Positions 1 through 64,000 of a DNA stretch of 64,000 nt are shown one piece after another. Made by a program: the position numbers and the translations under genes. The stretch is from a virus (taxonomy: Duplodnaviria; Heunggongvirae; Uroviricota; Caudoviricetes). The DNA lies in IMG/VR virus record IMGVR_UViG_3300006145_000003; one strand, 5' to 3'. Numbering within the stretch: the stretch's first letter is position 1; every line of letters begins with the position of its first letter. The notes under the pieces are model-generated. The model worked only from the letters and a program-made list of their open reading frames with translations. It had not been told where the DNA came from and did no database searches.

Positions 1-77
1 TTAGGGGTGCAAGGCAAGCCCAGCGCCGCCCAGCCCGCCGGGGTGACCCCCCTTTGCGGTTAGGGGTGCAAGGCAAG
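1..77. repeat. Two direct copies of ttaggggtgcaaggcaag (1-18 and 60-77) in a GC-rich tract at the window edge; followed by hairpin agggcttttcgtaaaagccct (88-110)
   Basis: Exact 18-bp direct repeat read from sequence; local GC much higher than rest of window. Confidence 0.5.
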
Positions 78-770
78 AAACGTTTTCTAAAGGGCTTTTC
101 GTAAAAGCCCTATTTCCATCGGCCTGACCTAATGGGCCGTAGTCGTGTCCGAGTTACGGCGGATTTCCGTAATGCCAAAAGGCGGGCTATAACAGCCGCA
201 GTCCATCTGATGTTTAGATGGGCGGGTGTGGGAGCAATACCCACTAATCCGGACCTTCAGCAAATCCGGTATGTTCTAAAGCGACCTTTACGCTATATCA
301 AAGGTTCACCAATAAACTTGGTCGTCGCCGGTGCGTGGGAAATAAGCCCACGGTTCGAGATTGTGAAAATCCCCGGAGGTTTGCGCCTATGAACCTAAGC
401 GCGGCTTGCGTAACGGATGGCTATACAAGAAAAGCCATTGAGGGCAAGTAGTATCGTCCAAGTTTTCCACCCTAGGGTGTTATGCTCCGAGGAGCTGAAA
501 AGGCGGGCAATAGATATGAAAGTCTAATTTGGTCTAGTATTGCGAAATGAACGGAACTATCCCTGATGGTGTGAGTATCAGAAATGGTGCGACCATCGAG
601 AGATACTGCAAAGTTGGTAGATGGGACATTGTGTCCCCATCACTTCAAGTGCAGAGCCGATGCACACTTGATGGGTTTATCATTGATAGAGCTGCCGGGG
701 TTTTCTCCGGCGGTTCCAATGAGTGATAAAACCGCTCAACCAAAAAACCTTTAATAAGGAGGAACTACAA

Positions 771-1547
771 ATGACAATTGAAGAAATCACCGCAAAGGTG
801 CAGGAGCGTATACCCAGTGCGGAAATGGTCCAGATACGGTCCGGGGTTGATGCCCTCGTCCGTGATTACAATGAGGCCATTCAGACCGGGAACTATGAAG
901 CGGCTACCAAGGCCGATACGTCCATGGGCGAGAAGGTCAATGACTACACCGCCGCCGCTCGCGATATCTACTTTGATATCTGCAAGGAAAGTGACAGCCC
1001 TATGCTCACCGCCGTAACTATCCTGTCCTTTACAACTCTTGGGATAAAGGACGAGAAAAAGGGTGATGACAAAGTTCCGGTCCGCACAGTTGTCGATAAG
1101 GAGCGGGCAATCGACCTACAGAAACTGCATAAGTACTGCGGCGGAATCGGGGCTGATGAGAATTGGTCCCATATCGCCCAGAAAATGAACTTCCTGCTGA
1201 CCGCCCAAAAGGCCGTTGACCTTGGCCTTGACCCGAAAGCTGTCAATGACAGTTACGCAATGAGCGAAATTGCCCGCGAGTTCAATATGGGCAAAAATCC
1301 CACGAGTAAGACCAATCTCCTGCGAACTTTGCAGGCAGTTATCACAGCTATGTTGGGTGATGGCTATAAGGCCACTTCCCACGATGTCAACTTCCTGCTG
1401 TCTGTGTACTCCAAGAAGAACCGCAAGGCGCTGGTGGTATCCTGTGCAAATCACCGCAACTTCCGGAACTACCTGGCCGAAATCTGCCACCGCATCGTAA
1501 CCGGAAAGTCTTATGAACTGGACTACAAGACCAAAAAGGACGCCTAA
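771..1547 (+). CDS. hypothetical protein
   Basis: ORF with strong RBS aaggagg 10 nt upstream of ATG 771; no recognisable motif. Confidence 0.6.
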   Translation: MTIEEITAKVQERIPSAEMVQIRSGVDALVRDYNEAIQTGNYEAATKADTSMGEKVNDYTAAARDIYFDICKESDSPMLTAVTILSFTTLGIKDEKKGDDKVPVRTVVDKERAIDLQKLHKYCGGIGADENWSHIAQKMNFLLTAQKAVDLGLDPKAVNDSYAMSEIAREFNMGKNPTSKTNLLRTLQAVITAMLGDGYKATSHDVNFLLSVYSKKNRKALVVSCANHRNFRNYLAEICHRIVTGKSYELDYKTKKDA

Positions 1548-1684
1548 TGGGCGTGAGTTGGGGGTTTTCTATAAGCCGCACTGATGAGCCGTAATGGCGG
1601 CGAAACGGTGGTCTGATGGCCACCGTCTGCGGATTCCGCAAGCTAATTCTCATGGCTTAGTAAGTGACAAGAGGGGGTTAGTGC

Positions 1685-2431
1685 ATGGTGGGTTATTTGG
1701 CATCGCTTATCATATATGGTATGGGTTGTGTGATAAGTGCTATGCCAGGAGAGGTCGCGAACATTCCGTCAATAGGCTTTCCATCCGCTGTGGTAGCACA
1801 AGAGTTGATGGAACATAATGAAGTTTCTATCAACACTTATGGCACGGACCTGGAGTTTAAGAAAAACCTGTTGGCTGAGATTCAAGCGTATGTTGATGCA
1901 GTTTCCGTTACATCAACTACCCCAAAGGTAAAAGGTTCTGTTGTCAATGGTGGAGGGCAAAACGAGAAAGCACAGTTTTCGCTAATCTTTTACGACACGG
2001 AGTTTAGTGAAATTGAGCTAGAAGCCTTGTCCTCAAAAGCTGGCAGCACAGAAGACTCAATCAATGAGTTTTTGTGTGAATCTCTTACTTATGCTGACAT
2101 TGGTGGAAGTAAGATAAGCTTGGAATCTTCTCCGGCAACGGCTAAAGGGTCTATAGAAAATGGCGAGGCAGTTTGTGAGGGATATGCAAATGCTTTCTCT
2201 GTTTTGGCAGAGTACGCCGGGATTAAATCGGTCAAAGTTCGCGGCTATACGGGAGATATTCCCCATGTCGTGAATGTGATAGACGGGGGTTTTGTGGTTG
2301 ATGTTACTTGGAACGATAAGTCAGAAAACAGATATTTTATGGTACCGCTGAGCGAGTATTGTGAGATGACTGGATTTGTTCCAATAGTTGATTATGAAAC
2401 CGCCTTTTTTCTAAAGTATGGAATAGTTTAA
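1685..2431 (+). CDS. transglutaminase-like cysteine protease domain protein with N-terminal hydrophobic segment
   Basis: Cys (CEGYANAF), His (PHVVNV), Asp (DVTWND) spacing typical of transglutaminase-like core; RBS gagggggt. Confidence 0.5.
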   Translation: MVGYLASLIIYGMGCVISAMPGEVANIPSIGFPSAVVAQELMEHNEVSINTYGTDLEFKKNLLAEIQAYVDAVSVTSTTPKVKGSVVNGGGQNEKAQFSLIFYDTEFSEIELEALSSKAGSTEDSINEFLCESLTYADIGGSKISLESSPATAKGSIENGEAVCEGYANAFSVLAEYAGIKSVKVRGYTGDIPHVVNVIDGGFVVDVTWNDKSENRYFMVPLSEYCEMTGFVPIVDYETAFFLKYGIV

Positions 2432-2686
2432 GGGAGTTGATAATCTTGAAATTTGGGGCATGGATTTTTACATATAGCGAAGTTAGCGATGTTGTGAAGT
2501 TTCGCTCCATCTTTTCGGATTCTCCTGCAAGTTTGAAACGCAAGCAGGAAGATGTAGTGACAGAACTGATTGGTGATGAAGCCAATTCGTTCTGGAGTTC
2601 TTACCCGACTAATCGTGGTAGCTTTCAAAATGCTTCTGCTGATTTTAGAAACCAAGTAATGTGTTACAAAGAAAGGAGTCCACGCT

Positions 2687-2878
2687 ATGCCATTTAATGT
2701 TTTTCAGAAAAAAGTAAGAGGTCTTGCGAAAAGGACAGGTTCACGGGTGAGCTTTCTACATGAAAATGGGAAACACATTGCCCGGTGTTCCGATGGCGTA
2801 ACGATTATTGGTAATACTTCCTGCCAGCAAGTAATGGTAAAGTGGGGAAGCGGGCATAAAGCGCTTGCCACGATTTGA
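2687..2878 (+). CDS. small hypothetical protein
   Basis: ORF with strong RBS aaaggag. Confidence 0.5.
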   Translation: MPFNVFQKKVRGLAKRTGSRVSFLHENGKHIARCSDGVTIIGNTSCQQVMVKWGSGHKALATI

Positions 2879-3300
2879 TTCCCTGATACATATAACCGTC
2901 CTGATGAGTCTTTGAAAATTAAGACGAAACCGCCTTGCGGCGGTCGGCGGGTTGAGAGGGCGCGGGATAAAATAGAAATACTTAGCGCCGTTCCGCCAGA
3001 ATTCTTTGCAAGCTTTTGCACATTATCTCTGCTGTTCAGAATAAAAGAGTGTGGAACCGAGAATCGAAGCGCTTGGTTCCAAGCTCTATAATTCTGAAAG
3101 GCTTCGCAGCGTAGATTATGCAGCAAGGTTTTGCAATGCTCTGCCGGAGAGTATTTACCGGATTAGTTGTCAGAGTTATTTAATTTAATTTATTAGATTT
3201 TCTATAGTTGAATTAAAAAGAATTGAGGCAGGCTGGACGCGACGGTTCCTGTGGCTCTGACGATGAAATTGCACACAGATTGCTGTTGCTACCCAGTAGC

Positions 3301-3360
3301 CCTCGTAATGCGGCTCGGTTTTCCGAACAGTCACAAGCCTGTGTAAACGCAGAGTGCGAG
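3301..3360 (+). repeat. Copy 1 of ~60-bp intergenic element CCT(c)GTAATGCGGCT...ACAGTCACAAGCC.GTG.AAACGCAGAGTG
   Basis: Three near-identical copies (3301, 3419, 3935) plus shorter CCTGTAATGC-initiated relatives at 8182 and 15538. Confidence 0.6.
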
Positions 3361-3418
3361 TTATGAGTATAAGCGTTCCTCCTAAAAATATGTCCCAGGG
3401 GCGATGCAATAGCATCGC

Positions 3419-3480
3419 CTGTAATGCGGCTCAGCAGTTTTGTTGAACGGTCACAAGCCCGTGGAAACGCAGAGTGAAAA
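3419..3480 (+). repeat. Copy 2 of the CCTGTAATGCGGCT element, immediately upstream of RBS/ATG 3500
   Basis: Sequence identity with copies 1 and 3. Confidence 0.6.
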
Positions 3481-3499
3481 ATATATCAGGAGGTATAAC

Positions 3500-3625
3500 A
3501 TGGAGAGCAAAAAGGCTGAGGTCTGCAAGGATTGCAAGAACTATGACCGCCGCACTAAGAAGTGTGTTGCCACTGGTAAGTATACTGCCAGAAAGCAGCA
3601 CTGCGGCAAGTTCGCTTCCAAGTAA
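3500..3625 (+). CDS. small Cys-rich (zinc-ribbon-like) protein
   Basis: CxxC...CxxxxxxxxxxC; RBS aggaggt; follows repeat copy 2. Confidence 0.55.
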   Translation: MESKKAEVCKDCKNYDRRTKKCVATGKYTARKQHCGKFASK

Positions 3626-3662
3626 GGTTCGTCCAGTATAAAAAACATATGGAGGTTTTACT

Positions 3663-3881
3663 ATGAAGACATTCGCATCTTTCGCAGAACTTGGTGCAGC
3701 GCTGAACATTCGTCGCAAGCGTGAAGAAGATAAGCCGGTTTCCAAAAAGTGCTTCAAATGTGGCGGTGATATGGTGCAGATTCCCGGCACCAATGTATTC
3801 GCCTGCTTGGGCAACGGAAACAAGCCTTGCGACGAAAAGGATAAGGAACGGGTTCACTATGCGCTCCAGCGGGCTAGATAA
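3663..3881 (+). CDS. small zinc-finger-like protein
   Basis: CFKCGG...C...C pattern; RBS tggaggt. Confidence 0.55.
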   Translation: MKTFASFAELGAALNIRRKREEDKPVSKKCFKCGGDMVQIPGTNVFACLGNGNKPCDEKDKERVHYALQRAR

Positions 3882-3934
3882 CATCGCAATTTTGGCGTTT
3901 TTCCTTTCTTTGCTGTGGCGGCGCAACCGCGCCG

Positions 3935-3995
3935 CCTGTAATGCGGCTTACCAAGTTTGGCAAACGGTCACAAGCCCGTGGAAATGCAGAGTGAA
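3935..3995 (+). repeat. Copy 3 of the CCTGTAATGCGGCT element, upstream of gene 4017
   Basis: Sequence identity with copies 1 and 2. Confidence 0.6.
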
Positions 3996-4016
3996 TAAAA
4001 CGGCAAGGAGATTATC

Positions 4017-4289
4017 ATGTGGTCTAAATCCTGCGAGTATTTCAATCCCTATCTTGAACTTAGAAAGGCTGAGTTCATCCGCGAGTCCAAAGGCAAGCGT
4101 TTAAGTCTGAGTAAAACCATGATGGTTCAAAAGCTCATTGGGTTTGCCTTGTTGTTAATCTCTGTTGTTGCAGCTATCATGGTTTCAAATGGCAGGACGG
4201 TTGAAGATAGAGATGCAACGGGCGCTGTTTTTGTAGCCCTCATTGGATTGTACCTTTTGTTTACAAAAGAACATTGCATTGACATTTAG
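4017..4289 (+). CDS. small membrane protein
   Basis: RBS aaggag; long hydrophobic stretch LIGFALLLISVVAAIMV. Confidence 0.55.
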   Translation: MWSKSCEYFNPYLELRKAEFIRESKGKRLSLSKTMMVQKLIGFALLLISVVAAIMVSNGRTVEDRDATGAVFVALIGLYLLFTKEHCIDI

Positions 4290-4298
4290 TAGGGAGGA

Positions 4299-4703
4299 AT
4301 GAGCGTGCAAGCTATCAAACTTTCTCCAAAGCATGGAGTGAATCCAACAATCCCCATCTGTTTTTGGTGTGGGGATGAGCGCAACGAAGTTGCGCTGATG
4401 GGGCGTATTGGTGACGGAAGAAAAGGGGAGGAATATGGAGCCCCGCACCACATGGTAGTGGACTATGAACCGTGCGACAGATGCAAAGCTGCAATGGAGA
4501 GCGGCTTCACAGTTCTGGAAGTGACTGAGAGCCCTAACGAGAATTCCTCGGTTGAGATACAAGACGGGATTTATCCCACTGGCCGGTTCGTTGTCTTGAC
4601 CAAGGGCGCGGCAGAAAGGATATTCCGTGGTGTTGCTGAAAAAAACACCAAGGTGTTTATGAACTCAGAAATCTTTTCCAAGATGGTGGAAAAGATTCAG
4701 TAA
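4299..4703 (+). CDS. hypothetical protein (start ATG 4299 or GTG 4305)
   Basis: ORF after RBS agggagg. Confidence 0.5.
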   Translation: MSVQAIKLSPKHGVNPTIPICFWCGDERNEVALMGRIGDGRKGEEYGAPHHMVVDYEPCDRCKAAMESGFTVLEVTESPNENSSVEIQDGIYPTGRFVVLTKGAAERIFRGVAEKNTKVFMNSEIFSKMVEKIQ

Positions 4704-5021
4704 GGAGCGAGGTTCGATGGCTTTTAGGCCGGGTACGGTACGATTCCGTAGGGCGGCTTGCCGCCTAACGCTTAGACCCCACATCAGCGATGGTAAGTGA
4801 GGACGGCCATCCAAAATCTGAAAGCTGGTCTGGGGCGTGCAGACTACGTAAGTGTTCTGGACAGGGGACTGGTCACAATGTGTTCAAGTGTAGGAAGTGC
4901 TGCCTATGCGTGGGAAACAGTGACACTGTCACTACATAGAAAAGTGCATCCTTTGGAAGTGGGAGATAAAGGTATGAACGGAGTCATGACCGGAATAACC
5001 CGAGGTTAAACTTCCTCCCAT

Positions 5022-5098
5022 GGCCCCTTGGTCAAGCTGGTCAAGACACCACCCTTTCACGGTGGTATCGGCGGGTTCGAATCCCCCAGGGGTCACCA
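5022..5098 (+). tRNA. tRNA-Glu (anticodon TTC), CCA encoded
   Basis: Manual cloverleaf: acceptor GGCCCCT/AGGGGTC (one G-U), anticodon stem CCACC/GGTGG with loop CTTTCAC, T-loop GGTTCGAATCC. Confidence 0.8.
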
Positions 5099-5284
5099 TC
5101 AAATTCTAGTTTTCTACAAGGAGGTTTTTATATGGGTCTTCCATATAGACGAACTACGTGGTCTTGAGCAATCATCCCGCCCAAAATGATGCTCCGTCCT
5201 TCCTGCCTTGCGGCACGATATCGCGAGTCGTGTGTCAGCAGTAAATCTACTTACACTAAGGGTATGGAGGATGTAATTATCAAT

Positions 5285-5371
5285 GCTGGTGTGACGGAAC
5301 TGGCAGACGGAACAGACTTAAAATCTGTTGCTAGAAATAGCGTGTGGGTTCAACTCCCATCACCAGCACCA
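5285..5371 (+). tRNA. tRNA-Leu (anticodon TAA), long variable arm, CCA encoded
   Basis: Acceptor GCTGGTG/CACCAGC; anticodon loop CTTAAAA; T-loop GGTTCAACTCC. Confidence 0.8.
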
Positions 5372-5373
5372 TA

Positions 5374-5466
5374 TGCAGATGTGTCCGAGTGGCTTAAGGA
5401 GCTTGTCTTGAAAACAAGTGAGTCGTGATGAGCGGCCCGTGGGTTCAAATCCTACCATCTGCGCCA
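5374..5466 (+). tRNA. tRNA-Ser (anticodon TGA), long variable arm, CCA encoded
   Basis: Acceptor GCAGATG/CATCTGC; anticodon loop CTTGAAA; T-loop GGTTCAAATCC. Confidence 0.8.
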
Positions 5467-5818
5467 TTCGCTGTTGGGAGTAACATCTCCTCATGTACTG
5501 TGCGTAAAGCAGTACACACACCTTAGGACTGGCATTTGCTGCTAAGAGGGGTCTTTAGCCCGACGAGGGCACGGCGCATAGCGTCAAACTGCTTGCAAGC
5601 ATCAGTGTCGGTGAAATTCCGACTACACTTTGCAAGATGTTCAGTGGATTAGCTTGCCTTGCTCGAATGGGAGGCAAGTTCTTGCAAAGGGAGGCGCTCC
5701 AAGATGAGCGATGGCTAAGGGCTGATGTCTGAGTCAGCACTTGTTCAGTCAAGGCTCCAGTAACTTAGAAGGGTACAACAAACCCTTACGGACCTTGTGG
5801 TTTCGCAAGGCCAACCGT

Positions 5819-5892
5819 GCCCAAGTAGCTCAATCGGAAGAGCACTCGGAGGTATTCCGGAGAAGATTCAGGTTCGAGTCCTGACAGGGAAA
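5819..5892 (+). ncRNA. degenerate tRNA-like element (good D-, anticodon- and T-arms; acceptor stem does not pair)
   Basis: GTAGCTCAATCGGAAGAGC D-arm and TCAGGTTCGAGTCCTGA T-arm are canonical, but 5' GCCCAAG does not pair with 3' CAGGGAA. Confidence 0.3.
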
Positions 5893-6200
5893 TCCTTTTA
5901 AAATCTGACACTTGGAGGGTGCTTAAAATGATTATTAGTAACTTCATCATGTGTAGGTAGGGTTGCACGGTGAGCCCGCCCCGAAAACCGTGCCCGTTAT
6001 GATAGGAAACAAAGGCTGATATTCGCAGTTGGCTGGAGTTTTCATCATAATGCGAATGTAGATTATTTTATAATACGGCTTAGTTTTCTTCTAATTCGGT
6101 GGCTTTTGGCATAGTGAGATGACGGTGTATCCGCCGCCCAAGTTAGCCAAGCGCTGAAGTTCGCGATATAATTGATGCGAACAATTATGTCGCACTATTT

Positions 6201-6276
<76 letters not shown>

Positions 6277-6404
6277 CGGCAGTAAATGCATCTTACAATA
6301 AATCTACAAGCTGTTGCAAGATGTAACCCACCAGGCACCGTACCTAACCTGGGAAATCAAAACCGGTAGAGGTATGACGATAAAACCCGTCAGCCTCGAA
6401 ATAT

Positions 6405-6480
6405 GAACCATTAGCGCAGCGGTGAGAGCAACCGGCTCATAACCGGTAGGTCGTAGGTTCGATTCCTACATGGTTCACCA
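6405..6480 (+). tRNA. tRNA-Met/Ile2 (anticodon CAT), CCA encoded
   Basis: Acceptor GAACCAT/ATGGTTC; anticodon stem ACCGG/CCGGT with loop CTCATAA. Confidence 0.8.
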
Positions 6481-6508
6481 AAATATTTAAGAAAGAGGTT
6501 GTGTTTGT

Positions 6509-6955
6509 ATGCGGAGATGTATACTACTTGTTGCTGCGATGGCGGCAATGCTGATGACAACGATGGGTTTTGTCCCTGCTCATGCCAGCATGGATAGCGC
6601 ACTTCTTGTCTGTAAGAGTGATTATGAATCAATCGAGCACGCACTTGTCGACCTGTTGGATGCCGCCGGGAATAAGGAAATCGTTGTCTATGATTCCAGT
6701 GAACTAAGTGCAGAAATTTTGGAGAACAGACTTGGGCAGACAGTTGTTGAAAGATGCATCGGTATTGTAAAAGATGTGGATACTGGCGAGGGTATATTGC
6801 TTAACACCGAGGACCCAAATTTCAATTTCATAAGTTATCGCGGTATTTATCGCCCTATCAGAAACGGTAGCATCGTATTATCTTACATGGTGTATTCGGC
6901 GTGCAATAATAGTGTGGACGACATTGTAGAACGATATGATTTTGTTGTTGAGTAA
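6509..6955 (+). CDS. secreted hypothetical protein (signal peptide)
   Basis: N-terminal MRRCILLVAAMAAMLMTTMGFVPAHA signal-like; RBS aagaggt. Confidence 0.55.
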   Translation: MRRCILLVAAMAAMLMTTMGFVPAHASMDSALLVCKSDYESIEHALVDLLDAAGNKEIVVYDSSELSAEILENRLGQTVVERCIGIVKDVDTGEGILLNTEDPNFNFISYRGIYRPIRNGSIVLSYMVYSACNNSVDDIVERYDFVVE

Positions 6956-7057
6956 GATTGCATGAACTGGGTGCGAAATTTTGTTTTGTGTATGGCAGTT
7001 CCGTATGTATCATTATTTCTTATATATAAGCTCTTAAGCGAATTCATTAGCGAAAAG

Positions 7058-7240
7058 CTATTTCTTTTCTAGTTGCTCAGCAGTCAGTCCAAGAAATTTG
7101 AATGGTAATGCTACAAATTTCATCAGACCCTCAGCACCTTGTCCGATTTGTTTCATAGCTGGGCTAGCTACATCTTTGTAAAGGTTAGTAGCTAATTTAC
7201 TGTCAGCGATGTCTATAATATCTTTAGTCTCCATACCCAA
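7058..7240 (-). CDS. small hypothetical protein (only minus-strand gene in this stretch)
   Basis: Reverse-strand RBS aggggg upstream of ATG; no competing + ORF. Confidence 0.4.
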   Translation of the reverse strand: MGMETKDIIDIADSKLATNLYKDVASPAMKQIGQGAEGLMKFVALPFKFLGLTAEQLEKK

Positions 7241-7484
7241 CCCCCTGCAAATAAATATTTCAAATTAAGATTACTCCATCTATCTTGATTTGTCAAGATA
7301 GATGGCTCAATATCTTCTGATATCATAGAACATAATATTACTCTTCTATGAGAGAAAGGCGGCATATGTACGAAATTAAGAGAGTCAGAGAACACGTTGA
7401 AGTGTATCTTGATGGAGAGTTTCTCTTTTCTGCGGATACAGAGCAAGAAGCACAACACGAAATCGAAATGATAAGGAGAGCATT

Positions 7485-7763
7485 ATGACAAAAACAAAAG
7501 AAATGCTGGCCGTTTCTTTGGCCGGCGAGACGGGTATGACCAAAGTGGACGCAGCTAATACGGTAGATGCAGTTTTTGACATCATCACGCGCATGTTGTC
7601 TAATGGAGACAAGCTCCAGATTGTGGGATTCGGTACGTTCGAAATCAAAGAACGTGCAGCTCGTGTCGGAAGGAACCCAAGAACAAATGAACAGCTGGAG
7701 ATTCCAGCTCGAAGAGTTCCTACTTTTAAGCCCGGAAAAGTGCTCAAGGATTCTATCGCATAA
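7485..7763 (+). CDS. hup: HU/IHF-family histone-like DNA-binding protein
   Basis: GFGTFEIKERAARVGRNPRTNEQLEIPARRVPTFKPGKVLKD is canonical HU arm; RBS aaggagag. Confidence 0.9.
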   Translation: MTKTKEMLAVSLAGETGMTKVDAANTVDAVFDIITRMLSNGDKLQIVGFGTFEIKERAARVGRNPRTNEQLEIPARRVPTFKPGKVLKDSIA

Positions 7764-8470
7764 GATAGGTTCCAAAATCAAAACTCAAAGTTAAAGGAGA
7801 CACGGTATGACAAAAGAAGATTTATGGTTTGTAGGGTGTGTATGTTACCGCAGGGTGTTCCACTTGGCTGGGCGGTAGCGAATTACATTTTTTCGATTGG
7901 GTTCCGCCCCACTGTGCGGACATGAGAGGGAAAAATATGGCTTATAATGCACGAGACCAGCCCCAAGTTGACTCCTTGTCTTATGGCAGATAGGCGAGGG
8001 GTCTAATAGAGTCTGCTATTCATGATAATTATTCTTTAGCTTACATAGCGCTGCTGCCTGATAATCTAATTGGAGGAGTTTGCATGTGGGTGTCTTGCAG
8101 CAGTGCTTCATATGGGGATGTCGCTGATTTAGGGCGCAAAAGTGGTGCAACTCCAAGCATCCTCACTGGATAGTTCTATCCCTGTAATGCAATAACCGTT
8201 AATGCGGTGCTTATCGCCATAGGCATAAGTAACACATGGCTGGACAAGGAAGCCGGGCACGGGATACCTGAAGACTGCAGCCTGGCCACCCCAATACCGA
8301 CGACATCGCATCTCGAACTCACAAACCCGCGTCATCGGACAATGGGGCCCAATGACCAGCCCGAAGCTCCAGGCTGCAGACCGAGTCAGATGAGCATCCG
8401 ACGGCAGCGCCGAGGCTAAAATCAATCCTATGTAGATTATAGGGGTAAAGCATTTTGGAGGTGGTTACAA

Positions 8471-9061
8471 ATGGCTGTGAAGATTTATGTCGAGCCAGAT
8501 GATACCTGGGATTTCTTCGACGATAATCTGTACCGGCTAAAAGAGGAAATGGTTCTTATAGCAGAAAATGAGGAAACAGAATATTCAGTGTTCATTACTG
8601 AGAATAATGGGAATCCGCTATTTTCTGTTTGCAAAGGAGATGCAGCTCCTGAGTATGAGGCTGAATCATCTGATGAAATAGATTGTGTAAATACAGCCGA
8701 GGTATTGTACATGCAGTACCTATATCCAGTCGTCGTTGTTGATGGTCACTCGATTCAACTGGACGATATTGACGATGAATCTGCAACACGGAGGCAGGAG
8801 CTGGAAGATGGACAATACGAACGGGAAGACGAGCTTACGATGGCACTTTGCGAATTCCTTGAGATTGTATTACAAGGAGATTTTTGCTTTGAAGAATCGT
8901 GCGACTTGAAAATGGTTGAAGATACTTTGGACTATATTTTGAAATATCTTACAAAAAACTGGAATTTTTCGATATACCGCCCAATGTTTATAGACGACGG
9001 AAACGGTGGAGAGGTATATAGCGAGTTTCCATATGACGAGTTCAATTTTTCGGAGGAGTGA
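8471..9061 (+). CDS. acidic hypothetical protein
   Basis: ORF with RBS ggaggtgg; D/E-rich. Confidence 0.5.
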   Translation: MAVKIYVEPDDTWDFFDDNLYRLKEEMVLIAENEETEYSVFITENNGNPLFSVCKGDAAPEYEAESSDEIDCVNTAEVLYMQYLYPVVVVDGHSIQLDDIDDESATRRQELEDGQYEREDELTMALCEFLEIVLQGDFCFEESCDLKMVEDTLDYILKYLTKNWNFSIYRPMFIDDGNGGEVYSEFPYDEFNFSEE

Positions 9062-9066
9062 AGTTT

Positions 9067-9726
9067 ATGCCCAGATGTTTAGACGATATGCCCTGGCGCT
9101 CCTTAAAGGGTTTAGGAAATTTAGCACCTAAGCTACTTCACGTTGGTGATTTCAAAAATGAACAACTAAAAAACGGAGTGGATGTCCAATTTAGATTGAT
9201 TGGACTAAATCATGATGTAACTGAGAACGGTATCATTCTTCCCATGACTTGGGAAATGATTGAGTGCTTGCCCGAGAGGTATAGGTGGAACAACAACGAC
9301 ACGACGCGCGGTTCCTGGGCTGGAACCAAACTGTGCCAGAGTATGAATAACCCAGACGGGGAAATATACCAGCTCCTTCCAGACGAGATTGTTTCACTGG
9401 CTGAACCTGTGGTGAAACTCACTGCTAATACATACGACGGCTCAAACAGTATTATCGAATCAGTTCATAAGTTCTGGATAAAGTCTGAAAAGGAAACATA
9501 CGGCAGATGCTTTTACTCTGCTCCTGGCGAGGGTAAGTGGTATGAATACTATCGCCAAGAGGATGTTCCGTGGAGTAAGAAACGTAATGGAGCAGAAGAG
9601 AACTGTTCACTACGGTCGCCGTGTGAAGGGAGTGATTACTCCTTCTGCAGTGTGTACACGGACGGCACCGCGAACGGCAGCAACGCCAGGTATTCCATTG
9701 GCGTGGCCCCGGCTTTCAGTTTCTAA
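9067..9726 (+). CDS. hypothetical protein
   Basis: RBS ggaggag then ATG 9067 (GTG 9058 alternative). Confidence 0.5.
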   Translation: MPRCLDDMPWRSLKGLGNLAPKLLHVGDFKNEQLKNGVDVQFRLIGLNHDVTENGIILPMTWEMIECLPERYRWNNNDTTRGSWAGTKLCQSMNNPDGEIYQLLPDEIVSLAEPVVKLTANTYDGSNSIIESVHKFWIKSEKETYGRCFYSAPGEGKWYEYYRQEDVPWSKKRNGAEENCSLRSPCEGSDYSFCSVYTDGTANGSNARYSIGVAPAFSF

Positions 9727-9912
9727 TCTGCTATATCAAAAGAGTCTGCACCACGCAAGTGGTGCAAGAGCAAACAAATATAGTAATCCGCCGGTCGATA
9801 ATGACCGGCGGGAATTTATGCCCACAATGGCTCCAACCTCCTCGTGGTGTGGGTGGAAAGTCGAAAGACGAACCGATTGGAGTACATTATTATAATTAAA
9901 GGAGTTTTTACT

Positions 9913-10314
9913 ATGGCAAAAATCGTAATCGCGGGGGACGCAGCTGTTATCACTTCTAGCGCTAAGCTGGAGGACATCAAGACGCTGGAGAAGTACCGGC
10001 CCAAGGCGCTGACCCTGACCGAGACCAATGACGACGGCAAGAAAGAGGTTGCCTTCCGCGTCGGTACCACTGCTGGCGCTGGTGACATCAGCAAGTTCGG
10101 AATTTCCTTTGGCAGTGCATCTCATGACGAAAACAAGCTGGCCACTCTCACCATCGGAATCCCCAGCAATGTTGAGGATGCGAAAGAGTATGCGGCCGAG
10201 CACTTCGGTTATGCCGTTATGCTGCTGAACCAGGTCGAGGCTGGGTTTGAGGAAGCGCTGGCGGATGTTAAGACCGAAAAGGAAAAGGTCATGAGCAATA
10301 TCTCCCTGGCGTAA
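9913..10314 (+). CDS. hypothetical protein
   Basis: Strong RBS aaaggag; ORF list start 9844 judged too early. Confidence 0.6.
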   Translation: MAKIVIAGDAAVITSSAKLEDIKTLEKYRPKALTLTETNDDGKKEVAFRVGTTAGAGDISKFGISFGSASHDENKLATLTIGIPSNVEDAKEYAAEHFGYAVMLLNQVEAGFEEALADVKTEKEKVMSNISLA

Positions 10315-10415
10315 TCAACAAACGCAAACGAAACAACGTGTGTTTGGGGCGGCAGTGAGTCGCCCCTCAAATCTTTGAAATCAAAAAAATTCATTTATAA
10401 AAGGAGTATTCTACT

Positions 10416-10643
10416 ATGATTAAAGTTACTGTTGGCAACAATCTGAAGCGCGAGGCCGTTATCATCGACAAGAACACTACTCTGCGTACCTGCCTGGAAG
10501 ACAACGGCGTAGATTATACCCGTGGCACGATGAGCCTGGATGGTTCAACATTGGCTCCCGGCGACCTGGATAAGACGTTCGAGCAGTTCGGCATCACTGA
10601 GAAGTGCTTCCTGCTGAACGTTGTTAAGGCTGACAACGCCTAA
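10416..10643 (+). CDS. small beta-grasp (ThiS/MoaD/ubiquitin-like) protein candidate, 75 aa, no C-terminal GG
   Basis: MIKVTV start, size and hydrophobic periodicity like MoaD/ThiS; sits first in an E2-like/JAB/E1 operon. Confidence 0.45.
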   Translation: MIKVTVGNNLKREAVIIDKNTTLRTCLEDNGVDYTRGTMSLDGSTLAPGDLDKTFEQFGITEKCFLLNVVKADNA

Positions 10644-10680
10644 GCCGACAAGTTCGTTATACATACCCACCTCCTAACGC

Positions 10681-10713
10681 AGAGGGACATCTAAATGATG
10701 TCCCTCTTTTATT
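10681..10713 (+). terminator. rho-independent terminator (agagggacat ctaa atgtccctct + TTTTATT)
   Basis: 10-bp perfect stem followed by T-run. Confidence 0.7.
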
Positions 10714-10715
10714 AT

Positions 10716-10800
10716 GAGGAATTGGCGGAATAGGTAGACGCGCCAGATTTAGGTTCTGGTGGTTTATACCGTATCGGTTCAAGTCCGATATTCCTCACCA
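10716..10800 (+). tRNA. tRNA-Leu (anticodon TAG), long variable arm, CCA encoded
   Basis: Acceptor GAGGAAT/ATTCCTC; anticodon stem CCAGA/TCTGG loop TTTAGGT; T-loop GGTTCAAGTCC. Confidence 0.8.
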
Positions 10801-10824
10801 AATTTTATAAATTGAGGTGTTAAT

Positions 10825-12357
10825 ATGTTCAGAACAAGCATAACATCAACGCCGCTTACATCAAGTACAGCAAATGGATGCTTTCCAAACATCAATGGTA
10901 GGCCTTTTTCAAATGATATATCTTTTTTGGCAACACTGCGAGCGCTGGTTGCCCCTAGGATTCCTGCGGATGAAGAGATATATTTGTTTTTTGGCTCTTC
11001 TTCATATGGGGCTAGCGTAGTAAAAGATAACTCTGCACGCGACATTGTGAGGGCAATCTGCGGAGGTTATGACCTTGAATCTACCGGAAGATTGTTCGTA
11101 CACAATCTTCGTGGTGGACAAGACGACATAAAGGCTAACCTTAAGGTGATAGATGAGACTCTTTGCGCGGTGTATCCGGGCTATCATCGGCTTGACAAAG
11201 TCAAGGAGTTTTATAAGAAGAGTTTCGATGTGGATTGTTATATCAATCCTGAAATAAAGTCTACAATTGTATTTGTTGACAATTTGGACAATCGAAAGCT
11301 CCATTACTTAGAGGTGTCCATTCTGGCCTTTTTCCCTTGGTACTTTAATCCCGAAGATGGATTGGCTGAGGATGAATTTGCGTTAATTAAATCCCTCAGA
11401 GAGAATAAGCCAGACAGTTATAAAGCCTGCATTGAAAAGTTGGCAGAGAAATATGACTTTAGAACTGCCCGCATCAAGCAAATGCTTAGTGGTTTTGAAA
11501 CTCGTTATGAGCGGATTGAGCTAGAAAGGGTGCAAGAATCTATCCGTGCTATCGAAAGAGATATAAACAATCTAAATCAGCGAATTGGCACTTACCTGAC
11601 TGATAGACATGAGAAGTGTATTCGGGTGATGGGGTTACAGAACAAGATAGCGAGTGGAGGCAGCGAAAGCTCGGAAATTATGGACTACTTCTTATGCAAT
11701 AAGAGGCTTGTTTTGGAAGAAGTTTCCGACACCGATATGTTTTTTGCAGTCAAAGATTACTACGAATTCTTTGACAAGGATGCAGCAGAAACCATTATAG
11801 ATAACAAAAATAGTTTCGTGTATTACGGACATTCGCATCGTGATGGCATGAATCCTGATAAAATGGAGCGGCTGTTGCGTGAGCTATTTGTTAGTGATTC
11901 ACCACGACTTCGGATGCGGGTATGTGCAGCTTATCGGTTTGACCTAAATGGTAGTGTGCAGGGACGTTCTGGTCATGACTTCGGAACTGAGTTTACGGGG
12001 TATATGCCTAATCCTCATATAAATCGCTATTCTTGCATGGGCAATTATCAAATGATAATCAACGAATTGCTTATGCAGCAAGATTACATAGGGGCATTAG
12101 AGCAGTGCGTTGCTTCGTGCAAAAGTTTGAATTGGAACGACAGCACAGTGATGGAATCTTTTATGGACACATTGTGGAGCAGCGGAGAAGCAAGCAAGTG
12201 TATAGAACTTCCTAATGGCAAAGTAGTTAAGCCATATGAGGCTGTACAATGGCTTGAAGAGCAAGATGAAGATTCCCAGGGTAAAGAGGAAGCAAAAATC
12301 GATTGCAGTGGTGAGCAGTCGTCTGAATCAGATGGTGAAGAAGAGCCTTTGTTTTGA
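10825..12357 (+). CDS. 510-aa protein with candidate E2-like (UBC-fold) catalytic region near C-terminus (PNPHINRYSCMG)
   Basis: HPN-like His then Cys ~8 aa later resembles E2 active site; operon position between Ubl and JAB/E1. Confidence 0.35.
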   Translation: MFRTSITSTPLTSSTANGCFPNINGRPFSNDISFLATLRALVAPRIPADEEIYLFFGSSSYGASVVKDNSARDIVRAICGGYDLESTGRLFVHNLRGGQDDIKANLKVIDETLCAVYPGYHRLDKVKEFYKKSFDVDCYINPEIKSTIVFVDNLDNRKLHYLEVSILAFFPWYFNPEDGLAEDEFALIKSLRENKPDSYKACIEKLAEKYDFRTARIKQMLSGFETRYERIELERVQESIRAIERDINNLNQRIGTYLTDRHEKCIRVMGLQNKIASGGSESSEIMDYFLCNKRLVLEEVSDTDMFFAVKDYYEFFDKDAAETIIDNKNSFVYYGHSHRDGMNPDKMERLLRELFVSDSPRLRMRVCAAYRFDLNGSVQGRSGHDFGTEFTGYMPNPHINRYSCMGNYQMIINELLMQQDYIGALEQCVASCKSLNWNDSTVMESFMDTLWSSGEASKCIELPNGKVVKPYEAVQWLEEQDEDSQGKEEAKIDCSGEQSSESDGEEEPLF

Positions 12358-13289
12358 GTTGGAGGGTAGATATGAGCAAACCGATTAAGATAACGGAGCA
12401 GTTTCTAAATGAGTGTCGTGCTGATTTTGAAAAGGCACTCCAGCTAACGAAGTTAGCAGACGGGAAAATTTCGTTTACGAAATCTTTTTCTGCTGGGAAT
12501 GAGAAAGCAGCCATTTTGTTTGCACCGATTGCTTGGGCCAAGATGGTAATGCTCATCAAAGAATTCGATAAGGAAGTTGCTTGGCATGGTGTAGCGTTCC
12601 GCAGTGATAACACCGAAGCAAATGAATACATCATTAAGGATATCCTCGTCTATCCTCAGGAGGTTACGCAGACCACGGTAGAGATGGATACGGAGAAGTA
12701 TTCACAGTGGTTGATAGATAACATTGAGGATGAGCGATTCAATAACATCAGAATGCAAGGTCACTCCCATGTGAATATGGGGGTGACACCCTCATCGGTA
12801 GACCTAAATCATCAGGAGGAAATTCTGAACATGCTCGGCGATGATGACTTTTACATTTTTATGATTTGGAATAAGTCATTCGCCAGCTTCGCTAAGATTT
12901 ACGATATGAGAAAAAATCTCCTGTTTGAAAATGGTGATATAACTACCAAGGTAATTGGTGAGGGCGAGGATTTGGGCGAGTTTATCAAGGGTGCCAAGGG
13001 GATGGTGGAGACAAAATACACATACAACAGCACAGGTTATGGCCAATACGGTAATAACGGTTACTGCAATACTGGATATGGGTCATACCCCAATAATATC
13101 ATCGAGGCATCTTCTTATACACAGGGAAAAACCTCTGATGAAAAGAAAGACAAGAAGTCCGATGGTAAAAAGACTGAAAAAAAAGAAAAAAACAAAAAAG
13201 ATAAGCCGCGCACAAGAATTGGAGCTGGATGGCACGGGCTCAATAGCCAGGAAATAGAAGACCTGTATTCAAAGGGATACTATGACTAG
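12354..13289 (+). CDS. JAB/MPN (JAMM) metalloprotease-like protein with Lys-rich low-complexity C-terminus
   Basis: HSHVNMGVTPSSVD fits JAMM motif HxHx7Sx2D; overlaps upstream gene by 4 nt. Confidence 0.6.
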   Translation: MSWRVDMSKPIKITEQFLNECRADFEKALQLTKLADGKISFTKSFSAGNEKAAILFAPIAWAKMVMLIKEFDKEVAWHGVAFRSDNTEANEYIIKDILVYPQEVTQTTVEMDTEKYSQWLIDNIEDERFNNIRMQGHSHVNMGVTPSSVDLNHQEEILNMLGDDDFYIFMIWNKSFASFAKIYDMRKNLLFENGDITTKVIGEGEDLGEFIKGAKGMVETKYTYNSTGYGQYGNNGYCNTGYGSYPNNIIEASSYTQGKTSDEKKDKKSDGKKTEKKEKNKKDKPRTRIGAGWHGLNSQEIEDLYSKGYYD

Positions 13290-13296
13290 GAGGTAA

Positions 13297-13974
13297 ATGA
13301 CTATGGATTTGTCTAAAAGTTATGAGTATTTTCAGCCTGAGAAGGTGACCGAAAGAATCAATATTGTCGGTTGCGGTTCTGTGGGAGCTACTATCGCAGA
13401 GAATTTGGTGAGGCTTGGACTCACCAAAATTTCTTTGTGGGATATGGATGCCGTTACACCACACAATCTTGCCAATCAGATTTTCCGGCATAAAGATATT
13501 GGGCACGCAAAGGTCGAAGCGCTGGCGGACATTCTCACAGAGATAAATCCTGATATCCAAGACGACTTGAAACTGTTTTCTGATGGATGGAACGGTCAGC
13601 AGCTTAACGGGTACGTCTTTTTGTGCGTGGACAATATTGAGTTGCGGCGGCAGATTGTCGAGAAGCATCTCAATAATCCCTATGTCAAAGCAATGTTCGA
13701 CTTCCGCACATTACTGGAGTCTGCGCAGCATTATGCGGCGGATTGGTCTAACTACAAGATGAAAAAGGACTTTCTTAACTCCATGGCGTTCTCTCACGAA
13801 GAGGCGGCAGAAGAGACTCCTGTGTCGGCCTGTGGGGTTACTCTCGGTGTTGCGCCAACTGTACGGATGATATGTGCTTTTGGTGTAACAAATTTCGTGA
13901 ATTTTGTCAGAGGGAACGGTCTGAAGAAGATGATTCTTAATGATGCGTTCCACTATATGCTTGATGCTTTTTAG
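13297..13974 (+). CDS. ThiF/MoeB/E1-like adenylyltransferase (Rossmann GxGxxG)
   Basis: INIVGCGSVGATIAENLVRLGLTKISLWDMDAVTPHNLANQ matches E1/ThiF nucleotide-binding motif. Confidence 0.65.
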   Translation: MTMDLSKSYEYFQPEKVTERINIVGCGSVGATIAENLVRLGLTKISLWDMDAVTPHNLANQIFRHKDIGHAKVEALADILTEINPDIQDDLKLFSDGWNGQQLNGYVFLCVDNIELRRQIVEKHLNNPYVKAMFDFRTLLESAQHYAADWSNYKMKKDFLNSMAFSHEEAAEETPVSACGVTLGVAPTVRMICAFGVTNFVNFVRGNGLKKMILNDAFHYMLDAF

Positions 13975-14016
13975 GGTGTTTGCAACGACATTCTCCCTAT
14001 AAAACTATGATTTTAT

Positions 14017-14357
14017 CTTAAAACTGTAACGTATATCCTGTTAAGGAGCTTTACGCTATAAGCTAAAGTGTCAAATTGCTGGGGAAGATACCCGCCGGAA
14101 GGGAAGCACTCCGCTCCGGACGCACGTCGGAACCCACCGGTCAAAAGGCAACAGCAGCTCGCTAGGGCAATTCGCAATACAGCAAACAGAGGATATTTCG
14201 GAATCACCAGGAGTTTGAGCAACAAAAGTCGCAATATAACCCAAATGACTTCAGGAATAACCCGCCCAACTGCGGCGAGTCAGCAACCAACGCCGCAAAT
14301 ATCACAGCTAAACGGAGGCGTGCCCAGACCAATACTCTATGTTAGGTTACAGCTAAG
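14017..14357 (+). ncRNA. candidate retron msr/msd non-coding region bounded by inverted repeats a1 (cttaaaactgtaac) and a2 (gttacagctaag); interior strongly A/C-rich
   Basis: 11/12 complementary inverted repeats flank ~315 nt directly upstream of the RT start, the arrangement typical of retrons. Confidence 0.35.
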
Positions 14358-14373
14358 TAAAGGAGAGACTATT

Positions 14374-15534
14374 ATGGTGTTTATAACAGTTAGGCAGTCA
14401 CCATTTTATCATCAAATGTCCTTGGAGGAATATCTGTTTCAGAACTTTGAATCGCCAGTGCTTATCAATGAAAACACAGCAAACACCAGAACGTATCAGT
14501 GTCGCACTGTGAGCTCCAAGTTTTTGGACAAGATAAATGTAGATGGGCTGATTTCAAAGCTCAAAAGGTTCAATGATTCAACAACAGAGCTGCGCAAAGA
14601 AAATCGCGAATCTCTATATAAAACATTTTACATTCCAAAGAAGTCTGGTGGGTTGCGCAAAATAAACGCACCAAAGCCAGATTTGATGGACGCACTAAGG
14701 AGGCTGAAAAGAATCTTTGAAGATGATTTTCATGCACTTTACCATACATCAGCCTTCGCTTACATACAAAATCGATGCACTGTAGATGCTGTAAAGCGGC
14801 ATCAAAATAATAAGAGTAAGTGGTTCGGTAAGTTAGACTTACATGATTTCTTTGGAAGCACTACTCTAGAATTCGTGTTAAATATGTTCTCGCTGATTTT
14901 CCCATTTAGCGAAGTAGTTAAGGTTCCAGATGGAAAAGAGGCGCTTGTAACTGCACTAGAACTTGCATTTTTAGATGGTGGGTTGCCTCAAGGAACTCCT
15001 ATATCTCCAACTATAACAAACATTATGATGATTCCAATTGATTTCGAACTTACAAAGGCATTTCGAGAGTTTCAAGTTGGAGTACCTGGCAAGAAAAAGA
15101 CGCAAAGTTTCATATATACAAGATATGCCGATGATTTCATTATTTCATCGAAGTATGACTTCGATGTTCGGAAAATTGAAGAATTTGTTGTGAACACTTT
15201 GGAGAAGTATAACGCTCCATTCACAATCAATGCAAAGAAGACAAGATATGGCTCATCTGCTGGCAGAAATTGGAACTTGGGCGTTATGCTTAACAAGGAT
15301 AATGAAATTACAGTAGGACACAAACGTAAGAAACAGTTTCAAGCAATGATGTATAATTACGTAACTGATAAGCGCAATGGCGTTGAGTGGACTCGTGAAG
15401 ACCTGATGACGATGCATGGCTTGTACAGCTATTATAGGATGGTTGAAAAGGATGTGATAGACGCAATTGTAAAGCATATGAATGACAAATTGAACGCAGA
15501 TGTTATCGCCTTGATAAAAGGTGATTTAAGATAG
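14374..15534 (+). CDS. reverse transcriptase, retron-type
   Basis: IPKKSGGLRKI, LDLHDFFGS, LPQGTPISP, YTRYADD, NAKKT motifs (RT motifs 1-7); no maturase or endonuclease domain; RBS aaaggagag. Confidence 0.85.
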   Translation: MVFITVRQSPFYHQMSLEEYLFQNFESPVLINENTANTRTYQCRTVSSKFLDKINVDGLISKLKRFNDSTTELRKENRESLYKTFYIPKKSGGLRKINAPKPDLMDALRRLKRIFEDDFHALYHTSAFAYIQNRCTVDAVKRHQNNKSKWFGKLDLHDFFGSTTLEFVLNMFSLIFPFSEVVKVPDGKEALVTALELAFLDGGLPQGTPISPTITNIMMIPIDFELTKAFREFQVGVPGKKKTQSFIYTRYADDFIISSKYDFDVRKIEEFVVNTLEKYNAPFTINAKKTRYGSSAGRNWNLGVMLNKDNEITVGHKRKKQFQAMMYNYVTDKRNGVEWTREDLMTMHGLYSYYRMVEKDVIDAIVKHMNDKLNADVIALIKGDLR

Positions 15535-15843
15535 TACCTGTAATGCATAACTGTATAGACAGTGCTTCTCGTTGTAAACAGAAGTAACGCTTTGCTGGGC
15601 AAGGAAAGAACCTTGCGGAAAGTATCCCAGATGCCCCGACCCAGTCGACTACAGAGAGCCCAACTACCACCAAGTCATCCAATACCTAAACACATAAGCA
15701 ACACTATGGCTCCCATCGTCTCGACACTCAGGCCCGAAATGAAACGACCCCTTCACCACCTAGCCCCGCAGCAGAAACCTGCGTTTTAGAAGGACAGTCA
15801 CATACTCAGATTACAGGTTATCACAAATGAAAGGTGTGGTATT

Positions 15844-16188
15844 ATGACAAGAGACGAGTTTATTACGGCAGTAGAGGGTGGAAGAATTATCTATTGTTCT
15901 TGTATCGAAGAAAGAAATGATGTGTTACAATATCTGTTTGACTGTGACTTTAAAATAGGAGGAGCTTCACTTGGGTATCTGGAACCTGGCAATTGTGATG
16001 ATGAGTTTTTGAGCCCTGGATTTAACCAGAGCGCAGGATATATAAGTTGTTATAGGAACGCCGCTTTGGACAGAAGAATTCGCCTTATACACTATAATGA
16101 AATATCTTCACTTATCGAAGGGCCACCTCAAAATGAAATGTCAGATGATGAATTTAAAGAATCGCTATTAAACCTTATTGCTGGATAA
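15844..16188 (+). CDS. hypothetical protein (N-terminus MTRDEFI, paralogous to the start of 16394)
   Basis: ORF; shared N-terminal heptapeptide with 16394 product. Confidence 0.5.
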   Translation: MTRDEFITAVEGGRIIYCSCIEERNDVLQYLFDCDFKIGGASLGYLEPGNCDDEFLSPGFNQSAGYISCYRNAALDRRIRLIHYNEISSLIEGPPQNEMSDDEFKESLLNLIAG

Positions 16189-16200
16189 TTCCAGCAACAC

Positions 16201-16277
16201 GCAGCATTAGTGTTCAACGGTAAGCACACCAGTCTTCCAAACTGGGAGTGCCGGTTCAAATCCGGTATGCTGCTCCA
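16201..16277 (+). tRNA. tRNA-Gly (anticodon TCC)
   Basis: Acceptor GCAGCAT/ATGCTGC; anticodon stem CCAGT/ACTGG loop CTTCCAA; T-loop GGTTCAAATCC. Confidence 0.8.
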
Positions 16278-16283
16278 TAATAC

Positions 16284-16359
16284 TGGGCTGTCGCCAAGCG
16301 GTAAGGCAACGGACTTTGACTCCGTCATCTCGTGGGTTCGAATCCCGCCAGCCCAGCCA
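16284..16359 (+). tRNA. tRNA-Gln (anticodon TTG)
   Basis: Acceptor TGGGCTG/CAGCCCA; anticodon stem ACGGA/TCCGT loop CTTTGAC; resembles bacterial tRNA-Gln. Confidence 0.8.
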
Positions 16360-16393
16360 CATCGTTTAGTTTCATAATGGAAGGAGTTGCTTT

Positions 16394-16909
16394 ATGACAA
16401 GGTCAGAATTTATAGATGACATTACCTCATGGAGTGAGCTTTTGGAGTTTTGTTCGGAAGAAAGCTGTGATTTGCTTGAAGATATCTTCGATGAGGAATC
16501 GATGGATTCTGAAATCAACGAATTTCTTGGTGATTATGTAAGGGATTACGATTGGTACAATTTAAGAGATAACCTAAAAGAAATTCCAACCGGATATGAT
16601 TATTATAGACAAAATGGCCCATTAGATTGGGTTGGACTTACAGATGATGATTTAGATGATTATAAAAATGATGTGCTTCAGTGGGCAGAAGACTATGATG
16701 TCTTCGAGGATGAAGATGATGAAGGCGATGATGGCATAGATAACGAAGAACAGGAAGAACCAGAAGACCCACCCATAGAAGATGAAGACTTTCCTTTTGA
16801 CGAGCTGTTTGGATTGTGCGCACAGGCATGTAGTTCAATTCAAGAGGTCAATAGGCATCAAGAAGAGGCAGAGTATACCGAGTTTGAAAATTTTGTAAAG
16901 TGTGGGTGA
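16394..16909 (+). CDS. highly acidic protein (D/E-rich)
   Basis: RBS aaggag; long D/E tracts. Confidence 0.55.
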   Translation: MTRSEFIDDITSWSELLEFCSEESCDLLEDIFDEESMDSEINEFLGDYVRDYDWYNLRDNLKEIPTGYDYYRQNGPLDWVGLTDDDLDDYKNDVLQWAEDYDVFEDEDDEGDDGIDNEEQEEPEDPPIEDEDFPFDELFGLCAQACSSIQEVNRHQEEAEYTEFENFVKCG

Positions 16910-17215
16910 AAAACTTGGACGAGGTGAAAGTAGGGGAAGGCATTGGGTTTGAAAGAATTAGAAGAATTACCGGATACTTGGTTGGTACGACTGACAGGTG
17001 GAATAACGCTAAGCGCGCAGAAGAGCGCGACCGAATCAAGCACTGTGTTGACAGTGCCAAAACGTAAAGTGCTGGCTACAATATAAGCCAGTTAATATAG
17101 TTGCTTTGCATATTTGCTGTTTTACATATTGAACGTATTATACGGCAGCTTTTCGCTTTTAGCAAAAGAAAAGGTTCGTTTGCTTCGCTTCCTGCTTAGA
17201 TAATTTACTCTGAAG

Positions 17216-17253
17216 TTTTAATTATATATATCCGGAGGCATATATAATTAAAA
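17216..17253. repeat. AT-rich perfect inverted repeat TTTTAATTATATATA-tccggaggca-TATATAATTAAAA
   Basis: Read directly; lies in 460-bp AT-rich intergenic region. Confidence 0.6.
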
Positions 17254-17371
17254 CTCAGACTAACTTATCTAGCAAAGAAGCGTCGCCCTTGTGTATACAA
17301 AACCCTTCCACTCGAAGGCTTTTGTACAGAAAGCAACTATAAGACTATAACTAAAAACAGGAGGATAAGAT

Positions 17372-17926
17372 ATGCGGGTTTTAGTAGTTGTTGATATGCA
17401 GAATGATTTTATTGATGGTACGCTTGGTACAGACGAGGCCATTACCATTGTGCCAAGGGTTATCGAAAAAATCAAGAAGTTTGATGGCGACATGATTATC
17501 ACTCATGATACCCACAAAGAAAATTACCTGGGTACGCTAGAAGGAAGAATGCTGCCGGTGACACATTGTATTCAAGGGACGGAGGGGTGGAAACTGCATG
17601 ATGAAGTTTTTTCAGCGGTTGACAACCGTGTCCGAGCCGGTACTGCTAATGCGCAGGTATTTATGAAACCTACATTTGGTTCGGTAGAATTGGGTGAATA
17701 CCTGGTTAACAAGAGTCATGATGTGGACATTGATGAGGTCGTTCTGGTGGGTTTGTGTACCGATATCTGCGTTATATCCAATGCTCTACTCATTAAAGCA
17801 TTTCTGCCAGAGATTAAGGTGACTGTGGATGCTGCCTGCTGCGCTGGGGGCACGCCAGAGAGCCACGAGAATGCTTTGCGGGCTATGCGGATGTGTCAGG
17901 TTAATGTCGAGAATTGGGAGGGATAA
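17372..17926 (+). CDS. pncA: nicotinamidase / isochorismatase-family hydrolase
   Basis: VVVDMQNDF and GLCTDICV catalytic motifs. Confidence 0.8.
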   Translation: MRVLVVVDMQNDFIDGTLGTDEAITIVPRVIEKIKKFDGDMIITHDTHKENYLGTLEGRMLPVTHCIQGTEGWKLHDEVFSAVDNRVRAGTANAQVFMKPTFGSVELGEYLVNKSHDVDIDEVVLVGLCTDICVISNALLIKAFLPEIKVTVDAACCAGGTPESHENALRAMRMCQVNVENWEG

Positions 17927-17927
17927 A

Positions 17928-18719
17928 ATGATTGCAGTTAATGGGGCACCAGTAGACTTCACACAGTTCCCGGATGGTACAACATCTTTCCGTTTTGACC
18001 CCGATTCAAGCACTACCATTTATTGGGGGTATGACGGAGACCATGAGTGTATCTTGCTGTGGTATTTAGTGAATCATGTCCGCTCTGTGGTAGGACATGA
18101 CACCTATATTCGTCTTATTATGCCATACATTCCAAATGCCAGAATGGATAGAGTAAAGAACAAGGATGAAGTGTTCACCCTAAAATGGTTTGCCGCTTTC
18201 ATTAACAATATGCATTTGAATGAGGTGATTGTGTTTGACCCACATTCCAATGTATCCGCTGCGCTTATCAATCACATCCAAGTTATTCAACCGGATAAAT
18301 ACATCAAAGAAGCAATCTCTGCTATCGGTGATAACAACCTTTTGCTGTGCTACCCAGATGAAGGTGCGGCTAAAAGATATTCTGAGCTGATGGAGGCCGA
18401 GTACATTTTCGGTATTAAGCATAGGGATTGGCGCACCGGCAGAATTGAGCGGCTAGAGTTGACCACTCCAGATAAGGTAGTAGGTCGTACTGTTCTAATT
18501 GTGGACGATATCTGTTCGCGTGGTGGCACGTTTACACATACGGCAAAGGCATTAAAAGAAGCAGGTGCCAATGACATATATCTATATGTTTCCCACTGTG
18601 AGAACACCATTACGAAAGGTACGGTACTGACAGACGACCTGATTCGTCATGTTTTTACCACTGACAGTATATATCGTGGTGAATATGAAAGAATCACCGT
18701 ATTAAAACAGGAGGCATAA
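17928..18719 (+). CDS. prs: ribose-phosphate pyrophosphokinase (PRPP synthetase)
   Basis: VLIVDDICSRGGTF PRPP-binding motif; overall Prs layout. Confidence 0.8.
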   Translation: MIAVNGAPVDFTQFPDGTTSFRFDPDSSTTIYWGYDGDHECILLWYLVNHVRSVVGHDTYIRLIMPYIPNARMDRVKNKDEVFTLKWFAAFINNMHLNEVIVFDPHSNVSAALINHIQVIQPDKYIKEAISAIGDNNLLLCYPDEGAAKRYSELMEAEYIFGIKHRDWRTGRIERLELTTPDKVVGRTVLIVDDICSRGGTFTHTAKALKEAGANDIYLYVSHCENTITKGTVLTDDLIRHVFTTDSIYRGEYERITVLKQEA

Positions 18720-18720
18720 A

Positions 18721-20235
18721 ATGATTCTATATAACCCATTGCTTTGTTTGGACTTTTACAAAACTGCCCATGCAGAGCAGTATCCGCAAACATTAACCAA
18801 AATGGTTTCTTACTATACGCCGCGAATGACCCGCTTGGAAGATACGGATAAGGTCACATTGTTTGGACTACAAGCGTTTATTAAGGAATTTCTTATTGAT
18901 GCGTTCAATATCAATTTCTTCTGGAAAAATTGGGAAGACGTACTTACGGAATATAAGCGTATTCTTAACGCCACCATCAATACGGATGGTATCGGAGAGA
19001 AACGGATGAAAGCACTGCACAACCTCAGGTATCTTCCTTTGGAGATTCGAGCTGTGCCAGAGGGTACTCGTACAAATATTAAGGTGCCACAGATTGAGAT
19101 TTCTAACACTCACCCGGATTTTGTATGGCTAGTCAACTCCATCGAAACCATGCTATCCTGTACCATGTGGCACACTCAGGTTTCCGCTGAGGTAGGATAC
19201 CGCTATCGTCAAATCGTCAATGAGTACGCCGAACGTACTTGTGATGATGGCACGGTTCGCGCAAGACTCCTTGGCGATTTTTCTATGCGCGGCCAGGAGA
19301 GTGCAGAAAGTGCAACTAAAAGCTCTGCTGCATTCTGTCTTAGCTTCCTGAATACAGCTACAGTTCCGGCCATCCTCTGGCTGGAGGACAACTATAACTG
19401 TGATTGTACCAAGGAGCAGGTTGCTTTCGGCGCTCTGTCCACAGAACACAGTGTGATGTGTTCGAACTATGCCATCGACGGCGATGAGATTACTCACATC
19501 AACCGACTTTTGACAGAGGTTTATCCGCATCAGAGTTTCTCTATGGTTAGCGATAGCTACGACTACTGGAATCTGGTGAACGAAATTCTACCCCAACTCA
19601 AGGATGAGATTCTGGCGCATGACGGTTGCTTGTCTATTCGCGGTGACAGCGGAGACCCTGTAGAAGTTGTTACTGAGACTGTATTTAGACTATGGGATAT
19701 CTTTGGCGGAACGGTCAACAGTAAAGGCTTTAAGGTTCTAAATCCTCATGTTAAGGCGTTGTATGGTGACAGCATTACACCCCGGCGCTGCAAGCAGATT
19801 TACGAAATCCTTGAGAACGCCGGGTTTGCCATTAACAATGTTGCTCTTGGTGTTGGTTCTTTCTCCATGCAATGTCTGGAGACAATTATCAGAAATGATG
19901 AGGGGCTAGCTGGTTATTCTGAGGTAAAAGCCTATGCGCCATATACTCGCGATACATTTGGTATCGCTGTTAAGGCCACATATGCCGAGGATGCTGATGG
20001 CAAGCCTATTATGATTTTCAAGAACCCCAAGACCGATACTGGACACTTTAAGAAGTCACAACGTGGTTGTTGCCGCGTGTATAAGGACGGTGACAACTAC
20101 ACCTATGAAGATGGCCTGACCTGGGCAGAAGCGCAAGGAAACAACGAGCTTCGGACGGTCTTCAAGAATGGTGAGTTTATCAAGACATACACACTATCCG
20201 AAGTACGCCAGAATCTTCACGGCGGACGGTTCTGA
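18721..20235 (+). CDS. nadV: nicotinamide phosphoribosyltransferase (Nampt/NadV)
   Basis: N-terminal DFYKTAH motif, ~500 aa; NAD-salvage neighbours. Confidence 0.8.
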   Translation: MILYNPLLCLDFYKTAHAEQYPQTLTKMVSYYTPRMTRLEDTDKVTLFGLQAFIKEFLIDAFNINFFWKNWEDVLTEYKRILNATINTDGIGEKRMKALHNLRYLPLEIRAVPEGTRTNIKVPQIEISNTHPDFVWLVNSIETMLSCTMWHTQVSAEVGYRYRQIVNEYAERTCDDGTVRARLLGDFSMRGQESAESATKSSAAFCLSFLNTATVPAILWLEDNYNCDCTKEQVAFGALSTEHSVMCSNYAIDGDEITHINRLLTEVYPHQSFSMVSDSYDYWNLVNEILPQLKDEILAHDGCLSIRGDSGDPVEVVTETVFRLWDIFGGTVNSKGFKVLNPHVKALYGDSITPRRCKQIYEILENAGFAINNVALGVGSFSMQCLETIIRNDEGLAGYSEVKAYAPYTRDTFGIAVKATYAEDADGKPIMIFKNPKTDTGHFKKSQRGCCRVYKDGDNYTYEDGLTWAEAQGNNELRTVFKNGEFIKTYTLSEVRQNLHGGRF

Positions 20236-20264
20236 TGGTGGCGATAGAGAAAAGAGGATAAGAA

Positions 20265-21019
20265 ATGATTTTTAACCCACAAGAAACAAAAGATGACCTC
20301 GTCCAATGGATTCGTAAGTATTTTGCCGACAATGGCCCGATGTGCAGCGCCGTTGTTGGTATATCTGGGGGTAAAGACAGCACCATTGTTGCGGCATTGT
20401 GCGTAGAGGCGCTTGGTAAGGACAGAGTTATTGGCGTCTTGATGCCAAACGGTGTCCAGAATGATATTGATGACTCTTTTAGTGTAGTGAACAGCCTCGG
20501 CATCCGGAACATCAAAGTCAACATTGGAGCCGCATATAAAGAACTAGTTGAAGCAGTCGATGGTGCACTAAATGAAAGTGTGAGTACGCAGACACGGGTA
20601 AACCTCCCCCACGACTCCGCATGGCAACGTTATATGCGGTTGCTCAATCACTGCCAAACGGAGGGCGCGTTGCTAATACTTGCAATATGTCCGAGGACTA
20701 TGTGGGATACTCCACAAAGTTCGGTGACAGTGCAGGTGATTTTAGTCCGCTTGCTAACCTCACAGTAAGTGAGGTACGACAGATTGGGTGCATTCTTTCA
20801 AATGAGCTTTCAATTCCGGCATACTTAATAACAAAGACTCCATCGGACGGTCTATGTGGTAAAACTGACGAGGATAACCTTGGCTTTACGTATAACCAGC
20901 TGGATGCATATATCATGACGGGGACATGCTGTGACGAAGAAATTGACCACAGGATTGCGAGTATGCACGACGCTAATCTACACAAGTTATTACCCATGCC
21001 AACATTTGCAATACTTTGA
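20265..21019 (+). pseudogene. nadE: NAD+ synthetase (NadE) interrupted by a -1 frameshift at C5 run 20606-20610
   Basis: Frame 1 has PP-loop GISGGKDST; frame 2 (from ~20600) has RLRMATLYAVAQ...GYSTKFGD; adding one C restores continuous NadE. Confidence 0.75.
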
Positions 21020-21342
21020 TGGAGGATAACAATACGGAGAAAAATAAAAGGAGTACGCGGAGGAAGTGTAAGACAGGCTTTCAGGTATATGTTCTGTACA
21101 CTTATTGGGATACACCGGATACCGAAGGAAACGAAGTCCTCGGTGTCTTCTTAAATCTGTCTGACTCCATTCTCGCTATGAAATCTGCTGCGGAATCTCT
21201 AAAAGTCCAATATCCTAGTGACTATTGGGAAGAAGACTTTACGTGGCGGGATGAACTTGAGATACATCTTGGAAGTCAAAAGGATAACCCGAGCCACGCA
21301 ACAATATATTGCTGGACAATTTCTGAGGAAACTTTGCAATAA
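21016..21342 (+). CDS. hypothetical protein
   Basis: ORF overlapping previous stop. Confidence 0.45.
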   Translation: MMEDNNTEKNKRSTRRKCKTGFQVYVLYTYWDTPDTEGNEVLGVFLNLSDSILAMKSAAESLKVQYPSDYWEEDFTWRDELEIHLGSQKDNPSHATIYCWTISEETLQ

Positions 21343-21351
21343 GGAGGTATT

Positions 21352-22629
21352 ATGAGGAATTCCTTAGTTCAGATTGAAGCGCTTTGTAAGGCGAAAGGAA
21401 AGAACGATAAATTGGACATCATTCGTCGAAATAGCAATAACGATGAGTTTTGCCAATTCCTCTACTATGCATTGAATCCAATGCTAACCTACAAGGTATC
21501 GGAGAGCAGGCTCCGGCAACCATTTATCTATACCACATCTGCACCTATTCCACCTTCAATGCTGAACATCTTTTCAATATGCGAAGAGTTATCCTCGCGC
21601 AAAGCTTTGGATTTTATAACTTTGGAGCAGGTATGCGCTTTTTTGGAAGCGTGTGAATCTGACGAGAAAGAGATATATATTAAGCTTCTGGCAAAAACAT
21701 TGCGGCTAGGTGTCACTGCGAAATCTGTCAATAAGGTTATCCCTGGTCTAATACCAACATGGGAAGTTCAACAGGCATATCCTATTGATGAACACTCCAT
21801 CAAGGACGGAGAATGGTTCGCTTTAACCCAGAAATTAAATGGGGTTAGAGCAACTTTTTATAAAGGAAAGCTTTATGCGCGAAGCGGAATCAAGTTTGAT
21901 GGTCTTGAGCATATCATACAGGAATTCTCATGGGATGTCAATGCGGAGTATGTGTTCGATGGAGAGCTTACTTTGCTGGATAAAGGTAGGCTTTCTGATA
22001 ATGAAGCCTTTCGGAAGGCAACAGGAATTATTAACTCGGATAGAGATAAAACGGGCATTTGCTATACAGTCTTCGACATGGTGAGTACATTAGAGTTTGA
22101 ATCGGACGGTTGCCTTACGACGTATGCAGTTCGACGTAAGGAGCTGGAAACAATAGCCCATAACTTTTCTGTCAACGGATACGTTCAGATTCTTCCAGTT
22201 CTTTATATGGGTACAGACCAGTCGAAAATTCCCGAACTTTTGGAGAAGATGGTTAACGAAGACAAAGAAGGGCTGATAGCAAATCTCGATGTCCCATATA
22301 GAAGGAAACGACATAAAGGAATATTGAAAATTAAAGAGTTCTACACTATGGATTTACCAATCATTCGTTGCGAAGAAGGAACTGGAAGACTTTCAGGTAC
22401 ATTAGGTAGTTTTGTTGTAAGTTTCTTCGATGATGAAGTTGGTATTGGTTCAGGATTTACGGATAGGGAAAGAGAAGAATTTTGGGGTATGCGTGAAGAA
22501 ATTGTAGGAATGCTTTGCGAGGTAAGATATAAGGAAATATCAAGCGACAAGAATACTGGAGCAAAAAGTCTACAATTCCCATCATTTGTACGCTTGCGCT
22601 TAGACAAGGAGGATGTAAGTTATGGCTAA
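21352..22629 (+). CDS. ATP-dependent DNA ligase (nucleotidyltransferase motif I KLNGVR)
   Basis: TQKLNGVRATF (motif I), EGLIAN (IV), ILKIK (V). Confidence 0.65.
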   Translation: MRNSLVQIEALCKAKGKNDKLDIIRRNSNNDEFCQFLYYALNPMLTYKVSESRLRQPFIYTTSAPIPPSMLNIFSICEELSSRKALDFITLEQVCAFLEACESDEKEIYIKLLAKTLRLGVTAKSVNKVIPGLIPTWEVQQAYPIDEHSIKDGEWFALTQKLNGVRATFYKGKLYARSGIKFDGLEHIIQEFSWDVNAEYVFDGELTLLDKGRLSDNEAFRKATGIINSDRDKTGICYTVFDMVSTLEFESDGCLTTYAVRRKELETIAHNFSVNGYVQILPVLYMGTDQSKIPELLEKMVNEDKEGLIANLDVPYRRKRHKGILKIKEFYTMDLPIIRCEEGTGRLSGTLGSFVVSFFDDEVGIGSGFTDREREEFWGMREEIVGMLCEVRYKEISSDKNTGAKSLQFPSFVRLRLDKEDVSYG

Positions 22630-22990
22630 GTGTATGGTATATACCGTCTACGACTTAATTGAGTTTTTGAAAAATAAGGGCGCAATTAGATGTACAACCT
22701 TAAGTGAACGAAAAAGGATTATTGAAGCTATTACCGAACTTGGAGCTTTTGACATGGCCCATGCCATTGAATATCTTGCGAATAATGGCGAAAGTACAGA
22801 GTATATGCATCCTACTCTGTGTAGTGAAAATACCATTGCATTTTTTAATGATGATGGACTGAGTGTGCGCGACTATGTTGAGTACAAAGAGGCAATGAAT
22901 GCAATCTATAGCGAAGGAATAGAAGATTGCTGTATGACAGAAAATGATTTTGAGGCAAAGGTTGCAGAAATGCTCTCTATTAAGCTATAG
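22622..22990 (+). CDS. hypothetical protein
   Basis: ORF overlapping ligase stop. Confidence 0.45.
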   Translation: MAKCMVYTVYDLIEFLKNKGAIRCTTLSERKRIIEAITELGAFDMAHAIEYLANNGESTEYMHPTLCSENTIAFFNDDGLSVRDYVEYKEAMNAIYSEGIEDCCMTENDFEAKVAEMLSIKL

Positions 22991-23075
22991 CAAATATGGC
23001 GATAAGGGTTGAACCCATATAATATATGAGACGTATTGGAAACGTGCGTCTGAACGATGAAACGGAGGAGACACA

Positions 23076-23231
23076 ATGAACTTTGTCTTCTGGATAGGCA
23101 TCATTATTGCAGTGGTGCTTCTATGGTTTTGTTTGAGCTTTGCATTTAAGGGAATTGGCGGAGCTGCACTGCACTTGTATAATGATGCGAAGAAGGAAAT
23201 CAGAGGTGAAAACTCTGATAAAAAACAATAA
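23076..23231 (+). CDS. small membrane protein (51 aa; below ORF-track cutoff)
   Basis: RBS ggaggag; single TM WIGIIIAVVLLWF; precedes SPFH gene. Confidence 0.45.
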   Translation: MNFVFWIGIIIAVVLLWFCLSFAFKGIGGAALHLYNDAKKEIRGENSDKKQ

Positions 23232-23252
23232 TTTGTAAAGGTGGTTTGCTGA

Positions 23253-24167
23253 TTGAAGGGAAAAATTGGAGCATTGATTCTGGCCGTGATTCTAATTCTC
23301 GGCATCGTGTGCTGCGTAGTATGTTTGGAGAAAATTCCTGCGGGCTATGTTGGTGTTGTGTACAATATGAACGGAGGAGTAGATGGAGAGGTTCTGCCGC
23401 AGGGGTGGCATCTTGTGCCACCTACTAAGAAAATAACCAAGTATTCAATTGGAATTGAGCAGTCGTATTTGACTGCGGAGGATAAGGGAGACTCTCCAAA
23501 AGACGAGAGCTTTAATATTCCAACGTCTGATGGAAAGACAGTGCGCGTTAACCTGGAATTTTCTTATCGTTTTGATGAGGCCCGAGTTTCTGAGACATTC
23601 GCGACATTCAAGGGCAAGTCTGGCGATACTATCAAGGACTCCTTTATTAAGCCAAAGGTTATTGCTTGGACTCAGGAAGTGTCTGCAAACTATCCCGTTA
23701 CAGACATATTCGGCGACAAGAGGACTGAAATCAATGCTGAGCTAGATACATACCTTCGCGAGAGATTTGACCAGTATGGTATCATCATTGATACGGTGAA
23801 CTTTACCGACATATCCGTGGACGATGAAACCGCATCGGCAATTCAGAAGAAAGTAACCGCTCAGCAGGAGCTAGAACTTGCTAATATTGAGGCACAAACA
23901 GCAAAGATTCAGGCCGAAAAGGACAAGGAAGTTGCCCAGATTCAGGCAGAGAAAACTATTATTGAGGCAGAGGCAAGCGCCGAAAAGGTGAGAATTGCCG
24001 CAGATGCCGAAGCCGATGCCAATCAAAAGATTGCTCGTTCACTAACTGGTGAACTGATTGAGAAAATCAAGTACGAGCGGTGGAACGGTGAGCTTCCTAC
24101 AGTTTCAGGCGGGAGTGCCATTGTAAGCATTGGGGAGCCCAATAACGAACCTGCTCCAGCTGAATAA
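23253..24167 (+). CDS. SPFH/band-7 (stomatin/HflC-like) membrane protein with C-terminal coiled coil, TTG start
   Basis: N-terminal TM then PAGYVGVVYN...G..LPQGWHLVPP; heptad-rich AQQELELANIEAQTAKIQAEKDKEVAQIQAEK. Confidence 0.65.
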   Translation: MKGKIGALILAVILILGIVCCVVCLEKIPAGYVGVVYNMNGGVDGEVLPQGWHLVPPTKKITKYSIGIEQSYLTAEDKGDSPKDESFNIPTSDGKTVRVNLEFSYRFDEARVSETFATFKGKSGDTIKDSFIKPKVIAWTQEVSANYPVTDIFGDKRTEINAELDTYLRERFDQYGIIIDTVNFTDISVDDETASAIQKKVTAQQELELANIEAQTAKIQAEKDKEVAQIQAEKTIIEAEASAEKVRIAADAEADANQKIARSLTGELIEKIKYERWNGELPTVSGGSAIVSIGEPNNEPAPAE

Positions 24168-24227
24168 CTAACGCATAAAAGTGAGGCATATTTACTCTTA
24201 TCGCAAGCCTCACAAAGTTATGCTAAG

Positions 24228-24290
24228 CGCAACCATATGCCATGCGATTGTTTCCGTCGCTTTGGCACACTGGTTGCGCTTTTTTTTTAT
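24228..24290 (+). terminator. candidate terminator: stem gcgcaacca/tggttgcgc followed by T9
   Basis: 9-bp stem with large loop then TTTTTTTTT. Confidence 0.45.
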
Positions 24291-24300
24291 TATATAGGTG

Positions 24301-24801
24301 ATGCAAATGGGTCGCAGAGTAATAGATTTATCTGGCAAAAAGTATGGAAATTTGACTGTCATTAGGCGCATTGATTCAGAAGATGAGCGAATTTTATGGG
24401 AGTGCAAATGTAGGTGCGGCAATTCTATTGTGGTGCGTGGAGACCATCTAAAGTCTGGCCGCGTAAGGTCATGTGGATGTATCCCGCGAGGGAAAAAGAG
24501 GGCCAGAGCTATGTCATCACAGGAGATGACCAGAACTACAGAAAGTCTTTTTAGACTAGAATATGACAAAGACAATCCATACCAGTCTCTCGCTAATGCA
24601 ATTGTTGCAATTGCGGTAGATGATTATCGTTCTGCTTTGCAGAGTAAAAACAATGAACTAGAAAGTTCCGTAAATGAGTTTTTTGATTCTAACTGGTTCA
24701 GAATGCTGACAAAAGTTGATGCATCTGTATTGAAAAGTTTAATCAGAAAAGAGCAAAATGGCGAAATGAACAAAATAAATATTGCGGAAGTAGTAGACTG
24801 A
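24301..24801 (+). CDS. Cys-rich hypothetical protein
   Basis: CKCRCGN...SCGC cluster. Confidence 0.45.
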   Translation: MQMGRRVIDLSGKKYGNLTVIRRIDSEDERILWECKCRCGNSIVVRGDHLKSGRVRSCGCIPRGKKRARAMSSQEMTRTTESLFRLEYDKDNPYQSLANAIVAIAVDDYRSALQSKNNELESSVNEFFDSNWFRMLTKVDASVLKSLIRKEQNGEMNKINIAEVVD

Positions 24802-24880
24802 TGATGGCTTAATATGCGAATATATGAGCTGGCATAAATCGAAAAAAACAGAAGCAAATACATAAGATGGGGCGTGTCAT

Positions 24881-25249
24881 ATGGACGAAATTTTTGAGAA
24901 AGAGTGCACAGAAAGCATCGAGGCAGAAGATATTGATGCTGCCGAAGAAAAAAGCATCATGAAGCAAAAAGTGGCACAGAGGAGAAGGAACACTTTTCTT
25001 AAGCGTAACCGACTTCTGCGTTTATCTAAGATAAGCCCTTACAACCCACGAATTTATCCATATGAAAGGGAAGTGTGGGAGAATGACGACTGGAAGTGTA
25101 TCAATAGGCCGTATGCAGTTCGCTCTCATAATTCAAATAGGTCTAAGTTCGCAAAGAGACGCTCTAACAAGCTGGTACGAAGGTACAATGGTACTTTTGT
25201 TGGAAGCAAGTATAAAAGAATGTATGATTTATGGTGGGAGGTTTACTGA
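24881..25249 (+). CDS. basic hypothetical protein
   Basis: ORF, K/R-rich. Confidence 0.45.
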   Translation: MDEIFEKECTESIEAEDIDAAEEKSIMKQKVAQRRRNTFLKRNRLLRLSKISPYNPRIYPYEREVWENDDWKCINRPYAVRSHNSNRSKFAKRRSNKLVRRYNGTFVGSKYKRMYDLWWEVY

Positions 25250-25252
25250 GGT

Positions 25253-26050
25253 ATGGGGAAAGCTTCATTGGGAAACAGAATGAAGAGGTATGAAATGGTG
25301 TCCTCAAATAGCCTAACACGTAGGACACCAGCAATCATTCGGATTGACGGTAAGGCATTTCATTCGTTTACGAAGGGAATGAATAGACCGTTTGACCCAG
25401 TATTTAGGAATACAATGGCCGAAACCATGAAAGAACTATGTCAGGGCATACAAGGTTGTGTGTTTGGATACACGCAGTCAGATGAAATATCGTTGTTACT
25501 AACAGATTACTCCACATTAGATACAGATGCCTGGTTTGGGTATGAAGTGCAAAAAATGTGTAGCATTGCGGCCTCCACTGCAACCCTATCATTTAATATC
25601 AATTTCATCGACCAAGCAAATGCTGCACAGCAATTCTACGATACAGAGGCAAGTATTGAGGGTTATATGAAATTTGACTATTCTGTGTATGAACGAAGGT
25701 TCAACAAAGCAAATTTTGATGCCCGAGTATTTTCGCTTCCAAAAGAAGAAGTATGTAATTATTTTATCTGGAGGCAGCAGGATGCAACAAGGAATAGCAT
25801 ACAATCAGCTGGTCAGGCTTATTTTAGCCATCATGAACTTCAAGGTAAAAATCAGACAGATATACAGGAAATGCTATGGAGTACACAAAACCTGAACTGG
25901 AATGACTACCCAGTGTGGTATAAACGTGGTGTTACTTGCTATAAGACACCCCAGAACATAGACAAAAAGACAACCCGCATGAAATGGGTAATTGATGATA
26001 AGCCTCCAATTTTTTCACAGGATAGAACCCATGTTGAGGCGTGGATATAG
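25253..26050 (+). CDS. Thg1-like protein (tRNA-His guanylyltransferase family 3'-5' polymerase)
   Basis: IRIDGKAFHSFTKG...FGYTQSDEISLLL matches Thg1 palm motifs. Confidence 0.8.
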   Translation: MGKASLGNRMKRYEMVSSNSLTRRTPAIIRIDGKAFHSFTKGMNRPFDPVFRNTMAETMKELCQGIQGCVFGYTQSDEISLLLTDYSTLDTDAWFGYEVQKMCSIAASTATLSFNINFIDQANAAQQFYDTEASIEGYMKFDYSVYERRFNKANFDARVFSLPKEEVCNYFIWRQQDATRNSIQSAGQAYFSHHELQGKNQTDIQEMLWSTQNLNWNDYPVWYKRGVTCYKTPQNIDKKTTRMKWVIDDKPPIFSQDRTHVEAWI

Positions 26051-26084
26051 TACAAATTTAGAATGTACTTAGAAAGGAGAAACT

Positions 26085-26885
26085 ATGAGCCATTATTCAG
26101 TTGCAGTTTTTTCAAGAAATGGTGGTAATGATGTTGATGAATTGTTGGCACCATTTGATGAGAACATGAGAGTAGATAGATATGTGTCTCATACAAAAGA
26201 AGAGTTAATAGAAATAGGCAAAAAGAACATACAAGACTATCGTGATTCTGTGTATGCAGAATATCTTCGTGACCCGGCCAAGTACCTCAGGGAACGTTGC
26301 GAGAATGACCCCGAGAATAGACACTATAGATATTTGCGTGACGAATTTCCACAAAGGCTCTCATGGACGGATGAAGAGATATATCAGTGCGAAATCGACG
26401 GATATGAACCTGACGAAATCGGTGATGATGGAGAGGTATACTCAACATATAATCCTCGGTCGAAGTGGGACTGGTATGAAGTCGGAGGAAGGTTTTCACA
26501 TCTTCTTCAATGCAAAGAGGAAATTCCACTAAGAGACCAGGCGTATGCGCTGGATGTGGATTTCGATGGTATGAAAGCAAGAAAAGAAAAATCGCTTATT
26601 CCATATGATGAGTTTATCTCACGGAATACTTTTTGGAAGCCAGAATATCTTAGAGAGATGTATCCAGACGAGCAAACATACATCGCAAGTAGGACATGCT
26701 TTAGTACATATGCGGTTATTACGCCCGACGGGGAATGGCACGCTCCAGGTAAGATGGGGTGGTGGGGTATGAGCAGCGAAACCCCAGACGAAGAGAGGGA
26801 GTGGGATTTAAAATATTACGAAAGATTTATCGCCCCAGCGATTGAGCATAACTGGCATATCACAATTGTAGATTGCCACATATAA
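26085..26885 (+). CDS. hypothetical protein
   Basis: ORF with RBS aaaggag. Confidence 0.5.
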   Translation: MSHYSVAVFSRNGGNDVDELLAPFDENMRVDRYVSHTKEELIEIGKKNIQDYRDSVYAEYLRDPAKYLRERCENDPENRHYRYLRDEFPQRLSWTDEEIYQCEIDGYEPDEIGDDGEVYSTYNPRSKWDWYEVGGRFSHLLQCKEEIPLRDQAYALDVDFDGMKARKEKSLIPYDEFISRNTFWKPEYLREMYPDEQTYIASRTCFSTYAVITPDGEWHAPGKMGWWGMSSETPDEEREWDLKYYERFIAPAIEHNWHITIVDCHI

Positions 26886-26899
26886 AGGAGAACCGCGTT

Positions 26900-27319
26900 A
26901 TGAAGATTGACTGTTTTAGGGGAAGGTATTTCTTCCTTAGCAACTTCTTTGCGTCCGATATCAGATACAATGGAGTGACTTTTCTGAATAATGAGGCAGC
27001 TTTTCAAGCTCAGAAATGCCCTGAAAGAGCAAGTGAGTTTTGTGAGCTGAATCCATCAGATGCAAAGCGTTTGGGCAGAAAAGTAAGGTTGAGAAGCGAC
27101 TGGGAATCTGTCAAAGATGATGTTATGTATGATGTCTGTCGCGCAAAATTTTCCCAAAACGCAGAGCTTAGAAGACAACTGCTCAATACAGGCGATGCAG
27201 AACTGGTTGAAGGAAACACCTGGGGTGATAGAGTTTGGGGTGTCTGCGGAGGCGTCGGAGAAAATCGGTTGGGTAGAATACTGATGCGCATCAGAGATGA
27301 GATGAGGGGACTGGATTGA
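26900..27319 (+). CDS. NADAR (YbiA-like, DUF1768) domain protein
   Basis: FLSNFF...YNGVTFLNNEAAFQAQK...W.....G matches NADAR signature; RBS aaaggag. Confidence 0.7.
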   Translation: MKIDCFRGRYFFLSNFFASDIRYNGVTFLNNEAAFQAQKCPERASEFCELNPSDAKRLGRKVRLRSDWESVKDDVMYDVCRAKFSQNAELRRQLLNTGDAELVEGNTWGDRVWGVCGGVGENRLGRILMRIRDEMRGLD

Positions 27320-27609
27320 GTATGCTGAAGACAATTTTGAGTGGTTATAGTTTGAACAGGGTGAAAGATGTGCTAGATGGCGATAATTTCAGTATCCGTG
27401 ATATTCCAGTGTTTATTTTATGGGGGTTCGTTTTTCTTCTATTGGTTGTAATTGGGATAGGAAGTGTAATATACGCCTTAGCCATTCCAATTATTGCACT
27501 GGCCTCATATGATGCTGGTAAACTTTTGCTATATGTACCAGACCTACTTGTTATGGCGATTTGCGCAGCTTCGCTTTTTGGATTTTTTAAAGTGATTGCC
27601 GATGGGTAA
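27316..27609 (+). CDS. membrane protein
   Basis: Two hydrophobic helices. Confidence 0.45.
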   Translation: MSMLKTILSGYSLNRVKDVLDGDNFSIRDIPVFILWGFVFLLLVVIGIGSVIYALAIPIIALASYDAGKLLLYVPDLLVMAICAASLFGFFKVIADG

Positions 27610-27802
27610 AGCAAAAAGAAAGGCTAGACCTTCTATGCCAAAGTGGTACTGGTATGTACAGGACGGGTGCTGGTTTTGTAAAACACCTAATAATTGCAGT
27701 CAATGTAAGCCAAATCGTGAGTTCCTAAAAGAGTTTGGGGCGAAAAAGCAAAAGGGGAAAACAGCTGCCTCGAAGAAAAGTAAATATGATGAGCAATATT
27801 GA
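27596..27802 (+). CDS. small basic Cys-containing protein
   Basis: ORF; CWFC...CSQC. Confidence 0.4.
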   Translation: MPMGKAKRKARPSMPKWYWYVQDGCWFCKTPNNCSQCKPNREFLKEFGAKKQKGKTAASKKSKYDEQY

Positions 27803-28274
27803 GCTATGTGATTCATATGGAATTATGTCTATAGGCAAGACCAAATTCCTGTTTGATATTGAGGATTTACATATTGCTGAGAACCGAGATTGGTATTGTG
27901 ACAAAGACGGCTACTTAGTAAGTTGCTATTACTACAATGGAGCACGTAGATTTGTGAGGTTTCATCGTATTGTGGTGGGGGCAATGCCTCAAGAAATTGT
28001 TGACCACATCAATGGAAACAGGGCAGATAATCGAAAAGCAAACCTTCGGTGTTGTTCAAGGGCCGAGAATAGTAGAAACAGAAAGGTATCCTCTACAAAT
28101 AAATCCGGTGTCACAGGCGTTTTCTATGACAGCGAGCGAGGAAAGTGGAGTGCGAATATTATCTACAACGCCAAAAGGATATATTTGGGGCGCTTTGAAA
28201 ACAAAGAAGATGCAGTAAGAGCTCGTCTTGCAAAAGAGCAAGAACTATATAAAGAATTCACACCAGTTCATTAG
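27786..28274 (+). CDS. HNH endonuclease with AP2 DNA-binding domain (homing endonuclease-like)
   Basis: VDHINGNRADNRKANLR (HNH) and SGVTGVFYDSERGKWSANIIYNAKRIYLGRFENKEDAVRA (AP2). Confidence 0.8.
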   Translation: MMSNIELCDSYGIMSIGKTKFLFDIEDLHIAENRDWYCDKDGYLVSCYYYNGARRFVRFHRIVVGAMPQEIVDHINGNRADNRKANLRCCSRAENSRNRKVSSTNKSGVTGVFYDSERGKWSANIIYNAKRIYLGRFENKEDAVRARLAKEQELYKEFTPVH

Positions 28275-28349
28275 GGCAAAAAGATTTAACTTATATTCTT
28301 CAATAGGGAAATAGTATTTCGGCCTGAAAAACAAGAGGAGAAAATAGAA

Positions 28350-28676
28350 ATGGAACCTGAAGTTAGAAAAATATATGATAGATTCTACGATGACCAGACA
28401 AAACAACAGAACGCAAAATTGCTCGGCGAATTCCAGGTGATTGAGCAAATCATGGAAGATGGATATGATGAATTATTTATTGGTCGCAATATAGAGTCAG
28501 GAGAGATATGCCTAATAAAAGGATATGAGGTTTGCTACTATAACAGCGGAATGGGTTATGCTGTATATCCTTTGAAGAATTTGCTCTCACCATGTGATTT
28601 GTGTATATATAATCCACCGTCAAGTATGGATGGGAAACCTTGTAGCATATGTCCAGCTTGTGCCATTCCGAGGTGA
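28350..28676 (+). CDS. hypothetical protein
   Basis: ORF. Confidence 0.45.
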   Translation: MEPEVRKIYDRFYDDQTKQQNAKLLGEFQVIEQIMEDGYDELFIGRNIESGEICLIKGYEVCYYNSGMGYAVYPLKNLLSPCDLCIYNPPSSMDGKPCSICPACAIPR

Positions 28677-28762
28677 AGAATGAAATTCTTCGTGTGGATT
28701 ATCTTGTCGTCCGGCGAAACCTCAAGAAGATATAAAAATGGGACTTGTTATGAGGAAACCTA

Positions 28763-28960
28763 ATGTATATTGATAAGCAACTTTTCGATTTGATTGTGGT
28801 TAAGCTTACGGTAGCATCCATTATAATGATTGCTAATTTCGTAAACGCAGCGAGGAAGCACGAAGAAGTTAACTCCGTTACATGGTTTAGTAACGGCTTT
28901 TGCATTATCACAACATTCATCCTTTGGATTATATGTATTTGTCTTGGAGATATATCATGA
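28763..28960 (+). CDS. small membrane protein
   Basis: Hydrophobic; preferred over overlapping minus ORF. Confidence 0.4.
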   Translation: MYIDKQLFDLIVVKLTVASIIMIANFVNAARKHEEVNSVTWFSNGFCIITTFILWIICICLGDIS

Positions 28961-29154
28961 GCTATAAAGAAACTATAGCTCTTACACAAGAAAGCATCAA
29001 CCTTTTTGAGGTCATACTTTCCACTTATCAGCTGGAAGCTGCCAGGAAAGGGTTGGAAATTACAATAAATGAAGTGAAGAAGTGTATTCCGACAAAGCCT
29101 ATTCAAAAAATGGTCGCCAAATCGTTGCCCAAATTGCGACGATGGCTATTTTAA
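28957..29154 (+). CDS. small hypothetical protein
   Basis: ATGA overlap with previous. Confidence 0.4.
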   Translation: MSYKETIALTQESINLFEVILSTYQLEAARKGLEITINEVKKCIPTKPIQKMVAKSLPKLRRWLF

Positions 29155-29239
29155 AAATCCATGGTATGAGTTTTTTGTCCGGCATGTAGGCAGACTCTTG
29201 ATTATGAATAAATCATTTTGGATAAAGGGATGGTAATCA

Positions 29240-30238
29240 ATGGCATATTTTGAAAACATCACCCTGGAAAAAGGTATGTACAACGTTTCAGGTAAGAACT
29301 TTACACAGGTTTTAGAGGAACTGGACAGCTCATGGAACTACCGTGGCACCCCTCTAGAGGGGTTTGACGCATATCATCGCCAGCTTAATCGCTACGCTAT
29401 TAAGGTGAGTGGCCCAGAAAGTAGCCCTGTGGAGAGCTTCTTTCAGAACAGCAACAGCGCTGTCCTTTTCCCGGAATATGTGGCAAGGGCTGTACGGCAG
29501 GGGATGGAGAGCGTCAATAAAATAAGCGATATGGTGGCAACGGTCACGAAGATAGAGGACCTGGACTACCGCAGCATCTCCGCCGGAGTTGATGATGACC
29601 CTAAAGGAGATGTGGCGGTAGAGGGTGCAGAGCTGCCTAAGACCAATATCACCACTAACTCCAGGCTAGTAAAGATGCAAAAGCGCGGCAGGATGCTGAC
29701 CGCCTCCTATGAGGCTTTGCGTTTCCAGAAACTTGACCTGCTCACCGTAGCCCTGCGGCAGATTGGCGCGTACATTGCGTATGCTACTACAAATGACGCA
29801 GTGGACGTGTTAGTGAATGGCGATGGCAACAAAGCAGGAATTGATTTCACACCTGGCTGCAAACCAGACTATACGGATTTTATCGGCTTGTGGGCAAAGA
29901 TTTCCCCCTATAGCCTGAACACAGTGGTTGCTGGTACTGCTGCCATGCAGAAGCTGCTGAATATGCCAGAGTTCAAGGACGCACAAGCGGGGACGAACTT
30001 CCGGGGCACTGGAAACCTGTGCACCTTCTTTGGAGCGAAGCTCATTCATGTGCCTGGCATGGACGAGTATAAGATACTGGCCTTGGACAAGAACTGTGCC
30101 CTGGAGATGGTACAGTCCGGCGATATCTGCACTGACACGGACAAACTAATTGACCGACAGCTAGAGCGAGCTGCTATCAGTGTGACGGCTGGGTTTGCGC
30201 GGATTTTTGAAGGGGCTGCTGTGGGGCTAGAATGTTAA
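29240..30238 (+). CDS. HK97-fold major capsid-like protein
   Basis: VEGAELPKT...RLVKMQKRGRMLTASYEAL resembles HK97-family EGAAKPES...VKKIAA...DELLED. Confidence 0.45.
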   Translation: MAYFENITLEKGMYNVSGKNFTQVLEELDSSWNYRGTPLEGFDAYHRQLNRYAIKVSGPESSPVESFFQNSNSAVLFPEYVARAVRQGMESVNKISDMVATVTKIEDLDYRSISAGVDDDPKGDVAVEGAELPKTNITTNSRLVKMQKRGRMLTASYEALRFQKLDLLTVALRQIGAYIAYATTNDAVDVLVNGDGNKAGIDFTPGCKPDYTDFIGLWAKISPYSLNTVVAGTAAMQKLLNMPEFKDAQAGTNFRGTGNLCTFFGAKLIHVPGMDEYKILALDKNCALEMVQSGDICTDTDKLIDRQLERAAISVTAGFARIFEGAAVGLEC

Positions 30239-30256
30239 TACTTATTTAAAAGTGCG

Positions 30257-30457
30257 ATGTGTTGGATACTTTTAACCGATGTGATTCAAAACAACTGTCT
30301 CTTTATTGATGGAGAGCAGGTTGAAATCCCAAAGTCATTTAGAAATACGGGCTTAAATGTTACTCAGTGTGATGGGAGACTGTATGTAAATGGATTTGAA
30401 TTAGTCAATGGTAAGTGGAAACGTACTCTGGCAACAATCTGGCGCTATATATTTTGA
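30257..30457 (+). CDS. small hypothetical protein
   Basis: ORF only. Confidence 0.3.
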   Translation: MCWILLTDVIQNNCLFIDGEQVEIPKSFRNTGLNVTQCDGRLYVNGFELVNGKWKRTLATIWRYIF

Positions 30458-30469
30458 AAGGATTACTTT

Positions 30470-30772
30470 ATGAATGAGTATAAAGATAGGCTACGCTCTG
30501 TCTTAAATGATGTAGAGAGAATAATCGAAGATGAACACGACATGGTTAAACTATTTCTTCGGGAGCTTTTCAACTTGCTATTCTGGAAGGATTATCGCGA
30601 AGGATATGTAGACCTCGACACCAGATATGAACTTATTAAGCTGATAGATTTCTATACGAAGCGAAAATCTGGAGACGATGAATGGTACGGGTTTGATGAT
30701 GTTGACCATGTGCACAGTGTTATTAGTAAAGTCCGTAACATGATTGGAATTAAAGAAGACTTACCAAAATAA
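30470..30772 (+). CDS. hypothetical protein
   Basis: ORF. Confidence 0.45.
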   Translation: MNEYKDRLRSVLNDVERIIEDEHDMVKLFLRELFNLLFWKDYREGYVDLDTRYELIKLIDFYTKRKSGDDEWYGFDDVDHVHSVISKVRNMIGIKEDLPK

Positions 30773-30780
30773 AAGGTTAA

Positions 30781-30791
30781 TTTGGTGGTGA
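30781..30791 (+). promoter_or_regulatory. Copy of conserved motif AAAA-N6-TTTGGTGGTGA (also at 35391, 39565, 41500)
   Basis: Four near-identical occurrences in short intergenic spacers. Confidence 0.5.
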
Positions 30792-30795
30792 CATT

Positions 30796-31251
30796 ATGTT
30801 GCAAATATCTAAAGGTGATATTTTACACGCCAAAGCAGCGTTTATTTGTCATCAGGTGAATTGCATGAACGCTATGGGCTCTGGAGTGGCAAAAGTTATT
30901 TGTACCAAATATCCAGAAGTGAAAACGATGTATCATGAATTTTGTTCAACAGCAGAAACGCCAAATGAGTTACTCGGAAAAATTCAAATTGTTCCGCTAC
31001 ACGGAGTTGGTATGGCTGTAATAAACATTTTCGGGCAATTAGATTATGGAAGATGTAAAGGAAGAATTTTTACAGACTATAACGCTTTGCAAAAGGCGTT
31101 CGCAGAAATTAACAAGCAATGCGCTGGAAAGTCCATTGCATTTCCATATGGATTTGGTTGTGGATTGGCAGGTGGGGATTGGGTTACAGTAGAAAAGCTC
31201 ATGTTAAATTACCTATGGAATTGCGATGTAAAAATCTACATGAAAGAATAA
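30796..31251 (+). CDS. Macro domain protein (ADP-ribose binding / hydrolase fold)
   Basis: AAFICHQVNCMNAMGSGVA and FPYGFGCGLAGG match Macro domain motifs. Confidence 0.7.
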   Translation: MLQISKGDILHAKAAFICHQVNCMNAMGSGVAKVICTKYPEVKTMYHEFCSTAETPNELLGKIQIVPLHGVGMAVINIFGQLDYGRCKGRIFTDYNALQKAFAEINKQCAGKSIAFPYGFGCGLAGGDWVTVEKLMLNYLWNCDVKIYMKE

Positions 31252-31295
31252 TTTTATGAAGGCGGACAATCTCTTAGTTAATTGACAATCTTACT

Positions 31296-31526
31296 CTATC
31301 GACTCTTTTTAGGCTCCTCGCTTTCACCGCGCTCCCTAAGAACGTCATTACAGATACGCCATACTTGCTCATACCATTCGTATGGCTTTGTCTCTTTGTA
31401 ATCGTAAACACTGTATGCATCATGAATAGCCTTTCGGAGGTCTTGTGAGGAGTAACTTTCCGGGTCATCGGTTATAGCATCTATATCGCTGAATTTATTT
31501 GTGTACCCATAGTCGTCTTTACGCAC
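31296..31526 (-). CDS. small charged protein on minus strand (GTG start)
   Basis: Minus-strand RBS aaaggag 9 nt upstream of GTG; 5' part of the longer listed ORF looks non-coding. Confidence 0.45.
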   Translation of the reverse strand: MRKDDYGYTNKFSDIDAITDDPESYSSQDLRKAIHDAYSVYDYKETKPYEWYEQVWRICNDVLRERGESEEPKKSR

Positions 31527-31634
31527 TTTGCTACACTCCTTTTTATGTCCGCCTTCAATAACAATTATAAACGATTTCAAAATGTGAGTCAAGAAGAAAA
31601 AATGAAAGATTAGTTTTAAGAAAGATGTAGGAAT

Positions 31635-31901
31635 ATGATTAAACAGAAACCATATCAAATTGAGCTGTTCTATGGGTTTGAAGAGTGTGAAGACGGTATT
31701 TGGCACGCATTTGAAGTGTGCGACCCAGACACATTTCCATGTGAAGATGAAATTGGGCAAAAACTTGCTAATACTCTTCAAGTTTCACCGAACAGTTTTT
31801 CGTTCAAATTTGACTCAATGTATATCAACTTGCCAGAATCTGTCGTAGAAAAAATAAGGGCTGATGCAGTGAAAGAGTATATTGGAAATATGGGACGGTA
31901 G
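31635..31901 (+). CDS. hypothetical protein
   Basis: ORF. Confidence 0.45.
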   Translation: MIKQKPYQIELFYGFEECEDGIWHAFEVCDPDTFPCEDEIGQKLANTLQVSPNSFSFKFDSMYINLPESVVEKIRADAVKEYIGNMGR

Positions 31902-31948
31902 AATGAAATTTGATAGAAAATTGAAACAACCTTCTGAGGAGAAACGAT

Positions 31949-32272
31949 ATGGCGGAAACGTTGTACTTATCCAGTGGAGAGGTAAAAGTCATCTTTGACA
32001 AAAACAACAAAGAGCAAATTCTTAGCGATATAATTAGAGAAAAACTCGGGCGTGATTGCGAAGAGCTGTTTTATCACATTATCCAAAATGATACAGAGCA
32101 GGATTGTGGTGATGACTACGAAAGCATTGCAGATGGGTATAGAGCAATGTTAATGAGTGCGGTGGAAGAATTAGACGAGGCATTACTTCTTTTTAATTTC
32201 CAGAGATTAAAAAGAAGTGATTTACAGAAAATGCTGCAAAGATGTCGAAACAATATATACAACAATTTGTAG
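31949..32272 (+). CDS. hypothetical protein
   Basis: ORF. Confidence 0.45.
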   Translation: MAETLYLSSGEVKVIFDKNNKEQILSDIIREKLGRDCEELFYHIIQNDTEQDCGDDYESIADGYRAMLMSAVEELDEALLLFNFQRLKRSDLQKMLQRCRNNIYNNL

Positions 32273-32304
32273 GGTAATAAAATAAGGTTTTGGTTGTTAG
32301 TGTA

Positions 32305-32562
32305 ATGTTTGAATATAATGTGGAATCATCAAAGGCAGCGGAAAAACTCGATAGATATGACTTAACTGATGTGCTGAAAGATGTTCATGGAGTAGATGTC
32401 TATGAAGTAGCGGAAAAAATTAGTAGCATGGGAAATGTAGAAATATCTGAGGCGATAGATTGCCTAACAATAGATGAATTAGTCTTATACCTTGAAAGAC
32501 GATACAAAATGGGAACCACAGAAGAGGTACGAAGTTTTATGTGGTGGAGGAGCAAATATTGA
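32305..32562 (+). CDS. hypothetical protein
   Basis: ORF. Confidence 0.4.
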   Translation: MFEYNVESSKAAEKLDRYDLTDVLKDVHGVDVYEVAEKISSMGNVEISEAIDCLTIDELVLYLERRYKMGTTEEVRSFMWWRSKY

Positions 32563-32563
32563 A

Positions 32564-32917
32564 ATGAGTGAAATTATATATTTTGAACTTAACAACTGGT
32601 TTGCGGAGAGGGATTATCCAGACGAGGAGCCGTTTTTAACATGGATGGACGATGACAATGTATACGACGACTCATTCATGACGAGTGAGGATTGGGCTAA
32701 GGAAAATGGAATTTGCGTTATTGCACATTTTGTTGATATGTCTATAAACCTCTGCATCACGGCAACAAAAGAATGGATAGACAGTAACTGCCCTAATCTC
32801 CTCACAAAAAATGCGCAGTTCTTGCGATATCCTGATGAATGTGGTGATGTCTATGGAAGATTCGGAGCAAAGTTTTTAGAATATCATGAGGATAATTTTG
32901 GTGTTACATGGATTTAG
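32564..32917 (+). CDS. hypothetical protein
   Basis: RBS ggagg. Confidence 0.45.
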   Translation: MSEIIYFELNNWFAERDYPDEEPFLTWMDDDNVYDDSFMTSEDWAKENGICVIAHFVDMSINLCITATKEWIDSNCPNLLTKNAQFLRYPDECGDVYGRFGAKFLEYHEDNFGVTWI

Positions 32918-32953
32918 TAAAATACTTTTGTACAATATAATAGATGAAGGAGT

Positions 32954-33142
32954 TTGGCTATGGCATCATATTGGTGGGGATATATTCCTCCAGATTACGG
33001 CGAAACCGAAGAATATCGGAGAATCATGAAGCAAAACGATATCGCGGTGGAATTGTTCAAGGAAAGGCAAAATGCTACCCCATCTGCAAAGCGAATAACG
33101 GACTTGCAGGTGAAGTATGACCTTCTTGACCGTAATAAATAA
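32954..33142 (+). CDS. small hypothetical protein
   Basis: RBS aaggag. Confidence 0.4.
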   Translation: MAMASYWWGYIPPDYGETEEYRRIMKQNDIAVELFKERQNATPSAKRITDLQVKYDLLDRNK

Positions 33143-33162
33143 CAGTGAGGGAGGGTATAGAA

Positions 33163-34368
33163 ATGGTTGAATTGCAAGGGAAGTACGCATCTGCAAAGGT
33201 ATTTACCAATATTGTTGATGAAGCATCCATATCGCAAGTAATAAATCTTTTGAACCAGCCTTACATCGATGGCAGCGTTGTCAGAATGATGCCAGATATT
33301 CATGCCGGGGCTGGCTGCACTATTGGCACGACAATGACTATCAAGGATAAGATTTGTCCTAATCTTGTTGGGGTTGATATTGGTTGCGGCATGGAGACAA
33401 TCCGAATTAAGGAGAACTTCATCGAACCAGCAAAACTTGATAAAGTAATTCGTGAGTTGATTCCATCTGGATTCAGTGTGCGTTCTACTAACCATAGGTT
33501 TGCAAATGACATAGACTTGTCAAAGCTATCTTGTGTGAAAAAGATAGACATAGACCGTGCATACAACAGCATAGGCACACTCGGTGGTGGCAATCATTTT
33601 ATAGAAGCCAATAAAGATGGAGATGAAAATATCTACATTATTGTCCACTCTGGCAGTCGTCATCTTGGCCTTGAAATTGCCAATTACTACCAGGAAGCGG
33701 CATACAATACTCTAACATCATATAGCAAAGAAGAGATTAACAGTATTATTAAGACGCTGAAAACTTCTGGACGCGCAAAAGAAATTCAAAATAAATTGAA
33801 AAAGCTGAAATCAAAAAGGTCTCCAGTTCCAAAGCAGTTAGCGTATGTGGAGGGCGAGCTTTTTGACCGATATATCCACGATATGAGAATAGCACAACAA
33901 TTTGCAGAGTTAAACCGTCAGGCAATGATGGACAGCATTGTTAATGGAATGGGACTCCATGTTATAGAACAGTTTACAACTATCCACAATTACATTGACA
34001 CAGATAATATGATTCTTCGAAAAGGTGCGGTTTCCGCCCAGAACGGGGAACGCTTGCTTATCCCCATAAATATGAGGGATGGTAGTTTACTTTGCACCGG
34101 CAAGGGTAATGAAGATTGGAACTTCTCCGCTCCTCATGGAGCAGGCCGACTAATGAGCCGCAGTGATGCAAAAGAAGCGTTTACAGTTTCTGAGTTCAAA
34201 CAACAAATGGAGGGTATCTATACAACATCTGTTGGACGCAGCACATTAGATGAGTGCCCCATGGCTTATAAGAGAATGGATGATATAGTTGGAAATATTG
34301 AGCCAACAGTAAGTGTTGATGCAGTTATCAGGCCAATATATAATTTCAAGTCTGGCGATGGAGAATAA
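33163..34368 (+). CDS. rtcB: RtcB RNA 3'-phosphate ligase
   Basis: MPDIHAGAGCTIGTT, GVDIGCGM, SAPHGAGR catalytic motifs; RBS gagggaggg. Confidence 0.85.
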   Translation: MVELQGKYASAKVFTNIVDEASISQVINLLNQPYIDGSVVRMMPDIHAGAGCTIGTTMTIKDKICPNLVGVDIGCGMETIRIKENFIEPAKLDKVIRELIPSGFSVRSTNHRFANDIDLSKLSCVKKIDIDRAYNSIGTLGGGNHFIEANKDGDENIYIIVHSGSRHLGLEIANYYQEAAYNTLTSYSKEEINSIIKTLKTSGRAKEIQNKLKKLKSKRSPVPKQLAYVEGELFDRYIHDMRIAQQFAELNRQAMMDSIVNGMGLHVIEQFTTIHNYIDTDNMILRKGAVSAQNGERLLIPINMRDGSLLCTGKGNEDWNFSAPHGAGRLMSRSDAKEAFTVSEFKQQMEGIYTTSVGRSTLDECPMAYKRMDDIVGNIEPTVSVDAVIRPIYNFKSGDGE

Positions 34369-34371
34369 CAG

Positions 34372-34629
34372 ATGAAAATAGAATGGTTCCCAATAATTGC
34401 AGAATGTCTCAGAGATTATTCTGAGGGAGAAGTGTGGGGCAATGGTGGAGACGAGATAATGTGCAGAAGCGAAAGCGTTGCCAACGCGATGGAAGATTTG
34501 CTTACACAGCTCTATGCTTCACAAGGAGATAAAATCACAATATGTACCGGGTACTATGACCCAGATGAAGATAGGCGTAACGGCGAAGAGGATAGATGTA
34601 CTGGCTGGTGGTATGTGAATATCAACTAA
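34372..34629 (+). CDS. small hypothetical protein
   Basis: ORF. Confidence 0.4.
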   Translation: MKIEWFPIIAECLRDYSEGEVWGNGGDEIMCRSESVANAMEDLLTQLYASQGDKITICTGYYDPDEDRRNGEEDRCTGWWYVNIN

Positions 34630-34648
34630 TTTCAAAGGTGGTGCGATA

Positions 34649-35038
34649 TTGAGCAAAGAGTTTGTTTTTTTGAGTATGCTGTTTTTCCACATCGTGGACG
34701 ACTACTATCTCCAAGGTATCTTGGCTTCGATGAAACAGAAGAACTGGTGGGAAAACAACGCTCCACAGCGATTGTATAAGTATGACTATATAGTGGCGCT
34801 CATTATGCATAGTTTGAGCTGGGCTTTTATGATAATGCTGCCGATTGCAATACAAACTCACCTGAATGTCGGAAATGCCTTTCTCTGCGCCCTCATTGTC
34901 AATGCAATAGTACATGGTGTTGTGGATGACATTAAGGCCAATAAACTTAAGATTAACCTTATTATTGACCAGACAATTCATATCGTTCAAATAGTTGTAA
35001 CATTCATTATCAATGTGCATTTCTTGGGGGTGGTATAA
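34649..35038 (+). CDS. membrane protein (TTG start)
   Basis: Several hydrophobic helices. Confidence 0.45.
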   Translation: MSKEFVFLSMLFFHIVDDYYLQGILASMKQKNWWENNAPQRLYKYDYIVALIMHSLSWAFMIMLPIAIQTHLNVGNAFLCALIVNAIVHGVVDDIKANKLKINLIIDQTIHIVQIVVTFIINVHFLGVV

Positions 35039-35376
35039 TGAATAGGCACGAAGTTACTATCCATATTACGTCAGATGAATTTACAAGAGTCAATCGACTT
35101 TTAGCAATAGAATCCTTAGAGGATATGACGGACGACGAATTGATTTTGCAAGGAGCGAACACCCATCACAACGAGGGTATCTATTACGCCGAGTTTGACA
35201 ACGGTAGTTCTATCAATTTCGACCTTTGTTCCGGAGTACTCAACTACTGGGATGATGTGGTGTGGACAAACCGAGACAGAAGCATAGATGTCATGCTCGA
35301 TTGTGAATATAAACTTGGAGATATTGAGGTAGAGATTGAATCCGAGTTGTATATCGTAAAGATAGCAATAGAATGA
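35038..35376 (+). CDS. hypothetical protein
   Basis: ATGA overlap. Confidence 0.45.
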   Translation: MNRHEVTIHITSDEFTRVNRLLAIESLEDMTDDELILQGANTHHNEGIYYAEFDNGSSINFDLCSGVLNYWDDVVWTNRDRSIDVMLDCEYKLGDIEVEIESELYIVKIAIE

Positions 35377-35390
35377 CAGCAAAATAGAAT

Positions 35391-35401
35391 TTTGGTGGTG
35401 A
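35391..35401 (+). promoter_or_regulatory. Copy of AAAA-N6-TTTGGTGGTGA motif
   Basis: See 30781. Confidence 0.5.
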
Positions 35402-35405
35402 TGAG

Positions 35406-36385
35406 ATGACTTTGGATAGCGTCATCGTTTCTGCCCCTGATAACTTTGTGATTCGAGATGCTCTTGCCAGATGCTTTGAGGTGGTGCAAGAGCACAGACA
35501 CATCGTGTGCTCTTGCAGCGGGGGGGCGACAGTGATGTGATGGTTGACCTGCTCTTGCGATGTGGTGCAGGTGAGAAAACGGATTTTGTGTTTTTCAACA
35601 CCGGACTTGAATATGTCGCCACCTTCGAGCATTTGGAAGAGATAGAGCGGAAATACGGGGTGTCAATCCACCGCATAGATGCTATTAAGCCAATTCCGAT
35701 ATGTGTGAAGGAGTATGGTGTTCCGTTTTGGAGTAAGTTCGCATCAGATATGATTCATCGCTTACAGCTGCACAATTTCCAGTGGGAGGACGAATCGTTC
35801 GATGTCCTTATTCAACGGTATCCAAGATGCAAAACCGCATTGGAATGGTGGTGTAACGTAATCACAGGAAACACCACACAATATGCAATCAAACGAATAC
35901 CATATCTGAAAGAGTTCATGATAATCAACCCGCCGTCATTCCGAATCTCTGATAAATGCTGTACATACGCAAAGAAGAAAGTGTCTGAGCGGTTCATTAA
36001 GAACGGTGACTATGACCTGTCTTGCATTGGTGTCAGGCAGTCGGAAGGCGGGATACGCTCCGCAACATACAAAACGTGTTTTTCAGATGGCGATGATATC
36101 GACCACTTCCGCCCAGTATTTTGGCTAAGGGACAATGATAAAGAGGAATATTGTGAGCACTATGGTGTCACACATAGCAGATGCTACACCCAGTATGGCT
36201 TAGCCCGTACTGGGTGTTTTGGTTGTCCATTCGGAAAGCGGTTTGAAGACGAGTTAAAGTCGATAGAGCAGCACGAACCTAAATTGCTCCGGGCCGCAAA
36301 TAGTATCTTCGGAGAGAGTTATGACTACACTCGCAGATACCTTGCATTCCGAGAAAAAATGAAGCGGAAGCAGAAGAAACAATAA
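35406..36385 (+). pseudogene. PP-loop ATP pyrophosphatase (PAPS-reductase/QueC-like family) with frameshift in G7 run 35520-35526
   Basis: Frame A ends HIVCSCSGGATVM*; frame B continues GGDSDVMVDLLL; one extra G gives CSCSGGGDSDVMV (SGGxDS PP-loop). Confidence 0.65.
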
Positions 36386-36433
36386 AACAGAACTTTTATA
36401 TCGTTAGATACAATGTCTCAAGGGGTAAGGTAT

Positions 36434-36643
36434 ATGATAAAAGTTGTAACAGGAGAACTGAGGGAAGCCGTTAAGCATATAGACGTTCCCAAAGTGCAGG
36501 ACTATGTGGCAGAATACAGGAACAAATGTATGGGACTTTGGTTCAGCAACACCCATGATGAACTGGAAGACTTCCTGCGGTTGCTGGAGCAGAACTTTGC
36601 CCGGGTGGACAGGTCGCTGGGGAAGCCAGCGACCGGGAGATGA
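36434..36643 (+). CDS. small hypothetical protein within GC-rich insertion
   Basis: RBS aaggggtaagg. Confidence 0.4.
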   Translation: MIKVVTGELREAVKHIDVPKVQDYVAEYRNKCMGLWFSNTHDELEDFLRLLEQNFARVDRSLGKPATGR

Positions 36644-36975
36644 TTTTTTGCTATGCCGGGATGATGAAAGGCATCTTGCAGGTGCTTCGGCAGATGCTGA
36701 AGGAAGAGGTCCGGAATGTGGATGTGGAAGAGCTGGCGGCGCTCCAGAGCGCAAAAACAGACCGAATCCTGCTATGCCTGTACAACCACCGCAGCGGCAT
36801 GGGAATGCGTCATGGGGAGCTGGCAGAGGCTGCAGACCTGTCCGGCAGCGCCCTGACCAACATGATGAAGCGGATTTTAAGTTCTGGCGCGGCAGATTGT
36901 ACCAGAATAGGAAAAAACGCCTGGTATATGCTGACAAAGGCTGGCCGGAGATACTGTGAATCGGTTATGATATAG
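36640..36975 (+). CDS. MarR-like winged-helix transcriptional regulator (in ~550-bp GC-rich island)
   Basis: RHGELAEAADLSGSALTNMMKRILSSG...WYMLTKAGRRY wHTH pattern; GC far above genome average. Confidence 0.5.
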   Translation: MIFCYAGMMKGILQVLRQMLKEEVRNVDVEELAALQSAKTDRILLCLYNHRSGMGMRHGELAEAADLSGSALTNMMKRILSSGAADCTRIGKNAWYMLTKAGRRYCESVMI

Positions 36976-36998
36976 ATAAAAGAAAAATTGGAGGAAAA

Positions 36999-37514
36999 AT
37001 GTATCGGATAAGAGAAGGCGTATTTGAAACAAATTCTAGCAGCACACATAGCATCTGCATAACAACGAATCGCCGAACCTCAATGTGTCATCCAGAGCAC
37101 GTTCATTTCCGATGTGACGAATTCGGATGGGAGTGGCGAAGGCTTGATACCGTGGATGAAAAGGCTGCATATCTATATTCAAGCATGGTTCTTTTACTCA
37201 ATCAAAGGGAACTTCAAAAATCAACGGAGCATATTATGGACACTTTATATCGGTTCGGAATAACTTGCACCTTTGATGAACCGGAATATAATGACCTTGG
37301 TTCCGGGTTCAGATATTGCTCTAACGCTGATATCGACCACTGTGGTGCAGATGAGCATCGAAATTTCGTGTCTAAAACTATCTATAATGAAGGCAGACTT
37401 GTACGCTACCTTTTTTCAAGAGATAGCTTTGTTTTGACTGGTAATGACAACCAAGATGGAAGTGTTGCTGTTAATGTAAAATATCCGCACGAAACATTTT
37501 ACAAAGGATGCTAG
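36999..37514 (+). CDS. paralog 1 of GVFETNSSSTHSI family (171 aa)
   Basis: Shared N-terminal motif with next two genes. Confidence 0.55.
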   Translation: MYRIREGVFETNSSSTHSICITTNRRTSMCHPEHVHFRCDEFGWEWRRLDTVDEKAAYLYSSMVLLLNQRELQKSTEHIMDTLYRFGITCTFDEPEYNDLGSGFRYCSNADIDHCGADEHRNFVSKTIYNEGRLVRYLFSRDSFVLTGNDNQDGSVAVNVKYPHETFYKGC

Positions 37515-37525
37515 GAGGTATACAT

Positions 37526-37813
37526 ATGAAACAAGTTAGACAAGGCGTTTTTGAGACAAACAGCAGTTCAACGCACAGTATTACAATTTGTACAAAGGAA
37601 GAATATGAGAAGTTCAAAGCCGGTGAGCTAATGTGTGACAGCTATGGTGGAGGAATGAAACCAACCTCTGAAGTAGAACGAGATGAAGACGGGTATTGCA
37701 GGTTTGAAACTTATGAAACTCTTGGCGGCGACTGGCTTGAAAACGATATAACTCCTTTCACTACGCCAAGTGGCGATGAAATGGTGGCAATCTGTACATA
37801 TGGACATGATTGA
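37526..37813 (+). CDS. paralog 2 of GVFETNSSSTHSI family
   Basis: N-terminal MKQVRQGVFETNSSSTHSITICT; C-terminal TPSGDEMVAICTYGH shared with paralog 3. Confidence 0.55.
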   Translation: MKQVRQGVFETNSSSTHSITICTKEEYEKFKAGELMCDSYGGGMKPTSEVERDEDGYCRFETYETLGGDWLENDITPFTTPSGDEMVAICTYGHD

Positions 37814-37838
37814 GTCATAGTGCGGGAGGGCATTAGGA

Positions 37839-38138
37839 ATGAAACAAATTAGAAAAGGTGTATTTGAAACTAACAGCAGTTCTACGCATTCAATTACGAT
37901 TTGTACCGACGAAGAGTACAGGGAATTTATCAAAGGAAACTTGATGTATGATAAATTTGACGAAACTCTTGTTCCATTTTCAAAAGATGATTTGGATTCG
38001 AAGCAGTACAGGTATAGTGATTTCAAACGTCTAGGCAATGTTATTGATGACATAAGCCTCGAAACATACAAGCATGAGTTTGTGACTCCGAGCGGAGACA
38101 AGATGGTCGCATTTGGTACGTATGGATATAATGGGTAA
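37839..38138 (+). CDS. paralog 3 of GVFETNSSSTHSI family
   Basis: MKQIRKGVFETNSSSTHSITICT ... TPSGDKMVAFGTYGY. Confidence 0.55.
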   Translation: MKQIRKGVFETNSSSTHSITICTDEEYREFIKGNLMYDKFDETLVPFSKDDLDSKQYRYSDFKRLGNVIDDISLETYKHEFVTPSGDKMVAFGTYGYNG

Positions 38139-38154
38139 ATAGGAGGATGAAGGA

Positions 38155-39072
38155 ATGAACCTGTTAGGAGAATATCAAAATGGGAACTACACAGTGAGCA
38201 TCTTTGATGATGGTACCAAAGTAAGGAAAAATGAGTTGGATTTCTTTGAGCCAGATTATCCAGAGTCTATGGATATCAAAATTACAAACTCCTGTGATAT
38301 GATGTGCCCTTTTTGCCACGAGGCTTCAACGCCAAATGGGAAACACGGTGATATATTGAACCTCCCATTTTTGGATTCGTTACTGCCATATACAGAGCTG
38401 GCTATCGGAGGAGGAAACCCTCTGTCACATCCAGACTTAGTTCCATTTCTCCAAGGCTTGAAAGATAGAAAGCTTATTGCAAATATGACGGTAAATCGGG
38501 TTCATTTCCTGAACAATATACCCCTACTTCAAGAGTTGGTAAACAGGAATCTGATTTATGGGTTAGGCATATCCTTTATCTCTGGCACACCGCTTGAGCA
38601 GGTTTCACATTTAGTGCGTGAAGCCAGCAAATTTTCCAATGCGGTGTTTCATGTTATAAACGGGCTTGTGACTCTAAGAGAGTTATCGGAAATGTCTGGA
38701 GCCAATGCCAAGGTTCTGATTCTAGGGTATAAGCAATTCCGCAGGGGAAAGGAAAACTATAAAGCCCAAGCCGACCAGATTCAAAGCAGGCAGGATGATT
38801 TGTATGATTATCTTCCAATGATAGTCAATGATAGCTGGTTCGATGTGGTAAGTTTTGACAACCTAGCAGTGAAGCAGCTTGACGTGAGTAGGTTGGTCAG
38901 TCCATCTGCGTGGGAGGAGCAGTACATGGGAGACGATGGAAGTTTTACGATGTATGTGGATGCGGTTAACCGAGAGTATGCAGTATGTTCTGTTTCGAAA
39001 GAACGGTATCCCATCACAGGTAACATCAAGGAGATGTTTGGCACCGTAAGAGGTAAGCACGGGGGTGATTGA
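38155..39072 (+). CDS. radical SAM enzyme (CxxxCxxC)
   Basis: ITNSCDMMCPFCHE and glycine-rich LAIGGGNPL SAM motif. Confidence 0.75.
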   Translation: MNLLGEYQNGNYTVSIFDDGTKVRKNELDFFEPDYPESMDIKITNSCDMMCPFCHEASTPNGKHGDILNLPFLDSLLPYTELAIGGGNPLSHPDLVPFLQGLKDRKLIANMTVNRVHFLNNIPLLQELVNRNLIYGLGISFISGTPLEQVSHLVREASKFSNAVFHVINGLVTLRELSEMSGANAKVLILGYKQFRRGKENYKAQADQIQSRQDDLYDYLPMIVNDSWFDVVSFDNLAVKQLDVSRLVSPSAWEEQYMGDDGSFTMYVDAVNREYAVCSVSKERYPITGNIKEMFGTVRGKHGGD

Positions 39073-39076
39073 TACC

Positions 39077-39538
39077 ATGGGGTATTATGATGAATGTTTA
39101 GATGATTTGCGCTCACTAATTCCATCTGGTGAAATGAAACAAGTTATGTTTCAGCGTGAATGTGAACTTGCGGAAAATTTTCTAGGGTTTATTCATGTAT
39201 ATAAGGCTCTAAGTGTGGTGATACCCAAAAGCAAAATAGTAATTGATTTCGGATGTTATCTTGCAGCACAAAGTTATTATTTTGCAGAACACAATAAGTA
39301 TATTGGCGTTGACACGGTACAGTTAAAAAGGTTTTCGCCTAAGAATGCGGTTCACTATGTGATGTCCATCCAGGAGTTCATAAAAAATGAATTAGAAACT
39401 TTATTTTCCGCCAATGACCCAATGGACTTTTTTGCAATTTGTTCTTTTGTTCCGGACGACAATGCAACAAAACTTGTAAGAGAAACCTTTCCTAATGTGT
39501 GCTGCTACTATCTTTCTACCGAAAAGGTTAGTATATAA
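39077..39538 (+). CDS. hypothetical protein, possibly SAM-methyltransferase-like
   Basis: KIVIDFGCYLAAQSYYF vaguely resembles MTase motif I; weak. Confidence 0.3.
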   Translation: MGYYDECLDDLRSLIPSGEMKQVMFQRECELAENFLGFIHVYKALSVVIPKSKIVIDFGCYLAAQSYYFAEHNKYIGVDTVQLKRFSPKNAVHYVMSIQEFIKNELETLFSANDPMDFFAICSFVPDDNATKLVRETFPNVCCYYLSTEKVSI

Positions 39539-39564
39539 TCATTTAGTCAATCATAAAACTTAGG

Positions 39565-39575
39565 TTTGGTGGTGA
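39565..39575 (+). promoter_or_regulatory. Copy of AAAA-N6-TTTGGTGGTGA motif
   Basis: See 30781. Confidence 0.5.
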
Positions 39576-39816
39576 AAAGTAATTCTGGGAAGCGACAGAG
39601 ACCCAGGGCATATCTATTCGTTTTTTGAGTGACCTGGGTGTGCTGTGGGCCACTCAATGTCCACAATGGAGATTTGGGCAGCTCATGGAAAATGTGATGA
39701 GATATATCAGGAATAATGGAGATGACCCATTCTATTTAGAGGAAACCACTTTTCGTGAGTATATAGAGAAGTACCTGAGAGTCAATGGCGAAATCTAGGG
39801 ATTGGAGAGGATATTC

Positions 39817-39981
39817 ATGGGATACCAAATTTATGGTAGCGGTATCGAGATAGATAAGAAGAGCGTTGAAATGGCTGAGCAAATCCTAATAGATAATGGT
39901 ATCGAACCTGATGAGGCCTGTGTTGTATTGCAGGCCGTTGGATACGCATTGTTGGATACAGAGTTATATCCGGAATCATGA
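39817..39981 (+). CDS. small protein (54 aa; below ORF-track cutoff)
   Basis: RBS ggagagg; ATGA-coupled to next gene; preferred over minus ORF 39815-40027. Confidence 0.4.
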   Translation: MGYQIYGSGIEIDKKSVEMAEQILIDNGIEPDEACVVLQAVGYALLDTELYPES

Positions 39982-40187
39982 AATTGCTAGGAGCAGTTCT
40001 AACTGAGGAAAGTTCGTACAAATCCAAGGGTGGATATGTTCTGGTGAAGTACCGCTGCTCTGCGTGTGGACACTCGATTACGTTCCCAGAGCAGCAGGGT
40101 TTTAACTACTGCTATGTATGTGGCGCAAAGATTAGAGAGATTAAGTCACAAACATTATCTTGGAATCCATTGGCTTTATGGAGGTAA
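39978..40187 (+). CDS. zinc-ribbon protein
   Basis: CSACGH...CYVCG. Confidence 0.5.
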   Translation: MKLLGAVLTEESSYKSKGGYVLVKYRCSACGHSITFPEQQGFNYCYVCGAKIREIKSQTLSWNPLALWR

Positions 40188-40190
40188 TGC

Positions 40191-40445
40191 ATGGAGAGTA
40201 AATTGGAGTATGAGTATATAATCGACTATATTAACAGTGCATTCTTTGACAATGAAGTTTGCCGTGACCAGCTCCGGTGTTTGTGGACGGCTTATTGCTT
40301 GCACTGTGATATCGAGGTTGACACTGATAGGTACGACAGTAATCTTCTGCAGTTGTGGGGAGAGCTGCTTAAGACAGAGGAAGATACGGCGGATTGGTCG
40401 GGGTATGAGAGCTTTGACAATTATATGTGTAGATACCTTGTGTGA
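40191..40445 (+). CDS. hypothetical protein
   Basis: RBS ggaggt. Confidence 0.45.
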   Translation: MESKLEYEYIIDYINSAFFDNEVCRDQLRCLWTAYCLHCDIEVDTDRYDSNLLQLWGELLKTEEDTADWSGYESFDNYMCRYLV

Positions 40446-40525
40446 GGGATGTAGATGAATACGCAGAATACAGCAAAAGCACTTCGTGAATATGAATATG
40501 AGTTTTGTTTATATTTGCGGAGAAT

Positions 40526-41425
40526 TTAAACATCCAAAAAGGCATCCAATATATCAAAGTACTTATTGAAGTTATTAAACACGTTATTGCTATACGGAAA
40601 AGAAATGCTAATTGAAAATTTCTCGGCATCTTGCACATTGATGGAGAAGTCTATAGGAAAATCTGTTGTAGTAAGGGTGTACTCTTTCTTTTCTCCATTG
40701 TCTGCAGTGAGCAGAACCTGGGCTTCTCCATTAAATCCGCTACCAAAACCTCCAGAAGTTGGTGAAATATCATCAAAACAAATCTTCCCTGATAACTCAT
40801 GATACTTTTTTTCAAGATTATATATTATTTCAAATGGAGTATAACCACAAACAGATATAGTGTTGTCATATGAAATTCCACCAGCCGCAGCAGTAAAACC
40901 CTTTTCGAATCCACTTCCCTGCAACGTACTAAAATCACTATTTACAATGTAACCATGTGTATCAACAGTTTTTGCTAATGTAGCAGAGGAGAGCGGAGTG
41001 AGGGGTTGGAGAGTAGGTTCTGGAAGCGGTTCAGAAACAGAAGATTGTTGTTTGAGCTTTGAATTTTCTTCGGACAAGGAGGAAAGTTGTTTTTCCAGCT
41101 CAGAACGTTCTGATTGCAAGGCGGAAACAGTATCCTCTAAAACTCGCTTTTCGACTTCGAGTTTTGAAGTTAAGGACTTATAATCTTCACTCTCTGACAT
41201 TACATTGTTTAACGTGGCATTATAATAAACATTGATGTTTTCTCCCTCAATGTTTTTAACGCCTTCAAGTTTTTCAATAGTTTCTTCTTGAATTGTAATT
41301 TGTCCATCTTCAAATCCTTCAGAATATCCTATGTTTTGACCAACGACAAAAGAAGGGATGATTCCAATGAGGGCAGTGATAACAGGTATAATCTTTTTGA
41401 TTATAAATTCTGTGTCTTTTTTCAT
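40526..41425 (-). CDS. membrane-anchored coiled-coil protein (N-terminal TM)
   Basis: Minus-strand RBS aagggaagga; TM IIPVITALIGIIPSFVV then coiled coil. Confidence 0.6.
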   Translation of the reverse strand: MKKDTEFIIKKIIPVITALIGIIPSFVVGQNIGYSEGFEDGQITIQEETIEKLEGVKNIEGENINVYYNATLNNVMSESEDYKSLTSKLEVEKRVLEDTVSALQSERSELEKQLSSLSEENSKLKQQSSVSEPLPEPTLQPLTPLSSATLAKTVDTHGYIVNSDFSTLQGSGFEKGFTAAAGGISYDNTISVCGYTPFEIIYNLEKKYHELSGKICFDDISPTSGGFGSGFNGEAQVLLTADNGEKKEYTLTTTDFPIDFSINVQDAEKFSISISFPYSNNVFNNFNKYFDILDAFLDV

Positions 41426-41499
41426 ATTAACACATCCTTCCCTTTTTATATTATATCAAATCTAAATGCAAAATGCAATAAGTGTTAATAAAAGTTCAG

Positions 41500-41510
41500 T
41501 TTGGTGGTAT
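41500..41510 (+). promoter_or_regulatory. Copy of AAAA-N6-TTTGGTGGTAT motif
   Basis: See 30781. Confidence 0.4.
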
Positions 41511-41727
41511 AAATTAGGGTATATACCGCTATTACGGGATGGAACCTGTGGAACGATATGACATAAATATTTATGGATATTCAAGCCCATTTATTGCCCT
41601 GGATGATGAAGAACTTGAGTAGTATTTGACCCACTGACATAACAGCTTTGTATATTGGCTGCAGATACATATTTCATATTTTGCAGCGGCTTCTCGCCAA
41701 TAGCAGAAGTAAGAGTTCGACACTTAC

Positions 41728-41812
41728 GTTTTCAGACTGAACAAGAACTCTCGGCGCATTTGCGCCGCACGGTCTCACAACATCGGTTGTTCGACCGTGA
41801 CAGTCTGAAAAC
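41728..41812. repeat. Imperfect long inverted repeat (gttttcagactg ... cagtctgaaaac with nested gaacaag/ttgttc) upstream of serine recombinase; candidate attP/recombination site
   Basis: 12-bp perfect arms read directly, ~61 bp apart. Confidence 0.4.
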
Positions 41813-41892
41813 TACCTTTATGCACATCGCGCTTACCCAATAACTCTACGCGATGCGGAAAGCTGTTACATAATATATAAGGAGGGATAAGG

Positions 41893-42975
41893 TTGACAAA
41901 TCATGACCGGAAAGAGAGTGCTCGGAATGAAATTCGTTCGGCCTTTGAAAACAAGGGACGAGTTGAATATATCCCCCCGTCGGAACCAATGGCCAAGTCA
42001 AATAATGAGAAACATAGGCTGAAGGTTGCAGTTTATTGTAGAGTAAGTACAGATAATTTGAACCAAGCTGGTAGCTATGAATTACAGATTCAAACTTATA
42101 AGGAGTATGTTTCATCTCATCCAGAATGGGAGTTGGTTGAGATTTATGCAGATGGAGGGATTTCAGGCACATCAACACGGCATAGAGTAGCTTTTAATAA
42201 AATGATTGAAGATTGTAAAGCAGGAAAAACCGATATGATAATCACAAAGAGCATTTCAAGGTTCGCAAGGAATGTAGTAGACTGTGTTTCGATAGTACGG
42301 TCATTAAAGTCTTTGAATCCACCAGTTGCCGTTCTGTTTGAAGACGTTAATATTAACACACTAACCCAGACGGGCGAACTGTTAATGGTGGTGATGGCGG
42401 CTCTTGCCCAAGGAGAATCCGAAGCTAAGTCTGTAAGTGTTAAATGGGGATTTAGGAGAAGGTTTGAAGCTGGAATCCCGAAAATATCGCCTTTATATGG
42501 ATTTGAAAAGGATGGTAGAAATCTATATGTCAATGAAACCGAAGCAGCCGTGGTACGACTAATGTTTCAAATGTTCGATGATGGATATAGTATATCTGAC
42601 ATTTGTGTGGTTTTAAATTCCCGAAATATTCTTTCGCCGAAGGGTGTACAATGGAGCTATTCAACTGTTAAAAATATATTGCACAATGAGAAGTATTGTG
42701 GAGATGTGATAATGCAGAAAACCGTATGCGTAGATATGTTTTCACATAGGTCAGTGCCAAATACAGGACAAGCTGGAAAGTATAAAATGGAAAACTATCA
42801 TGCTCCAATTGTTGAAAAGACACAATGGGAACGGATACAAAAAAAGCTGGAAAAAAATAAGTCAACTCATCAGGATGCTTGGAGGTATTGGCTAGAGGAA
42901 CAAGGTGTTGGCGACGAGCGGCCAGCTATACTTAACAATTTCATTCAAATAAAGAATCGCCGAAGGGGGAAATAA
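41893..42975 (+). CDS. serine recombinase (resolvase/integrase family)
   Basis: VAVYCRVSTDNLNQ catalytic Ser motif, SYELQ, recombinase domain GYSISDICVVLN. Confidence 0.85.
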   Translation: MTNHDRKESARNEIRSAFENKGRVEYIPPSEPMAKSNNEKHRLKVAVYCRVSTDNLNQAGSYELQIQTYKEYVSSHPEWELVEIYADGGISGTSTRHRVAFNKMIEDCKAGKTDMIITKSISRFARNVVDCVSIVRSLKSLNPPVAVLFEDVNINTLTQTGELLMVVMAALAQGESEAKSVSVKWGFRRRFEAGIPKISPLYGFEKDGRNLYVNETEAAVVRLMFQMFDDGYSISDICVVLNSRNILSPKGVQWSYSTVKNILHNEKYCGDVIMQKTVCVDMFSHRSVPNTGQAGKYKMENYHAPIVEKTQWERIQKKLEKNKSTHQDAWRYWLEEQGVGDERPAILNNFIQIKNRRRGK

Positions 42976-42978
42976 ATA

Positions 42979-43476
42979 ATGTCTGTTCTGGACTATTTTG
43001 ATGTTATTGAGGTTCCACGTACTTTTAGTATTGCGGAGGTGAAAGTGCTGAAGAACAAAGTTTCGTTTAACCTTTCGACCGCTTCTGAACTGGGATATCC
43101 TCCATATGTGCGCCTCTTTATAAGTAAAGACAAGACACAATTGGCGGTTCAACCATGTGCAAAAGAAGCTGCAAATGCGATGCAGTTCTTCAAAAATCCA
43201 AACCAAAGTAAAAAGAGACGAAGAGTAGTAAGCGTTGGGAATAGGGCTTTGACGTCACTGATTAAGGCTGGGATGGGTTTCGAAATGTCAAAAATAGTAT
43301 GTGCTCCGGGTATAAGATTCGGGGACGAAAATGTAATTATTTTTGATTTGAAACAATCATATGAACATCAAACACCAACTGTGGAGAAAAGACTTTGCAC
43401 TATTCCGCGCCCTGCACTCCCATTTCAGGCTCTCCCTGCAGAATATTTTAGTGACGGAATTAGTGTAACTTCCTAA
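42979..43476 (+). CDS. hypothetical protein between the two recombinases
   Basis: ORF. Confidence 0.45.
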   Translation: MSVLDYFDVIEVPRTFSIAEVKVLKNKVSFNLSTASELGYPPYVRLFISKDKTQLAVQPCAKEAANAMQFFKNPNQSKKRRRVVSVGNRALTSLIKAGMGFEMSKIVCAPGIRFGDENVIIFDLKQSYEHQTPTVEKRLCTIPRPALPFQALPAEYFSDGISVTS

Positions 43477-43494
43477 CCAAATGGAGGTTAAATA

Positions 43495-44322
43495 ATGTCA
43501 AATATAATAAAAGTTGATTTTGCCACGAAAACAACTGAGAATAATGTTATAGACGTTAGGGTTGTCCAAAATAGCAACCGAAAGCTCAAAACCGGATTGA
43601 TAGCGCCAGCATCAGAAAGAGTAGAACAAGAACTCGCTCAAGAGCACGCAGCAGAACCTATTAAGGATATGAATGACATCATTCGGATATCTCAGTATCT
43701 GATTAGCAAGGAACGGTTTCGAGATAACATGCTCTTTATCGTTGGAATAAACTTTGGGTTAAGGGTAAGCGACCTCAGAATGTTGCGGTTCTCAAATCTA
43801 ATAAATGATGATTTTACATTTAGAGATAGATTCCCCATTCTTGAGAAGAAGACCAAGAACACGCGTAAACGGCAAAGAAATAGGTATATCACAATTAACT
43901 CGGCGGTTATTGATGCAGTTACGCTATACCTGGAGAACACCCCTGGAGTCAGGTTGGACGATTATATGTTTAAAAGCGTATCTAACAATAGTAGCGGCAA
44001 AAATGCACCAATGAGTAAGCAAGGTGTTGATTTGATATTGAAGGGGGTCGCCAGAGACCTCGGTTTGGGTAATAGAATGGCGACACATTCACTGCGTAAA
44101 ACGTTTGCTTATCACCAGATGGTTATGAGCGGCAACGACCCAAGGAAACTTCTACTCCTACAAAAGATGTTTGGCCATTCCAGTGCGGCACAGACTCTTG
44201 ATTATATAGGTATCACTAGCGAAGAAATAGATGACGCATACAGAAACCTCAATCTCGGTAGTATAACTCAGAACTATATGATGAAGACAGACATAAAAGA
44301 ATATGAAATAGGGAGCGCCTAA
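43495..44322 (+). CDS. tyrosine recombinase / phage integrase family
   Basis: C-terminal HSLRKTFAYHQ...GHSS...TLDY (R-H-R-Y box). Confidence 0.8.
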   Translation: MSNIIKVDFATKTTENNVIDVRVVQNSNRKLKTGLIAPASERVEQELAQEHAAEPIKDMNDIIRISQYLISKERFRDNMLFIVGINFGLRVSDLRMLRFSNLINDDFTFRDRFPILEKKTKNTRKRQRNRYITINSAVIDAVTLYLENTPGVRLDDYMFKSVSNNSSGKNAPMSKQGVDLILKGVARDLGLGNRMATHSLRKTFAYHQMVMSGNDPRKLLLLQKMFGHSSAAQTLDYIGITSEEIDDAYRNLNLGSITQNYMMKTDIKEYEIGSA

Positions 44323-44324
44323 GT

Positions 44325-44678
44325 ATGACATATGAAGAGTTAGTCGATTTCATGAAAGTTGATGAAACAGTAGTTGTTGGTAAAAATTTCCAACAAAGAC
44401 GAGATGCCGTTAACATTTTGCTTGACATGGGATTTGAATATGAACTTACTACAGAGGATTATTTGAACAAGAGTGAAGAATCTGACGATGAAAGATTTTT
44501 AAATCCTGGAATTAGTAATTTCCAGATACTTTGCTTTAACTCCCAATATGCTCCTCACAATTCCATAAAATTCTCTGAGGTAATGGAGATAATGAATAGA
44601 GCGGATGAAGCTAAAAATAAGGTAGAGGATAAAAAGGAGTTTGAAAAACGGTTTCATGTTTTGATGAGAGGGGAGTAA
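44325..44678 (+). CDS. hypothetical protein
   Basis: ORF. Confidence 0.45.
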   Translation: MTYEELVDFMKVDETVVVGKNFQQRRDAVNILLDMGFEYELTTEDYLNKSEESDDERFLNPGISNFQILCFNSQYAPHNSIKFSEVMEIMNRADEAKNKVEDKKEFEKRFHVLMRGE

Positions 44679-44682
44679 TATT

Positions 44683-45285
44683 GTGGCAAATGTAAAGATT
44701 AGCCCTGGAAATTCGAAACTCGGCGCAATACCAAGCGTTTCACTACCGTCTATTAAGACCTGCAGAAAATGTGATTGCCAGAAAAAATGTTATGCTCATA
44801 GATTAGAAAGAATAAGGAAAAGTGTTCGAGAAGCATACCAGCATAACTATGAAGTCTTGCAAGAGAATCCAGAAGTGTATTGGCGGGAGGTCGAAGCGGC
44901 AGTAATGCTTGCGCGGTTCTTCCGCTTTCATGTTTCTGGCGATATCATAAACACTGATTATCTGGCTCACATGGTAGCTATCGCTACTAGGAATAAACAC
45001 TGTCAAATCCTGTGTTTCACCAAGAGATATAAGATGGTGAATGAATACATAGAGCAGAACGGTAATTTTCCAAATAATTTACATATGATTTTTAGTGGGT
45101 GGGTTGGCCTAGAAATGGTCAATCCTTTTTCTTTGCCTGAGGCGCATGTTAGATACCGTGATGGTTCTACCACGGCTCGGGCTGGAGCGCATGAGTGTGG
45201 AGGTAATTGCTCGGAATGTGCAGTAACCGAGGGAGGATGTTGGGCGCTTAAAGCGGGGGAACAGGTAGTTTTCAATGAACATTAG
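44683..45285 (+). CDS. Cys-rich hypothetical protein (GTG start)
   Basis: ORF; CRKCDCQKKC. Confidence 0.45.
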   Translation: MANVKISPGNSKLGAIPSVSLPSIKTCRKCDCQKKCYAHRLERIRKSVREAYQHNYEVLQENPEVYWREVEAAVMLARFFRFHVSGDIINTDYLAHMVAIATRNKHCQILCFTKRYKMVNEYIEQNGNFPNNLHMIFSGWVGLEMVNPFSLPEAHVRYRDGSTTARAGAHECGGNCSECAVTEGGCWALKAGEQVVFNEH

Positions 45286-45321
45286 CATACTTATATGCCG
45301 ATGTAGGCGGTAATATGGGGG

Positions 45322-46161
45322 GTGGGAATAACGGTGAAAAATGATACAATTTCCATAGATGAACTAAAAATGATAAACCACTATACCCGGCATAACTGTG
45401 AGTCTGATGAATTGTACACATTTTCCATGGTGTTGTGCGACAACGAGGTGGACGTGGACTTTGAACGGTTCTCCGTTGATAGCCTGGAGAAACTACAGAA
45501 ACTGTTTTTGGGGAAGTCCTGTATCTTCGGTCATGAGCGCAGGAGCGCCAATCAGACGGCGCGGATATACCAAACAAGGCTTGAAGAAAGGACATGGAAA
45601 ACCACTCAGGCTGGAGAAATTTTTGTGCAGTTGATGGCTAAAGCATATATGCCAAAGAATAAGTGGAATGAGGAAATTATTGAACTCATTGAGAGTGGCA
45701 TACTCAAGGAAGTTAGCATAAGTTGCAGCGTAAAGCGTAGCGTTTGCTCTATCTGCGGCAAGGAGAGTTGCCAGCACGTAAAGGGCGGAAACTATAACGG
45801 CAAGCAGGCTCATACGGTTCTACTGGAACCTATGGATGCGTATGAGTGCTCGTTTGTGGTCACACCTACAAGGCGAGCTAATACGATAACAAAGAAAAAA
45901 GACAATGTCGACCTTGCTTTTTATAGTAGAAATGTACATGGCGGTGTAGAGAAGAATCTTTCTACAGACAATTCAAGTCATGAGCAAATACTGCGGAGTT
46001 ATGTGAAGTTTTCAGCTGACTTACGAAGCGCGGTAGAATTTTATAAGGTATATAGGCCCGACCTTCCAGACGTAATCGCAACATATAATAAAGCCGCTGA
46101 TGTTATTGACGCTTTACTTGAGTTAAAGAATAAGGCCACCATTAGGTGGCCTTTGGGCTAG
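45322..46161 (+). CDS. hypothetical protein, possibly prohead protease (S78/U35-like)
   Basis: Loose resemblance: FSMV..N..DVDFERFSVDSL and ELIESGILKEVSISCSV; weak. Confidence 0.3.
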   Translation: MGITVKNDTISIDELKMINHYTRHNCESDELYTFSMVLCDNEVDVDFERFSVDSLEKLQKLFLGKSCIFGHERRSANQTARIYQTRLEERTWKTTQAGEIFVQLMAKAYMPKNKWNEEIIELIESGILKEVSISCSVKRSVCSICGKESCQHVKGGNYNGKQAHTVLLEPMDAYECSFVVTPTRRANTITKKKDNVDLAFYSRNVHGGVEKNLSTDNSSHEQILRSYVKFSADLRSAVEFYKVYRPDLPDVIATYNKAADVIDALLELKNKATIRWPLG

Positions 46162-46364
46162 TCGAGCTCTATTCCGAGTTTTTCCGCAATCTCGTTAGCT
46201 GTCAAACCAAGCTCTTTGGCTTTCGCCATAACAGTCCTCATGTTGACTGGATGCAGAAGCTTTTCTTTTTGAGCTTCGAGAGATGCAAGTTCGGCTTTCT
46301 TTTTATCAATTTTTTGTTCCAGAACAGAAAGTCTCTCCTCTTTAGACCTGACATTTCGAGCCAT
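46158..46364 (-). CDS. small coiled-coil protein on minus strand
   Basis: Strong minus-strand RBS ggaggtg. Confidence 0.5.
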   Translation of the reverse strand: MARNVRSKEERLSVLEQKIDKKKAELASLEAQKEKLLHPVNMRTVMAKAKELGLTANEIAEKLGIELD

Positions 46365-46463
46365 AATATAAACACCTCCAATTGGATTTTAGAACATTAT
46401 AAATCATAAATCTCAAGAAGTCAACGTGCAGATTATATAAAATGAAGATTGGGTGGAATGAAA

Positions 46464-46688
46464 ATGACAAATGAACTTTGGATTCGCTCTAAATTGACCA
46501 CTAAAACAATTGCAAAACTGCTCTTATATCATGACCGCATAGAGGAATTTGATTATAACTACGACGATGAGTTAGAGTGCGTGAGACTCAAAGACATATG
46601 GATAGCACATGACGGCCAAGAGTTTGAATCATTAGACGAGGCGATATGCTATGAAGTAAATTGGTTATCCTGTCAATATGCAGAGTGA
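46464..46688 (+). CDS. small hypothetical protein
   Basis: ORF. Confidence 0.4.
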   Translation: MTNELWIRSKLTTKTIAKLLLYHDRIEEFDYNYDDELECVRLKDIWIAHDGQEFESLDEAICYEVNWLSCQYAE

Positions 46689-46706
46689 TGGGAAAGGAGG
46701 GTATTT

Positions 46707-46949
46707 ATGATAAATGAAAAGACCAAAGAAAAATATGAACGCTTAACGAAAGAGGGTGGCGATTATTGCCGTGATGTGTGTGGTATGTCAACATGCAAGC
46801 GCATCTCTGAAACTGGACAACGATGTAGTGATGCCTATAGGTATGACCGGTTGCGCGAATATGAGGATATTGGAATGTCACCCTCAGAGCTAAAAAAGCT
46901 AATAGCTACGTTTAGACAGAAGTCTGTTGGAAAAAATCATGTGGCATAA
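46707..46949 (+). CDS. small hypothetical protein
   Basis: Strong RBS aaaggaggg. Confidence 0.5.
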   Translation: MINEKTKEKYERLTKEGGDYCRDVCGMSTCKRISETGQRCSDAYRYDRLREYEDIGMSPSELKKLIATFRQKSVGKNHVA

Positions 46950-47028
46950 TCCGTTGCCACCCAACGTTTTGTGCCGTGTGTGATGGCGAGTATATGTGCA
47001 TATATACGGCAAAAGGAGGAAGCTGAAA

Positions 47029-48213
47029 ATGATTTATCTTGACTCTGCAGCAACTTCGCAGATTGACAAAAGAGTCTTAGATGTTATGATGCCATATCTG
47101 GAAAATCAATATGGCAATCCGGGCTCGATACACATTCTTGGCAGGACTTCAAAAGCAGCTGTCGATAGGGCAAGGAGGCAGGTTGCTAACCTAATTGGAT
47201 GCGGCCCAGAGCAAGTGGTATTCACCTCGGGTGGCAGCGAATCAAATTCAACCGTGTTTAGTGGAGTAAAGGATTATCTTTTTTCATCTGGGAAAAAACA
47301 CATACTAATTTCAGCTGTTGAACACGATTCAGTTATTAAAGCAGCTCAAAAGCTTATAAAAGACGGGTTTTATGTTGAGTTTATACCTGTATCTTGTGAT
47401 GGGGTGGTTTCCGTTGCGGATATAGAGCGTAGGATAAAGTCAGATACTGGGCTGGTATCGGTGATGTATGTAAATAATGAGACCGGGTCAGTAAATCCAG
47501 TTGAAGAGATTGGGACACTATGTCTTAAAAGAGGAATACTGTTTCATACAGATTGTGTCCAGGCTGCATCTTGTTGTGAGATTGATGTTGGTAAGATTGG
47601 GTGTGACTTTCTGTCTATATCATCCCATAAGATACATGGCCCCAAGGGAGCAGGTGCTCTATTTATAAAAGAGCAAGGCGTACTGTCTCCGTTGGTGTAC
47701 GGCGGAGCTGAACAGGAGCATGGAATGCGGGGCGGCACAGAGAATGTGGCCGGCATTGTTGGGTTTGGAGAGGCTTGTGAAATTCTTATGTCGCAACTGG
47801 CTGCAGATATAGTTATGACGTCTGTATTAAAGCAAAAGTTTTATGAGGTATTGCAGGACACCCTCCATAATCAGCTCGATATAGGAAATATTGTTTCGGT
47901 TAATGGTATGTCTGTAATTCATCCAGGAAAGATACTAAATATAAAAATAGACAATGTGGATGGTGAAACTCTTTTACTTATGTTGGACGGACAGGAAGTA
48001 TGTATGTCCGCCGGCTCTGCGTGTCGCAGCCATGAAAAAGAGCCCAGCCACGTTTTAACTGCAATGGGTCTATCAGCAGAAGAGGCCAGGAGTTCTATAA
48101 GGGTGTCTTTCTCAAGAATGAATGACGTTGATGAGGTAAGTAAGGTCGCAAATATGCTGGCAAACGATATTGCAACACTAAGGGCAGCAGGAGGATTTGA
48201 TGACAGTAAGTGA
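47029..48213 (+). CDS. iscS: cysteine desulfurase (IscS/NifS, class V aminotransferase)
   Basis: MIYLDSAATSQ start, PLP-lysine SSHKIHGPKGAG, catalytic SAGSACRS. Confidence 0.85.
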   Translation: MIYLDSAATSQIDKRVLDVMMPYLENQYGNPGSIHILGRTSKAAVDRARRQVANLIGCGPEQVVFTSGGSESNSTVFSGVKDYLFSSGKKHILISAVEHDSVIKAAQKLIKDGFYVEFIPVSCDGVVSVADIERRIKSDTGLVSVMYVNNETGSVNPVEEIGTLCLKRGILFHTDCVQAASCCEIDVGKIGCDFLSISSHKIHGPKGAGALFIKEQGVLSPLVYGGAEQEHGMRGGTENVAGIVGFGEACEILMSQLAADIVMTSVLKQKFYEVLQDTLHNQLDIGNIVSVNGMSVIHPGKILNIKIDNVDGETLLLMLDGQEVCMSAGSACRSHEKEPSHVLTAMGLSAEEARSSIRVSFSRMNDVDEVSKVANMLANDIATLRAAGGFDDSK

Positions 48214-49258
48214 AATCAAGAAAATGTTAGATGGTCATGATTATGACTTTCTTAGAACTAATGAACATCTTAAAGACAGGATAGTATTCCTAACACTGGG
48301 CGGAAGTTATTCATACGGTACCAACATAGAATCATCTGATGTAGATATTAGGGGTTGCGCCCTTAATTCGCCATCTGACTTGCTAGGACTTTCACATTTT
48401 GAGCAGGTTGTCAATACTGAAACTGACACAACTGTATATAGCTTTAATAAGCTAATTAGTTTGTTGCTAGATTGTAATCCAAATACAATTGAGATGTTAG
48501 GATGTAAGCCGGAACATTACATGTATCTTTCTGATATTGGAAAAGAATTGATTGATAACAGACAAATGTTTCTGTCCCGTAGGGCGGTACATGCTTTTGG
48601 AGGATATGCAAATCAGCAGTTACGAAGGCTTGAAAATGCTATCGCAAGAGATAGAATGGAACAGTCGAGAAAAGAGGAACACATTTTAGCCTCATTGAAA
48701 AATTCTGTCCATGCTTTCGAAAAGAAGTATACTACCTTTGAAAATGGAAGTTTGACACTCTATACTTCTGATAGCACCAGAGATGACCTGGATAGAGAGA
48801 TTTTTGCGAACATACATATTGATGGATATCCAGCTCGCCAGTTCACCAGTATCCTCAATGACCTTTCATTGGTGATTAAGGACTATGAAAAGCTTAATAA
48901 GCGGAATCACAAGAAAGATAGCAACCATCTCAATAAGCACGCGATGCATTTGGTGAGGCTCTATCTCACCTGTTTTGACATACTTGAAAGAAAAGAGATA
49001 GTAACATATCGTGAAAATGACCTTGAACTTTTGAAAAGTGTTCGAAGAGGAGATTATCAGAATGAAGACGGCACATATCGTCAGGAGTTTTTTGAGATAG
49101 TAAACTCATTTGAACAGAGGTTGAACTATGACAAAGAGAACAACGACCTACCAGACAGTCCAGATATGAAAAAGGTTGAAGAATTTGTTATGAGTGTGAA
49201 TAGGAGGGTGGTTGATGGGCTGTGTGTGCATTCCGAACGGAGCTCAGAACATCATTGA
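48200..49258 (+). CDS. Pol-beta-superfamily nucleotidyltransferase of unknown specificity
   Basis: GGSYSYGTNIESSDVDIRG = G[GS]x9-13DxD NTase motif. Confidence 0.55.
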   Translation: MTVSEIKKMLDGHDYDFLRTNEHLKDRIVFLTLGGSYSYGTNIESSDVDIRGCALNSPSDLLGLSHFEQVVNTETDTTVYSFNKLISLLLDCNPNTIEMLGCKPEHYMYLSDIGKELIDNRQMFLSRRAVHAFGGYANQQLRRLENAIARDRMEQSRKEEHILASLKNSVHAFEKKYTTFENGSLTLYTSDSTRDDLDREIFANIHIDGYPARQFTSILNDLSLVIKDYEKLNKRNHKKDSNHLNKHAMHLVRLYLTCFDILERKEIVTYRENDLELLKSVRRGDYQNEDGTYRQEFFEIVNSFEQRLNYDKENNDLPDSPDMKKVEEFVMSVNRRVVDGLCVHSERSSEHH

Positions 49259-50549
49259 TACATTAGAAGCATCAGGTTATGAAGCGTATGTTGTTGGTGG
49301 ATGTGTGAGAGATAGTCTGCTTGGGATAGTTCCCCACGACTGGGATATATGTACAAGCGCAGTTCCAAGCGAAATAGAATCGTGCTTTGAAGACCGAAGA
49401 ATTGTTGAAACTGGACTCCAACATGGAACAATAACAATCATTGAAGATGGTGTTAGTTATGAGGTTACAACATTCCGAATCGATGGGAAATACAGCGATT
49501 CTAGGCATCCAGATAAAGTCACTTATACAAAGGACATAGATAGTGACTTGTCCAGGAGAGATTTCACCTTTAATGCGATGGCATATAACGAGCGGGTTGG
49601 ATTGATTGACCCATTTGGTGGAGCATTTGACCTAATACGTGGGGAAATATCCTGCGTTGGAAACGCAAATGATAGATTCAAAGAGGATGCCTTGCGAATT
49701 ATGAGGGCGCTGCGGTTTGCATCAACGTATGGTTTTACCATATCAGAAAGAACCAACGAGGCTATTCATATTAACAAAAAACTCCTAAACAATATTGCAG
49801 CTGAAAGGATTCGTGAAGAGCTATGTAAAATTGTAATGGGGAGAGGTGTTCTTGGGGTGTTGCTCAACTATAGCGACATCATTGCAACTATTATTCCAGA
49901 GATTGAGCCATGTATAGGATTCCAGCAGAATAATCCATATCACCAATATACAGTGTACGACCATATCGCTCATGCCGTTTCCAATTATTCTGGTGATGAC
50001 CAGTCGGTTAAGTTAGCGTTGTTACTTCATGATATAGGTAAGCCCCTTTGTTACACGGGGGATGAAAAGGGTGGACATTTTTATAGGCATGGAGTATATT
50101 GTCATGATGTCGCAGAAAAAGTTATGGAAAGACTGCGATTTGATAACAGAACCGCTGACGAAGTTCTCACGCTTGTTCTGTACCACGATGCAATAATTGA
50201 ACCAACGACTAAGGCCATAAAGCGGTGGCTTAACAAAATCGACCCGCAAAGGTTTTGTCAACTTATGGACGTGCGAATGGCAGATATCTTAGCTCATACG
50301 AAGGGTACACAGGCATCAAGAGTTGATAAGTGCAATATGGTCAAGGCGGTTCTTGAGCAGGTAATTGAGGAGGAACAATGTTTTTCAATATCTGACCTAG
50401 CTATAAACGGACATGATATTATGGACTTGGGGGTTCCAGAAGGCAAACGGGTTGGTGAGGTTTTGAAAAAACTCCTAGATGTCGTAATTGCAGAAGATAT
50501 CGAGAATGAACATACGGCCTTGGTTGAGTATGCGAAGAGGTATGTATGA
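49215..50549 (+). CDS. cca: CCA-adding tRNA nucleotidyltransferase with HD domain
   Basis: VGGCVRDSLLG, RRDFTFNAMA, HD motif HDIGKP. Confidence 0.85.
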   Translation: MGCVCIPNGAQNIIDTLEASGYEAYVVGGCVRDSLLGIVPHDWDICTSAVPSEIESCFEDRRIVETGLQHGTITIIEDGVSYEVTTFRIDGKYSDSRHPDKVTYTKDIDSDLSRRDFTFNAMAYNERVGLIDPFGGAFDLIRGEISCVGNANDRFKEDALRIMRALRFASTYGFTISERTNEAIHINKKLLNNIAAERIREELCKIVMGRGVLGVLLNYSDIIATIIPEIEPCIGFQQNNPYHQYTVYDHIAHAVSNYSGDDQSVKLALLLHDIGKPLCYTGDEKGGHFYRHGVYCHDVAEKVMERLRFDNRTADEVLTLVLYHDAIIEPTTKAIKRWLNKIDPQRFCQLMDVRMADILAHTKGTQASRVDKCNMVKAVLEQVIEEEQCFSISDLAINGHDIMDLGVPEGKRVGEVLKKLLDVVIAEDIENEHTALVEYAKRYV

Positions 50550-50761
50550 GAGGCAATGTGAGACCACCCCGTGGAGAGATTGTTTGGGTCACTTATCTCA
50601 ATACTAAGCATGAGCCAAAGTTCATAGTCACCAGTAAGCAAAATAGGGATTATTACTTTCTTTATGAAGCATCTGCATCCGAACTTAAAAAGCTAGGTAA
50701 GGCACGTTCTCCACTTGAATTTGAATCAAAATATGAAATTTCTAAGTCATTAGCTAAGTAG
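50546..50761 (+). CDS. small hypothetical protein
   Basis: ATGA overlap. Confidence 0.4.
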   Translation: MRGNVRPPRGEIVWVTYLNTKHEPKFIVTSKQNRDYYFLYEASASELKKLGKARSPLEFESKYEISKSLAK

Positions 50762-50832
50762 TTATTGCAAAATCTAGAAAATATGTTACAATAGATAGAA
50801 ATAGGTGCGTATGAATTAAAGGAGTGATATAA

Positions 50833-51219
50833 ATGGACGAAAAGGTACTTGATGAAATGATAGGCCCATCGTTCGATAAGGAGTTTGATGAATTAGTAGA
50901 AACGATTCGCAAGCTCCCTGCAAACACATCGGTGAATTTTCCAAACGTCCAGCGAATTCGTGATGTCGCAGTAGTAACCGACATGATGTACAGGCTTGAC
51001 TTGGGCGACAAGGTCAAAATCACTAACAGTCTCCCGGACATAAGCAATGGATTCGCCGAGGTCGTGGTAGAAGGGACTTCCTTGGAAATATTCTTTACAG
51101 ATGTCTTTCAGTGGGCCATTAAATTGGCGAATAACTTTGAGGTATATCCATTAAAAAATGGAAAGGTAAGGATGGCATTCGGGTTTTATGGACTAAAGAC
51201 CAAAGTGGAGGAAGAGTAA
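50833..51219 (+). CDS. hypothetical protein
   Basis: RBS aaaggag. Confidence 0.5.
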   Translation: MDEKVLDEMIGPSFDKEFDELVETIRKLPANTSVNFPNVQRIRDVAVVTDMMYRLDLGDKVKITNSLPDISNGFAEVVVEGTSLEIFFTDVFQWAIKLANNFEVYPLKNGKVRMAFGFYGLKTKVEEE

Positions 51220-51220
51220 G

Positions 51221-51592
51221 ATGTCAACATGTTATGAAGTTGCAGCAGCGCTAGTGGACGAGATGTCTAGTAAGCTTGGAAAAGTCTACAAGTTTGATAG
51301 AAAGAAGATGGCGTTTCTGAAAGAGACGTGCGATGCTGTTGAAAGATTATCAGAAGATATTTCGTGCGATGTTCTGGATGTATCAGTGGTTGGACAGGAA
51401 AATGACCTTATATTTACCATGATGTCGGATGATATTACGTTGGATACCGAGGAACTGATGAGAAACTTTGGAGGTGTGCTGCCAATGGTTGATTCGGTAC
51501 GGTTTGCTAAAGCAAAATATGATGATAAAGGAATTGTTAAGTTGCGCACAGATATAGCCATTCATCGTCTCTGGGTGGGTGCTGATGAATAG
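51221..51592 (+). CDS. hypothetical protein
   Basis: ORF. Confidence 0.45.
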   Translation: MSTCYEVAAALVDEMSSKLGKVYKFDRKKMAFLKETCDAVERLSEDISCDVLDVSVVGQENDLIFTMMSDDITLDTEELMRNFGGVLPMVDSVRFAKAKYDDKGIVKLRTDIAIHRLWVGADE

Positions 51593-51815
51593 GCAGCGCC
51601 GTGTAAGGCTGCAAGAAGCAGTAAGGTATTTATCCAAAGCTGAAACTATTGTGGACGCAGTATGCGGCGAAGAAGAAGATAGCATGGATAATGTACCAGA
51701 GAGTTTACAATGCTCTGAAAGATTTGAACTAATGGAAGAGGCAATTGATAATCTAAATGATGCGATAGACAGTATAGGTGAAGCTAAAACGAAAATAGAA
51801 ACAGCCATAAGATAA
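51579..51815 (+). CDS. small hypothetical protein
   Basis: ORF overlapping previous. Confidence 0.4.
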   Translation: MLMNRQRRVRLQEAVRYLSKAETIVDAVCGEEEDSMDNVPESLQCSERFELMEEAIDNLNDAIDSIGEAKTKIETAIR

Positions 51816-51828
51816 GGAGTGTAGTTTT

Positions 51829-52569
51829 GTGTTCGGGGTTGGAGATTTGTTGTTGATTTTATTGGGCGGTGGTACTCTTGCGACTAAGTCTTTCAAAGAA
51901 AGTGAGGCGAAGATGGACCAGCGTGTAAAGGAGGAATTAGAGCAAAAGTTCATTGAAAGATACACAGACTCAGAACTAGAGAAGAAAATAGAACAAGATA
52001 TTCTCAATCCTGATAAGTATGAAGAAATATGGGATAGAATCGAGAGATATAAAAAAGAAGGCGGAGAAGTATGTGAATGGGATATACAAAAGAACCCCAC
52101 GTATTCATACTGGAATGTATTGGTAGGTAAAAGCAGGAGGCCATTCCGTGATATCAATGGCAACCTTGTAGCAAAAACGAAGGCTGACACTGCAAGGCTA
52201 GAGGGAAATAGGAGTGTTGCCTGTGGGCTGCTGATGCACACATATGGTAAGATGACCATGCATAACGCTAAATGGGTAGCTATGAGAGCAACATCGGATG
52301 AATTATCTGCGTGGCTAAAAGGTGGGTGGCCAGGGCGGGTAGATATGTATAACGCAACGTTAGCTGACTTGAATAACGATGCAGCCTGTGGTCAACCCAA
52401 TTTAATAAAACCCTGGCGAGTTTTGGTCATGATATTGATTTGTGTACTGTATTTATGGCTTATAAGTATGGCAAAAGAAATAAGTAGCCCAATTGCTAGA
52501 CTAGCGCTTGGGACAGGTGGACTGATAATGATTACTTTTATGATATGTTCCTGGATTAAGCGGCCGTGA
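51829..52569 (+). CDS. membrane protein (GTG start; TM at both ends)
   Basis: Hydrophobic N- and C-terminal segments. Confidence 0.5.
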   Translation: MFGVGDLLLILLGGGTLATKSFKESEAKMDQRVKEELEQKFIERYTDSELEKKIEQDILNPDKYEEIWDRIERYKKEGGEVCEWDIQKNPTYSYWNVLVGKSRRPFRDINGNLVAKTKADTARLEGNRSVACGLLMHTYGKMTMHNAKWVAMRATSDELSAWLKGGWPGRVDMYNATLADLNNDAACGQPNLIKPWRVLVMILICVLYLWLISMAKEISSPIARLALGTGGLIMITFMICSWIKRP

Positions 52570-52592
52570 AGAACGAACTTTCGATTGCCTAT

Positions 52593-52621
52593 TGACAAAG
52601 CGACACTTTTGTGGTAAGATA
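52593..52621 (+). promoter_or_regulatory. sigma70-type promoter TTGACA-17-TAAGAT
   Basis: Consensus -35, 17-bp spacer, good -10; lies in 250-bp intergenic region. Confidence 0.6.
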
Positions 52622-52825
52622 CGTGTCAGAACGACACAAAGCCCAGCCAAAAAAACATGGCTAGGCTTTGAAAAAACAACATATGAAGAGTCGACTCTAC
52701 CACAAGCTACTCTTCTAAGCGCAACTCGTAAGACTACGAGTAGATATTGGAGCTACCACACACCAACATCTACTATGTAGTATACCACATCCTACATGCA
52801 AAATCAATAGGAGGTTTACTGCAGC

Positions 52826-53149
52826 ATGAAAAAAATTGCCTCGTTAGGGGAGTTTAAAAGGTACTACTCCTCTCGTAACCCACAAAAAATTATTTTTTGT
52901 AGTGAAAATCAAGACAACATACTTTCTGGATTACCATGCAAAATGAGACTTTCCTTTTCTTCGATGATGATAAGCGAAAGCCCAAACCAGATTTGCCTTA
53001 AGGATAACTCTGGAGTCATTTCCTTGACAAAAGTTTGCTTTGTCGAAATAAATTCTAGAAAATCTATTTTGGGTGATGTTATCACTGTGTTTTGTGGAGA
53101 TGTTGGGGCTCAAAGGCCCGAAGTTACATATACCCTTATTGCTGCATAA
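52826..53149 (+). CDS. hypothetical protein
   Basis: RBS aggagg. Confidence 0.5.
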   Translation: MKKIASLGEFKRYYSSRNPQKIIFCSENQDNILSGLPCKMRLSFSSMMISESPNQICLKDNSGVISLTKVCFVEINSRKSILGDVITVFCGDVGAQRPEVTYTLIAA

Positions 53150-53179
53150 AATTTATGCTTTTTCGCCCATTTAATTGAC

Positions 53180-53208
53180 TTGACTCCCAAAACTTGATGT
53201 GTTATACT
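53180..53208 (+). promoter_or_regulatory. strong sigma70-type promoter TTGACT-17-TATACT with TGT extension
   Basis: Near-consensus; 38 bp upstream of MazF-like gene. Confidence 0.65.
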
Positions 53209-53245
53209 CTAGTCATAAAACACATCAAACAAAGGAGCAAGAGAC

Positions 53246-53680
53246 TTGAATCAAAAGAAACATGAGTTCCGCCCACAGATAGGCGAGGTATATCTGATGA
53301 AGTTCGATGGTGACGATAGTGAACAGAAGAAATTGAGGCCAGGCATTGTATTTCAAAATAACATAGGGAACGTACATAGCCCTAATATAATAGCCCTGCC
53401 ATTGACCGGGCACCTTAAAAAAATATCTCAGCCAACGCATGTAATTGTTAGAGCGAGTGATACTGGACTGAAATGCGACAGTGTAGCATTATGCGAGAAC
53501 CCGGTCTGTATGTCTAAAAAGAAAATTGGCAATTACATTACAACTTTGCCAGATAAGTATATGAAACAAATTGCTGCCGCCAGCCTGCTGGCTACATCTG
53601 CTATCGCTTATTTAGATATGGATTCATTAGCGGATGTCTGGGAAAGAGCAATAAGCTTTAACTCTGCTATCCCGGCCTAA
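53246..53680 (+). CDS. mazF: MazF/PemK-family endoribonuclease toxin-like protein (TTG start), no adjacent antitoxin
   Basis: GEVYLMKFDGDDSEQKKLRPGIVFQNN...IALPLT...PTHVIV matches MazF/PemK fold pattern. Confidence 0.65.
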   Translation: MNQKKHEFRPQIGEVYLMKFDGDDSEQKKLRPGIVFQNNIGNVHSPNIIALPLTGHLKKISQPTHVIVRASDTGLKCDSVALCENPVCMSKKKIGNYITTLPDKYMKQIAAASLLATSAIAYLDMDSLADVWERAISFNSAIPA

Positions 53681-53714
53681 TACTAAGCTATCATATATTT
53701 GAGGTGTATGTACT

Positions 53715-54647
53715 ATGTACAATGAGGAACAAAAAGCTTGCTTTATCAGAAGCTATACTCAAAGTGAAAAGACTGCCAAAGTAGCTGTAGGTGTTTTTAA
53801 TACATGTGAGAGTTATGAGAGGGCATACAACTCTGATTTATGTATGATGGACACCGACAAGCTCCAAGAGATAGTTGATGCGGTTGCCGGAGTGCGTGCT
53901 GCTAGTAAATGGTCAAGATTATCCATTTTAAAAGCATATACTAAATGGTGTCTGGCAGAGGGAATCCCAAACGCAACGGGCAATATGAGTAAAATTAACT
54001 TTGTCGGCCTTGGCAAAATCCGAAATACGATGATAGCTAATCCGATGCATTTGCAAACCTACCTCAATGCAGTTTTTGAGGAAGAAACGTTGAATACGAT
54101 TGACATTTTATATAGGTGTTACCTTTGGTTGGGGTATGGTGGGATTAGGGAAAACGATTTATTCAAAGTAAAAGTTTCTGATGTTCAATTTGAAAACATG
54201 GAAGTTCATTATGGTTTGAAGACGGTTTATTTGTATAGAGAGGCTGTTCCTGCATTTATGAGGGCGGTCAACTCAAACAAATTCACCTATCTGCATCCTA
54301 ATTATTCAACAGAAATTAGAAGAATCCCTGGCGATGAATTATTGCGCGGAATCAAGGGGAATATGAATATCATGACAATGAGAGCGCGGTTATCTAGATA
54401 TGCAAAAGAGGCGGTGTCGGCTGGTCGAACAGAACAACATATATCATTCACGAGAGCTGCTCTTTCAGGGGTTTTCTACCGGGCATATGAACTGGAAAGA
54501 TACGGAGATATTCCTGACTTTGAATCGGCTGTAGATGAATTTATGTTTGGCAAAGAGTATGCAATCGGATGGGATGCGGCCAGAAAGAAATTGCTCAGGG
54601 AGTATTTAGAAGATTACCAAAGATGGAAGCTTGCATTTTCTGTATAG
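53715..54647 (+). CDS. hypothetical protein
   Basis: ORF. Confidence 0.45.
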   Translation: MYNEEQKACFIRSYTQSEKTAKVAVGVFNTCESYERAYNSDLCMMDTDKLQEIVDAVAGVRAASKWSRLSILKAYTKWCLAEGIPNATGNMSKINFVGLGKIRNTMIANPMHLQTYLNAVFEEETLNTIDILYRCYLWLGYGGIRENDLFKVKVSDVQFENMEVHYGLKTVYLYREAVPAFMRAVNSNKFTYLHPNYSTEIRRIPGDELLRGIKGNMNIMTMRARLSRYAKEAVSAGRTEQHISFTRAALSGVFYRAYELERYGDIPDFESAVDEFMFGKEYAIGWDAARKKLLREYLEDYQRWKLAFSV

Positions 54648-54677
54648 ACATCGAGGAATATGGGGTGATAATTAGTA

Positions 54678-55112
54678 ATGCGCTGGAATAACCCGACATT
54701 TGGGGTTAGGCGTATCGTTGAAAAGTACGCCTTTTTGCCAATTAAAGCAGGTGCAGAGACCAGATGGCTAGAGCGTGTGGTATTACGACAGCAATGGATT
54801 GTTGCACCGTTTGGTGGCAAACAATGGGTCAACGACTGTTTTATGGACAAAATTTTTGTGGCAGGGTGCATCCCCCAAATCTGTGATTTGGTAGAAATGA
54901 AGGAAAAGACTGCAAATAGGTACTTGCTGGGAAATCACAGGGATAAGCTTAGAGCCTCTTGGAGAAAGCCAGATGTGAGCCTTCCAAAAGAAGACTTATG
55001 GAGGACAGATGATAGAATCGTCTTTGCTGATATAGGCTTCATAGACACTGCTACGATTTCAGTTATCTACGACGATATGAACAAAGTTGAAAAATGCAAA
55101 TTTCTTGAATAA
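54678..55112 (+). CDS. hypothetical protein
   Basis: ORF. Confidence 0.45.
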   Translation: MRWNNPTFGVRRIVEKYAFLPIKAGAETRWLERVVLRQQWIVAPFGGKQWVNDCFMDKIFVAGCIPQICDLVEMKEKTANRYLLGNHRDKLRASWRKPDVSLPKEDLWRTDDRIVFADIGFIDTATISVIYDDMNKVEKCKFLE

Positions 55113-55127
55113 ATAAAGAAGAAAAAG

Positions 55128-55155
55128 AGAACCCACTGATATGGGTTCTTTTTTA
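55128..55155 (+). terminator. rho-independent terminator agaaccca-ctgata-tgggttct + TTTTTTATT
   Basis: 8-bp stem and T-run. Confidence 0.7.
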
Positions 55156-55188
55156 TTATACAAAAATAATTTAGAAAGAGGCGTAGAC

Positions 55189-55785
55189 ATGGATGAAACA
55201 ATAAGAAAATGTAAAGACCGTTTCATGGAGATTTATAAAAGCTCTGTCTCTCGCGAAGGGGCGAGCGATTTTCTGGAATGGTTAGAAAGCACAGACTTCT
55301 TTGTCGCTCCCGCGTCAACTAGGTTTCATGGCAATCATGATGGTGGACTGTTACAACACTCGCTCAATGTTTATGATTGCCTAAATGAAGAAGTAGCCAA
55401 TGCAGGTTTGCAAGAGGTATATAGTGCAGAAACTATAGCAATAGCGTCTTTGCTGCATGACATCTGTAAGGTCAACTTCTACAAGAAAGGTTTCCGGAAT
55501 GCTAAAGACGAACAAACGGGGCAGTGGTACAAAAAAGAGGTGTATGAGATTGATGAGAAGTTCCCATGTGGAGACCATGCGGACAAGTCAATTATAATTT
55601 TGCAAAACTTTATGCGATTAACAGCTGAAGAAATTTTGGCAATTCGTGCCCATATGGGAGGATGGGATAATGCTGTGAAAGGAGGGAACGGGTTTGTAGG
55701 TAAGATATTTGAGAGAAGTAAGTTAGCCGTTCTTCTACATGTTGCGGACATGAAGGCTACATACTTTATGGAAAGCAGCACTTAA
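55189..55785 (+). CDS. HD-domain phosphohydrolase
   Basis: FHGNHDGGLLQHSLNV and LLHDICKV HD motifs. Confidence 0.7.
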   Translation: MDETIRKCKDRFMEIYKSSVSREGASDFLEWLESTDFFVAPASTRFHGNHDGGLLQHSLNVYDCLNEEVANAGLQEVYSAETIAIASLLHDICKVNFYKKGFRNAKDEQTGQWYKKEVYEIDEKFPCGDHADKSIIILQNFMRLTAEEILAIRAHMGGWDNAVKGGNGFVGKIFERSKLAVLLHVADMKATYFMESST

Positions 55786-55818
55786 CCGAAAGGAGAGATA
55801 CATATCAGTTATCTAAAA

Positions 55819-56049
55819 ATGGCAGAAGAGTGCCGAGCGGATGCAGCAGTTTTTGATAAGAAAATTCAAAGTATAAAAGCGAGTTCTCCAGCTAACCAAT
55901 GGAAGTGGAATGGGAATATTGCAATATACGAAGAGATTCGAGATGAACTGCTGGGAAATGCGTGTCTGTATGAAAGACTCTCTAAGCAGAGAGGCGAAGA
56001 TACTAAGGCAAAAATTCATGTACAGATTAAGGAGGAGTCTTGTGGCTGA
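55819..56049 (+). CDS. small hypothetical protein
   Basis: ORF ending just before ERF start. Confidence 0.35.
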   Translation: MAEECRADAAVFDKKIQSIKASSPANQWKWNGNIAIYEEIRDELLGNACLYERLSKQRGEDTKAKIHVQIKEESCG

Positions 56050-56053
56050 AGAA

Positions 56054-56737
56054 ATGAATCTATACCAGAAGTTAGCCAAAATCAGAAAGCAGGTCGAGGT
56101 CATTCGGAAGAATAAGAAGGGTTTCAATTATAGTTATGTTTCAGATGATGAGATTCTTGCGAGAGTCTCTGTTTTTTTGGATAAATATGGAATTTCGCTA
56201 ATTCCAAATGTGTCTATGGGCACACTTAAGGTTGAACCGTATACATATAAGAAAACAAAAGTATCAAAGCAGGGTGAAATTTACGAAGAAACCGTAAATG
56301 AAGTGCTTGTAAGCGCTGATATGACATGGACATGGGTTAACAATAACAAACCTGAAGAGCGAATCAATGTTGACTGGGTTCTTGTCGGACAGCAAGCGGA
56401 TGCATCTCAGGCACTCGGTTCAGCACTAACATATACGAACCGGTATTTCTTGCTAAAATTCTTCAATATTGCCACTCCTGACAATGACCCGGATAACTTT
56501 AGGGGTAAGCAGCGTGAAGCAGAGGCTGCAGAGGATAGAGCAATTGCTGACGAAATTATCAACACGTTTGATGAAGAATTAAAAGAGTTCCTTGAATCAC
56601 ATAAAGGAAAAACTGAAGATGCCAAAAGGCTAGTGGCGAAGTATGTGAAGGACGGGAACTATTTCAAAATTAAGGAATCTGCCGTAGCAGCCAAGCTGTT
56701 GGACGATTTTGAAAAAACATTTTTAGATAAGGAGTGA
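56054..56737 (+). CDS. erf: ERF-family single-strand annealing protein
   Basis: LYQKLAKIRKQV...KKGFNYSYVSDDEILARVSVFLDKYGISL matches ERF N-terminal signature. Confidence 0.7.
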   Translation: MNLYQKLAKIRKQVEVIRKNKKGFNYSYVSDDEILARVSVFLDKYGISLIPNVSMGTLKVEPYTYKKTKVSKQGEIYEETVNEVLVSADMTWTWVNNNKPEERINVDWVLVGQQADASQALGSALTYTNRYFLLKFFNIATPDNDPDNFRGKQREAEAAEDRAIADEIINTFDEELKEFLESHKGKTEDAKRLVAKYVKDGNYFKIKESAVAAKLLDDFEKTFLDKE

Positions 56738-56742
56738 TTATA

Positions 56743-57111
56743 ATGGGTTTTAGGACAGGTGCATATGCGAAAGTGTGGGAGGTAACTCCGATGAGTGACA
56801 CCAGTACCAAAGTTAGAATGTCTGTCAGCCGGAAAAATAAGCAGACGGGTGAATATGAACAGGATTTCTCTGGTTTTGTACTTGCCATTGGCACTGCCTC
56901 AGCTACTAAGGCAGCTCGTCTCAAAAAGGGGGACAAGATTAAACTGGGCGATGTTGATGTATCTACGAAGTATGACAAAGAAAAGGAGGTTACATATACC
57001 AATTATAAAATGTTCTCCTTTGATATTGAGGGAGAGTCAGGCGAACCAGCCGAAGCCCCACAACCTGTGGTTGATGATGGAGAGGTTGACGATTCACGTT
57101 TGCCATTCTAG
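56743..57111 (+). CDS. ssb: single-stranded DNA-binding protein with acidic C-terminal tail DDSRLPF
   Basis: OB-fold-sized, C-terminal acidic tip ending PF. Confidence 0.7.
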   Translation: MGFRTGAYAKVWEVTPMSDTSTKVRMSVSRKNKQTGEYEQDFSGFVLAIGTASATKAARLKKGDKIKLGDVDVSTKYDKEKEVTYTNYKMFSFDIEGESGEPAEAPQPVVDDGEVDDSRLPF

Positions 57112-57121
57112 GTGAACGTAT

Positions 57122-57937
57122 ATGGTAGAGATAGACTACACCCCTATCATTGACAATATGGTATGGAGCTATTCTCGGATAAAGTCATTTGAAATGTGTC
57201 CATATCGTTTTTACCTAAAGTATATATGGCCGAAGCTTCCTGAGAATTCAGGCAAACGTCTTGAGCCAAAAGATATGTTCTTTTCAAGCTATGGCTCGTT
57301 TGTTCATAAGTTGCTGGAGCACTACTTCAAAAATGAAATGACACAGAGGGAACTTATACGTTCCTATCTGCGTGATTTTAAAACTGAAGTAAAAGCAAGG
57401 GCTCCAAATCCAAAGATATTTAAAAGCTACTTTGATAGCGGGCTACAGTACCTTAAAGAGATTGTGCCATTACCATATGATATGATGGCTGTAGAAAAAG
57501 AAGTGAATTTCAAACTTGATGGAATTCCTTTTGTGGGTTATATAGACTTTTTGGGTAAAAAGAATGGAGAGTTATTTGTTGTTGATAATAAATCCAGAAT
57601 GTTAAAGCCTCGCAGTCAACGACCAAAGCCTACGAAATCAGACATGGAGCTTGATTCGTATCTCAAGCAATTATATATCTATTCATATGCCGTGGAAGAA
57701 GCGTATGGTACGCTCCCAATGGCGCTATGTTTCAATTGCTTTAGAAGTAATACGCTGATAGTGGAGCCGTTTAGCAAAGAAGCGTATTCGAACTCAAAGA
57801 GGTGGCTTATGGATAGCATAGGCGAGATTAGAAAGGAGAAAGAATTCAAACCGGCAATCGAATACTTTCAATGTACACACCTGTGTGAGATGCAGGATGA
57901 TTGCGAATACTTTGATTTGACAAAGAAAAAGAGGTGA
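57122..57937 (+). CDS. PD-(D/E)XK nuclease, Cas4/RecB-like with C-terminal Cys cluster
   Basis: SYSRIKSFEMCPYRFYLKY and QCTHLCEMQDDCEY. Confidence 0.65.
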   Translation: MVEIDYTPIIDNMVWSYSRIKSFEMCPYRFYLKYIWPKLPENSGKRLEPKDMFFSSYGSFVHKLLEHYFKNEMTQRELIRSYLRDFKTEVKARAPNPKIFKSYFDSGLQYLKEIVPLPYDMMAVEKEVNFKLDGIPFVGYIDFLGKKNGELFVVDNKSRMLKPRSQRPKPTKSDMELDSYLKQLYIYSYAVEEAYGTLPMALCFNCFRSNTLIVEPFSKEAYSNSKRWLMDSIGEIRKEKEFKPAIEYFQCTHLCEMQDDCEYFDLTKKKR

Positions 57938-57943
57938 CCATTA

Positions 57944-59278
57944 TTGAGGCCAGAAGATACGATTGCACGAGTGGATAGTGAGGCGGGAATTATAGCAACT
58001 TTGGTACATCATCCTGACTTTGTATATTATTCTGAGGATTTGCTTCCTGGCCACTTTACTAATGAAGATAACCGATACATATATCTGGCGATTTGTAATC
58101 TTGTTAACGACGGGATAACGACAATTGACCCATATAATATCGTTCAGTCATTGAGTTCTTCTGAGGCAACTAAGAGATTTGCAGATGAAATGAGCATTGA
58201 CCAGCTTTATACTCTTATAGAGAATAGCGAGTACATTAGTCGTGGTACTGTTGAGGAATATCAGCAACTCGTCAAAGCGGTAAAAAATGCAGCGTTTCGT
58301 AGGGATACCTATGTCCAGCTTAAAGAGTGTGAGGGTATGTGTCTTAAAGCAAGTCCAGATGATGATATACAGCAGCTAATCTACAAAAAGTTGGACGATG
58401 TCATGACCGAATTTTCTACAGCCGACGACGTTCCACCGTACAAAGATGTAGTAGATAAACATTGGGGCGATATCCAGATGAGACAAGGTGCAGGATACAC
58501 AGGTTTTCCTTTCAAGTTTCCTGCGCTAAATGAGTATGCTACGATAGAAAAAAGTGAGCTATTTATATTCGGTGCCGAGCAGAAGCAAGGAAAGAGTATG
58601 ATGCTGCTAAATTGTGCTGTTGACCTACTTAAACAAGGACTGTCGGTTCTATATCTTGATAGTGAATTGAACACTCGGATGTTCACGGCAAGATTGTTAG
58701 CACACCTAACACAGATAGAATACAAACGTCTAACAGCCGGGAATTACTCTAAGGAAGAGGCTGCACGAATTGATGAAGCAATCAGGTGGATAAAAGAGCA
58801 AAGTTTCACACACATCTATATACCAATGTTTGACCCTCAGACTATTTATACCGCAGTAAAAAAGGTTGAACATCTTCAAGGTTTAGATGTCTTGATTGTG
58901 GATTACTTCAAAGGCAAAGGCGAAGGCGATGCTTTCGATAGTTATCAGGAGCTCGGTAGGTTTGTAGATTTGGTCAAAAATCAGATTTGTGGGAAAATGA
59001 ATATTGCTGGCATAGGGGCCGCACAAGCTACGGCCTCTGGAAAGCTTGCCGACAGCGCCAAGATAGCACGAAATGCTTCCACGATTGCAATGATAACTGA
59101 CAAATCCCCTGAAGAGATAGATATTGACGGAGCAGAGTGCGGAAATAAAAAGCTGCGAGTTATCTATAATCGTAACGGAATGCAAATGGCACAAGACGAA
59201 TATATCGACCTTAGATTTGATGGTAATCATATCTTATACGAACAAGCAAAGCAACATATACCACAATCACCATATTGA
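57944..59278 (+). CDS. dnaB: replicative DNA helicase, DnaB-like (TTG start)
   Basis: Walker A GAEQKQGKSMMLLN, DnaB-like N-terminal domain. Confidence 0.8.
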   Translation: MRPEDTIARVDSEAGIIATLVHHPDFVYYSEDLLPGHFTNEDNRYIYLAICNLVNDGITTIDPYNIVQSLSSSEATKRFADEMSIDQLYTLIENSEYISRGTVEEYQQLVKAVKNAAFRRDTYVQLKECEGMCLKASPDDDIQQLIYKKLDDVMTEFSTADDVPPYKDVVDKHWGDIQMRQGAGYTGFPFKFPALNEYATIEKSELFIFGAEQKQGKSMMLLNCAVDLLKQGLSVLYLDSELNTRMFTARLLAHLTQIEYKRLTAGNYSKEEAARIDEAIRWIKEQSFTHIYIPMFDPQTIYTAVKKVEHLQGLDVLIVDYFKGKGEGDAFDSYQELGRFVDLVKNQICGKMNIAGIGAAQATASGKLADSAKIARNASTIAMITDKSPEEIDIDGAECGNKKLRVIYNRNGMQMAQDEYIDLRFDGNHILYEQAKQHIPQSPY

Positions 59279-59291
59279 TGGAGGACAAGTT

Positions 59292-59567
59292 TTGAGGAAA
59301 TTGCAGAAGAAAACTTTCATTAACATGTCAAAGAGAGCTTCATTTATCCATGAAGGTGACAAGGTTATGCTCAACATCAATCGCATTACTTCGAGAAAAG
59401 ATTATCACCGTATGCAAACCGGTTATAAGAAGTTTATCGAAGAAAGCAAGGGAAAAATCTATACCGCTCATTGTGTTAGGCCCAAAAGCGATGGCTTTTC
59501 TGTATTGATTGAGTTAAAAGAAAAACCCAAATGGCTCTTTGTACAAGATGATTTACTAAAAATTTAA
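59292..59567 (+). CDS. small hypothetical protein (TTG start)
   Basis: RBS ggagg. Confidence 0.4.
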   Translation: MRKLQKKTFINMSKRASFIHEGDKVMLNINRITSRKDYHRMQTGYKKFIEESKGKIYTAHCVRPKSDGFSVLIELKEKPKWLFVQDDLLKI

Positions 59568-59572
59568 AGGAT

Positions 59573-59779
59573 GTGGACAAGGATATGAAAAAGGCGGTTC
59601 TTTTTTATATGGCCGGCATATTGATAACATTTGGCCTTAGCTTTTTAATAAGCGCTGGACTAATATGGGTAGTCTGCTGGGCTTTTGGATTTGCCTGGAG
59701 TTGGAAGCTAGCTTTGGGCCTATGGGTAGTTATGTTACTTGTTTCAAGCGCTGTTAAAGCACATAATAGCCGTACATAA
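59573..59779 (+). CDS. small membrane protein
   Basis: Two hydrophobic helices. Confidence 0.45.
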   Translation: MDKDMKKAVLFYMAGILITFGLSFLISAGLIWVVCWAFGFAWSWKLALGLWVVMLLVSSAVKAHNSRT

Positions 59780-59818
59780 AAATGCGTAAGTCTCTGTAAT
59801 TGTTGGAGGTGAAAGGGC

Positions 59819-60799
59819 TTGGAGTTATCGGAACTAATAGAATCCATTGACATCCTTGAATATATATCACAATACACTGACTTTACGGAAAAAAATGGAG
59901 AGTTCTGGGCTCTTTCACCATTCAAGGATGAAAAAACTCCATCGTTCTCTGTTAGACAAGAGAACAATACTTTTTTTGATTTCTCATCAGGGATTGGTGG
60001 TAATGTTCTTACCTTCATTCGATACTATGACAAGTGCGGCTATAAAGAAGCTATTGAAAAGCTCAAGAAGTACAGCGGAGTAAATGGTAGTATAGTCTCA
60101 CACGGCAGATTGACAACAACAGAAGTGGCGAAAAGGTTTGCCCCACCCAAAAGAACGGTTAAACAGGTGAAAACAACAATTCTTCCAGACGATTATATGA
60201 AAAGATATGAAAAAAACAATGAAAAACTTAAGATTTGGTTGGATGAAGGCATTTCAATGGCTTCTTTGGAAAAATTTAATGTGATGTACGACGGTTTTTC
60301 AAATTGTTTGGTCTATCCGATACGGAATCCAGATGGAAAAATTGTCAATGTGGGTGGTAGAACACTTGACCCAGATTGGAAAGAGAAAAAAATAAGGAAA
60401 TATACATACTTTCACAGCTGGGGTGAGCTGAGAACTCTATATGGGTTAGCGGAAAACAGAGAGCAGGTTGAAAAGGCACGAGAAATTATCCTGTTTGAAG
60501 GGTGTAAGTCGGTTTTACTTGCTGACACATATGGTATTCATAATACAGGGGCCCTACTAACATCTCATTTAAACCCCAATCAGATGAAAATCCTTATAGA
60601 ACTCGGTTGTAGAGTCGTTTTTGCACTCGACAAGGACGTTGTAGTTAGGAATGACTACAACATTAAGCGCTTAAAGCAGTTCGTTAACGTTGAGTATATT
60701 TGGGACAAGGATGATTTATTAGGCGAAAAAGATAGCCCCATAGACAAGGGCAAAGAAGTATGGAATAGACTATATGAAGGGAGGTTATCATGGCGATAA
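59819..60799 (+). CDS. dnaG: DnaG-like DNA primase (TOPRIM) whose zinc-binding cysteines are replaced
   Basis: PFKDEKTPSFSV and FFDFSSGIGGNVLTF align to the primase Zn-ribbon but lack Cys; TOPRIM ILFEGCKS and ALDKD. Confidence 0.75.
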   Translation: MELSELIESIDILEYISQYTDFTEKNGEFWALSPFKDEKTPSFSVRQENNTFFDFSSGIGGNVLTFIRYYDKCGYKEAIEKLKKYSGVNGSIVSHGRLTTTEVAKRFAPPKRTVKQVKTTILPDDYMKRYEKNNEKLKIWLDEGISMASLEKFNVMYDGFSNCLVYPIRNPDGKIVNVGGRTLDPDWKEKKIRKYTYFHSWGELRTLYGLAENREQVEKAREIILFEGCKSVLLADTYGIHNTGALLTSHLNPNQMKILIELGCRVVFALDKDVVVRNDYNIKRLKQFVNVEYIWDKDDLLGEKDSPIDKGKEVWNRLYEGRLSWR

Positions 60800-63700
60800 G
60801 TGGTCAATATGTTAAATTTCACGTTCATAGCGACCTATCGAATGGAGTAACCAATATTGACTCTGTTACAAAATATGGGGATTATATTAAGAAAGCCAAG
60901 GAATGCGGCATGAAAGCATTTGGGTTTTCTGAACATGGGTCGCTATTCGAGTGGTGGCACAAGAAATGTGAAATTGAAGCAGCGGGAATGAAGTATCTAC
61001 ACGCCGTTGAAGCCTACCTCACTGCTAACTTGGATGAAAAGGTACGCGATAATTATCACTGTGTTTTAATTGCAAGGAATTATGAAGGTTTCTTAGAACT
61101 GAACCGCCTCGTTTCAAGGAGTTTTAGTAGAAAAGATAACCATTTCTATTATGTTCCTCGAATTAGTTTTGAGGAGCTGTTTGGAACAACTGACAACATC
61201 ATAATAACCACGGCGTGCATTGGTGGAGTGTTGGGGAAAGCAGATGAACTGGTACAAAGTCAGTTCATCAATTTTTTGCAAAAAAATAAGCACCGCTGTT
61301 TTCTTGAGATAGGCCATCACTTAGATGATAGGCAGGTCGCTTACAACCGCCATCTGCTAGGTATAAGCAATGAGACGGGTATCCCATTGATTGCAGGAAC
61401 TGATACACATGTGTTGAACAGCGAGCATGAAATGGGTCGTAGTATTCTACAGGTGTCCAAAAATATACTCTTTGATGGCGAAGAAAAATGGGATTTAAAG
61501 TTTAAGACATACGACGAGCTTGTTTCATCGTATGTCAAACAGAACTCATTGTCTGAAGATGTTTACATGAATGCTATCGAAAACACAAATGTTATGGCAG
61601 ACATGGTCGAAAGTTTTAAGTTAGATAGAGGTACAAAGTACCCACACATCTATGATGAGCCAGAAAAGACATTCTATGATAAGGTTAACCTCGCAATAGA
61701 ACAGCATCCGTATGCATTGAAGTATCACATGAAGAACGAATTACAACGAGCGGTTGACGAAGAATTTGAGGTATATAAGGCTACCAAGTCTATCGACTTT
61801 ATGCTGTTGCAAACCTATCTTCGGGAGTGGGAAAAGGAAAATGATATACAGTGTGGATACGGAAGGGGTTCTGTGTCGGGCAGCATGATTGCATATCTGC
61901 TGGGGATAACCCAAATGGACAGTTTAAGATATAACCTGAACTTCTTTAGATTTATGAATCCATCGCGGGTTACCAACGCCGACATAGACACGGACTATTC
62001 TGGCAAAGACAGGGATAAGGTTAAACAGTTCCTACTAAGGGACAGAATGAACTTGCCAAACATCAAGTCGGCCGAAATTATAACTTTCAACACGATTGCG
62101 ATGAAAGGTGCTATTCGAGATGTATGCAGGGCACTTTATAAAGACCGAAATGATGTAAACTATATCCAAATATCAAATGCGATATGTAAAGAAGTTGAGC
62201 TGCACGAACAGGAAGTTCGCAAAAAGTATCCTGAAGTATTTAAGTATGTAGACATCGTGAAAGGCACTATAGTTTCCATTGGGACTCATCCAAGCGGAGT
62301 GCTTATCAGTGACTTGCCCATCGACGAGACTGTGGGTTTGTGTAGCGTAGCAACGTCGGACTATCCAGTTTCTATGATAAACATGAAAGAGCTAGATGAT
62401 TTGATGTATGTCAAATTGGATATCCTAGGGCTGGATAATATAGGTGTTATCAATGAGACCTGTAAAATGTTGGGGATAGAACGGCTTACACCAGACAATA
62501 CAGACATGGAAGATATGGACGTCTGGAAGAGTATTCGAGATAACACGACGCTCATATTCCAATGGGAATCTGATAGCGCCCAGCATTACCTCAAACAGTT
62601 TATGTCTGATGCGACAATTGAGATTGCGAAATCAAAGATACCAAACTTTTCAATGCTAAAGTGGATGTCTTTTGGAAATGGGTTGATACGACCTGCGTGC
62701 GCAAGTTTCCGGGATAGCGTTGCTAGAGGTGAATTTTATGATAATGGGTTTGAGGCGCTAAATCAGTTCCTGGCCCCCGAAGGCGGCAGAATAGCTATGC
62801 AAGAGACTGTAATGCAGTTTCTTGTTAAGTTCTGTGGATACTCCGCAGCGGAGTCTGACAATGTCAGGCGGGCCATCGCTAAGAAGAAGGGGACTGAAAA
62901 GTTGCTCCCAGAGATAGAGGAAAGGTTTATATCATACTGTTCAGAGCATTACAGTATGACAACAAAACAATGCGAAAAGGTGATTAAGCCGTTCCTGCAG
63001 ATTATCTTGGACGCATCAGATTATGGGTTTTCTTGGAATCACTCAGATGCGTACTCGTCAATAGGCTACATTTGTGGTTATCTGAGGTACTATTACCCGC
63101 TTGAATTCTTGACAGCGGCTCTCAATATTTTTGGAGACAACACAGATAAGACAGCTGATATCACCAACTACGCCACCAGGGTTGGCATAAAAGTTACATT
63201 GCCAAAATGGGGGTTGTCAAGAGGAGAGTACTTTTTCGACAAGGAGAAGAGAATAATTGCTAAGGGTTTGAGCTCAGTTAAATATATGAGTGCCAATCTT
63301 GCAAATGAGCTATATGAACTTTCCAAGGAAAAGACATACACATCATTTATGGACTTGCTGAAAGACCTAGATGAAAAAAGCTGTATAAACGCAAGGCAAC
63401 TTGATATTCTGATTAAGCTAGACTTCTTCTCCAACTTTGGAAATCAGCGCGAACTCTTTAGAATGGTAAGTATGTTTACTGAAACCTTTAAGCGTGGACA
63501 AGCGAAACAAATAAAAAAGTCTTTAGTTGATGGTACTCCACTAGAACCCATTGTCAAGAGATATGCTGTTGGGGTAACAAAGTCAGGCGGTGAGGCAAAA
63601 AACTATACACTGCTGAGCGTAACGTCTATACTTCGAGAAGTTGAGACAGCTATCAAAAATGCTAATTTGCCAGACCTTGATGATTTGACAAAGGTGCGCA

Positions 63701-63987
63701 ACTTCTATGACGTCATGGGATACATAGGGTACGTATCAGGGAAAGACTCAGACAGACGAAAACTATACATAACAGATATGAAGCCAATTTATAGAAAACG
63801 AGACGGGAAACAGTGTGGATATAGTTTGTTCACCAAGTCCATCGGAAGTGGGAAAGAAAGCAGATTCACAGTCTTCAATGATGTTTACAACAAGGCACCA
63901 GTCAATGTTGGTGATATCATCTATTGTAAGCGTCACGAGAGGGATGGAGTCTACTTCACTCTGAAGGACTATGAAATAATATATTAA
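60790..63987 (+). CDS. dnaE: DNA polymerase III alpha subunit (DnaE-type, PHP domain)
   Basis: N-terminal PHP HVHSDLSNG, 1065 aa. Confidence 0.85.
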   Translation: MAISGQYVKFHVHSDLSNGVTNIDSVTKYGDYIKKAKECGMKAFGFSEHGSLFEWWHKKCEIEAAGMKYLHAVEAYLTANLDEKVRDNYHCVLIARNYEGFLELNRLVSRSFSRKDNHFYYVPRISFEELFGTTDNIIITTACIGGVLGKADELVQSQFINFLQKNKHRCFLEIGHHLDDRQVAYNRHLLGISNETGIPLIAGTDTHVLNSEHEMGRSILQVSKNILFDGEEKWDLKFKTYDELVSSYVKQNSLSEDVYMNAIENTNVMADMVESFKLDRGTKYPHIYDEPEKTFYDKVNLAIEQHPYALKYHMKNELQRAVDEEFEVYKATKSIDFMLLQTYLREWEKENDIQCGYGRGSVSGSMIAYLLGITQMDSLRYNLNFFRFMNPSRVTNADIDTDYSGKDRDKVKQFLLRDRMNLPNIKSAEIITFNTIAMKGAIRDVCRALYKDRNDVNYIQISNAICKEVELHEQEVRKKYPEVFKYVDIVKGTIVSIGTHPSGVLISDLPIDETVGLCSVATSDYPVSMINMKELDDLMYVKLDILGLDNIGVINETCKMLGIERLTPDNTDMEDMDVWKSIRDNTTLIFQWESDSAQHYLKQFMSDATIEIAKSKIPNFSMLKWMSFGNGLIRPACASFRDSVARGEFYDNGFEALNQFLAPEGGRIAMQETVMQFLVKFCGYSAAESDNVRRAIAKKKGTEKLLPEIEERFISYCSEHYSMTTKQCEKVIKPFLQIILDASDYGFSWNHSDAYSSIGYICGYLRYYYPLEFLTAALNIFGDNTDKTADITNYATRVGIKVTLPKWGLSRGEYFFDKEKRIIAKGLSSVKYMSANLANELYELSKEKTYTSFMDLLKDLDEKSCINARQLDILIKLDFFSNFGNQRELFRMVSMFTETFKRGQAKQIKKSLVDGTPLEPIVKRYAVGVTKSGGEAKNYTLLSVTSILREVETAIKNANLPDLDDLTKVRNFYDVMGYIGYVSGKDSDRRKLYITDMKPIYRKRDGKQCGYSLFTKSIGSGKESRFTVFNDVYNKAPVNVGDIIYCKRHERDGVYFTLKDYEIIY

Positions 63988-64000
63988 GATTGGAGAGATG

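Follow-up and report, generated by a model that had tools for sequence, protein, structure and literature searches.

A conserved gut-phage cassette encoding a ubiquitin-like protein and candidate conjugation enzymes

To our knowledge, work on the conjugation of ubiquitin-like proteins (Ubls) in prokaryotes has until now treated it as a weapon that bacteria turn on phages, as in the Bil, type II CBASS and Bub systems. In Bil, a JAB peptidase exposes the reactive C-terminal Gly of the Ubl BilA (PMC10557695). The only earlier association of a Ubl with a JAB protein in phages that we found in a literature search is that of TAPI and TAPK in lambda and T1 (PMC1779556). Here, we describe a cassette that places candidate Ubl conjugation genes on the virus side, in a large clade of gut phages. 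Its content suggests that gut phages tag proteins in the manner of eukaryotic cells and of some bacterial defence systems.

A syntenic cassette in gut phages

The window (the whole 64,000-nt stretch of DNA analysed) encodes a capsid protein, Pol III alpha, DnaB, ERF, GP88 and eight tRNAs, and its relatives are IMG/VR viral contigs. This agrees with the first-pass annotation, which had taken the DNA for a phage genome. All four ORFs that it had singled out are present at the locus with the features it listed, and the conserved unit extends beyond them to a 132-aa partner gene upstream and to a reverse transcriptase (RT) and ncRNAs downstream. The features are as follows.

9913..10314, + strand: p131, 132 aa, always directly upstream of the Ubl gene
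10416..10643, + strand: Ubl, 75 aa (MIKV...VVKADNA), predicted ubiquitin-like beta-grasp with a flexible C-terminal tail
10681..10707, + strand: terminator-like hairpin of 11 bp with 6 G-C pairs, then a T-run, ending the p131-Ubl unit
10716..10800, + strand: class II tRNA-Leu(UAG) (ARAGORN; Rfam, 57 bits)
10825..12357, + strand: p510, 510 aa, multidomain E2-like protein
12007..12036, + strand: candidate E2 active-site loop PNPHINRYSC (P395-N-P-H398-I-N-R-Y-S-C404), p510 residues 395-404
12372..13289, + strand: JAB/JAMM metallopeptidase, 305 aa, with a low-complexity C-terminal tail
12762-12803, + strand: JAMM motif HSHVNMGVTPSSVD within the JAB gene
13297..13974, + strand: E1-like ThiF/MoeB-type adenylation domain, 225 aa, single domain, with GCGSVG from nt 13369
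14022..14356, + strand: retron-like ncRNA unit directly upstream of the RT, adjoining the cassette
14374..15534, + strand: retron-type RT, adjoining the cassette downstream

We looked for the same cassette in other phages and found the gene order p131-Ubl-E2-like-JAB-E1-RT kept in about 130 phage contigs or loci, which fall into two subclades. The cassette-bearing contigs are 60-220 kb long, carry capsid and replication genes, and belong to a large, abundant clade of phages of the human and animal gut. In the genome collection, occurrences were confined to MAG contigs. The cassette occupies an accessory region rich in tRNAs, and the neighbours of the block include genes for NAD salvage, a ligase and RNA repair.

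Each cassette gene has hundreds to thousands of full-length homologues, so these are real genes and not chance ORFs. Median identities are 82% for the Ubl, 72% for E1, 59% for JAB and 54% for p510. The E2-like family alone comprises more than 2000 clusters at 50% identity, none of them annotated. The Ubl, E2-like and JAB families had no match among the curated models of Pfam, PHROGs and NCBIfam, and the assignments below would give names to these three large families.

The Ubl unit and the three candidate enzyme genes

The AlphaFold2 model of the 75-aa protein (pLDDT 93.8) has a beta-beta-alpha-beta-beta topology with a disordered 6-residue tail. Foldseek comparison of the model with the PDB returned ubiquitin, SUMO, NEDD8 and the bacterial BilA complex 8tyx as top matches, with ubiquitin and SUMO in the leading places rather than ThiS or MoaD. 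No family model matched the sequence; from the structural model we confidently predict a ubiquitin-type beta-grasp, as the first-pass annotation had supposed. Across the family the Ubl keeps an invariant C-terminal K-x-D/E-N-A, after which come 0-3 variable residues (nothing, or A, AA, R, QN, LAA or VVM). Gly is absent from the tail, and members of both subclades lack the terminal Gly-Gly whose absence had already been noticed in the VKADNA end of the window's copy. This invariant motif with a variable end looks like a processing site, and the variability is of the kind seen in the precursor tails of ubiquitin and BilA (PMC10557695). In 70 of 73 loci no other gene is as well conserved as the Ubl, as would be expected if it is a modifier that has to fit many partners.

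Immediately 5' of the Ubl gene in both subclades lies p131, which had no match in Pfam, PHROGs or the PDB. The pair is exactly duplicated in loci L001-L003. Synteny is our basis for inferring that p131 is a member of the system.

Residues 1-210 of p510 form an N-terminal alpha/beta domain; after a long helix (224-276) comes the C-terminal UBC/RWD-like region (about 284-480), and the protein ends in an acidic tail that is not conserved. No family model matched it. Within the candidate active-site loop and just beyond it, P395, H398, C404 and Y408 are invariant in both subclades; C291, C367, C428 and C432, the cysteines of the C-terminal half, are not conserved there. An E2-like protein with a His about 8 residues ahead of a Cys had been proposed. 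The modelled fold and the invariant Cys fit the first part, but the His lies 6 residues before the Cys, and the residue 8 before is the Asn of 'PN'. Compared by eye with UBE2D2, the Asn-to-Cys spacing of 8 agrees with that of the canonical HPN...C motif. Local hhalign aligned C404 on the E2 catalytic Cys with a score that was not significant. We regard p510 as a predicted UBC/RWD-like fold with an invariant Cys loop, an assignment at the level of fold only.

In the JAB protein, the JAMM motif seen in the window is complete and invariant across the family (E68...H131-x-H133-x7-S141-x2-D144). Pfam Prok-JAB matched 28 of 44 family members weakly, the PADLOC JAB model matched with an E-value of 9e-4, and the best PDB profile match, which spans the motif, was Rpn11 (E 0.17). 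ATG 12372 has a GGAGG Shine-Dalgarno sequence and gives an MSKPIK N-terminus common to all homologues; it is most likely the start, and not TTG 12354.

The E1-like protein matched Pfam ThiF with an E-value of 4e-23 as one domain over residues 19-207, which upholds the ThiF/E1 Rossmann motif recognised earlier at GCGSVG. Its PDB matches include Uba1, UBA5, Cap2, MoeB and ThiF. GCGSVG, K72, D112 and C179 (in 'TPVSAC') are conserved, and C179 sits at the position of MoeB C187 and ThiF C184. At the Arg position of the usual E1 motif N-L-x-R-Q, all members have Asn. A second domain and a CxxC zinc motif are both absent from the 225 aa.

The three enzyme genes are tightly packed, with spacers of 14 nt (p510-JAB) and 7 nt (JAB-E1) and Shine-Dalgarno sites at both. 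The first-pass annotation described four translationally coupled genes; p510, JAB and E1 are close-packed without overlap, but coupling does not extend to the Ubl, which is separated from p510 by 181 nt holding the terminator and the tRNA, and by about 1 kb in some loci. The Ubl gene thus appears as a separate unit closed by a putative terminator. The tRNA-Leu and terminator described as embedded in the operon are both there, although the tRNA is no design feature. A tRNA, mostly Leu-UAA, is found at this place in 68 of the 80 loci of the window's subclade and in none of the 45 of the second, so it is a passenger carried along with the tRNA-rich region, and the cassette does not depend on it.

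Proposed conjugation and competing readings

We read the cassette as a phage-encoded, self-contained Ubl-protein conjugation system with an unusual C-terminus, and hold this to be probable, at somewhat better than even confidence. What the analysis shows is the folds, the motifs and the conserved co-occurrence; the chemistry of each step and the choice of targets we infer. The Ubl would be made together with p131 from its own strongly expressed unit, and the JAMM peptidase would trim the residues beyond ...K-x-D/E-N-A where the precursor has them. The ThiF-type E1, which probably forms a homodimer as do MoeB, ThiF, UBA5 and the E1 domain of Cap2, would adenylate the Ubl C-terminus and probably carry the Ubl as a thioester on C179. 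From there the Ubl would move to C404 of p510, which lies in the UBC-like C-terminal domain. The fast-evolving N-terminal half of p510 and its coiled coil may choose the target, with a separate E3 unneeded, and the JAMM peptidase may also undo conjugates.

Conjugation is supported by the fold, conservation and apparent processing site of the Ubl, the E1 features, the JAMM motif, the tight p510-JAB-E1 operon, synteny and the lack of sulfur-related neighbours. Several points count against it. The Ubl has no C-terminal Gly, and we know of no characterised E1 that activates a ...D-N-A end. The Arg of the E1 motif is replaced in every member, and the terminator parts the Ubl gene from the enzyme genes, so that the two may not be co-regulated. 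MT835544, a distant relative, has NAD-salvage and other genes in common with the window, and common descent may account for much of the synteny.

As to its role, we give about an even chance to the system modifying proteins of the host or the phage in the service of takeover or assembly; that it interferes with the host's own Ubl-based immunity (Bil or type II CBASS) seems about half as probable, and some other role accounts for what is left. If conjugation is correct, phages too use Ubl tagging, whether for host takeover, for virion assembly or for countering such immunity, and the ...K-x-D/E-N-A end together with an Arg-less minimal E1 would widen the known range of E1-E2 cascades. The system is small and amenable to co-expression in E. 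coli.

The retron-type RT reported beside the cassette lies directly downstream. It matched the NCBIfam retron St85 RT model with an E-value of 9e-49 (166 bits, under the 235-bit cut-off) and PADLOC RT_II-A with an E-value of 2e-44, and it starts at ATG 14374, not at GTG 14068. A retron-clade RT is thus combined with an upstream ncRNA closed by a1/a2 repeats, the combination by which retrons are recognised. The ncRNA unit at 14022 scored 62.6 bits with the covariance model. Its a1/a2 inverted repeat (CTGTAAC, 14024-14030; GTTACAG, 14346-14352) covaries across loci, and two 5' msr-like stem-loops show compensatory changes in 12 of 14 pairs. A classical retron has one ncRNA with a long msd hairpin, makes 2'-5' branched msDNA and has an effector gene beside it; here the ncRNA interiors are C-rich and U-poor, with no dominant hairpin and fold z-scores of only -1 to -1.5.

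The six genes (p131, Ubl, E2-like, JAB, E1, RT) and two to three ncRNA units could form one phage system, in which conjugation of a Ubl with a non-glycine ...D-N-A end is coupled to reverse transcription. The Ubl machinery would then serve a phage-borne retron-like element as effector or regulator, or act on the RT or cDNA, and control might run in either direction between this machinery and the RT with its cDNA. Such a combination is undescribed for retrons or Ubl pathways. The RT lies 3' of E1 in every locus covering the region, in both subclades, and the E1-ncRNA-RT adjacency is kept even in L044 and L052, where insertions split JAB from E1. The ncRNA units, two to three per locus and at 8180, 14022 and 15536 in the window, bracket the region, and no classical retron effector gene is evident among the genes flanking the RT. 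We nevertheless consider a single system unlikely. All loci come from one broad phage lineage sharing other syntenic genes, so the adjacency may be inherited and not functional; a DUF6273 gene stands between E1 and the ncRNA in many loci; and no retron type in the Mestre 2020 classification is known to use E1, E2 or JAB partners.

Equally doubtful, in our view, is that E1 activates the Ubl for attachment to something other than protein lysines (a lipid, nucleic acid or small molecule), or that the Asn-Ala end undergoes its own chemistry, with succinimide formation or cleavage at Asn. The non-Gly C-terminus with its invariant Asn and the Arg-to-Asn change in the E1 active site would fit, and there are precedents in the conjugation of Atg8 to PE and in MccB, a ThiF-like enzyme that works on a C-terminal Asn. 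By contrast, a JAMM isopeptidase alongside a UBC-like fold with an invariant Cys is the standard protein-conjugation kit, and the conserved block has no lipid- or nucleotide-handling partner.

Slightly less probable still is that p131 and the Ubl are an independent pair of abundant small proteins, structural or nucleic-acid binding for example, and that p510-JAB-E1 acts on another substrate such as the p510 C-terminus, as Cap2 and Cap3 act on CD-NTases. The intervening terminator (with the tRNA in one subclade), the duplication of the pair by itself and the 1-kb distances point this way. The ubiquitin-type fold, free flexible tail and processing-site signature of the Ubl point the other way, as do its place beside p510 in almost every one of the roughly 130 loci and the acidic, unconserved tail of p510.

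A sulfur-carrier pathway of the ThiS/MoaD/CysO type, for cofactor or thionucleoside synthesis or tRNA thiolation, is very improbable: ThiF-family models are the best sequence matches of E1, JAB proteases occur in the CysO and QbsE pathways and a class-V aminotransferase lies 33 kb off (46996-48213), but the missing Gly-Gly and the missing partner enzymes (ThiG, MoaE, CysM, TtuA, rhodanese and other sulfur-acceptor genes are all absent from the block and its surroundings) largely refute it, and the ubiquitin and SUMO matches and the E2-like protein also speak against it. With a predicted beta-grasp Ubl, a p510 that is UBC-like at fold level and no sulfur-pathway neighbours, the grounds for doubt that the first-pass annotation had named did not materialise.

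Comparison with known systems

We rejected PRTRC, a system of a ThiF-family protein with PRTRC proteins A-F, as its ThiF-family model TIGR03736 scored 28 bits against a cut-off of 144.75 and the other proteins match no PRTRC model. ThiS, MoaD and CysO with ThiF, MoeB or MoeZ resemble the cassette in E1 size and class, in an equivalently placed Cys and in pairing a small beta-grasp protein with an E1, with or without a JAB (Mec+/QbsD). They were rejected for want of Gly-Gly and of a neighbouring sulfur acceptor, sulfurtransferase or rhodanese; here an E2-like protein is present and the Ubl is nearer ubiquitin and SUMO. Against NCBIfam, E1 scored 72 bits with ThiF (cut-off 159) and 45 bits with MoeB (cut-off 266).

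In type II CBASS, Cap2 is an E2-E1 fusion, Cap3 is a JAB and the tail of a CD-NTase is conjugated, whereas here E1 and the E2-like protein are separate and there is a true beta-grasp Ubl, with no CD-NTase or effector among the flanking genes scanned; this system was rejected. Only the E1 Rossmann segment matches Cap2 (E1-E2) models, the PADLOC E1-E2 match covering E1 residues 18-88. Bub (6E/DUF6527) likewise has a diverged set of E1, E2 and Ubl, and an E1 without the mobile catalytic-Cys domain. Bub, however, uses Ubl-E2 or E2-E1 fusions, Ser oxyester intermediates and a DUF6527 serine protease. The cassette has separate proteins, conserved C179 and C404 and a JAMM peptidase, and DUF6527 had no match among the proteins scanned against Pfam (L088 ORFs at E <= 0.01), so Bub was also rejected.

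The lambda and T1 TAPI Ubl and TAPK JAB-NlpC proteins share with the cassette a Ubl and a JAB in phage genomes (Iyer et al. 2006, PMC1779556). They have no E1 or E2, lie in the tail-assembly cluster and have the Ubl fused to other domains, while the cassette lies in the tRNA-rich accessory region.

The likeness to Bil consists of gene order, as the first-pass annotation had pointed out, a BilA-like beta-grasp Ubl and a BilC-like JAB/JAMM protein. The order holds, but family membership was rejected: it was not detectable in the sequence of any component, none reached a curated cut-off, and the reactive Gly is missing. BilD is an IAD-AAD-CYS protein with a zinc site, whereas the E1 here is a lone 225-aa adenylation domain without IAD and CYS. 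BilB is a small UBC-like E2 with its conserved His after the Cys; p510 has an extra N-terminal domain and a coiled coil, and its His precedes the Cys. The Bil Ubl ends in Gly, the phage Ubl in K-x-D/E-N-A. Finally, Bil is an antiphage, ISG15-like system of bacterial genomes and defence islands, whereas this cassette is carried by phages.

Layout of the cassette and its genomic setting

The window is a large phage. Among its products are a capsid protein, Pol III alpha, DnaB, ERF, GP88, ligase, RtcB and a CCA-adding enzyme, and it also has 8 tRNAs and genes for NAD salvage. A first-pass annotation had described an operon in the order of Bil, the bacterial ISG15-like antiphage conjugation operon, with an embedded tRNA-Leu. 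The components are a ubiquitin-like candidate (Ubl, 75 aa), an E2-like protein (p510, 510 aa), a JAMM metallopeptidase (JAB, 305 aa) and a ThiF-type protein (E1, 225 aa). When the coordinates were rechecked, the positions proposed for the ORFs, motifs, tRNA and terminator were borne out. The reading as a phage Ubl-E2-like-JAB-E1 cassette stands; membership of Bil does not.

Features of the locus
10416-10643, + strand: Ubl ORF
10681-10707, + strand: hairpin, then a T-run
10716-10800, + strand: tRNA-Leu(UAG)
10825-12357, + strand: 510-aa ORF (p510)
12372 (ATG) to 13289, + strand: JAB ORF, start set by homologues
13297-13974, + strand: ThiF ORF (E1)
From ATG 14374, + strand: retron-type reverse transcriptase (RT), 3' of E1, start set by homologues

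The JAB start gives the N-terminus MSKPIK and has a GGAGG Shine-Dalgarno. The genes from p510 to E1 are tightly packed, with spacers of 14 nt (p510-JAB) and 7 nt (JAB-E1) that each contain a Shine-Dalgarno. The Ubl gene forms a unit by itself, with a strong Shine-Dalgarno and a terminator at its end. Upstream of it is the gene for a 132-aa protein (p131), to which neither fold nor family could be assigned, and further upstream a DUF6273 protein (222 aa; 9058-9726).

Elsewhere in the window, we identified a set for RNA repair and tRNA maintenance (33145-34368 and 46996-50549), consisting of RtcB, a class-V aminotransferase (cysteine-desulfurase-like), RlaP and the CCA-adding enzyme. The NAD-salvage cluster (17372-20235) encodes an isochorismatase, a PRPP-synthetase-like protein and NAMPT. 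Rfam matches were to RAGATH-16 (80 bits; 308-378) and RAGATH-36 (104 bits; 4731-4860).

Predicted functions of the encoded proteins

E1 is a single-domain protein with a Pfam ThiF match (E 4e-23), and its PDB matches include Uba1, UBA5, Cap2, MoeB and ThiF. The family alignment retains the glycine loop, K72, D112 and C179 ('TPVSAC'), the last at the position of MoeB C187 and ThiF C184. Residues 57-61 (window 13465-13479) read NLANQ, and every member has Asn for the near-universal Arg of 'N-L-x-R-Q', an ATP-binding motif of E1/ThiF proteins. The N-terminal motif of the 'RYxRQ' type is likewise replaced, by 'Y..FQPEK', in the phage family.

JAB matched no curated family at threshold. All of 44 diverse members and a 36%-identical relative keep the pattern E68...H131-x-H133-x7-S141-x2-D144, weak Prok-JAB matches were found in 28 of the 44, and the window protein matched the PADLOC JAB model at E 9e-4. 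Its best PDB profile match is Rpn11, in an alignment spanning the JAMM motif. After a low-complexity Lys-rich linker, residues 278-287 (window 13203-13232) form a conserved K-P-R-T-R-I-G-A-G-W, present in the window's subclade and missing in the second, which may be a docking peptide.

Searches of Pfam, NCBIfam, PHROGs and PADLOC, and sequence and profile searches of the PDB, returned no match for Ubl. Its AlphaFold2 model (pLDDT 93.8) has a beta-beta-alpha-beta-beta topology and a disordered tail, and in the PDB the model best matches ubiquitin, SUMO, NEDD8 and the bacterial Ubl in 8tyx (E 3e-4 to 2e-3, TM 0.6-0.7). In the window the protein ends in VVKADNA. A C-terminal K-x-D/E-N-A is invariant across both subclades; either the protein stops there, or A, AA, R, QN, LAA or VVM comes after it. 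Ubiquitin and BilA (the Bil Ubl) precursors likewise carry an invariant motif with a short unconserved extension, and their tail is cut by a DUB (PMC10557695). In the phage protein we infer that the JAMM enzyme trims the residues beyond K-x-D/E-N-A; the reactive end would be either A75 or N74.

In 70 of 73 loci no other gene is as conserved as Ubl. Median identities are 82% for Ubl, 72% for E1, 68% for RT, 59% for JAB, 54% for p510 and 49% for p131. In three related loci (L001, L002 and L003), the p131-Ubl pair is present twice with identical protein sequences (9120-9828 and 17269-17977 in L001), the second copy being downstream of RT among tRNAs. This duplication suggests selection for dosage of both small proteins.

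For p510, Pfam, NCBIfam, PHROGs and PADLOC gave no match, member-by-member Pfam scans of 87 homologues gave coiled-coil noise alone, and PDB sequence and profile searches were empty for the full-length protein and its C-terminal domain. In a profile search of a representative library, the best 150 matches were its own full-length family, and no known E2 family was reached. P395, H398, C404 and Y408 are among the C-terminal-domain residues that stay invariant across the two subclades, which are only 26-30% identical. The other cysteines of this domain are not conserved across both subclades, and therefore a catalytic Cys is favoured over a zinc site; the latter was ruled out because the second subclade lacks C291, C367, C428 and C432. 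By eye, Asn and Cys are equally spaced in 'Y-M-P-N-P-H-I-N-R-Y-S-C' and in the canonical 'Y-H-P-N-I-N-S-N-G-S-I-C' of UBE2D2. An hhalign comparison of the domain with four canonical E2 sequences placed C404 on the catalytic Cys at a non-significant E of ~0.3. Among the four cassette proteins p510 diverges fastest, as would be expected of a target-recognition subunit.

Distribution, the tRNA and the retron-like units

The Ubl, p510 and JAB families are all large. At 90% identity p510 falls into 764 clusters, and at 50% it has 2167 representatives; the clusters number at least 1394 for Ubl and 2609 for JAB. The 87 loci of the window's subclade lie on IMG/VR contigs (60-130 kb), on metagenome contigs reaching 341 kb and on contigs of gut MAGs. 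Their gene order is p131-Ubl-(tRNA)-p510-JAB-E1-ncRNA-RT, with an occasional insert between JAB and E1 and, in many, a DUF6273 gene between E1 and the ncRNA. This DUF6273 protein (~266 aa; e.g. 13667-14467 in the related locus L085) is distinct from the one upstream of p131. The gut MAG contigs are assigned for the most part to Clostridia, Oscillospiraceae among them, and in a few cases to Prevotella or Alistipes MAGs. In the second subclade (phages of 140-150 kb), the six genes are in identical order in 44 of 44 complete loci. A DNA search of isolated phages matched the tRNA alone; a protein search yielded one unannotated metagenomic phage record. The distant relative MT835544 (26-27% identity in p510) has these six genes arranged likewise; as NAD-salvage and other genes are common to it and the window too, part of the synteny reflects common descent.

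In the window's subclade, 68 of 80 loci have a tRNA, mostly Leu-UAA, between Ubl and p510; in the other subclade none of 45 does. This distribution rules the tRNA out as a design feature of the operon. It belongs to a tRNA-rich region, outside the logic of the cassette. In L001 (9883-9975), L002 and L003, the tRNA at this position was called as tRNA-Tyr with an unusual ATA anticodon; its length is 91-93 nt, and its variable arm is long.

Three paralogous ncRNA units, each with its own matching a1/a2 repeat, were found in the window.

Retron-like ncRNA units
8180-8448: unit before a 196-aa ORF (covariance model)
14022-14356: unit before RT, within the 400 nt between E1 and RT
15536-15822: unit directly after RT, before p114 (covariance model)

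At the RT, the inverted repeat CTGTAAC/GTTACAG closes ~330 nt, ends ~20 nt before the RT start and co-varies across loci; in this unit, 12 of 14 pairs of the two 5' stem-loops carry compensatory changes. In every unit the 5' module (a1, G and two stem-loops) is conserved. The a2 repeat lies ~20 nt before the next gene (196-aa ORF, RT or p114), and the interiors are variable, ~200-250 nt, C-rich and U-poor, with no dominant hairpin. Related loci usually have 2-3 units, one before RT and one or two after, whereas classical retrons have a single ncRNA. This multi-unit array thus departs from the classical layout and merits separate study.

Function and relation to known systems

We moderately favour a protein-conjugation function for the cassette. 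Ubl could instead be unrelated to the three enzymes, given the terminator that follows it and the separate duplication with p131, but its fold, its tail and its strict adjacency oppose this. Possibly Ubl is joined to a non-protein target, or its Asn-Ala end uses a new chemistry. A link between the cassette and the retron-like RT is also possible. A sulfur-carrier role was ruled out: Gly-Gly, an acceptor enzyme, a rhodanese and matching neighbours are all missing.

In the literature, of which our coverage is incomplete, no account of a phage-borne Ubl-E2-JAB-E1 set turned up, so an earlier description is possible. The only phage-associated Ubl-plus-JAB pair found there is TAPI/TAPK of lambda tail assembly, which has no E1 or E2 (PMC1779556). 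Compared with Cap2/Cap3, the cassette lacks the fusion and the CD-NTase; unlike Bub, it lacks DUF6527 and has Cys where Bub has Ser; against PRTRC it scores 28 bits, with a cut-off of 144.75 bits. From Bil it departs in three defining features, namely the architecture of BilD (the Bil E1), a reactive Gly and a setting in bacterial defence, but it has the same four roles, as predicted here, in the same order.

Follow-up and report, generated by a model that had tools for sequence, protein, structure and literature searches.

Retrons are bacterial anti-phage systems in which one reverse transcriptase (RT) is combined with one non-coding RNA (ncRNA) and one effector, and some of them, such as Ec67 and Ec73, are prophage-borne and reside on P4-like retronphages. 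According to the criteria compiled in PMC7736814, retron ncRNAs carry two opposing G residues, one after a1 and the other before a2, and an msd consisting of a long hairpin with a stem of 10–50 bp; the RTs are characterized by region X, NAxxH, between RT2 and RT3, with H as its most conserved residue, and by region Y, a VTG triplet in RT7, with G as the most conserved. As judged by the RT, the closest relatives of the phage locus described here are the retrons I-A and II-A (Ec83/Eco4, Ec78/Eco7, St85/Sen2, Ec86/Eco1). Shared with these, by the criteria of PMC7736814, are an ncRNA directly upstream of the RT and on the same strand, the a1/a2 repeats, the opposing Gs and two short msr-like hairpins, as well as, in the copies termed class B below, the long msd hairpin. 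Unlike these retrons, the locus resides in the genome of a large phage and combines one RT with three to five ncRNA genes (upstream, in tandem downstream, and dispersed); its class A templates are rich in A+C, have only weak structure and change more quickly than synonymous-like sites; its RT has an N-terminal extension of ~70 aa and reads AVKRH and NLG in regions X and Y; no known effector is adjacent, and its ncRNA falls outside Rfam 15.

Three further groups of systems invite comparison. Ec67, Ec73 and the RTs in phage records likewise represent retron RTs in a phage or prophage, but with a single ncRNA, an effector that is fused or adjacent where known, and a distantly related RT. A published lytic large phage also encodes a retron-like RT, has neither DGR features nor a linked effector, and contains a long upstream non-coding region hypothesized to be an ncRNA; its RT, however, is distant (501 aa, with an N-terminal domain of ~200 aa), the ncRNA was left undefined, and no multi-copy RNA family supported by covariation was reported. 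DRT2 and DGRs likewise employ a dedicated RT that copies a defined segment of an adjacent ncRNA, whereas the present locus shows no never-ending ORF signal, no TR/VR pair and no adenine-specific variation, and its RT lies outside those clades. Full-text searches of the literature brought up no account of a phage retron that has more than one ncRNA, none of the five elements matched a family of Rfam 15, and the locus had no blastn match among 50,697 GenBank phages.

The DNA analysed, one strand of 64,000 nt from the IMG/VR record IMGVR_UViG_3300006145_000003 (Caudoviricetes), is referred to as the window. It contains one retron-type RT and five retron-style ncRNA genes, all on the strand of the RT; the feature originally reported extends from 14017 to 15843.

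8177–8447, + strand: class A ncRNA copy 1 (nhmmer E 2e-14; covariance model R1, 62.6 bits)
14017–14357, + strand: class A ncRNA copy 2, the element originally reported (R1, 67.2 bits, E 1e-12)
14374–15534, + strand: retron-clade RT, stand-alone, 386 aa (Pfam, PADLOC, NCBIfam and PDB matches)
15536–15818, + strand: class A ncRNA copy 3 (R1, 71.7 bits, E 1e-13)
17096–17341, + strand: class B ncRNA (perfect a1/a2 of 12 bp; fold z = −8.44; class B nhmmer profile, E 4e-10)
41640–41868, + strand: class B ncRNA (perfect a1/a2 of 10 bp; fold z = −7.20; class B profile, E 1e-14)

The layout of one RT with several ncRNAs is found again throughout a large family of gut phages, all uncultured. Computed here were the family assignment of the RT, the RNA architecture with its covariation, the conserved linkage and orientation, the hypervariability and the composition. 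Taken together, the locus is probably (at a rough probability of 0.7) a phage-borne multi-template retron that would synthesize msDNA and would serve in conflict between phage and host or among phages.

The reverse transcriptase

The RT gene, with its ribosome-binding site AAGGAGAG at 14360–14367, the start codon ATG at 14374 and the stop codon TAG at 15532–15534, holds all of the motifs quoted in the original prediction (IPKKSGGLRKI, LDLHDFFGS, LPQGTPISP, YTRYADD); the RT was called stand-alone there, which agrees with Pfam, which recognized RVT_1 alone (2.5e-21) and no maturase or endonuclease domain. Its placement closest to retron RTs, also proposed at that stage, was recovered independently by the best matches in PADLOC (RT_II-A, 1.1e-44, with 25 of 25 among the matches listed being retron-type RT models), in NCBIfam, where the best three models were retron models, and in a sequence search of the PDB, whose top ten were all retron RTs, led by Ec83, Ec78, Ec67, Kva2 and Ec86. 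A second RT is absent from the 64-kb window, as judged by a six-frame scan for Y/F-x-DD.

Within the RT family, YADD, the His of region X and the Gly of region Y are invariant in all 53 distinct members. The remainder of both regions departs from the retron standard: in region X, AVKRH aligns with NAKIH of Ec83, such that N and A are replaced (family consensus DAVKRHQ), and in region Y, NLG aligns with VTG of Ec83, with V changed to N and T to L. In addition, the N-terminal extension of the RT is conserved. The score of the NCBIfam model retron_St85_RT (167.2 bits) stays under its curated cut-off of 235, and no NDT-like effector was found adjacent, so that neither speaks for membership in type II-A. 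From the sub-cut-off St85/II-A score and the altered regions X and Y it follows that the RT is a divergent retron-clade enzyme that belongs to no described type. In tblastn, phages of Klebsiella, Pseudomonas (Pf), Vibrio and Staphylococcus gave weak RT matches (25–28% identity), and the only GenBank phage record within the RT family is MT835544.1 (uncultured, 42% identity, unannotated).

Architecture and covariation of the ncRNA family

The original prediction had described, directly upstream of the RT, an inverted repeat of 11 bp that encloses a candidate ncRNA in the canonical msr/msd layout. In this element, copy 2, a1 (14017–14030, with its core at 14024–14030) is followed by the candidate branching G at 14031, by the hairpins SL1 (14036–14047) and SL2 (14048–14069), by the variable interior (about 14093–14338) and by the conserved motif TATGTTAG, which ends in the opposing G at 14345 and leads into a2 (14346–14352, extended to 14357). 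The helix core is perfectly paired (CTGTAAC, 14024–14030, with GTTACAG, 14346–14352) and is extended across an internal loop of 3 nt by 1 nt through CTTA (14017–14020) and TAAG (14354–14357), which amounts to 11 bp in total; exactly this helix is used in the minimum-free-energy fold, along with SL1 and SL2. Taken singly, it is marginally above chance (p about 0.035 versus shuffles). Of the canonical layout, a1/a2, the Gs and the two msr-like hairpins stand, but the element lacks the long msd hairpin. Among class A interiors in general, a long msd hairpin is absent, and short local hairpins occur in some lineages only.

Copy 3 begins one base past the stop codon of the RT. It consists of a1 ACCTGTAAT (15536–15544), G 15545, SL1 and SL2 (15550–15585), an interior at about 15608–15805, the opposing G at 15809 and a2 ATTACAGGT (15810–15818), and it is paralogous to copy 2 over the 5' ~90 nt. 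The A/C-rich stretch after the RT stop, which had been noted as a flank, does have this composition, but it is not a mere flank: it is a second complete ncRNA, 15536–15818. Given that the end of a2 in copy 2 precedes the ATG of the RT by 16 nt, the spacing of copy 2, RT and copy 3 suggests co-transcription; scans for promoters and terminators yielded counts that did not exceed those of shuffles. Copy 1, which precedes the RT by about 6 kb, is composed of a1 TATCCCTGTAAT (8177–8188), G 8189, the opposing G at 8435 and a2 ATTATAGGGGTA (8436–8447), and its a1/a2 pairing reaches a score of 22 (p = 0.0 versus shuffles). Class A elements measure 236–347 nt, which is long for a retron ncRNA, and the fold z of the whole elements (−2.18, −1.18 and −1.42 for copies 1, 2 and 3) indicates weak structure.

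Comparison with homologues carries the architecture. Across about 90 related phage loci, compensatory changes support a1/a2, both Gs and the two msr-like hairpins. The class A covariance model R1 found 162 matches (E ≤ 1e-3) in 64 of the 67 loci of the viral set plus the window, and another 53 (E ≤ 0.01) in independent MAG loci; every one of the 162 and 53 matches lies on the strand of the RT, and typically a single match precedes the RT while one to two (up to four) follow it. In class A a1/a2, 97% of the cells of 10 pairs are paired, a percentage that is inflated by the location of a2 through a complementarity search, and 9 of the 10 pairs changed on both sides; none of 500 shuffles scored as high, and slid controls were 25–39% paired. 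What speaks against an artefact is the covariation, together with the slid controls and the constant register beside the conserved YAUGUAG motif. In 46 distinct class A copies, a1 is without exception followed, and a2 preceded, by a G. SL2, a helix of 6 + 3 bp, is 99.7% paired with compensatory changes in seven of its nine pairs, and was seen independently on a MAFFT alignment, while SL1 (4–7 bp) always abuts SL2 and shows 26 distinct arm sequences in 39 copies. With these data, the a1/a2 helix proposed for 14017–14357 and the two hairpins inside it are supported by both folding and covariation. A second helix that would extend a1/a2, formed by G+1..4 and the YAUG of the 3' motif, was considered as well and is unsupported (61% of cells paired).

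The class B elements come with the long hairpin that class A lacks. That at 17096–17341 comprises a1 TATAGTTGCTTT (17096–17107), G 17108, SL1, SL2 (CTTTTCGCTTTTAGCAAAAG, 17149–17168), a long msd-like hairpin, the opposing G at 17329 and a2 AAAGCAACTATA (17330–17341). The element at 41640–41868, directly upstream of a large serine recombinase gene, comprises a1 TAACAGCTTT (41640–41649), G 41650, SL1, SL2, a long hairpin (TTTTCAGACTG...CAGTCTGAAAA), the opposing G at 41858 and a2 AAAGCTGTTA (41859–41868). Homologues of class B were found at 34 related loci; in the 25 distinct copies a1/a2 covaries, a2 is invariably preceded by a G, and the hairpins are very stable. Their link to the RT is drawn from the common SL2 motif, the common architecture and the co-occurrence, the matches to the class A model R1 being weak (a local SL2 match with 15 bits, E 0.29, for 17096–17341; 20.2 bits, E 0.02, for 41640–41868). 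Three members of the ncRNA family thus lie beyond the coordinates first reported, at 8177–8447, 17096–17341 and 41640–41868.

Beyond the RT and the structured RNA, we infer that the RT recognizes these RNAs, primes at a branch point and makes cDNA, and we likewise infer the biological role. In the proposed mechanism, each ncRNA would close on itself via the a1/a2 helix, and the RT would recognize the hairpins of the 5' domain that are common to all elements, chiefly SL2 (GCUUnn-C-GCN-NNN-NGC-nnAAGU). Priming would be from the 2'-OH of the invariant G that directly follows a1, and copying would start beside the invariant G just 5' of a2, to give an RNA-linked single-stranded cDNA (msDNA). The three class A templates would then be converted into long (up to about 200 nt), G+T-rich cDNAs of poor self-complementarity, and the two class B templates into classical hairpin msDNAs.

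Composition and evolution of the template interiors

All three class A interiors have an A+C content that reaches the 99.8th percentile of the window or more. Compared with 250-nt windows of the 64 kb, the interior of copy 2 (14093–14340; A+C = 0.63) is at or above the 99.9th percentile, and that of copy 3 (15608–15805; A+C = 0.67) at the 100th. The original prediction had spoken of A/C-rich, T/G-poor sequence, of which the A+C richness, the high C (0.30–0.35 versus 0.18 in copies 2 and 3) and the low T (0.14–0.16 versus 0.27) were reproduced, but A is not enriched, and G is low in the downstream copy 3 only and not in copy 2. The interior of copy 1 has C at 0.34 and T at 0.12. Of 45 non-redundant interiors, 42 retain this richness in A+C, even where the split between A and C differs; the mean is 0.61 versus a background of 0.50.

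It might be argued that the elements function at the RNA level rather than as templates, either as leaders or trailers that bind the RT and regulate its expression or as stable A+C-rich decoy or sponge RNAs, with little or no cDNA being made. A+C-richness would be expected of an RNA selected to remain single-stranded, the class A interior is devoid of a canonical msd hairpin, and three of the copies, near 8.2, 17.1 and 41.6 kb, are located far from the RT. On the other hand, it is the features that would define a template, namely a1/a2, both Gs and the motif at the predicted initiation site, that are conserved with covariation; every catalytic motif of the RT is invariant, and three to five copies would not be expected for a purely regulatory leader, all of which makes this explanation unlikely.

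The interiors diverge two to five times faster than the third codon positions of the RT, with an interior divergence of 0.04–0.06 at an RT third-position divergence of 0.01, and of 0.10–0.21 at 0.045, while the 5' domain diverges at or below the RT third-position rate. Substitutions are spread over 15%–90% of the element length. In their spectrum (C/T 961, A/G 927, ts/tv 2.2), C/T and A/G are about equal and adenine bias is missing, and biased hypermutation was rejected. Decoys made of restriction sites or palindromes were rejected as well: the enriched words CATC, GCAGC/GCTGC, GAGCT/AGCTC and CCATTG for the most part form the arms of short local hairpins and are not palindromic sites.

Several dispersed copies with a hypervariable interior could also be the signature of a DGR, of a group II intron or of a retro-mobile repeat spread by retrotransposition, and gut phages often carry DGRs (PMC5883640). 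Such an origin is highly improbable and already largely refuted. Neither blastn-short nor an A-masked sliding comparison found a TR/VR-like match in the 64 kb, on either strand and with A positions ignored; the best matches of this search (0.60–0.72) are the paralogous 5' domains, and the substitutions show none of the adenine bias of a DGR. The group II intron model TIGR04416 gave 79.8 bits against a cut-off of 300, and no intron RNA domains were found with Rfam, either at gathering or at E ≤ 1. In the comparison with group II introns and DGRs, on which the original prediction had staked its case, the RT accordingly sides with the retrons. Furthermore, the copies occupy orthologous positions in phages whose RTs are only 44–70% identical, and mobile insertions do not behave in this way. 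Protein diversification or mobility is disfavoured as the role of this retron-type locus.

A long template without a hairpin would equally suit an RT that works in a non-retron mode, either by DRT2-like rolling-circle copying, with a new gene arising from the concatemeric cDNA, or by making some other long cDNA. The helix that joins the template ends resembles the logic of the DRT2 ncRNA, and in the window the reading frame of the RT stays open through 102 codons of the upstream interior. This open frame is not conserved, however, being interrupted by a stop 34 nt before the ATG in one related locus (L001), and no coding signal was detected in the interiors of 114 copies on both strands, in which the longest stop-free frames equal those of dinucleotide shuffles (p ≤ 0.1 in 8–9% of the copies, which is chance level). 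Considering also that the Drt2 model of NCBIfam reached 35.7 bits against a cut-off of 390, a mode of this kind is very unlikely.

Genomic neighbourhood and possible role

Genes near the locus include NAD+ salvage genes, eight tRNAs and a Ubl/E2-like/JAB/E1 cassette. The block of Ubl (10416–10643), a 510-aa protein, a JAB-like protein and ThiF/E1, followed by ncRNA and RT, is syntenic in about 50 of 67 loci and persists down to 44% RT identity, although this conserved synteny could simply reflect the collinearity of the phage genomes. In two loci (L142 and L158), the Ubl cassette is 5–6 kb away from the RT, with unrelated genes in between. A metallophosphoesterase gene directly follows the last tandem ncRNA in 37–38 loci; none is found near the RT in the window. 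As originally predicted, no recognizable effector is adjacent: ORF 15844–16188 next to copy 3 has no match in four libraries and is not conserved, and PADLOC, Pfam and NCBIfam identified no known retron effector (NDT, ATPase/HNH etc.) among the flanking ORFs. The large serine recombinase and one relative on a 359-kb Eubacteriales contig indicate that lysogeny is possible.

This neighbourhood bears on the possibility of a classical tripartite defence retron for superinfection exclusion, in which one or several msDNAs would restrain a toxic effector until a competing phage perturbs them. It would differ from the multi-template retron in function only, the molecular mechanism being the same, and the candidate effector would be the Ubl/E2-like/JAB/E1 cassette, given its synteny with ncRNA and RT, or the metallophosphoesterase, given its place after the last ncRNA; the possible lysogeny and the precedent of the prophage-borne Ec67 and Ec73 would fit in. 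None of the neighbours, however, matches a known retron effector, the metallophosphoesterase is missing near the RT in the window, and in the two loci just mentioned the Ubl cassette is separated from the RT. To our knowledge, several fast-evolving templates are not a feature of any toxin–antitoxin retron. A defence retron of this type is therefore possible but rather doubtful.

For the phage-borne multi-template retron, a role in conflict between phage and host or between phages, as counter-defence decoy or in exclusion, is proposed solely because of the genomic context and the evolutionary rate. Tentatively, and at somewhat less than even odds, it may be an offensive retron of a widespread family of gut phages: a single viral RT would turn an array of interchangeable, rapidly diversifying, unstructured, A+C-rich templates into long, branch-protected, G+T-rich ssDNAs, to which the class B hairpins would be added, and these products would act as decoys or specificity determinants in such conflicts. 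If so, no multi-template retron would precede it, and it would also be the first case in which a retron functions for the virus. The contrast to the bacterial systems is that the locus is virus-encoded, has three to five templates per RT and no known effector, and possesses fast-evolving templates with a strand-specific A+C bias.

Should the cDNAs be made, the locus would reveal to what use a phage puts msDNA. Retron editors are limited by the structure and length of the msd, and an RT that naturally accepts several long, unstructured templates would then be of direct interest for them. Under the same condition, the locus would offer a testable entry into a very abundant lineage of uncultured gut phages. 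The hosts of this lineage are probably Clostridia of the Acutalibacteraceae/Oscillospiraceae.

The reverse transcriptase and its ncRNA elements

Reverse transcriptase (RT) and class A ncRNA copies in the window
8177-8447 (+): class A ncRNA copy 1, a strong match of the 5'-domain profile and then of R1, the class A covariance model
14017-14357 (+): class A ncRNA copy 2, the ncRNA first reported
14374-15534 (+): RT open reading frame, 386 aa, carrying the motifs quoted in the original prediction
15536-15818 (+): class A ncRNA copy 3, with its own a1 (15536-15544) and a2 (15810-15818)

RVT_1 is the sole Pfam domain of the RT, for which the top PADLOC model was retron RT_II-A (1.1e-44, all listed matches being retron-type RTs), the first NCBIfam model was retron_St85 (167 bits, below its cut-off of 235), and the best ten hits of a PDB sequence search were retron RTs (Ec83, Ec78, Ec67, Kva2, Ec86). 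The stand-alone, retron-type enzyme originally proposed is thereby confirmed, with retron models scoring best, the NCBIfam group II RT/maturase model reaching 80 bits (cut-off 300) and Drt2 36 bits (cut-off 390), and the retron interpretation of the locus is supported. The region X and region Y motifs are altered relative to those of retron RTs. A six-frame motif scan of the 64 kb returned only this one RT.

The inverted repeat a1/a2 that closes the ncRNA upstream of the RT was found as described, with 7 perfect base pairs (14024-14030 with 14346-14352) and 4 more across a small internal loop, a2 being followed by the ribosome binding site and the RT start codon. The original description considerably understated the feature, which is larger and more unusual. 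The region downstream of the RT, taken originally for an A/C-rich flank, does carry the skew but is a second ncRNA copy, as the first ~90 nt of the upstream and downstream intergenic regions proved paralogous on alignment and the latter has its own a1/a2. The 5'-domain profile and R1 also gave weak local matches at 17.1 kb and 41.6 kb, which are complete elements of a related class B (17096-17341 and 41640-41868); both feature a perfect a1/a2 of 10-12 bp, a G following a1 and another preceding a2, the SL2 motif (the second 5'-domain hairpin) of class A, and a long, very stable internal hairpin, with folding z scores of -8.4 and -7.2, respectively, in contrast to -1.2 to -2.2 for class A. All five elements lie on the + strand. 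The spacing, 16 nt from a2 to the RT ATG and 1 nt from the RT stop codon to a1 of copy 3, suggests co-transcription of the RT with the copies on either side of it; promoter and terminator scans gave counts no higher than in shuffles.

RNA structure and distribution among relatives

Close RT relatives are numerous in metagenomes, the 120 best among the matches listed all being at least 68% identical to the RT. The comparison set comprised 67 IMG/VR loci (RT identity 44-71%) and 25 loci from metagenome-assembled genomes (MAGs). R1 produced 162 matches (E ≤ 1e-3) in 64 of the 67 viral loci and the window, and 53 (E ≤ 0.01) in the MAG loci and L160, a related contig, every match in viral and MAG loci being on the strand of the RT. 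In the usual arrangement the RT is preceded by one class A copy and followed by one or two in tandem, ~10 nt apart in the relatives; one locus, L075, has five in total. Class B is represented in 34 related loci by homologues that lie 3-5 kb downstream of the RT and again show covarying a1/a2 and the G before a2. The hosts are probably gut Clostridia: the MAG bins are mostly Acutalibacteraceae, Oscillospiraceae, Ruminococcus and Lachnospiraceae, and one homologue of the 510-aa protein encoded near the RT is labelled Acutalibacter muris.

Covariation among these homologues supports a1/a2, SL1 and SL2 of the first-reported ncRNA. The class A SL2 is 99.7% paired, with both-sided changes at 7 of 9 pairs, and RNAalifold arrived at it independently from a MAFFT alignment; SL1, a hairpin of 4-7 bp always abutting SL2, shows 26 distinct arm sequences in 39 copies and a mean stem of 5.4 bp versus 2.7 bp in shuffles. 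When 46 distinct copies are aligned without gaps, the 10-bp a1/a2 helix is 97% paired, a figure inflated because each a2 was located by its complementarity to the 14 nt preceding the G, with compensatory changes at 9 of 10 pairs; none of 500 shuffles reached the observed score, and slid registers were 25-39% paired. Unaffected by that choice are the covariation between distinct helix types (CTGTAAC/GTTACAG, CCTGTAAT/ATTACAGG, TTTGCAAT/ATTGCAAA, ATGTACAAT/ATTGTACAT, CTATGCAAT/ATTGCATAG and CCGCAAT/ATTGCGG), the conserved YAUGUAG motif, always directly 5' of a2, and the invariant G on either side of the helix. These Gs correspond to the "two opposing G residues" of retron ncRNAs (PMC7736814). 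The retron RNA features, including the two Gs between which retron RTs initiate, are conserved with covariation, and of the retron-defining features that sequence can reveal, all are present except an msd hairpin and the exact region X/Y motifs.

The class A interior and the proposed mechanism

The class A interior, from after SL2 to ~8 nt before a2, has a mean composition of A 0.30, C 0.30, G 0.22 and T 0.19. Of the A/C-rich, T/G-poor skew first noted, the A+C excess stands (the interiors in the window reach or exceed the 99.8th percentile among 250-nt windows), but it results from high C and low T, A not being enriched. A+C exceeds 0.55 in 42 of 45 non-redundant interiors, against a locus background of 0.50, and the bias is kept even in lineages where A, not C, carries the excess. 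Self-pairing is not possible in a sequence consisting mainly of A and C, and the bias is therefore taken to reflect selection for single-strandedness of the template or product. The interior has no overall folding signal, and some lineages show short local hairpins with a few compensatory changes.

Interiors differ by 4-6% between phages whose RTs diverge by 1% at third codon positions, and by 10-21% at 4.5%, while the 5' domain diverges at or below the RT third-position rate. The changes are point substitutions dispersed from 15% to 90% of element length, with transitions twice as frequent as transversions and no adenine bias. Neither an excess of stop-free frames on either strand of the interiors nor a TR/VR partner in the window was found; TR/VR, frame, RT-model and Rfam searches gave no evidence that the system diversifies proteins, is mobile or synthesizes genes de novo.

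The simplest interpretation is a retron in which one RT serves several templates. By analogy with the retron paradigm, the RT would bind SL2, prime from a 2'-OH and synthesize cDNA, class B templates yielding a classical hairpin msDNA and class A templates a long, G+T-rich, poorly structured cDNA. Closest by RT similarity are bacterial retrons of types I-A and II-A; Ec67 and Ec73, which are prophage retrons, and the Staphylococcus jumbo phage MarsHill, with a retron-like RT and an undefined 1.2-kb non-coding region, are also among the closest known systems. Unlike these, the present system is phage-encoded with three to five ncRNA genes of two classes per RT, a long, hairpin-less, A+C-rich and hypervariable class A template, altered region X/Y motifs and no known effector. 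The ncRNA elements matched no family in Rfam 15, only one GenBank phage record, unannotated, belongs to the RT family, and no description of such a phage retron with several ncRNAs was found in literature of incomplete coverage, where absence is no proof.

Genomic neighbourhood and possible function

Genes in the accessory region around the RT
5022-6480, 10716-10800, 16201-16359 (+): eight tRNA genes (Glu, Leu x2, Ser, Pro, Met, Gly, Gln)
10416-10643 (+): Ubl-like ORF, 75 aa, no HMM match
12354-13289 (+): JAMM-motif protein, HSHVNMGVTPSSVD, PADLOC JAB E 9e-4
13297-13974 (+): ThiF/E1 protein, matching the E1 domain of CBASS Cap2-type models
17372-21019 (+): NAD+ salvage cluster of nicotinamidase-like (isochorismatase family), PRPP-synthetase-like, NAMPT/NAPRTase and NAD synthase genes

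The RT lies in an accessory region. Phages are known to use NAD+ reconstitution genes and tRNAs for counter-defence, and because of this genomic context and the faster-than-synonymous divergence of the interiors a role in conflict, as a counter-defence decoy or in the exclusion of competitors, is favoured with low confidence. The main functional rival is a classical retron guarding an effector for superinfection exclusion; as originally stated, no known effector was found among the neighbours.

The ncRNA upstream of the RT is itself directly preceded by a four-gene Ubl-type cassette (10416-13974, +) that encloses tRNA-Leu (10716-10800). Synteny of the Ubl/E2-like/JAB/E1 block with the RT is seen in ~50 of 67 loci; in some phages unrelated genes part the two, so that a functional link is putative. 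In L160 (GCA_948693885.1, a 223-kb contig labelled Acutalibacter muris), a pair of ORFs of 131 aa and 75 aa (Ubl-like) occurs twice (9120-9831, 17269-17980), flanking the E2-like/JAB/E1/RT block on either side. DUF6273/Hoc-like proteins recur (9058-9726, +, in the window; 1814-2620 in the related locus L001), in many relatives between the E1 gene and the upstream ncRNA.

A calcineurin-like metallophosphoesterase (L001:4739-5437; Pfam 9e-14, PHROG 1649), with equivalents in 37-38 related loci and absent next to the RT in the window, starts in most relatives immediately behind a2 of the final ncRNA of the tandem. This enzyme could process the 2'-5' branch, by analogy with Dbr1, a metallophosphoesterase that debranches lariats. 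Two strongly acidic proteins without a family match in any library searched, at 8471-9061 (+), directly after class A copy 1, and 16394-16909 (+), are conserved near the RT, the first in 39 and the second in 50 related loci; speculatively, they may be DNA-mimic-like.

A large serine recombinase (41893-42975, +; Resolvase and Recombinase domains, PHROG integrase 2e-97) begins 25 nt after the class B element at 41640-41868 and suggests a temperate lifestyle. Its gene may be split, because at 360 aa it is short for the family and a separate 165-aa ORF follows (42979-43476, +). NAD synthase is encoded by two overlapping ORFs (20265-20768 and 20621-21019), pointing to a frameshift or sequencing error. 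Two of the eight tRNAs separate the downstream ncRNA/ORF from the next conserved gene, and two orphan structured RNAs, RAGATH-16 (308-378, +, 80 bits) and RAGATH-36 (4731-4860, +, 104 bits), both above the Rfam gathering score, are found here in a phage genome near the tRNA cluster. Downstream of the NAD+ cluster follow an ATP-dependent DNA ligase (21352-22629, +) and an SPFH/Band 7 protein (23253-24167, +).

Follow-up and report, generated by a model that had tools for sequence, protein, structure and literature searches.

The operon at positions 17372-21019 of the window (the whole 64,000-nucleotide stretch of gut-phage DNA analysed here) is probably a deamidated variant of NARP1, a phage NAD-reconstitution pathway, and looks like a so far undescribed version in which NAD is rebuilt through nicotinic acid. 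NARP1, known from Bacillus phage SPbetaL1 (bioRxiv 10.1101/2024.02.11.579819; structures in PMC12774641 and PMC13586617), consists of Adps and Namat: ADP-ribose (ADPR) and ATP give ADPR-PP, which then reacts with the base to yield the dinucleotide, and no NMN adenylyltransferase is needed.

The operon is tight; the nicotinamidase gene (PncA) comes first, followed by genes for Prs-like and Nampt-like proteins and for NadE (Table 1). The stop/start spacers measure 1, 1 and 29 nt, with a GGAGG-like ribosome-binding site at each, and therefore the first-pass annotation was correct in calling the PncA, Prs and Nampt genes contiguous and translationally coupled. Its six family assignments (PncA, Prs, Nampt, NadE, NADAR and Macro) all hold at their positions, and the location of the NADAR and Macro genes downstream of the operon was confirmed by Pfam matches. 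On the basis of the alignment, the Prs-like gene starts at ATG 17928 and not at 17829. The 14-kb span also contains unrelated genes, namely an ATP-dependent DNA ligase (21352-22629) and SPFH, Thg1-like, HNH and capsid-like genes. The clustering of the four core genes is not due to chance, because 137/163 related loci have all of them together, arranged in six or more different orders; the linkage persists down to less than 50% identity.

Table 1. Coordinates of the operon genes, of the diagnostic sites within them and of the two downstream genes
Feature	Position	Strand	Evidence
PncA-like nicotinamidase, 184 aa	17372..17926	+	Pfam Isochorismatase, 87.6 bits
Adps-like (Prs-fold) protein, 263 aa	17928..18719	+	145 bits to SPbetaL1 Adps; phrog_619, 246 bits
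Namat-like transferase with altered base pocket, 504 aa	18721..20235	+	Pfam NAPRTase and NAMPT_N
Codon Ala213, replacing the amide-binding Asp (D215 in SPbetaL1, matched to D219 of human Nampt)	19357..19359	+	Alignments
Codon Ser240, replacing the pocket Ala (SPbetaL1 A242)	19438..19440	+	Alignments
Modified "selectivity clamp helix" segment, GSFSMQC[22-aa insertion]YTRD	19855..19953	+	Alignment against the canonical motif
NH3-dependent NAD synthetase NadE, split	20265..21019	+	Pfam NAD_synthase on both halves
C5 run, nadE frameshift site (1-nt deletion)	20606..20610	+	DNA alignment; relatives have CCCTCC
YbiA-family NADAR N-glycosidase, 139 aa	26900..27319	+	Pfam NADAR, 101 bits; ATG at 26900
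Macro-domain protein, Adpp/Poa1p-like, 151 aa	30796..31251	+	Pfam, 23.4 bits (cut-off 22)

Judged by sequence similarity, the Prs-like protein groups with the Adps of NARP1 and the Nampt-like protein with its Namat. The former aligns end to end with the biochemically characterised SPbetaL1 Adps (38% identity, 145 bits), against at most 58 bits with any solved Prs, and it reaches none of the NCBIfam Prs cut-offs, which is also true of SPbetaL1 Adps (94 and 106 bits, with the cut-off at 113). It would make ADPR-PP from ADPR and ATP, an activity demonstrated for its homologues. The latter scores 405 bits with SPbetaL1 Namat (9w5x; 43.5% identity), compared with at most 172 bits with Nampt structures. 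Its catalytic residues (F187, R190, H243, R307 and D309) are retained, and so are R38 and F381 of the clamp, which are the most damaging pair when both are mutated. The adjacency of the two genes, this catalytic core, the R38/F381 pair and the dispensability of an adenylyltransferase are all shared with NARP1.

Unlike in NARP1, the Namat-like enzyme of the window has Ala for the amide-binding Asp, Ser for the pocket Ala, and a 22-aa insertion in the clamp. D215 and A242 are two of the seven nicotinamide-pocket residues in the SPbetaL1 Namat crystal structure; D215 hydrogen-bonds the nicotinamide amide, the same role that the Asp has in Nampt, and the D215A mutation cuts Namat activity 8-fold. 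In human Nampt, D219S is a substrate switch, while D219A is inactive. Among the aligned sequences, the residues at 215 and 242 show perfect coupling (60 D/A, 26 A/S, 8 S/S and 1 E/A, with zero mixed types), and the only columns separating the groups are these two plus 239 and 33. From the two pocket residues and the gene context, we infer a base specificity for nicotinic acid: the enzyme would combine nicotinic acid and ADPR-PP directly into NaAD, which is the new step of the proposed pathway.

The clamp is a point of doubt specific to the window lineage. The canonical Namat motif is GSXphiXphiXphiTRD, of which the window protein keeps GSF and TRD, with two of the three aromatics lost (Y394 to M, Y396 to C). 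Ala/Ser-type enzymes with intact clamps are found in Clostridium, in Phass-1 and in a Nanoarchaeia MAG contig (GSYTYQYNTRD, GAYTYQYVTRD and GSYSLQYVTRD). As the clamp of the window lineage is altered, the use of ADPR-PP instead of PRPP can be proposed with less confidence for it than for the lineages of Clostridium and Phass-1.

PncA and NadE are more than additional salvage steps: both co-occur strictly with the altered nicotinamide pocket. Among the 163 loci with an Ala/Ser or Ser/Ser pocket, all from gut phages and Clostridia, PncA was found within 8 kb in 151 and NadE in 149 (the remaining loci are mostly truncated contigs), although these counts are not independent trials, since the Ala/Ser group is possibly one clade and the association may rest on few independent events. 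Conversely, neither PncA nor NadE was found at the canonical Asp/Ala NARP1 loci (0/81 for both), and the two are unmentioned in the cited NARP papers; Adps was present at 78/80 of the control Asp/Ala loci. Of 50,697 phage records, 2041 contain the Nampt/Namat family, 47 contain NadE and only seven, all from the human gut, contain window-type PncA. The co-occurrence of the pocket change with PncA and NadE points to a route through nicotinic acid and NaAD.

The closest solved relative of the window PncA is the P. horikoshii nicotinamidase (1ilw). The window protein has its catalytic triad at D8/K99/C133 and its metal site at D46/H48/H65, and across 150 homologues these residues show 95% conservation or more. 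Given the family and the intact active site, it would convert nicotinamide into nicotinic acid and ammonia. NadE, following the function of its family, would amidate NaAD to NAD+, and the ammonia released by PncA would match that consumed by NadE. The window nadE, however, is split: NAD_synthase matches one ORF at 20265-20768 and a second, overlapping one at 20621-21019, and the fused reading scores 169 bits with TIGR00552 and 114 bits with 2e18. Relatives with 95% identity have an intact nadE of 255 aa, without the deletion, and synonymous to non-synonymous codon differences are 17:7 before the shift and 15:5 after it. If the shift is genuine and did not arise in sequencing, the last step would rest on the host NadE.

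The first-pass annotation recognised no NMN adenylyltransferase, and this was borne out: no CTP_transf_like Pfam match was found in the ~100 ORFs of the window, nor any GxFxPx[HT]xGH motif or NadD tblastn match in the window, and NadD had no significant match in 167 loci. The reading of an incomplete pathway is not supported, since the Prs-like and Nampt-like proteins fall in the Adps/Namat clade, in which the dinucleotide is made directly from ADPR-PP. The proposed route would start when host NADases (TIR, SIR2 and similar) cleave NAD+ into ADPR and nicotinamide; PncA would then deamidate nicotinamide, the variant Namat would join nicotinic acid to ADPR-PP, and NadE would complete the dinucleotide. 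No NMN or NaMN adenylyltransferase is necessary along this route because the adenylate is already within ADPR, and so the nicotinic-acid route seems to explain why the "missing" enzyme is dispensable.

The layout resembles the Preiss-Handler operon nrtR-pncA-pncB-nadD-nadE of Clostridium acetobutylicum (PMC2330246), with PncA first, NadE last, NaAD as predicted intermediate and NrtR on the bacterial copies; unlike in that operon, PncB and NadD, which use PRPP and ATP, are replaced by the Adps-like and Namat-like proteins, working on the ADPR scaffold. Bacterial copies adjoin the ADPR-sensing repressor NrtR in 55/80 loci, and there adps-namat takes the place of pncB-nadD. An unlikely alternative is that the operon boosts the Preiss-Handler pathway itself: the Prs-like protein would make PRPP, the Ala/Ser Nampt-like protein would be a nicotinate phosphoribosyltransferase giving NaMN, host NadD would produce NaAD and phage NadE would finish. 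The presence of PncA and NadE, the altered pocket, the broken clamp motif, the PRPP activity that Namat keeps in vitro and the NCBIfam name (a NadV-type PRTase model) are all compatible with it. However, NadD never occurs in the cassette (no significant match in the 167 loci), whereas the equally universal NadE almost always does, the Prs-like protein is far nearer to Adps than to any Prs, other Ala/Ser lineages have the canonical adenine clamp, and chromosomal copies adjoin the ADPR-responsive NrtR.

It is more doubtful still that the operon combines two independent routes, an ordinary NARP1 and a PncA/NadE pair boosting host PncB-NadD, with the pocket changes as neutral lineage markers. The strong Adps/Namat homology would fit, as would a single inheritance of PncA and NadE in one Ala/Ser clade. 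Yet the replaced Asp binds the amide and neither SPbetaL1 Namat nor human Nampt works properly once it is lost, the strictly group-discriminating columns are pocket positions only, a nicotinamide-dependent Namat would have its substrate destroyed by the PncA of its own operon, and the four genes remain linked through many rearrangements.

The Macro and NADAR genes are genuinely linked to the NAD module, as had been proposed, since in relatives Macro lies inside the operon, and in several of them NADAR adjoins NadE or Namat. The Macro protein matches phrog_335 ("phosphatase", 117 bits), and its family profile matches BT1257 and Poa1p. Macro genes lie inside the operon in dozens of related loci; the window copy is 10 kb away, with no Macro in the operon, and is 44% identical to the gene between Namat and NadE in the 95% relatives. 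A Poa1p-like Macro gene accompanying the module recalls NARP1-AP of Vibrio phage Gary, composed of NARP1 and the Macro phosphatase Adpp (bioRxiv 10.64898/2026.01.28.702374), although the distant location differs from it, as does the mere 44% identity to the copy that near-identical relatives have in the operon, and the likeness to Adpp is one of family. The probable substrate of the protein is ADPR-1''-phosphate, which RES-type NAD phosphorylases generate and which it would turn into ADPR, as Adpp does; given the BT1257 and Poa1p matches, this ADPR-feeding role is more likely than the reversal of DarT first assigned to it. Its similarity to the macro domain of DarG is weak (48.6 bits, with the cut-off at 250), and an invariant Gln occupies the position of the TARG1/DarG-type catalytic Lys.

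The NADAR protein scores 81 bits with E. coli YbiA (2b3w), keeping the Glu of "LVE", and 89 bits with TIGR02464, over the cut-off. It shares the NADAR fold with YbiA and with AdfN, the anti-DarT1 phage gp30.3 (PMC11257639), and all tested members remove guanine ADP-ribose in vitro. Reversal of DarT was also proposed for it, but its Glu is YbiA-type, unlike the His of the phage AdfN/gp30.3 type and the Asp of DarT1-linked NADARs. NADAR genes directly adjoin NadE or Namat in the related loci L017, L021, L076, L099, L100 and L137, and the context of the window protein is NAD reconstitution and tRNA repair. As a putative accessory enzyme, it probably either releases ADPR held in N-glycosidic conjugates or strips ADP-ribose from bases. 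The original model of an incomplete classical salvage (Prs making PRPP, Nampt making NMN, a host or unrecognised NMNAT, and Macro and NADAR reversing DarT-type ADP-ribosylation) agrees with the Pfam and PHROG names, the NADAR assays and the faint DarG similarity, but is very improbable in view of the Namat/Adps clade membership, the absence of the Asp needed for nicotinamide use and of an NMNAT in the window or relatives, the Adpp-like placement and Gln of Macro, and the YbiA-type NADAR.

The deamidated NARP1 variant shares its purpose, the restoration of NAD+ during infection, with NARP2 (NadV and NadM/NatV, Vibrio phage KVP40) and NARP3 (PnuC and NadR) (PMC13464706); unlike it, both require an NMN adenylyltransferase domain. 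Prs-/NadV-like pairs and chromosomal copies are also known from the gamma-proteobacterial nrtR-prs-nadV operons, where the pair is under an ADPR-sensing regulator (PMC2330246), and from the bacterial NARP1 of Paenibacillus foliorum (PMC12774641); compared by gene content, both as described differ from the window in being without PncA and NadE. The many chromosomal copies in Clostridia suggest a housekeeping recycling role there. For the phage, the view of the genes as a NAD-reconstitution module of the type deployed against NAD-depleting immunity is supported, and by analogy we infer that the operon may have an anti-defence role.

The window is a phage-like region with eight tRNA genes, in which almost all genes lie on the + strand. 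The NAD gene set reported in the first-pass annotation is real: Pfam bore out the PncA, Prs, Nampt, NadE, NADAR, and Macro domain calls, with revised starts for the Prs-like and NADAR genes and with nadE split into two overlapping ORFs. The contiguity and coupling noted for the first three genes also held, the spacers within the four-gene core measuring 1, 1, and 29 nt, with a GGAGG-type ribosome-binding site ahead of each gene. SPFH, Thg1-like, HNH, and capsid-like genes fill the rest of the 14-kb span. Promoter and terminator scans gave site counts no higher than in shuffled sequence and are thus uninformative on the limits of the operon. No close DNA match to the window was found among 50,697 phage records, nor did the near-identity DNA search with the operon return any.

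Genes of the NAD cassette and associated features (positions in the window unless a locus is given)
Feature	Position	Strand	Basis or remark
Isochorismatase/PncA	17372-17926	+	Pfam
Prs-like (Adps-like) gene	17928-18719	+	ATG at 17928, 1 base past the PncA stop codon
Nampt-like (Namat-like) gene	18721-20235	+	Pfam
nadE, two overlapping ORFs	20265-20768, 20621-21019	+	Pfam NAD synthase
ATP-dependent DNA ligase	21352-22629		Large ORF 3' of nadE
NADAR	start 26900	+	Pfam
Macro	30796-31251	+	Pfam
NrtR (Nudix + winged helix)	L148:5723-6625		Bacterial locus, next to PncA-Adps-Namat-NadE; 54 more among L092-L164

The two central genes encode proteins resembling those of NARP1, a phage pathway in which Adps makes ADPR-PP from ADPR and ATP and Namat joins it to nicotinamide, yielding NAD+ directly (PMC12774641, PMC13586617). 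Compared with crystallized proteins, the window transferase scored 405 bits against SPbetaL1 Namat (9w5x/9w5w), 329 bits against 9ke8, and no more than 172 bits against any bacterial or human Nampt, which places it in the Namat clade and not in the Nampt clade. SPbetaL1 Adps and the Prs-like protein can be aligned over their full lengths (38% identity, 145 bits), the best solved Prs reaching 58 bits, and the Prs-like protein misses every NCBIfam Prs cut-off, as the validated Adps does; on these scores, we classify it as Adps-like and not as a canonical Prs. The two genes are adjacent in the window, separated by a 1-nt spacer, and Adps-Namat adjacency is the detection criterion used by the NARP1 authors (bioRxiv 10.64898/2026.01.28.702374).

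The first-pass annotation had considered the pathway incomplete for want of an NMN adenylyltransferase, and had proposed that an unassigned ORF nearby could supply it. In the window we found no CTP_transf_like Pfam match among about 100 ORFs, nor any HxGH-type motif or NadD homologue, and tblastn with E. coli NadD gave no significant match in the window or in 167 loci. The lack of this enzyme is expected and leaves no gap, because Namat yields the dinucleotide directly and NARP1 chemistry needs no NMN adenylyltransferase. The sole hints of NadD among the 167 loci are weak matches to the N-terminal HIGH motif of the E. coli protein (E 0.007-0.4) at three bacterial loci (L140:4500-4748, L108:11869-11922, and L137:5848-5913), which may be nucleotidyltransferase genes near the cassettes. 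The window also differs from NARP2 (NadV plus a NadM/NatV-type adenylyltransferase), as the same three window searches revealed no NadM/NatV-type enzyme. Neither of the NARP3 genes (a PnuC-like transporter and a NadR-like bifunctional enzyme) was among the Pfam matches of the window ORFs, and no RyR/RyDEP-type feeder enzyme had a Pfam match in the window. A Francisella-type NadE acting as NMN synthetase was discarded, as an NMNAT would still be required.

The unexpected feature of the window transferase is its base pocket. The nicotinamide-binding residues of the Namat structure are F189, R192, D215, A242, R306, D13', and Y15', of which D215 provides a hydrogen bond to the amide, and the D215A mutant of the SPbetaL1 enzyme shows an 8-fold reduction in NAD+ synthesis (NARP1 structure papers). 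In the alignment, the window enzyme keeps all these residues with two exceptions: the amide-binding Asp215 is replaced by Ala213, and A242 by Ser240. We take D219 of human Nampt to be the equivalent of D215. Among the human Nampt mutants tabulated in a review, D219A is inactive and D219S switches substrate. The loss of an acidic side chain together with the gain of a hydroxyl would fit a pocket for a carboxylate (nicotinic acid) over a carboxamide.

The two positions change together. Among 95 aligned transferases (74 representatives at 50% identity and 21 locus sequences), residues 215/242 are Asp/Ala in 60, Ala/Ser in 26, Ser/Ser in 8, and Glu/Ala in 1, with no mixed types. Since no columns separate the groups other than 215, 242, 33, and 239, which lies three residues ahead of 242, the functional divergence maps to the base pocket.

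The pocket type is closely associated with gene context. We compared 80 IMG/VR loci, 80 bacterial-genome loci, 4 metagenome contigs, and 2 phage records (MT835544 and the code-15 gut phage Phass-1), with 80 IMG/VR loci seeded by canonical Namat sequences as controls. The 163 loci with an Ala/Ser (161) or Ser/Ser (2) transferase all originate from gut phages or Clostridia (163/163). Within 8 kb of the transferase, 151 of the 163 have PncA and 149 have NadE, and 137 carry PncA, Adps, and NadE together; those missing a partner are mainly incomplete contigs. Among distinct Asp/Ala loci, PncA and NadE were each found in 0/81, and Adps was present in 78 of the 80 controls. The four-gene set is kept through at least six gene orders (for instance PncA-Adps-Namat-NadE, Adps-Namat-Macro-NadE-PncA, Adps-PncA-Namat-NadE, and PncA-Namat-NadE-Adps) and down to less than 50% identity to the window. 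The cassette is common in gut metagenomes (3,374 sequences in a single 90% cluster of the transferase) and in Clostridia genomes, and it is nearly missing from cultured phages: of the 50,697 phage records, 2041 contain a member of the Nampt/Namat family, 47 contain NadE, and 7 contain this PncA, all 7 from human gut.

Namat-like genes frequently carry an insertion of about 265 nt (L061-L063, L065, L076, and L085, past residue ~318) or hundreds of extra residues, and many of the 50%-identity representatives are 560-1100 aa long, which suggests that introns, inteins, or homing elements target this gene.

The flanking enzymes of the route were also inspected. Across 150 cassette homologues of PncA, conservation is 95% or higher at the Asp-Lys-Cys triad (D8, K99, and C133) and at the metal site (D46, H48, and H65). 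The score of PncA on the NCBIfam nicotinamidase equivalog is 40.7 against a cut-off of 174, and thus we regard it as a divergent nicotinamidase member. The NadE reading frame is broken at 20606-20610, where the window has CCCCC and relatives have CCCTCC, i.e., one base is missing in the DNA alignment; relatives with a 95%-identical transferase encode an intact NadE of 255 aa. With one base restored, the window gene reads VNLPPRLRMATLY, in which N-x3-R-x-R-M are spaced as in solved NadE proteins. The gene also has the P-loop GISGGKDS (SGGxDS), and its fused reading reaches 169 bits on TIGR00552. The downstream frame keeps a pattern of purifying selection: synonymous to non-synonymous codon differences from the relative are 15:5 past the shift and 17:7 ahead of it. 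As these patterns are alike on both sides, the lesion is, on codon evidence, either a very recent mutation or inactivation or a sequencing artefact. Programmed frameshifting was rejected, as the gene is uninterrupted in relatives (CCCTCC) and the C5 run matches no recognised slippery heptamer.

A second question is whether the donor is ADPR-PP or PRPP. The published Namat signature is GSXphiXphiXphiTRD, in which X is an aromatic residue of the adenine clamp helix, plus a stacking Arg, Lys, or Tyr in the clamp loop (NARP1 structure papers). Ala/Ser-type enzymes of Clostridium isolates show the full motif (GSYTYQYNTRD), that of Phass-1 differs at position 2 only (GAYTYQYVTRD), and that of a Nanoarchaeia MAG contig is close to the signature (GSYSLQYVTRD); the altered base pocket is thus compatible with an intact adenine clamp. 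The window lineage differs from NARP1 Namat by a 22-aa insertion ahead of YTRD (GSFSMQC + 22 aa + YTRD): the first aromatic and TRD are kept, and Met and Cys stand at the second and third X positions. The stacking residue of the clamp loop is present (R38, aligned with SPbetaL1 R40), and both R38 and F381 are kept in the window lineage; the double mutant of the equivalent Namat residues is the most damaging one (16.6-fold; NARP1 structure papers). Donor choice is therefore less certain in this lineage, judging by its clamp. Two further points favour direct formation of NaAD: the cassette almost always includes NadE but never NadD, and its Prs-like member resembles Adps throughout.

The cassette is not confined to phages. 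In Desnuesiella massiliensis it is chromosomal, with ordinary cellular genes on either side and an NrtR gene (Nudix plus NrtR winged helix) ahead of it, and NrtR homologues adjoin the cassette in 55 of the 80 bacterial loci and in no viral locus. NrtR is a repressor of NAD metabolism that is freed from DNA by ADP-ribose, and the cassette is similar to the Preiss-Handler operon nrtR-pncA-pncB-nadD-nadE (PMC2330246), with adps-namat standing for pncB-nadD.

The closest genome matches to the window (76-83% identity) are all without NrtR: L088 (Clostridia MAG), L089 (Lachnospiraceae MAG), L090 (Dysosmobacter segnis BX15), and L091 (Oscillospiraceae bacterium 50-58). The window shares the ligase with L091, and the SPFH and reverse-transcriptase genes with L088 and L089. 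As the closest matches lie there, an Oscillospiraceae-type gut Clostridium is the likely host. ORFs of the window (within 1-44322 and 44325-63987) encode a serine recombinase, a tyrosine integrase, a MazF/PemK-like toxin, DNA polymerase III alpha, DnaB, a primase, and ERF, and loci with a 76%-identical transferase sit in large contigs of the isolates D. segnis BX15 and Oscillospiraceae 50-58; these features together are suggestive of a temperate phage of gut Clostridia.

Other genes of the window were recorded beside the cassette. A reverse-transcriptase ORF (RVT_1, 14068-15534) lies 3' of a ThiF-like gene (13297-13974) and of ORFs 10825-12357 and 12354-13289, and the block 10825-15534 also occurs in the close relatives L004-L007. 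The eight tRNA genes are accompanied by a tRNA-repair kit of Thg1-like, RtcB, CCA-adding/PolyA_pol, and RlaP proteins (25253-26050, 33145-34368, and ORFs within 44325-63987). In several relatives (L009-L012, L018, and L033), RtcB is inserted between the Adps and Namat-like genes, so that genes for RNA repair are mixed with those for NAD. An HNH endonuclease gene with an AP2 domain (27735-28274), between NADAR and the capsid-like genes, is probably a mobile homing element.

The first-pass annotation had read the NADAR and Macro domains as removing ADP-ribose from DNA or protein, for example to reverse DarT. On the NCBIfam DarG model, the Macro protein scores 48.6 bits, far below the cut-off of 250. 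The invariant Gln of the family aligns with what we take to be the catalytic K84 of TARG1, so that, compared with a DarG-type macro antitoxin, the catalytic site has Gln and not Lys. The family profile gives 66.5 bits to BT1257, 48.6 to the yeast ADPR-1''-phosphatase Poa1p (6lfu), and about 39 to TARG1, and the family is labelled "phosphatase" in PHROGs. The window Macro protein shares 44% identity with the product of the Macro gene located between Namat and NadE in near-identical relatives, and homologues hold this slot in dozens of loci. RES-domain cleavage of NAD+ yields ADPR-1''-phosphate, which Adpp, a Poa1p-like Macro protein of NARP1 operons tested for Vibrio phage Gary, converts to ADPR (bioRxiv 10.64898/2026.01.28.702374). 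The window differs from this NARP1-AP arrangement in that its copy lies 10 kb downstream, outside the operon. On account of the low DarG score and the Gln in place of the TARG1 Lys, a role as feeder phosphatase is favoured over DarT reversal.

In Phass-1, the slot held elsewhere by Macro is occupied by a 139-aa protein (L003:8582-9001) with no Pfam match and assigned to phrog_1238 ("phosphoheptose isomerase"). The same protein occurs in L037, L043, L044, L047, L048, L061-L063, L084, L137, and 11 of the 80 controls, with both pocket types; it never co-occurs with Macro among the loci and is missing from the window. We regard it as a candidate for an additional accessory enzyme of NARP1-type operons.

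The NADAR protein, above the TIGR02464 cut-off, scores 81 bits to E. coli YbiA, and its ELVEG segment aligns with KLVEH of YbiA, with the diagnostic Glu kept. It is thus of the YbiA type, different from AdfN/gp30.3, which has His at this position in the last strand, and from DarT1-linked NADARs, which have Asp there (PMC11257639). NADAR genes adjoin NadE or Namat in six loci (L017, L021, L076, L099, L100, and L137) and lie within 6 kb in Phass-1. Phage NADARs accompanying NAD salvage genes were noted in 2022 and proposed to act on soluble ADP-ribose derivatives.

NAD depletion is among the commonest bacterial antiviral strategies, and the known phage answers (NARP1, NARP1-AP, NARP2, and NARP3) come from studies of cultured phages; an anti-defence framing of the operon is reasonable. 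Within the literature searchable for this analysis, no paper was found linking PncA, NadE, or nicotinic acid to NARP1 or Namat. The data point to an undescribed, deamidated NARP1 variant, whose key NaAD step we infer from two pocket residues and a very consistent gene context. The further NAD-reconstitution route would be PncA-Adps-"Naat"-NadE, the variant transferase making NaAD from nicotinic acid and ADPR-PP. We lean slightly toward the full proposal, in which the Ala/Ser-pocket enzymes catalyse this undescribed reaction and define a route abundant in phages of gut Clostridia, the chromosomal copies beside NrtR serving housekeeping ADP-ribose recycling as an alternative to PncB-NadD. If this chemistry is true, NAD metabolism would gain a branch and an enzyme activity that are both new, and the long-standing annotation puzzle of a "Nampt" found with PncA and NadE and without an adenylyltransferase would be solved. 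Residues 213 and 240 would then offer an easy way to distinguish nicotinamide-type from nicotinate-type enzymes by sequence, and the chromosomal cassettes would point to NrtR-controlled recycling of ADP-ribose into NAD in gut Clostridia.
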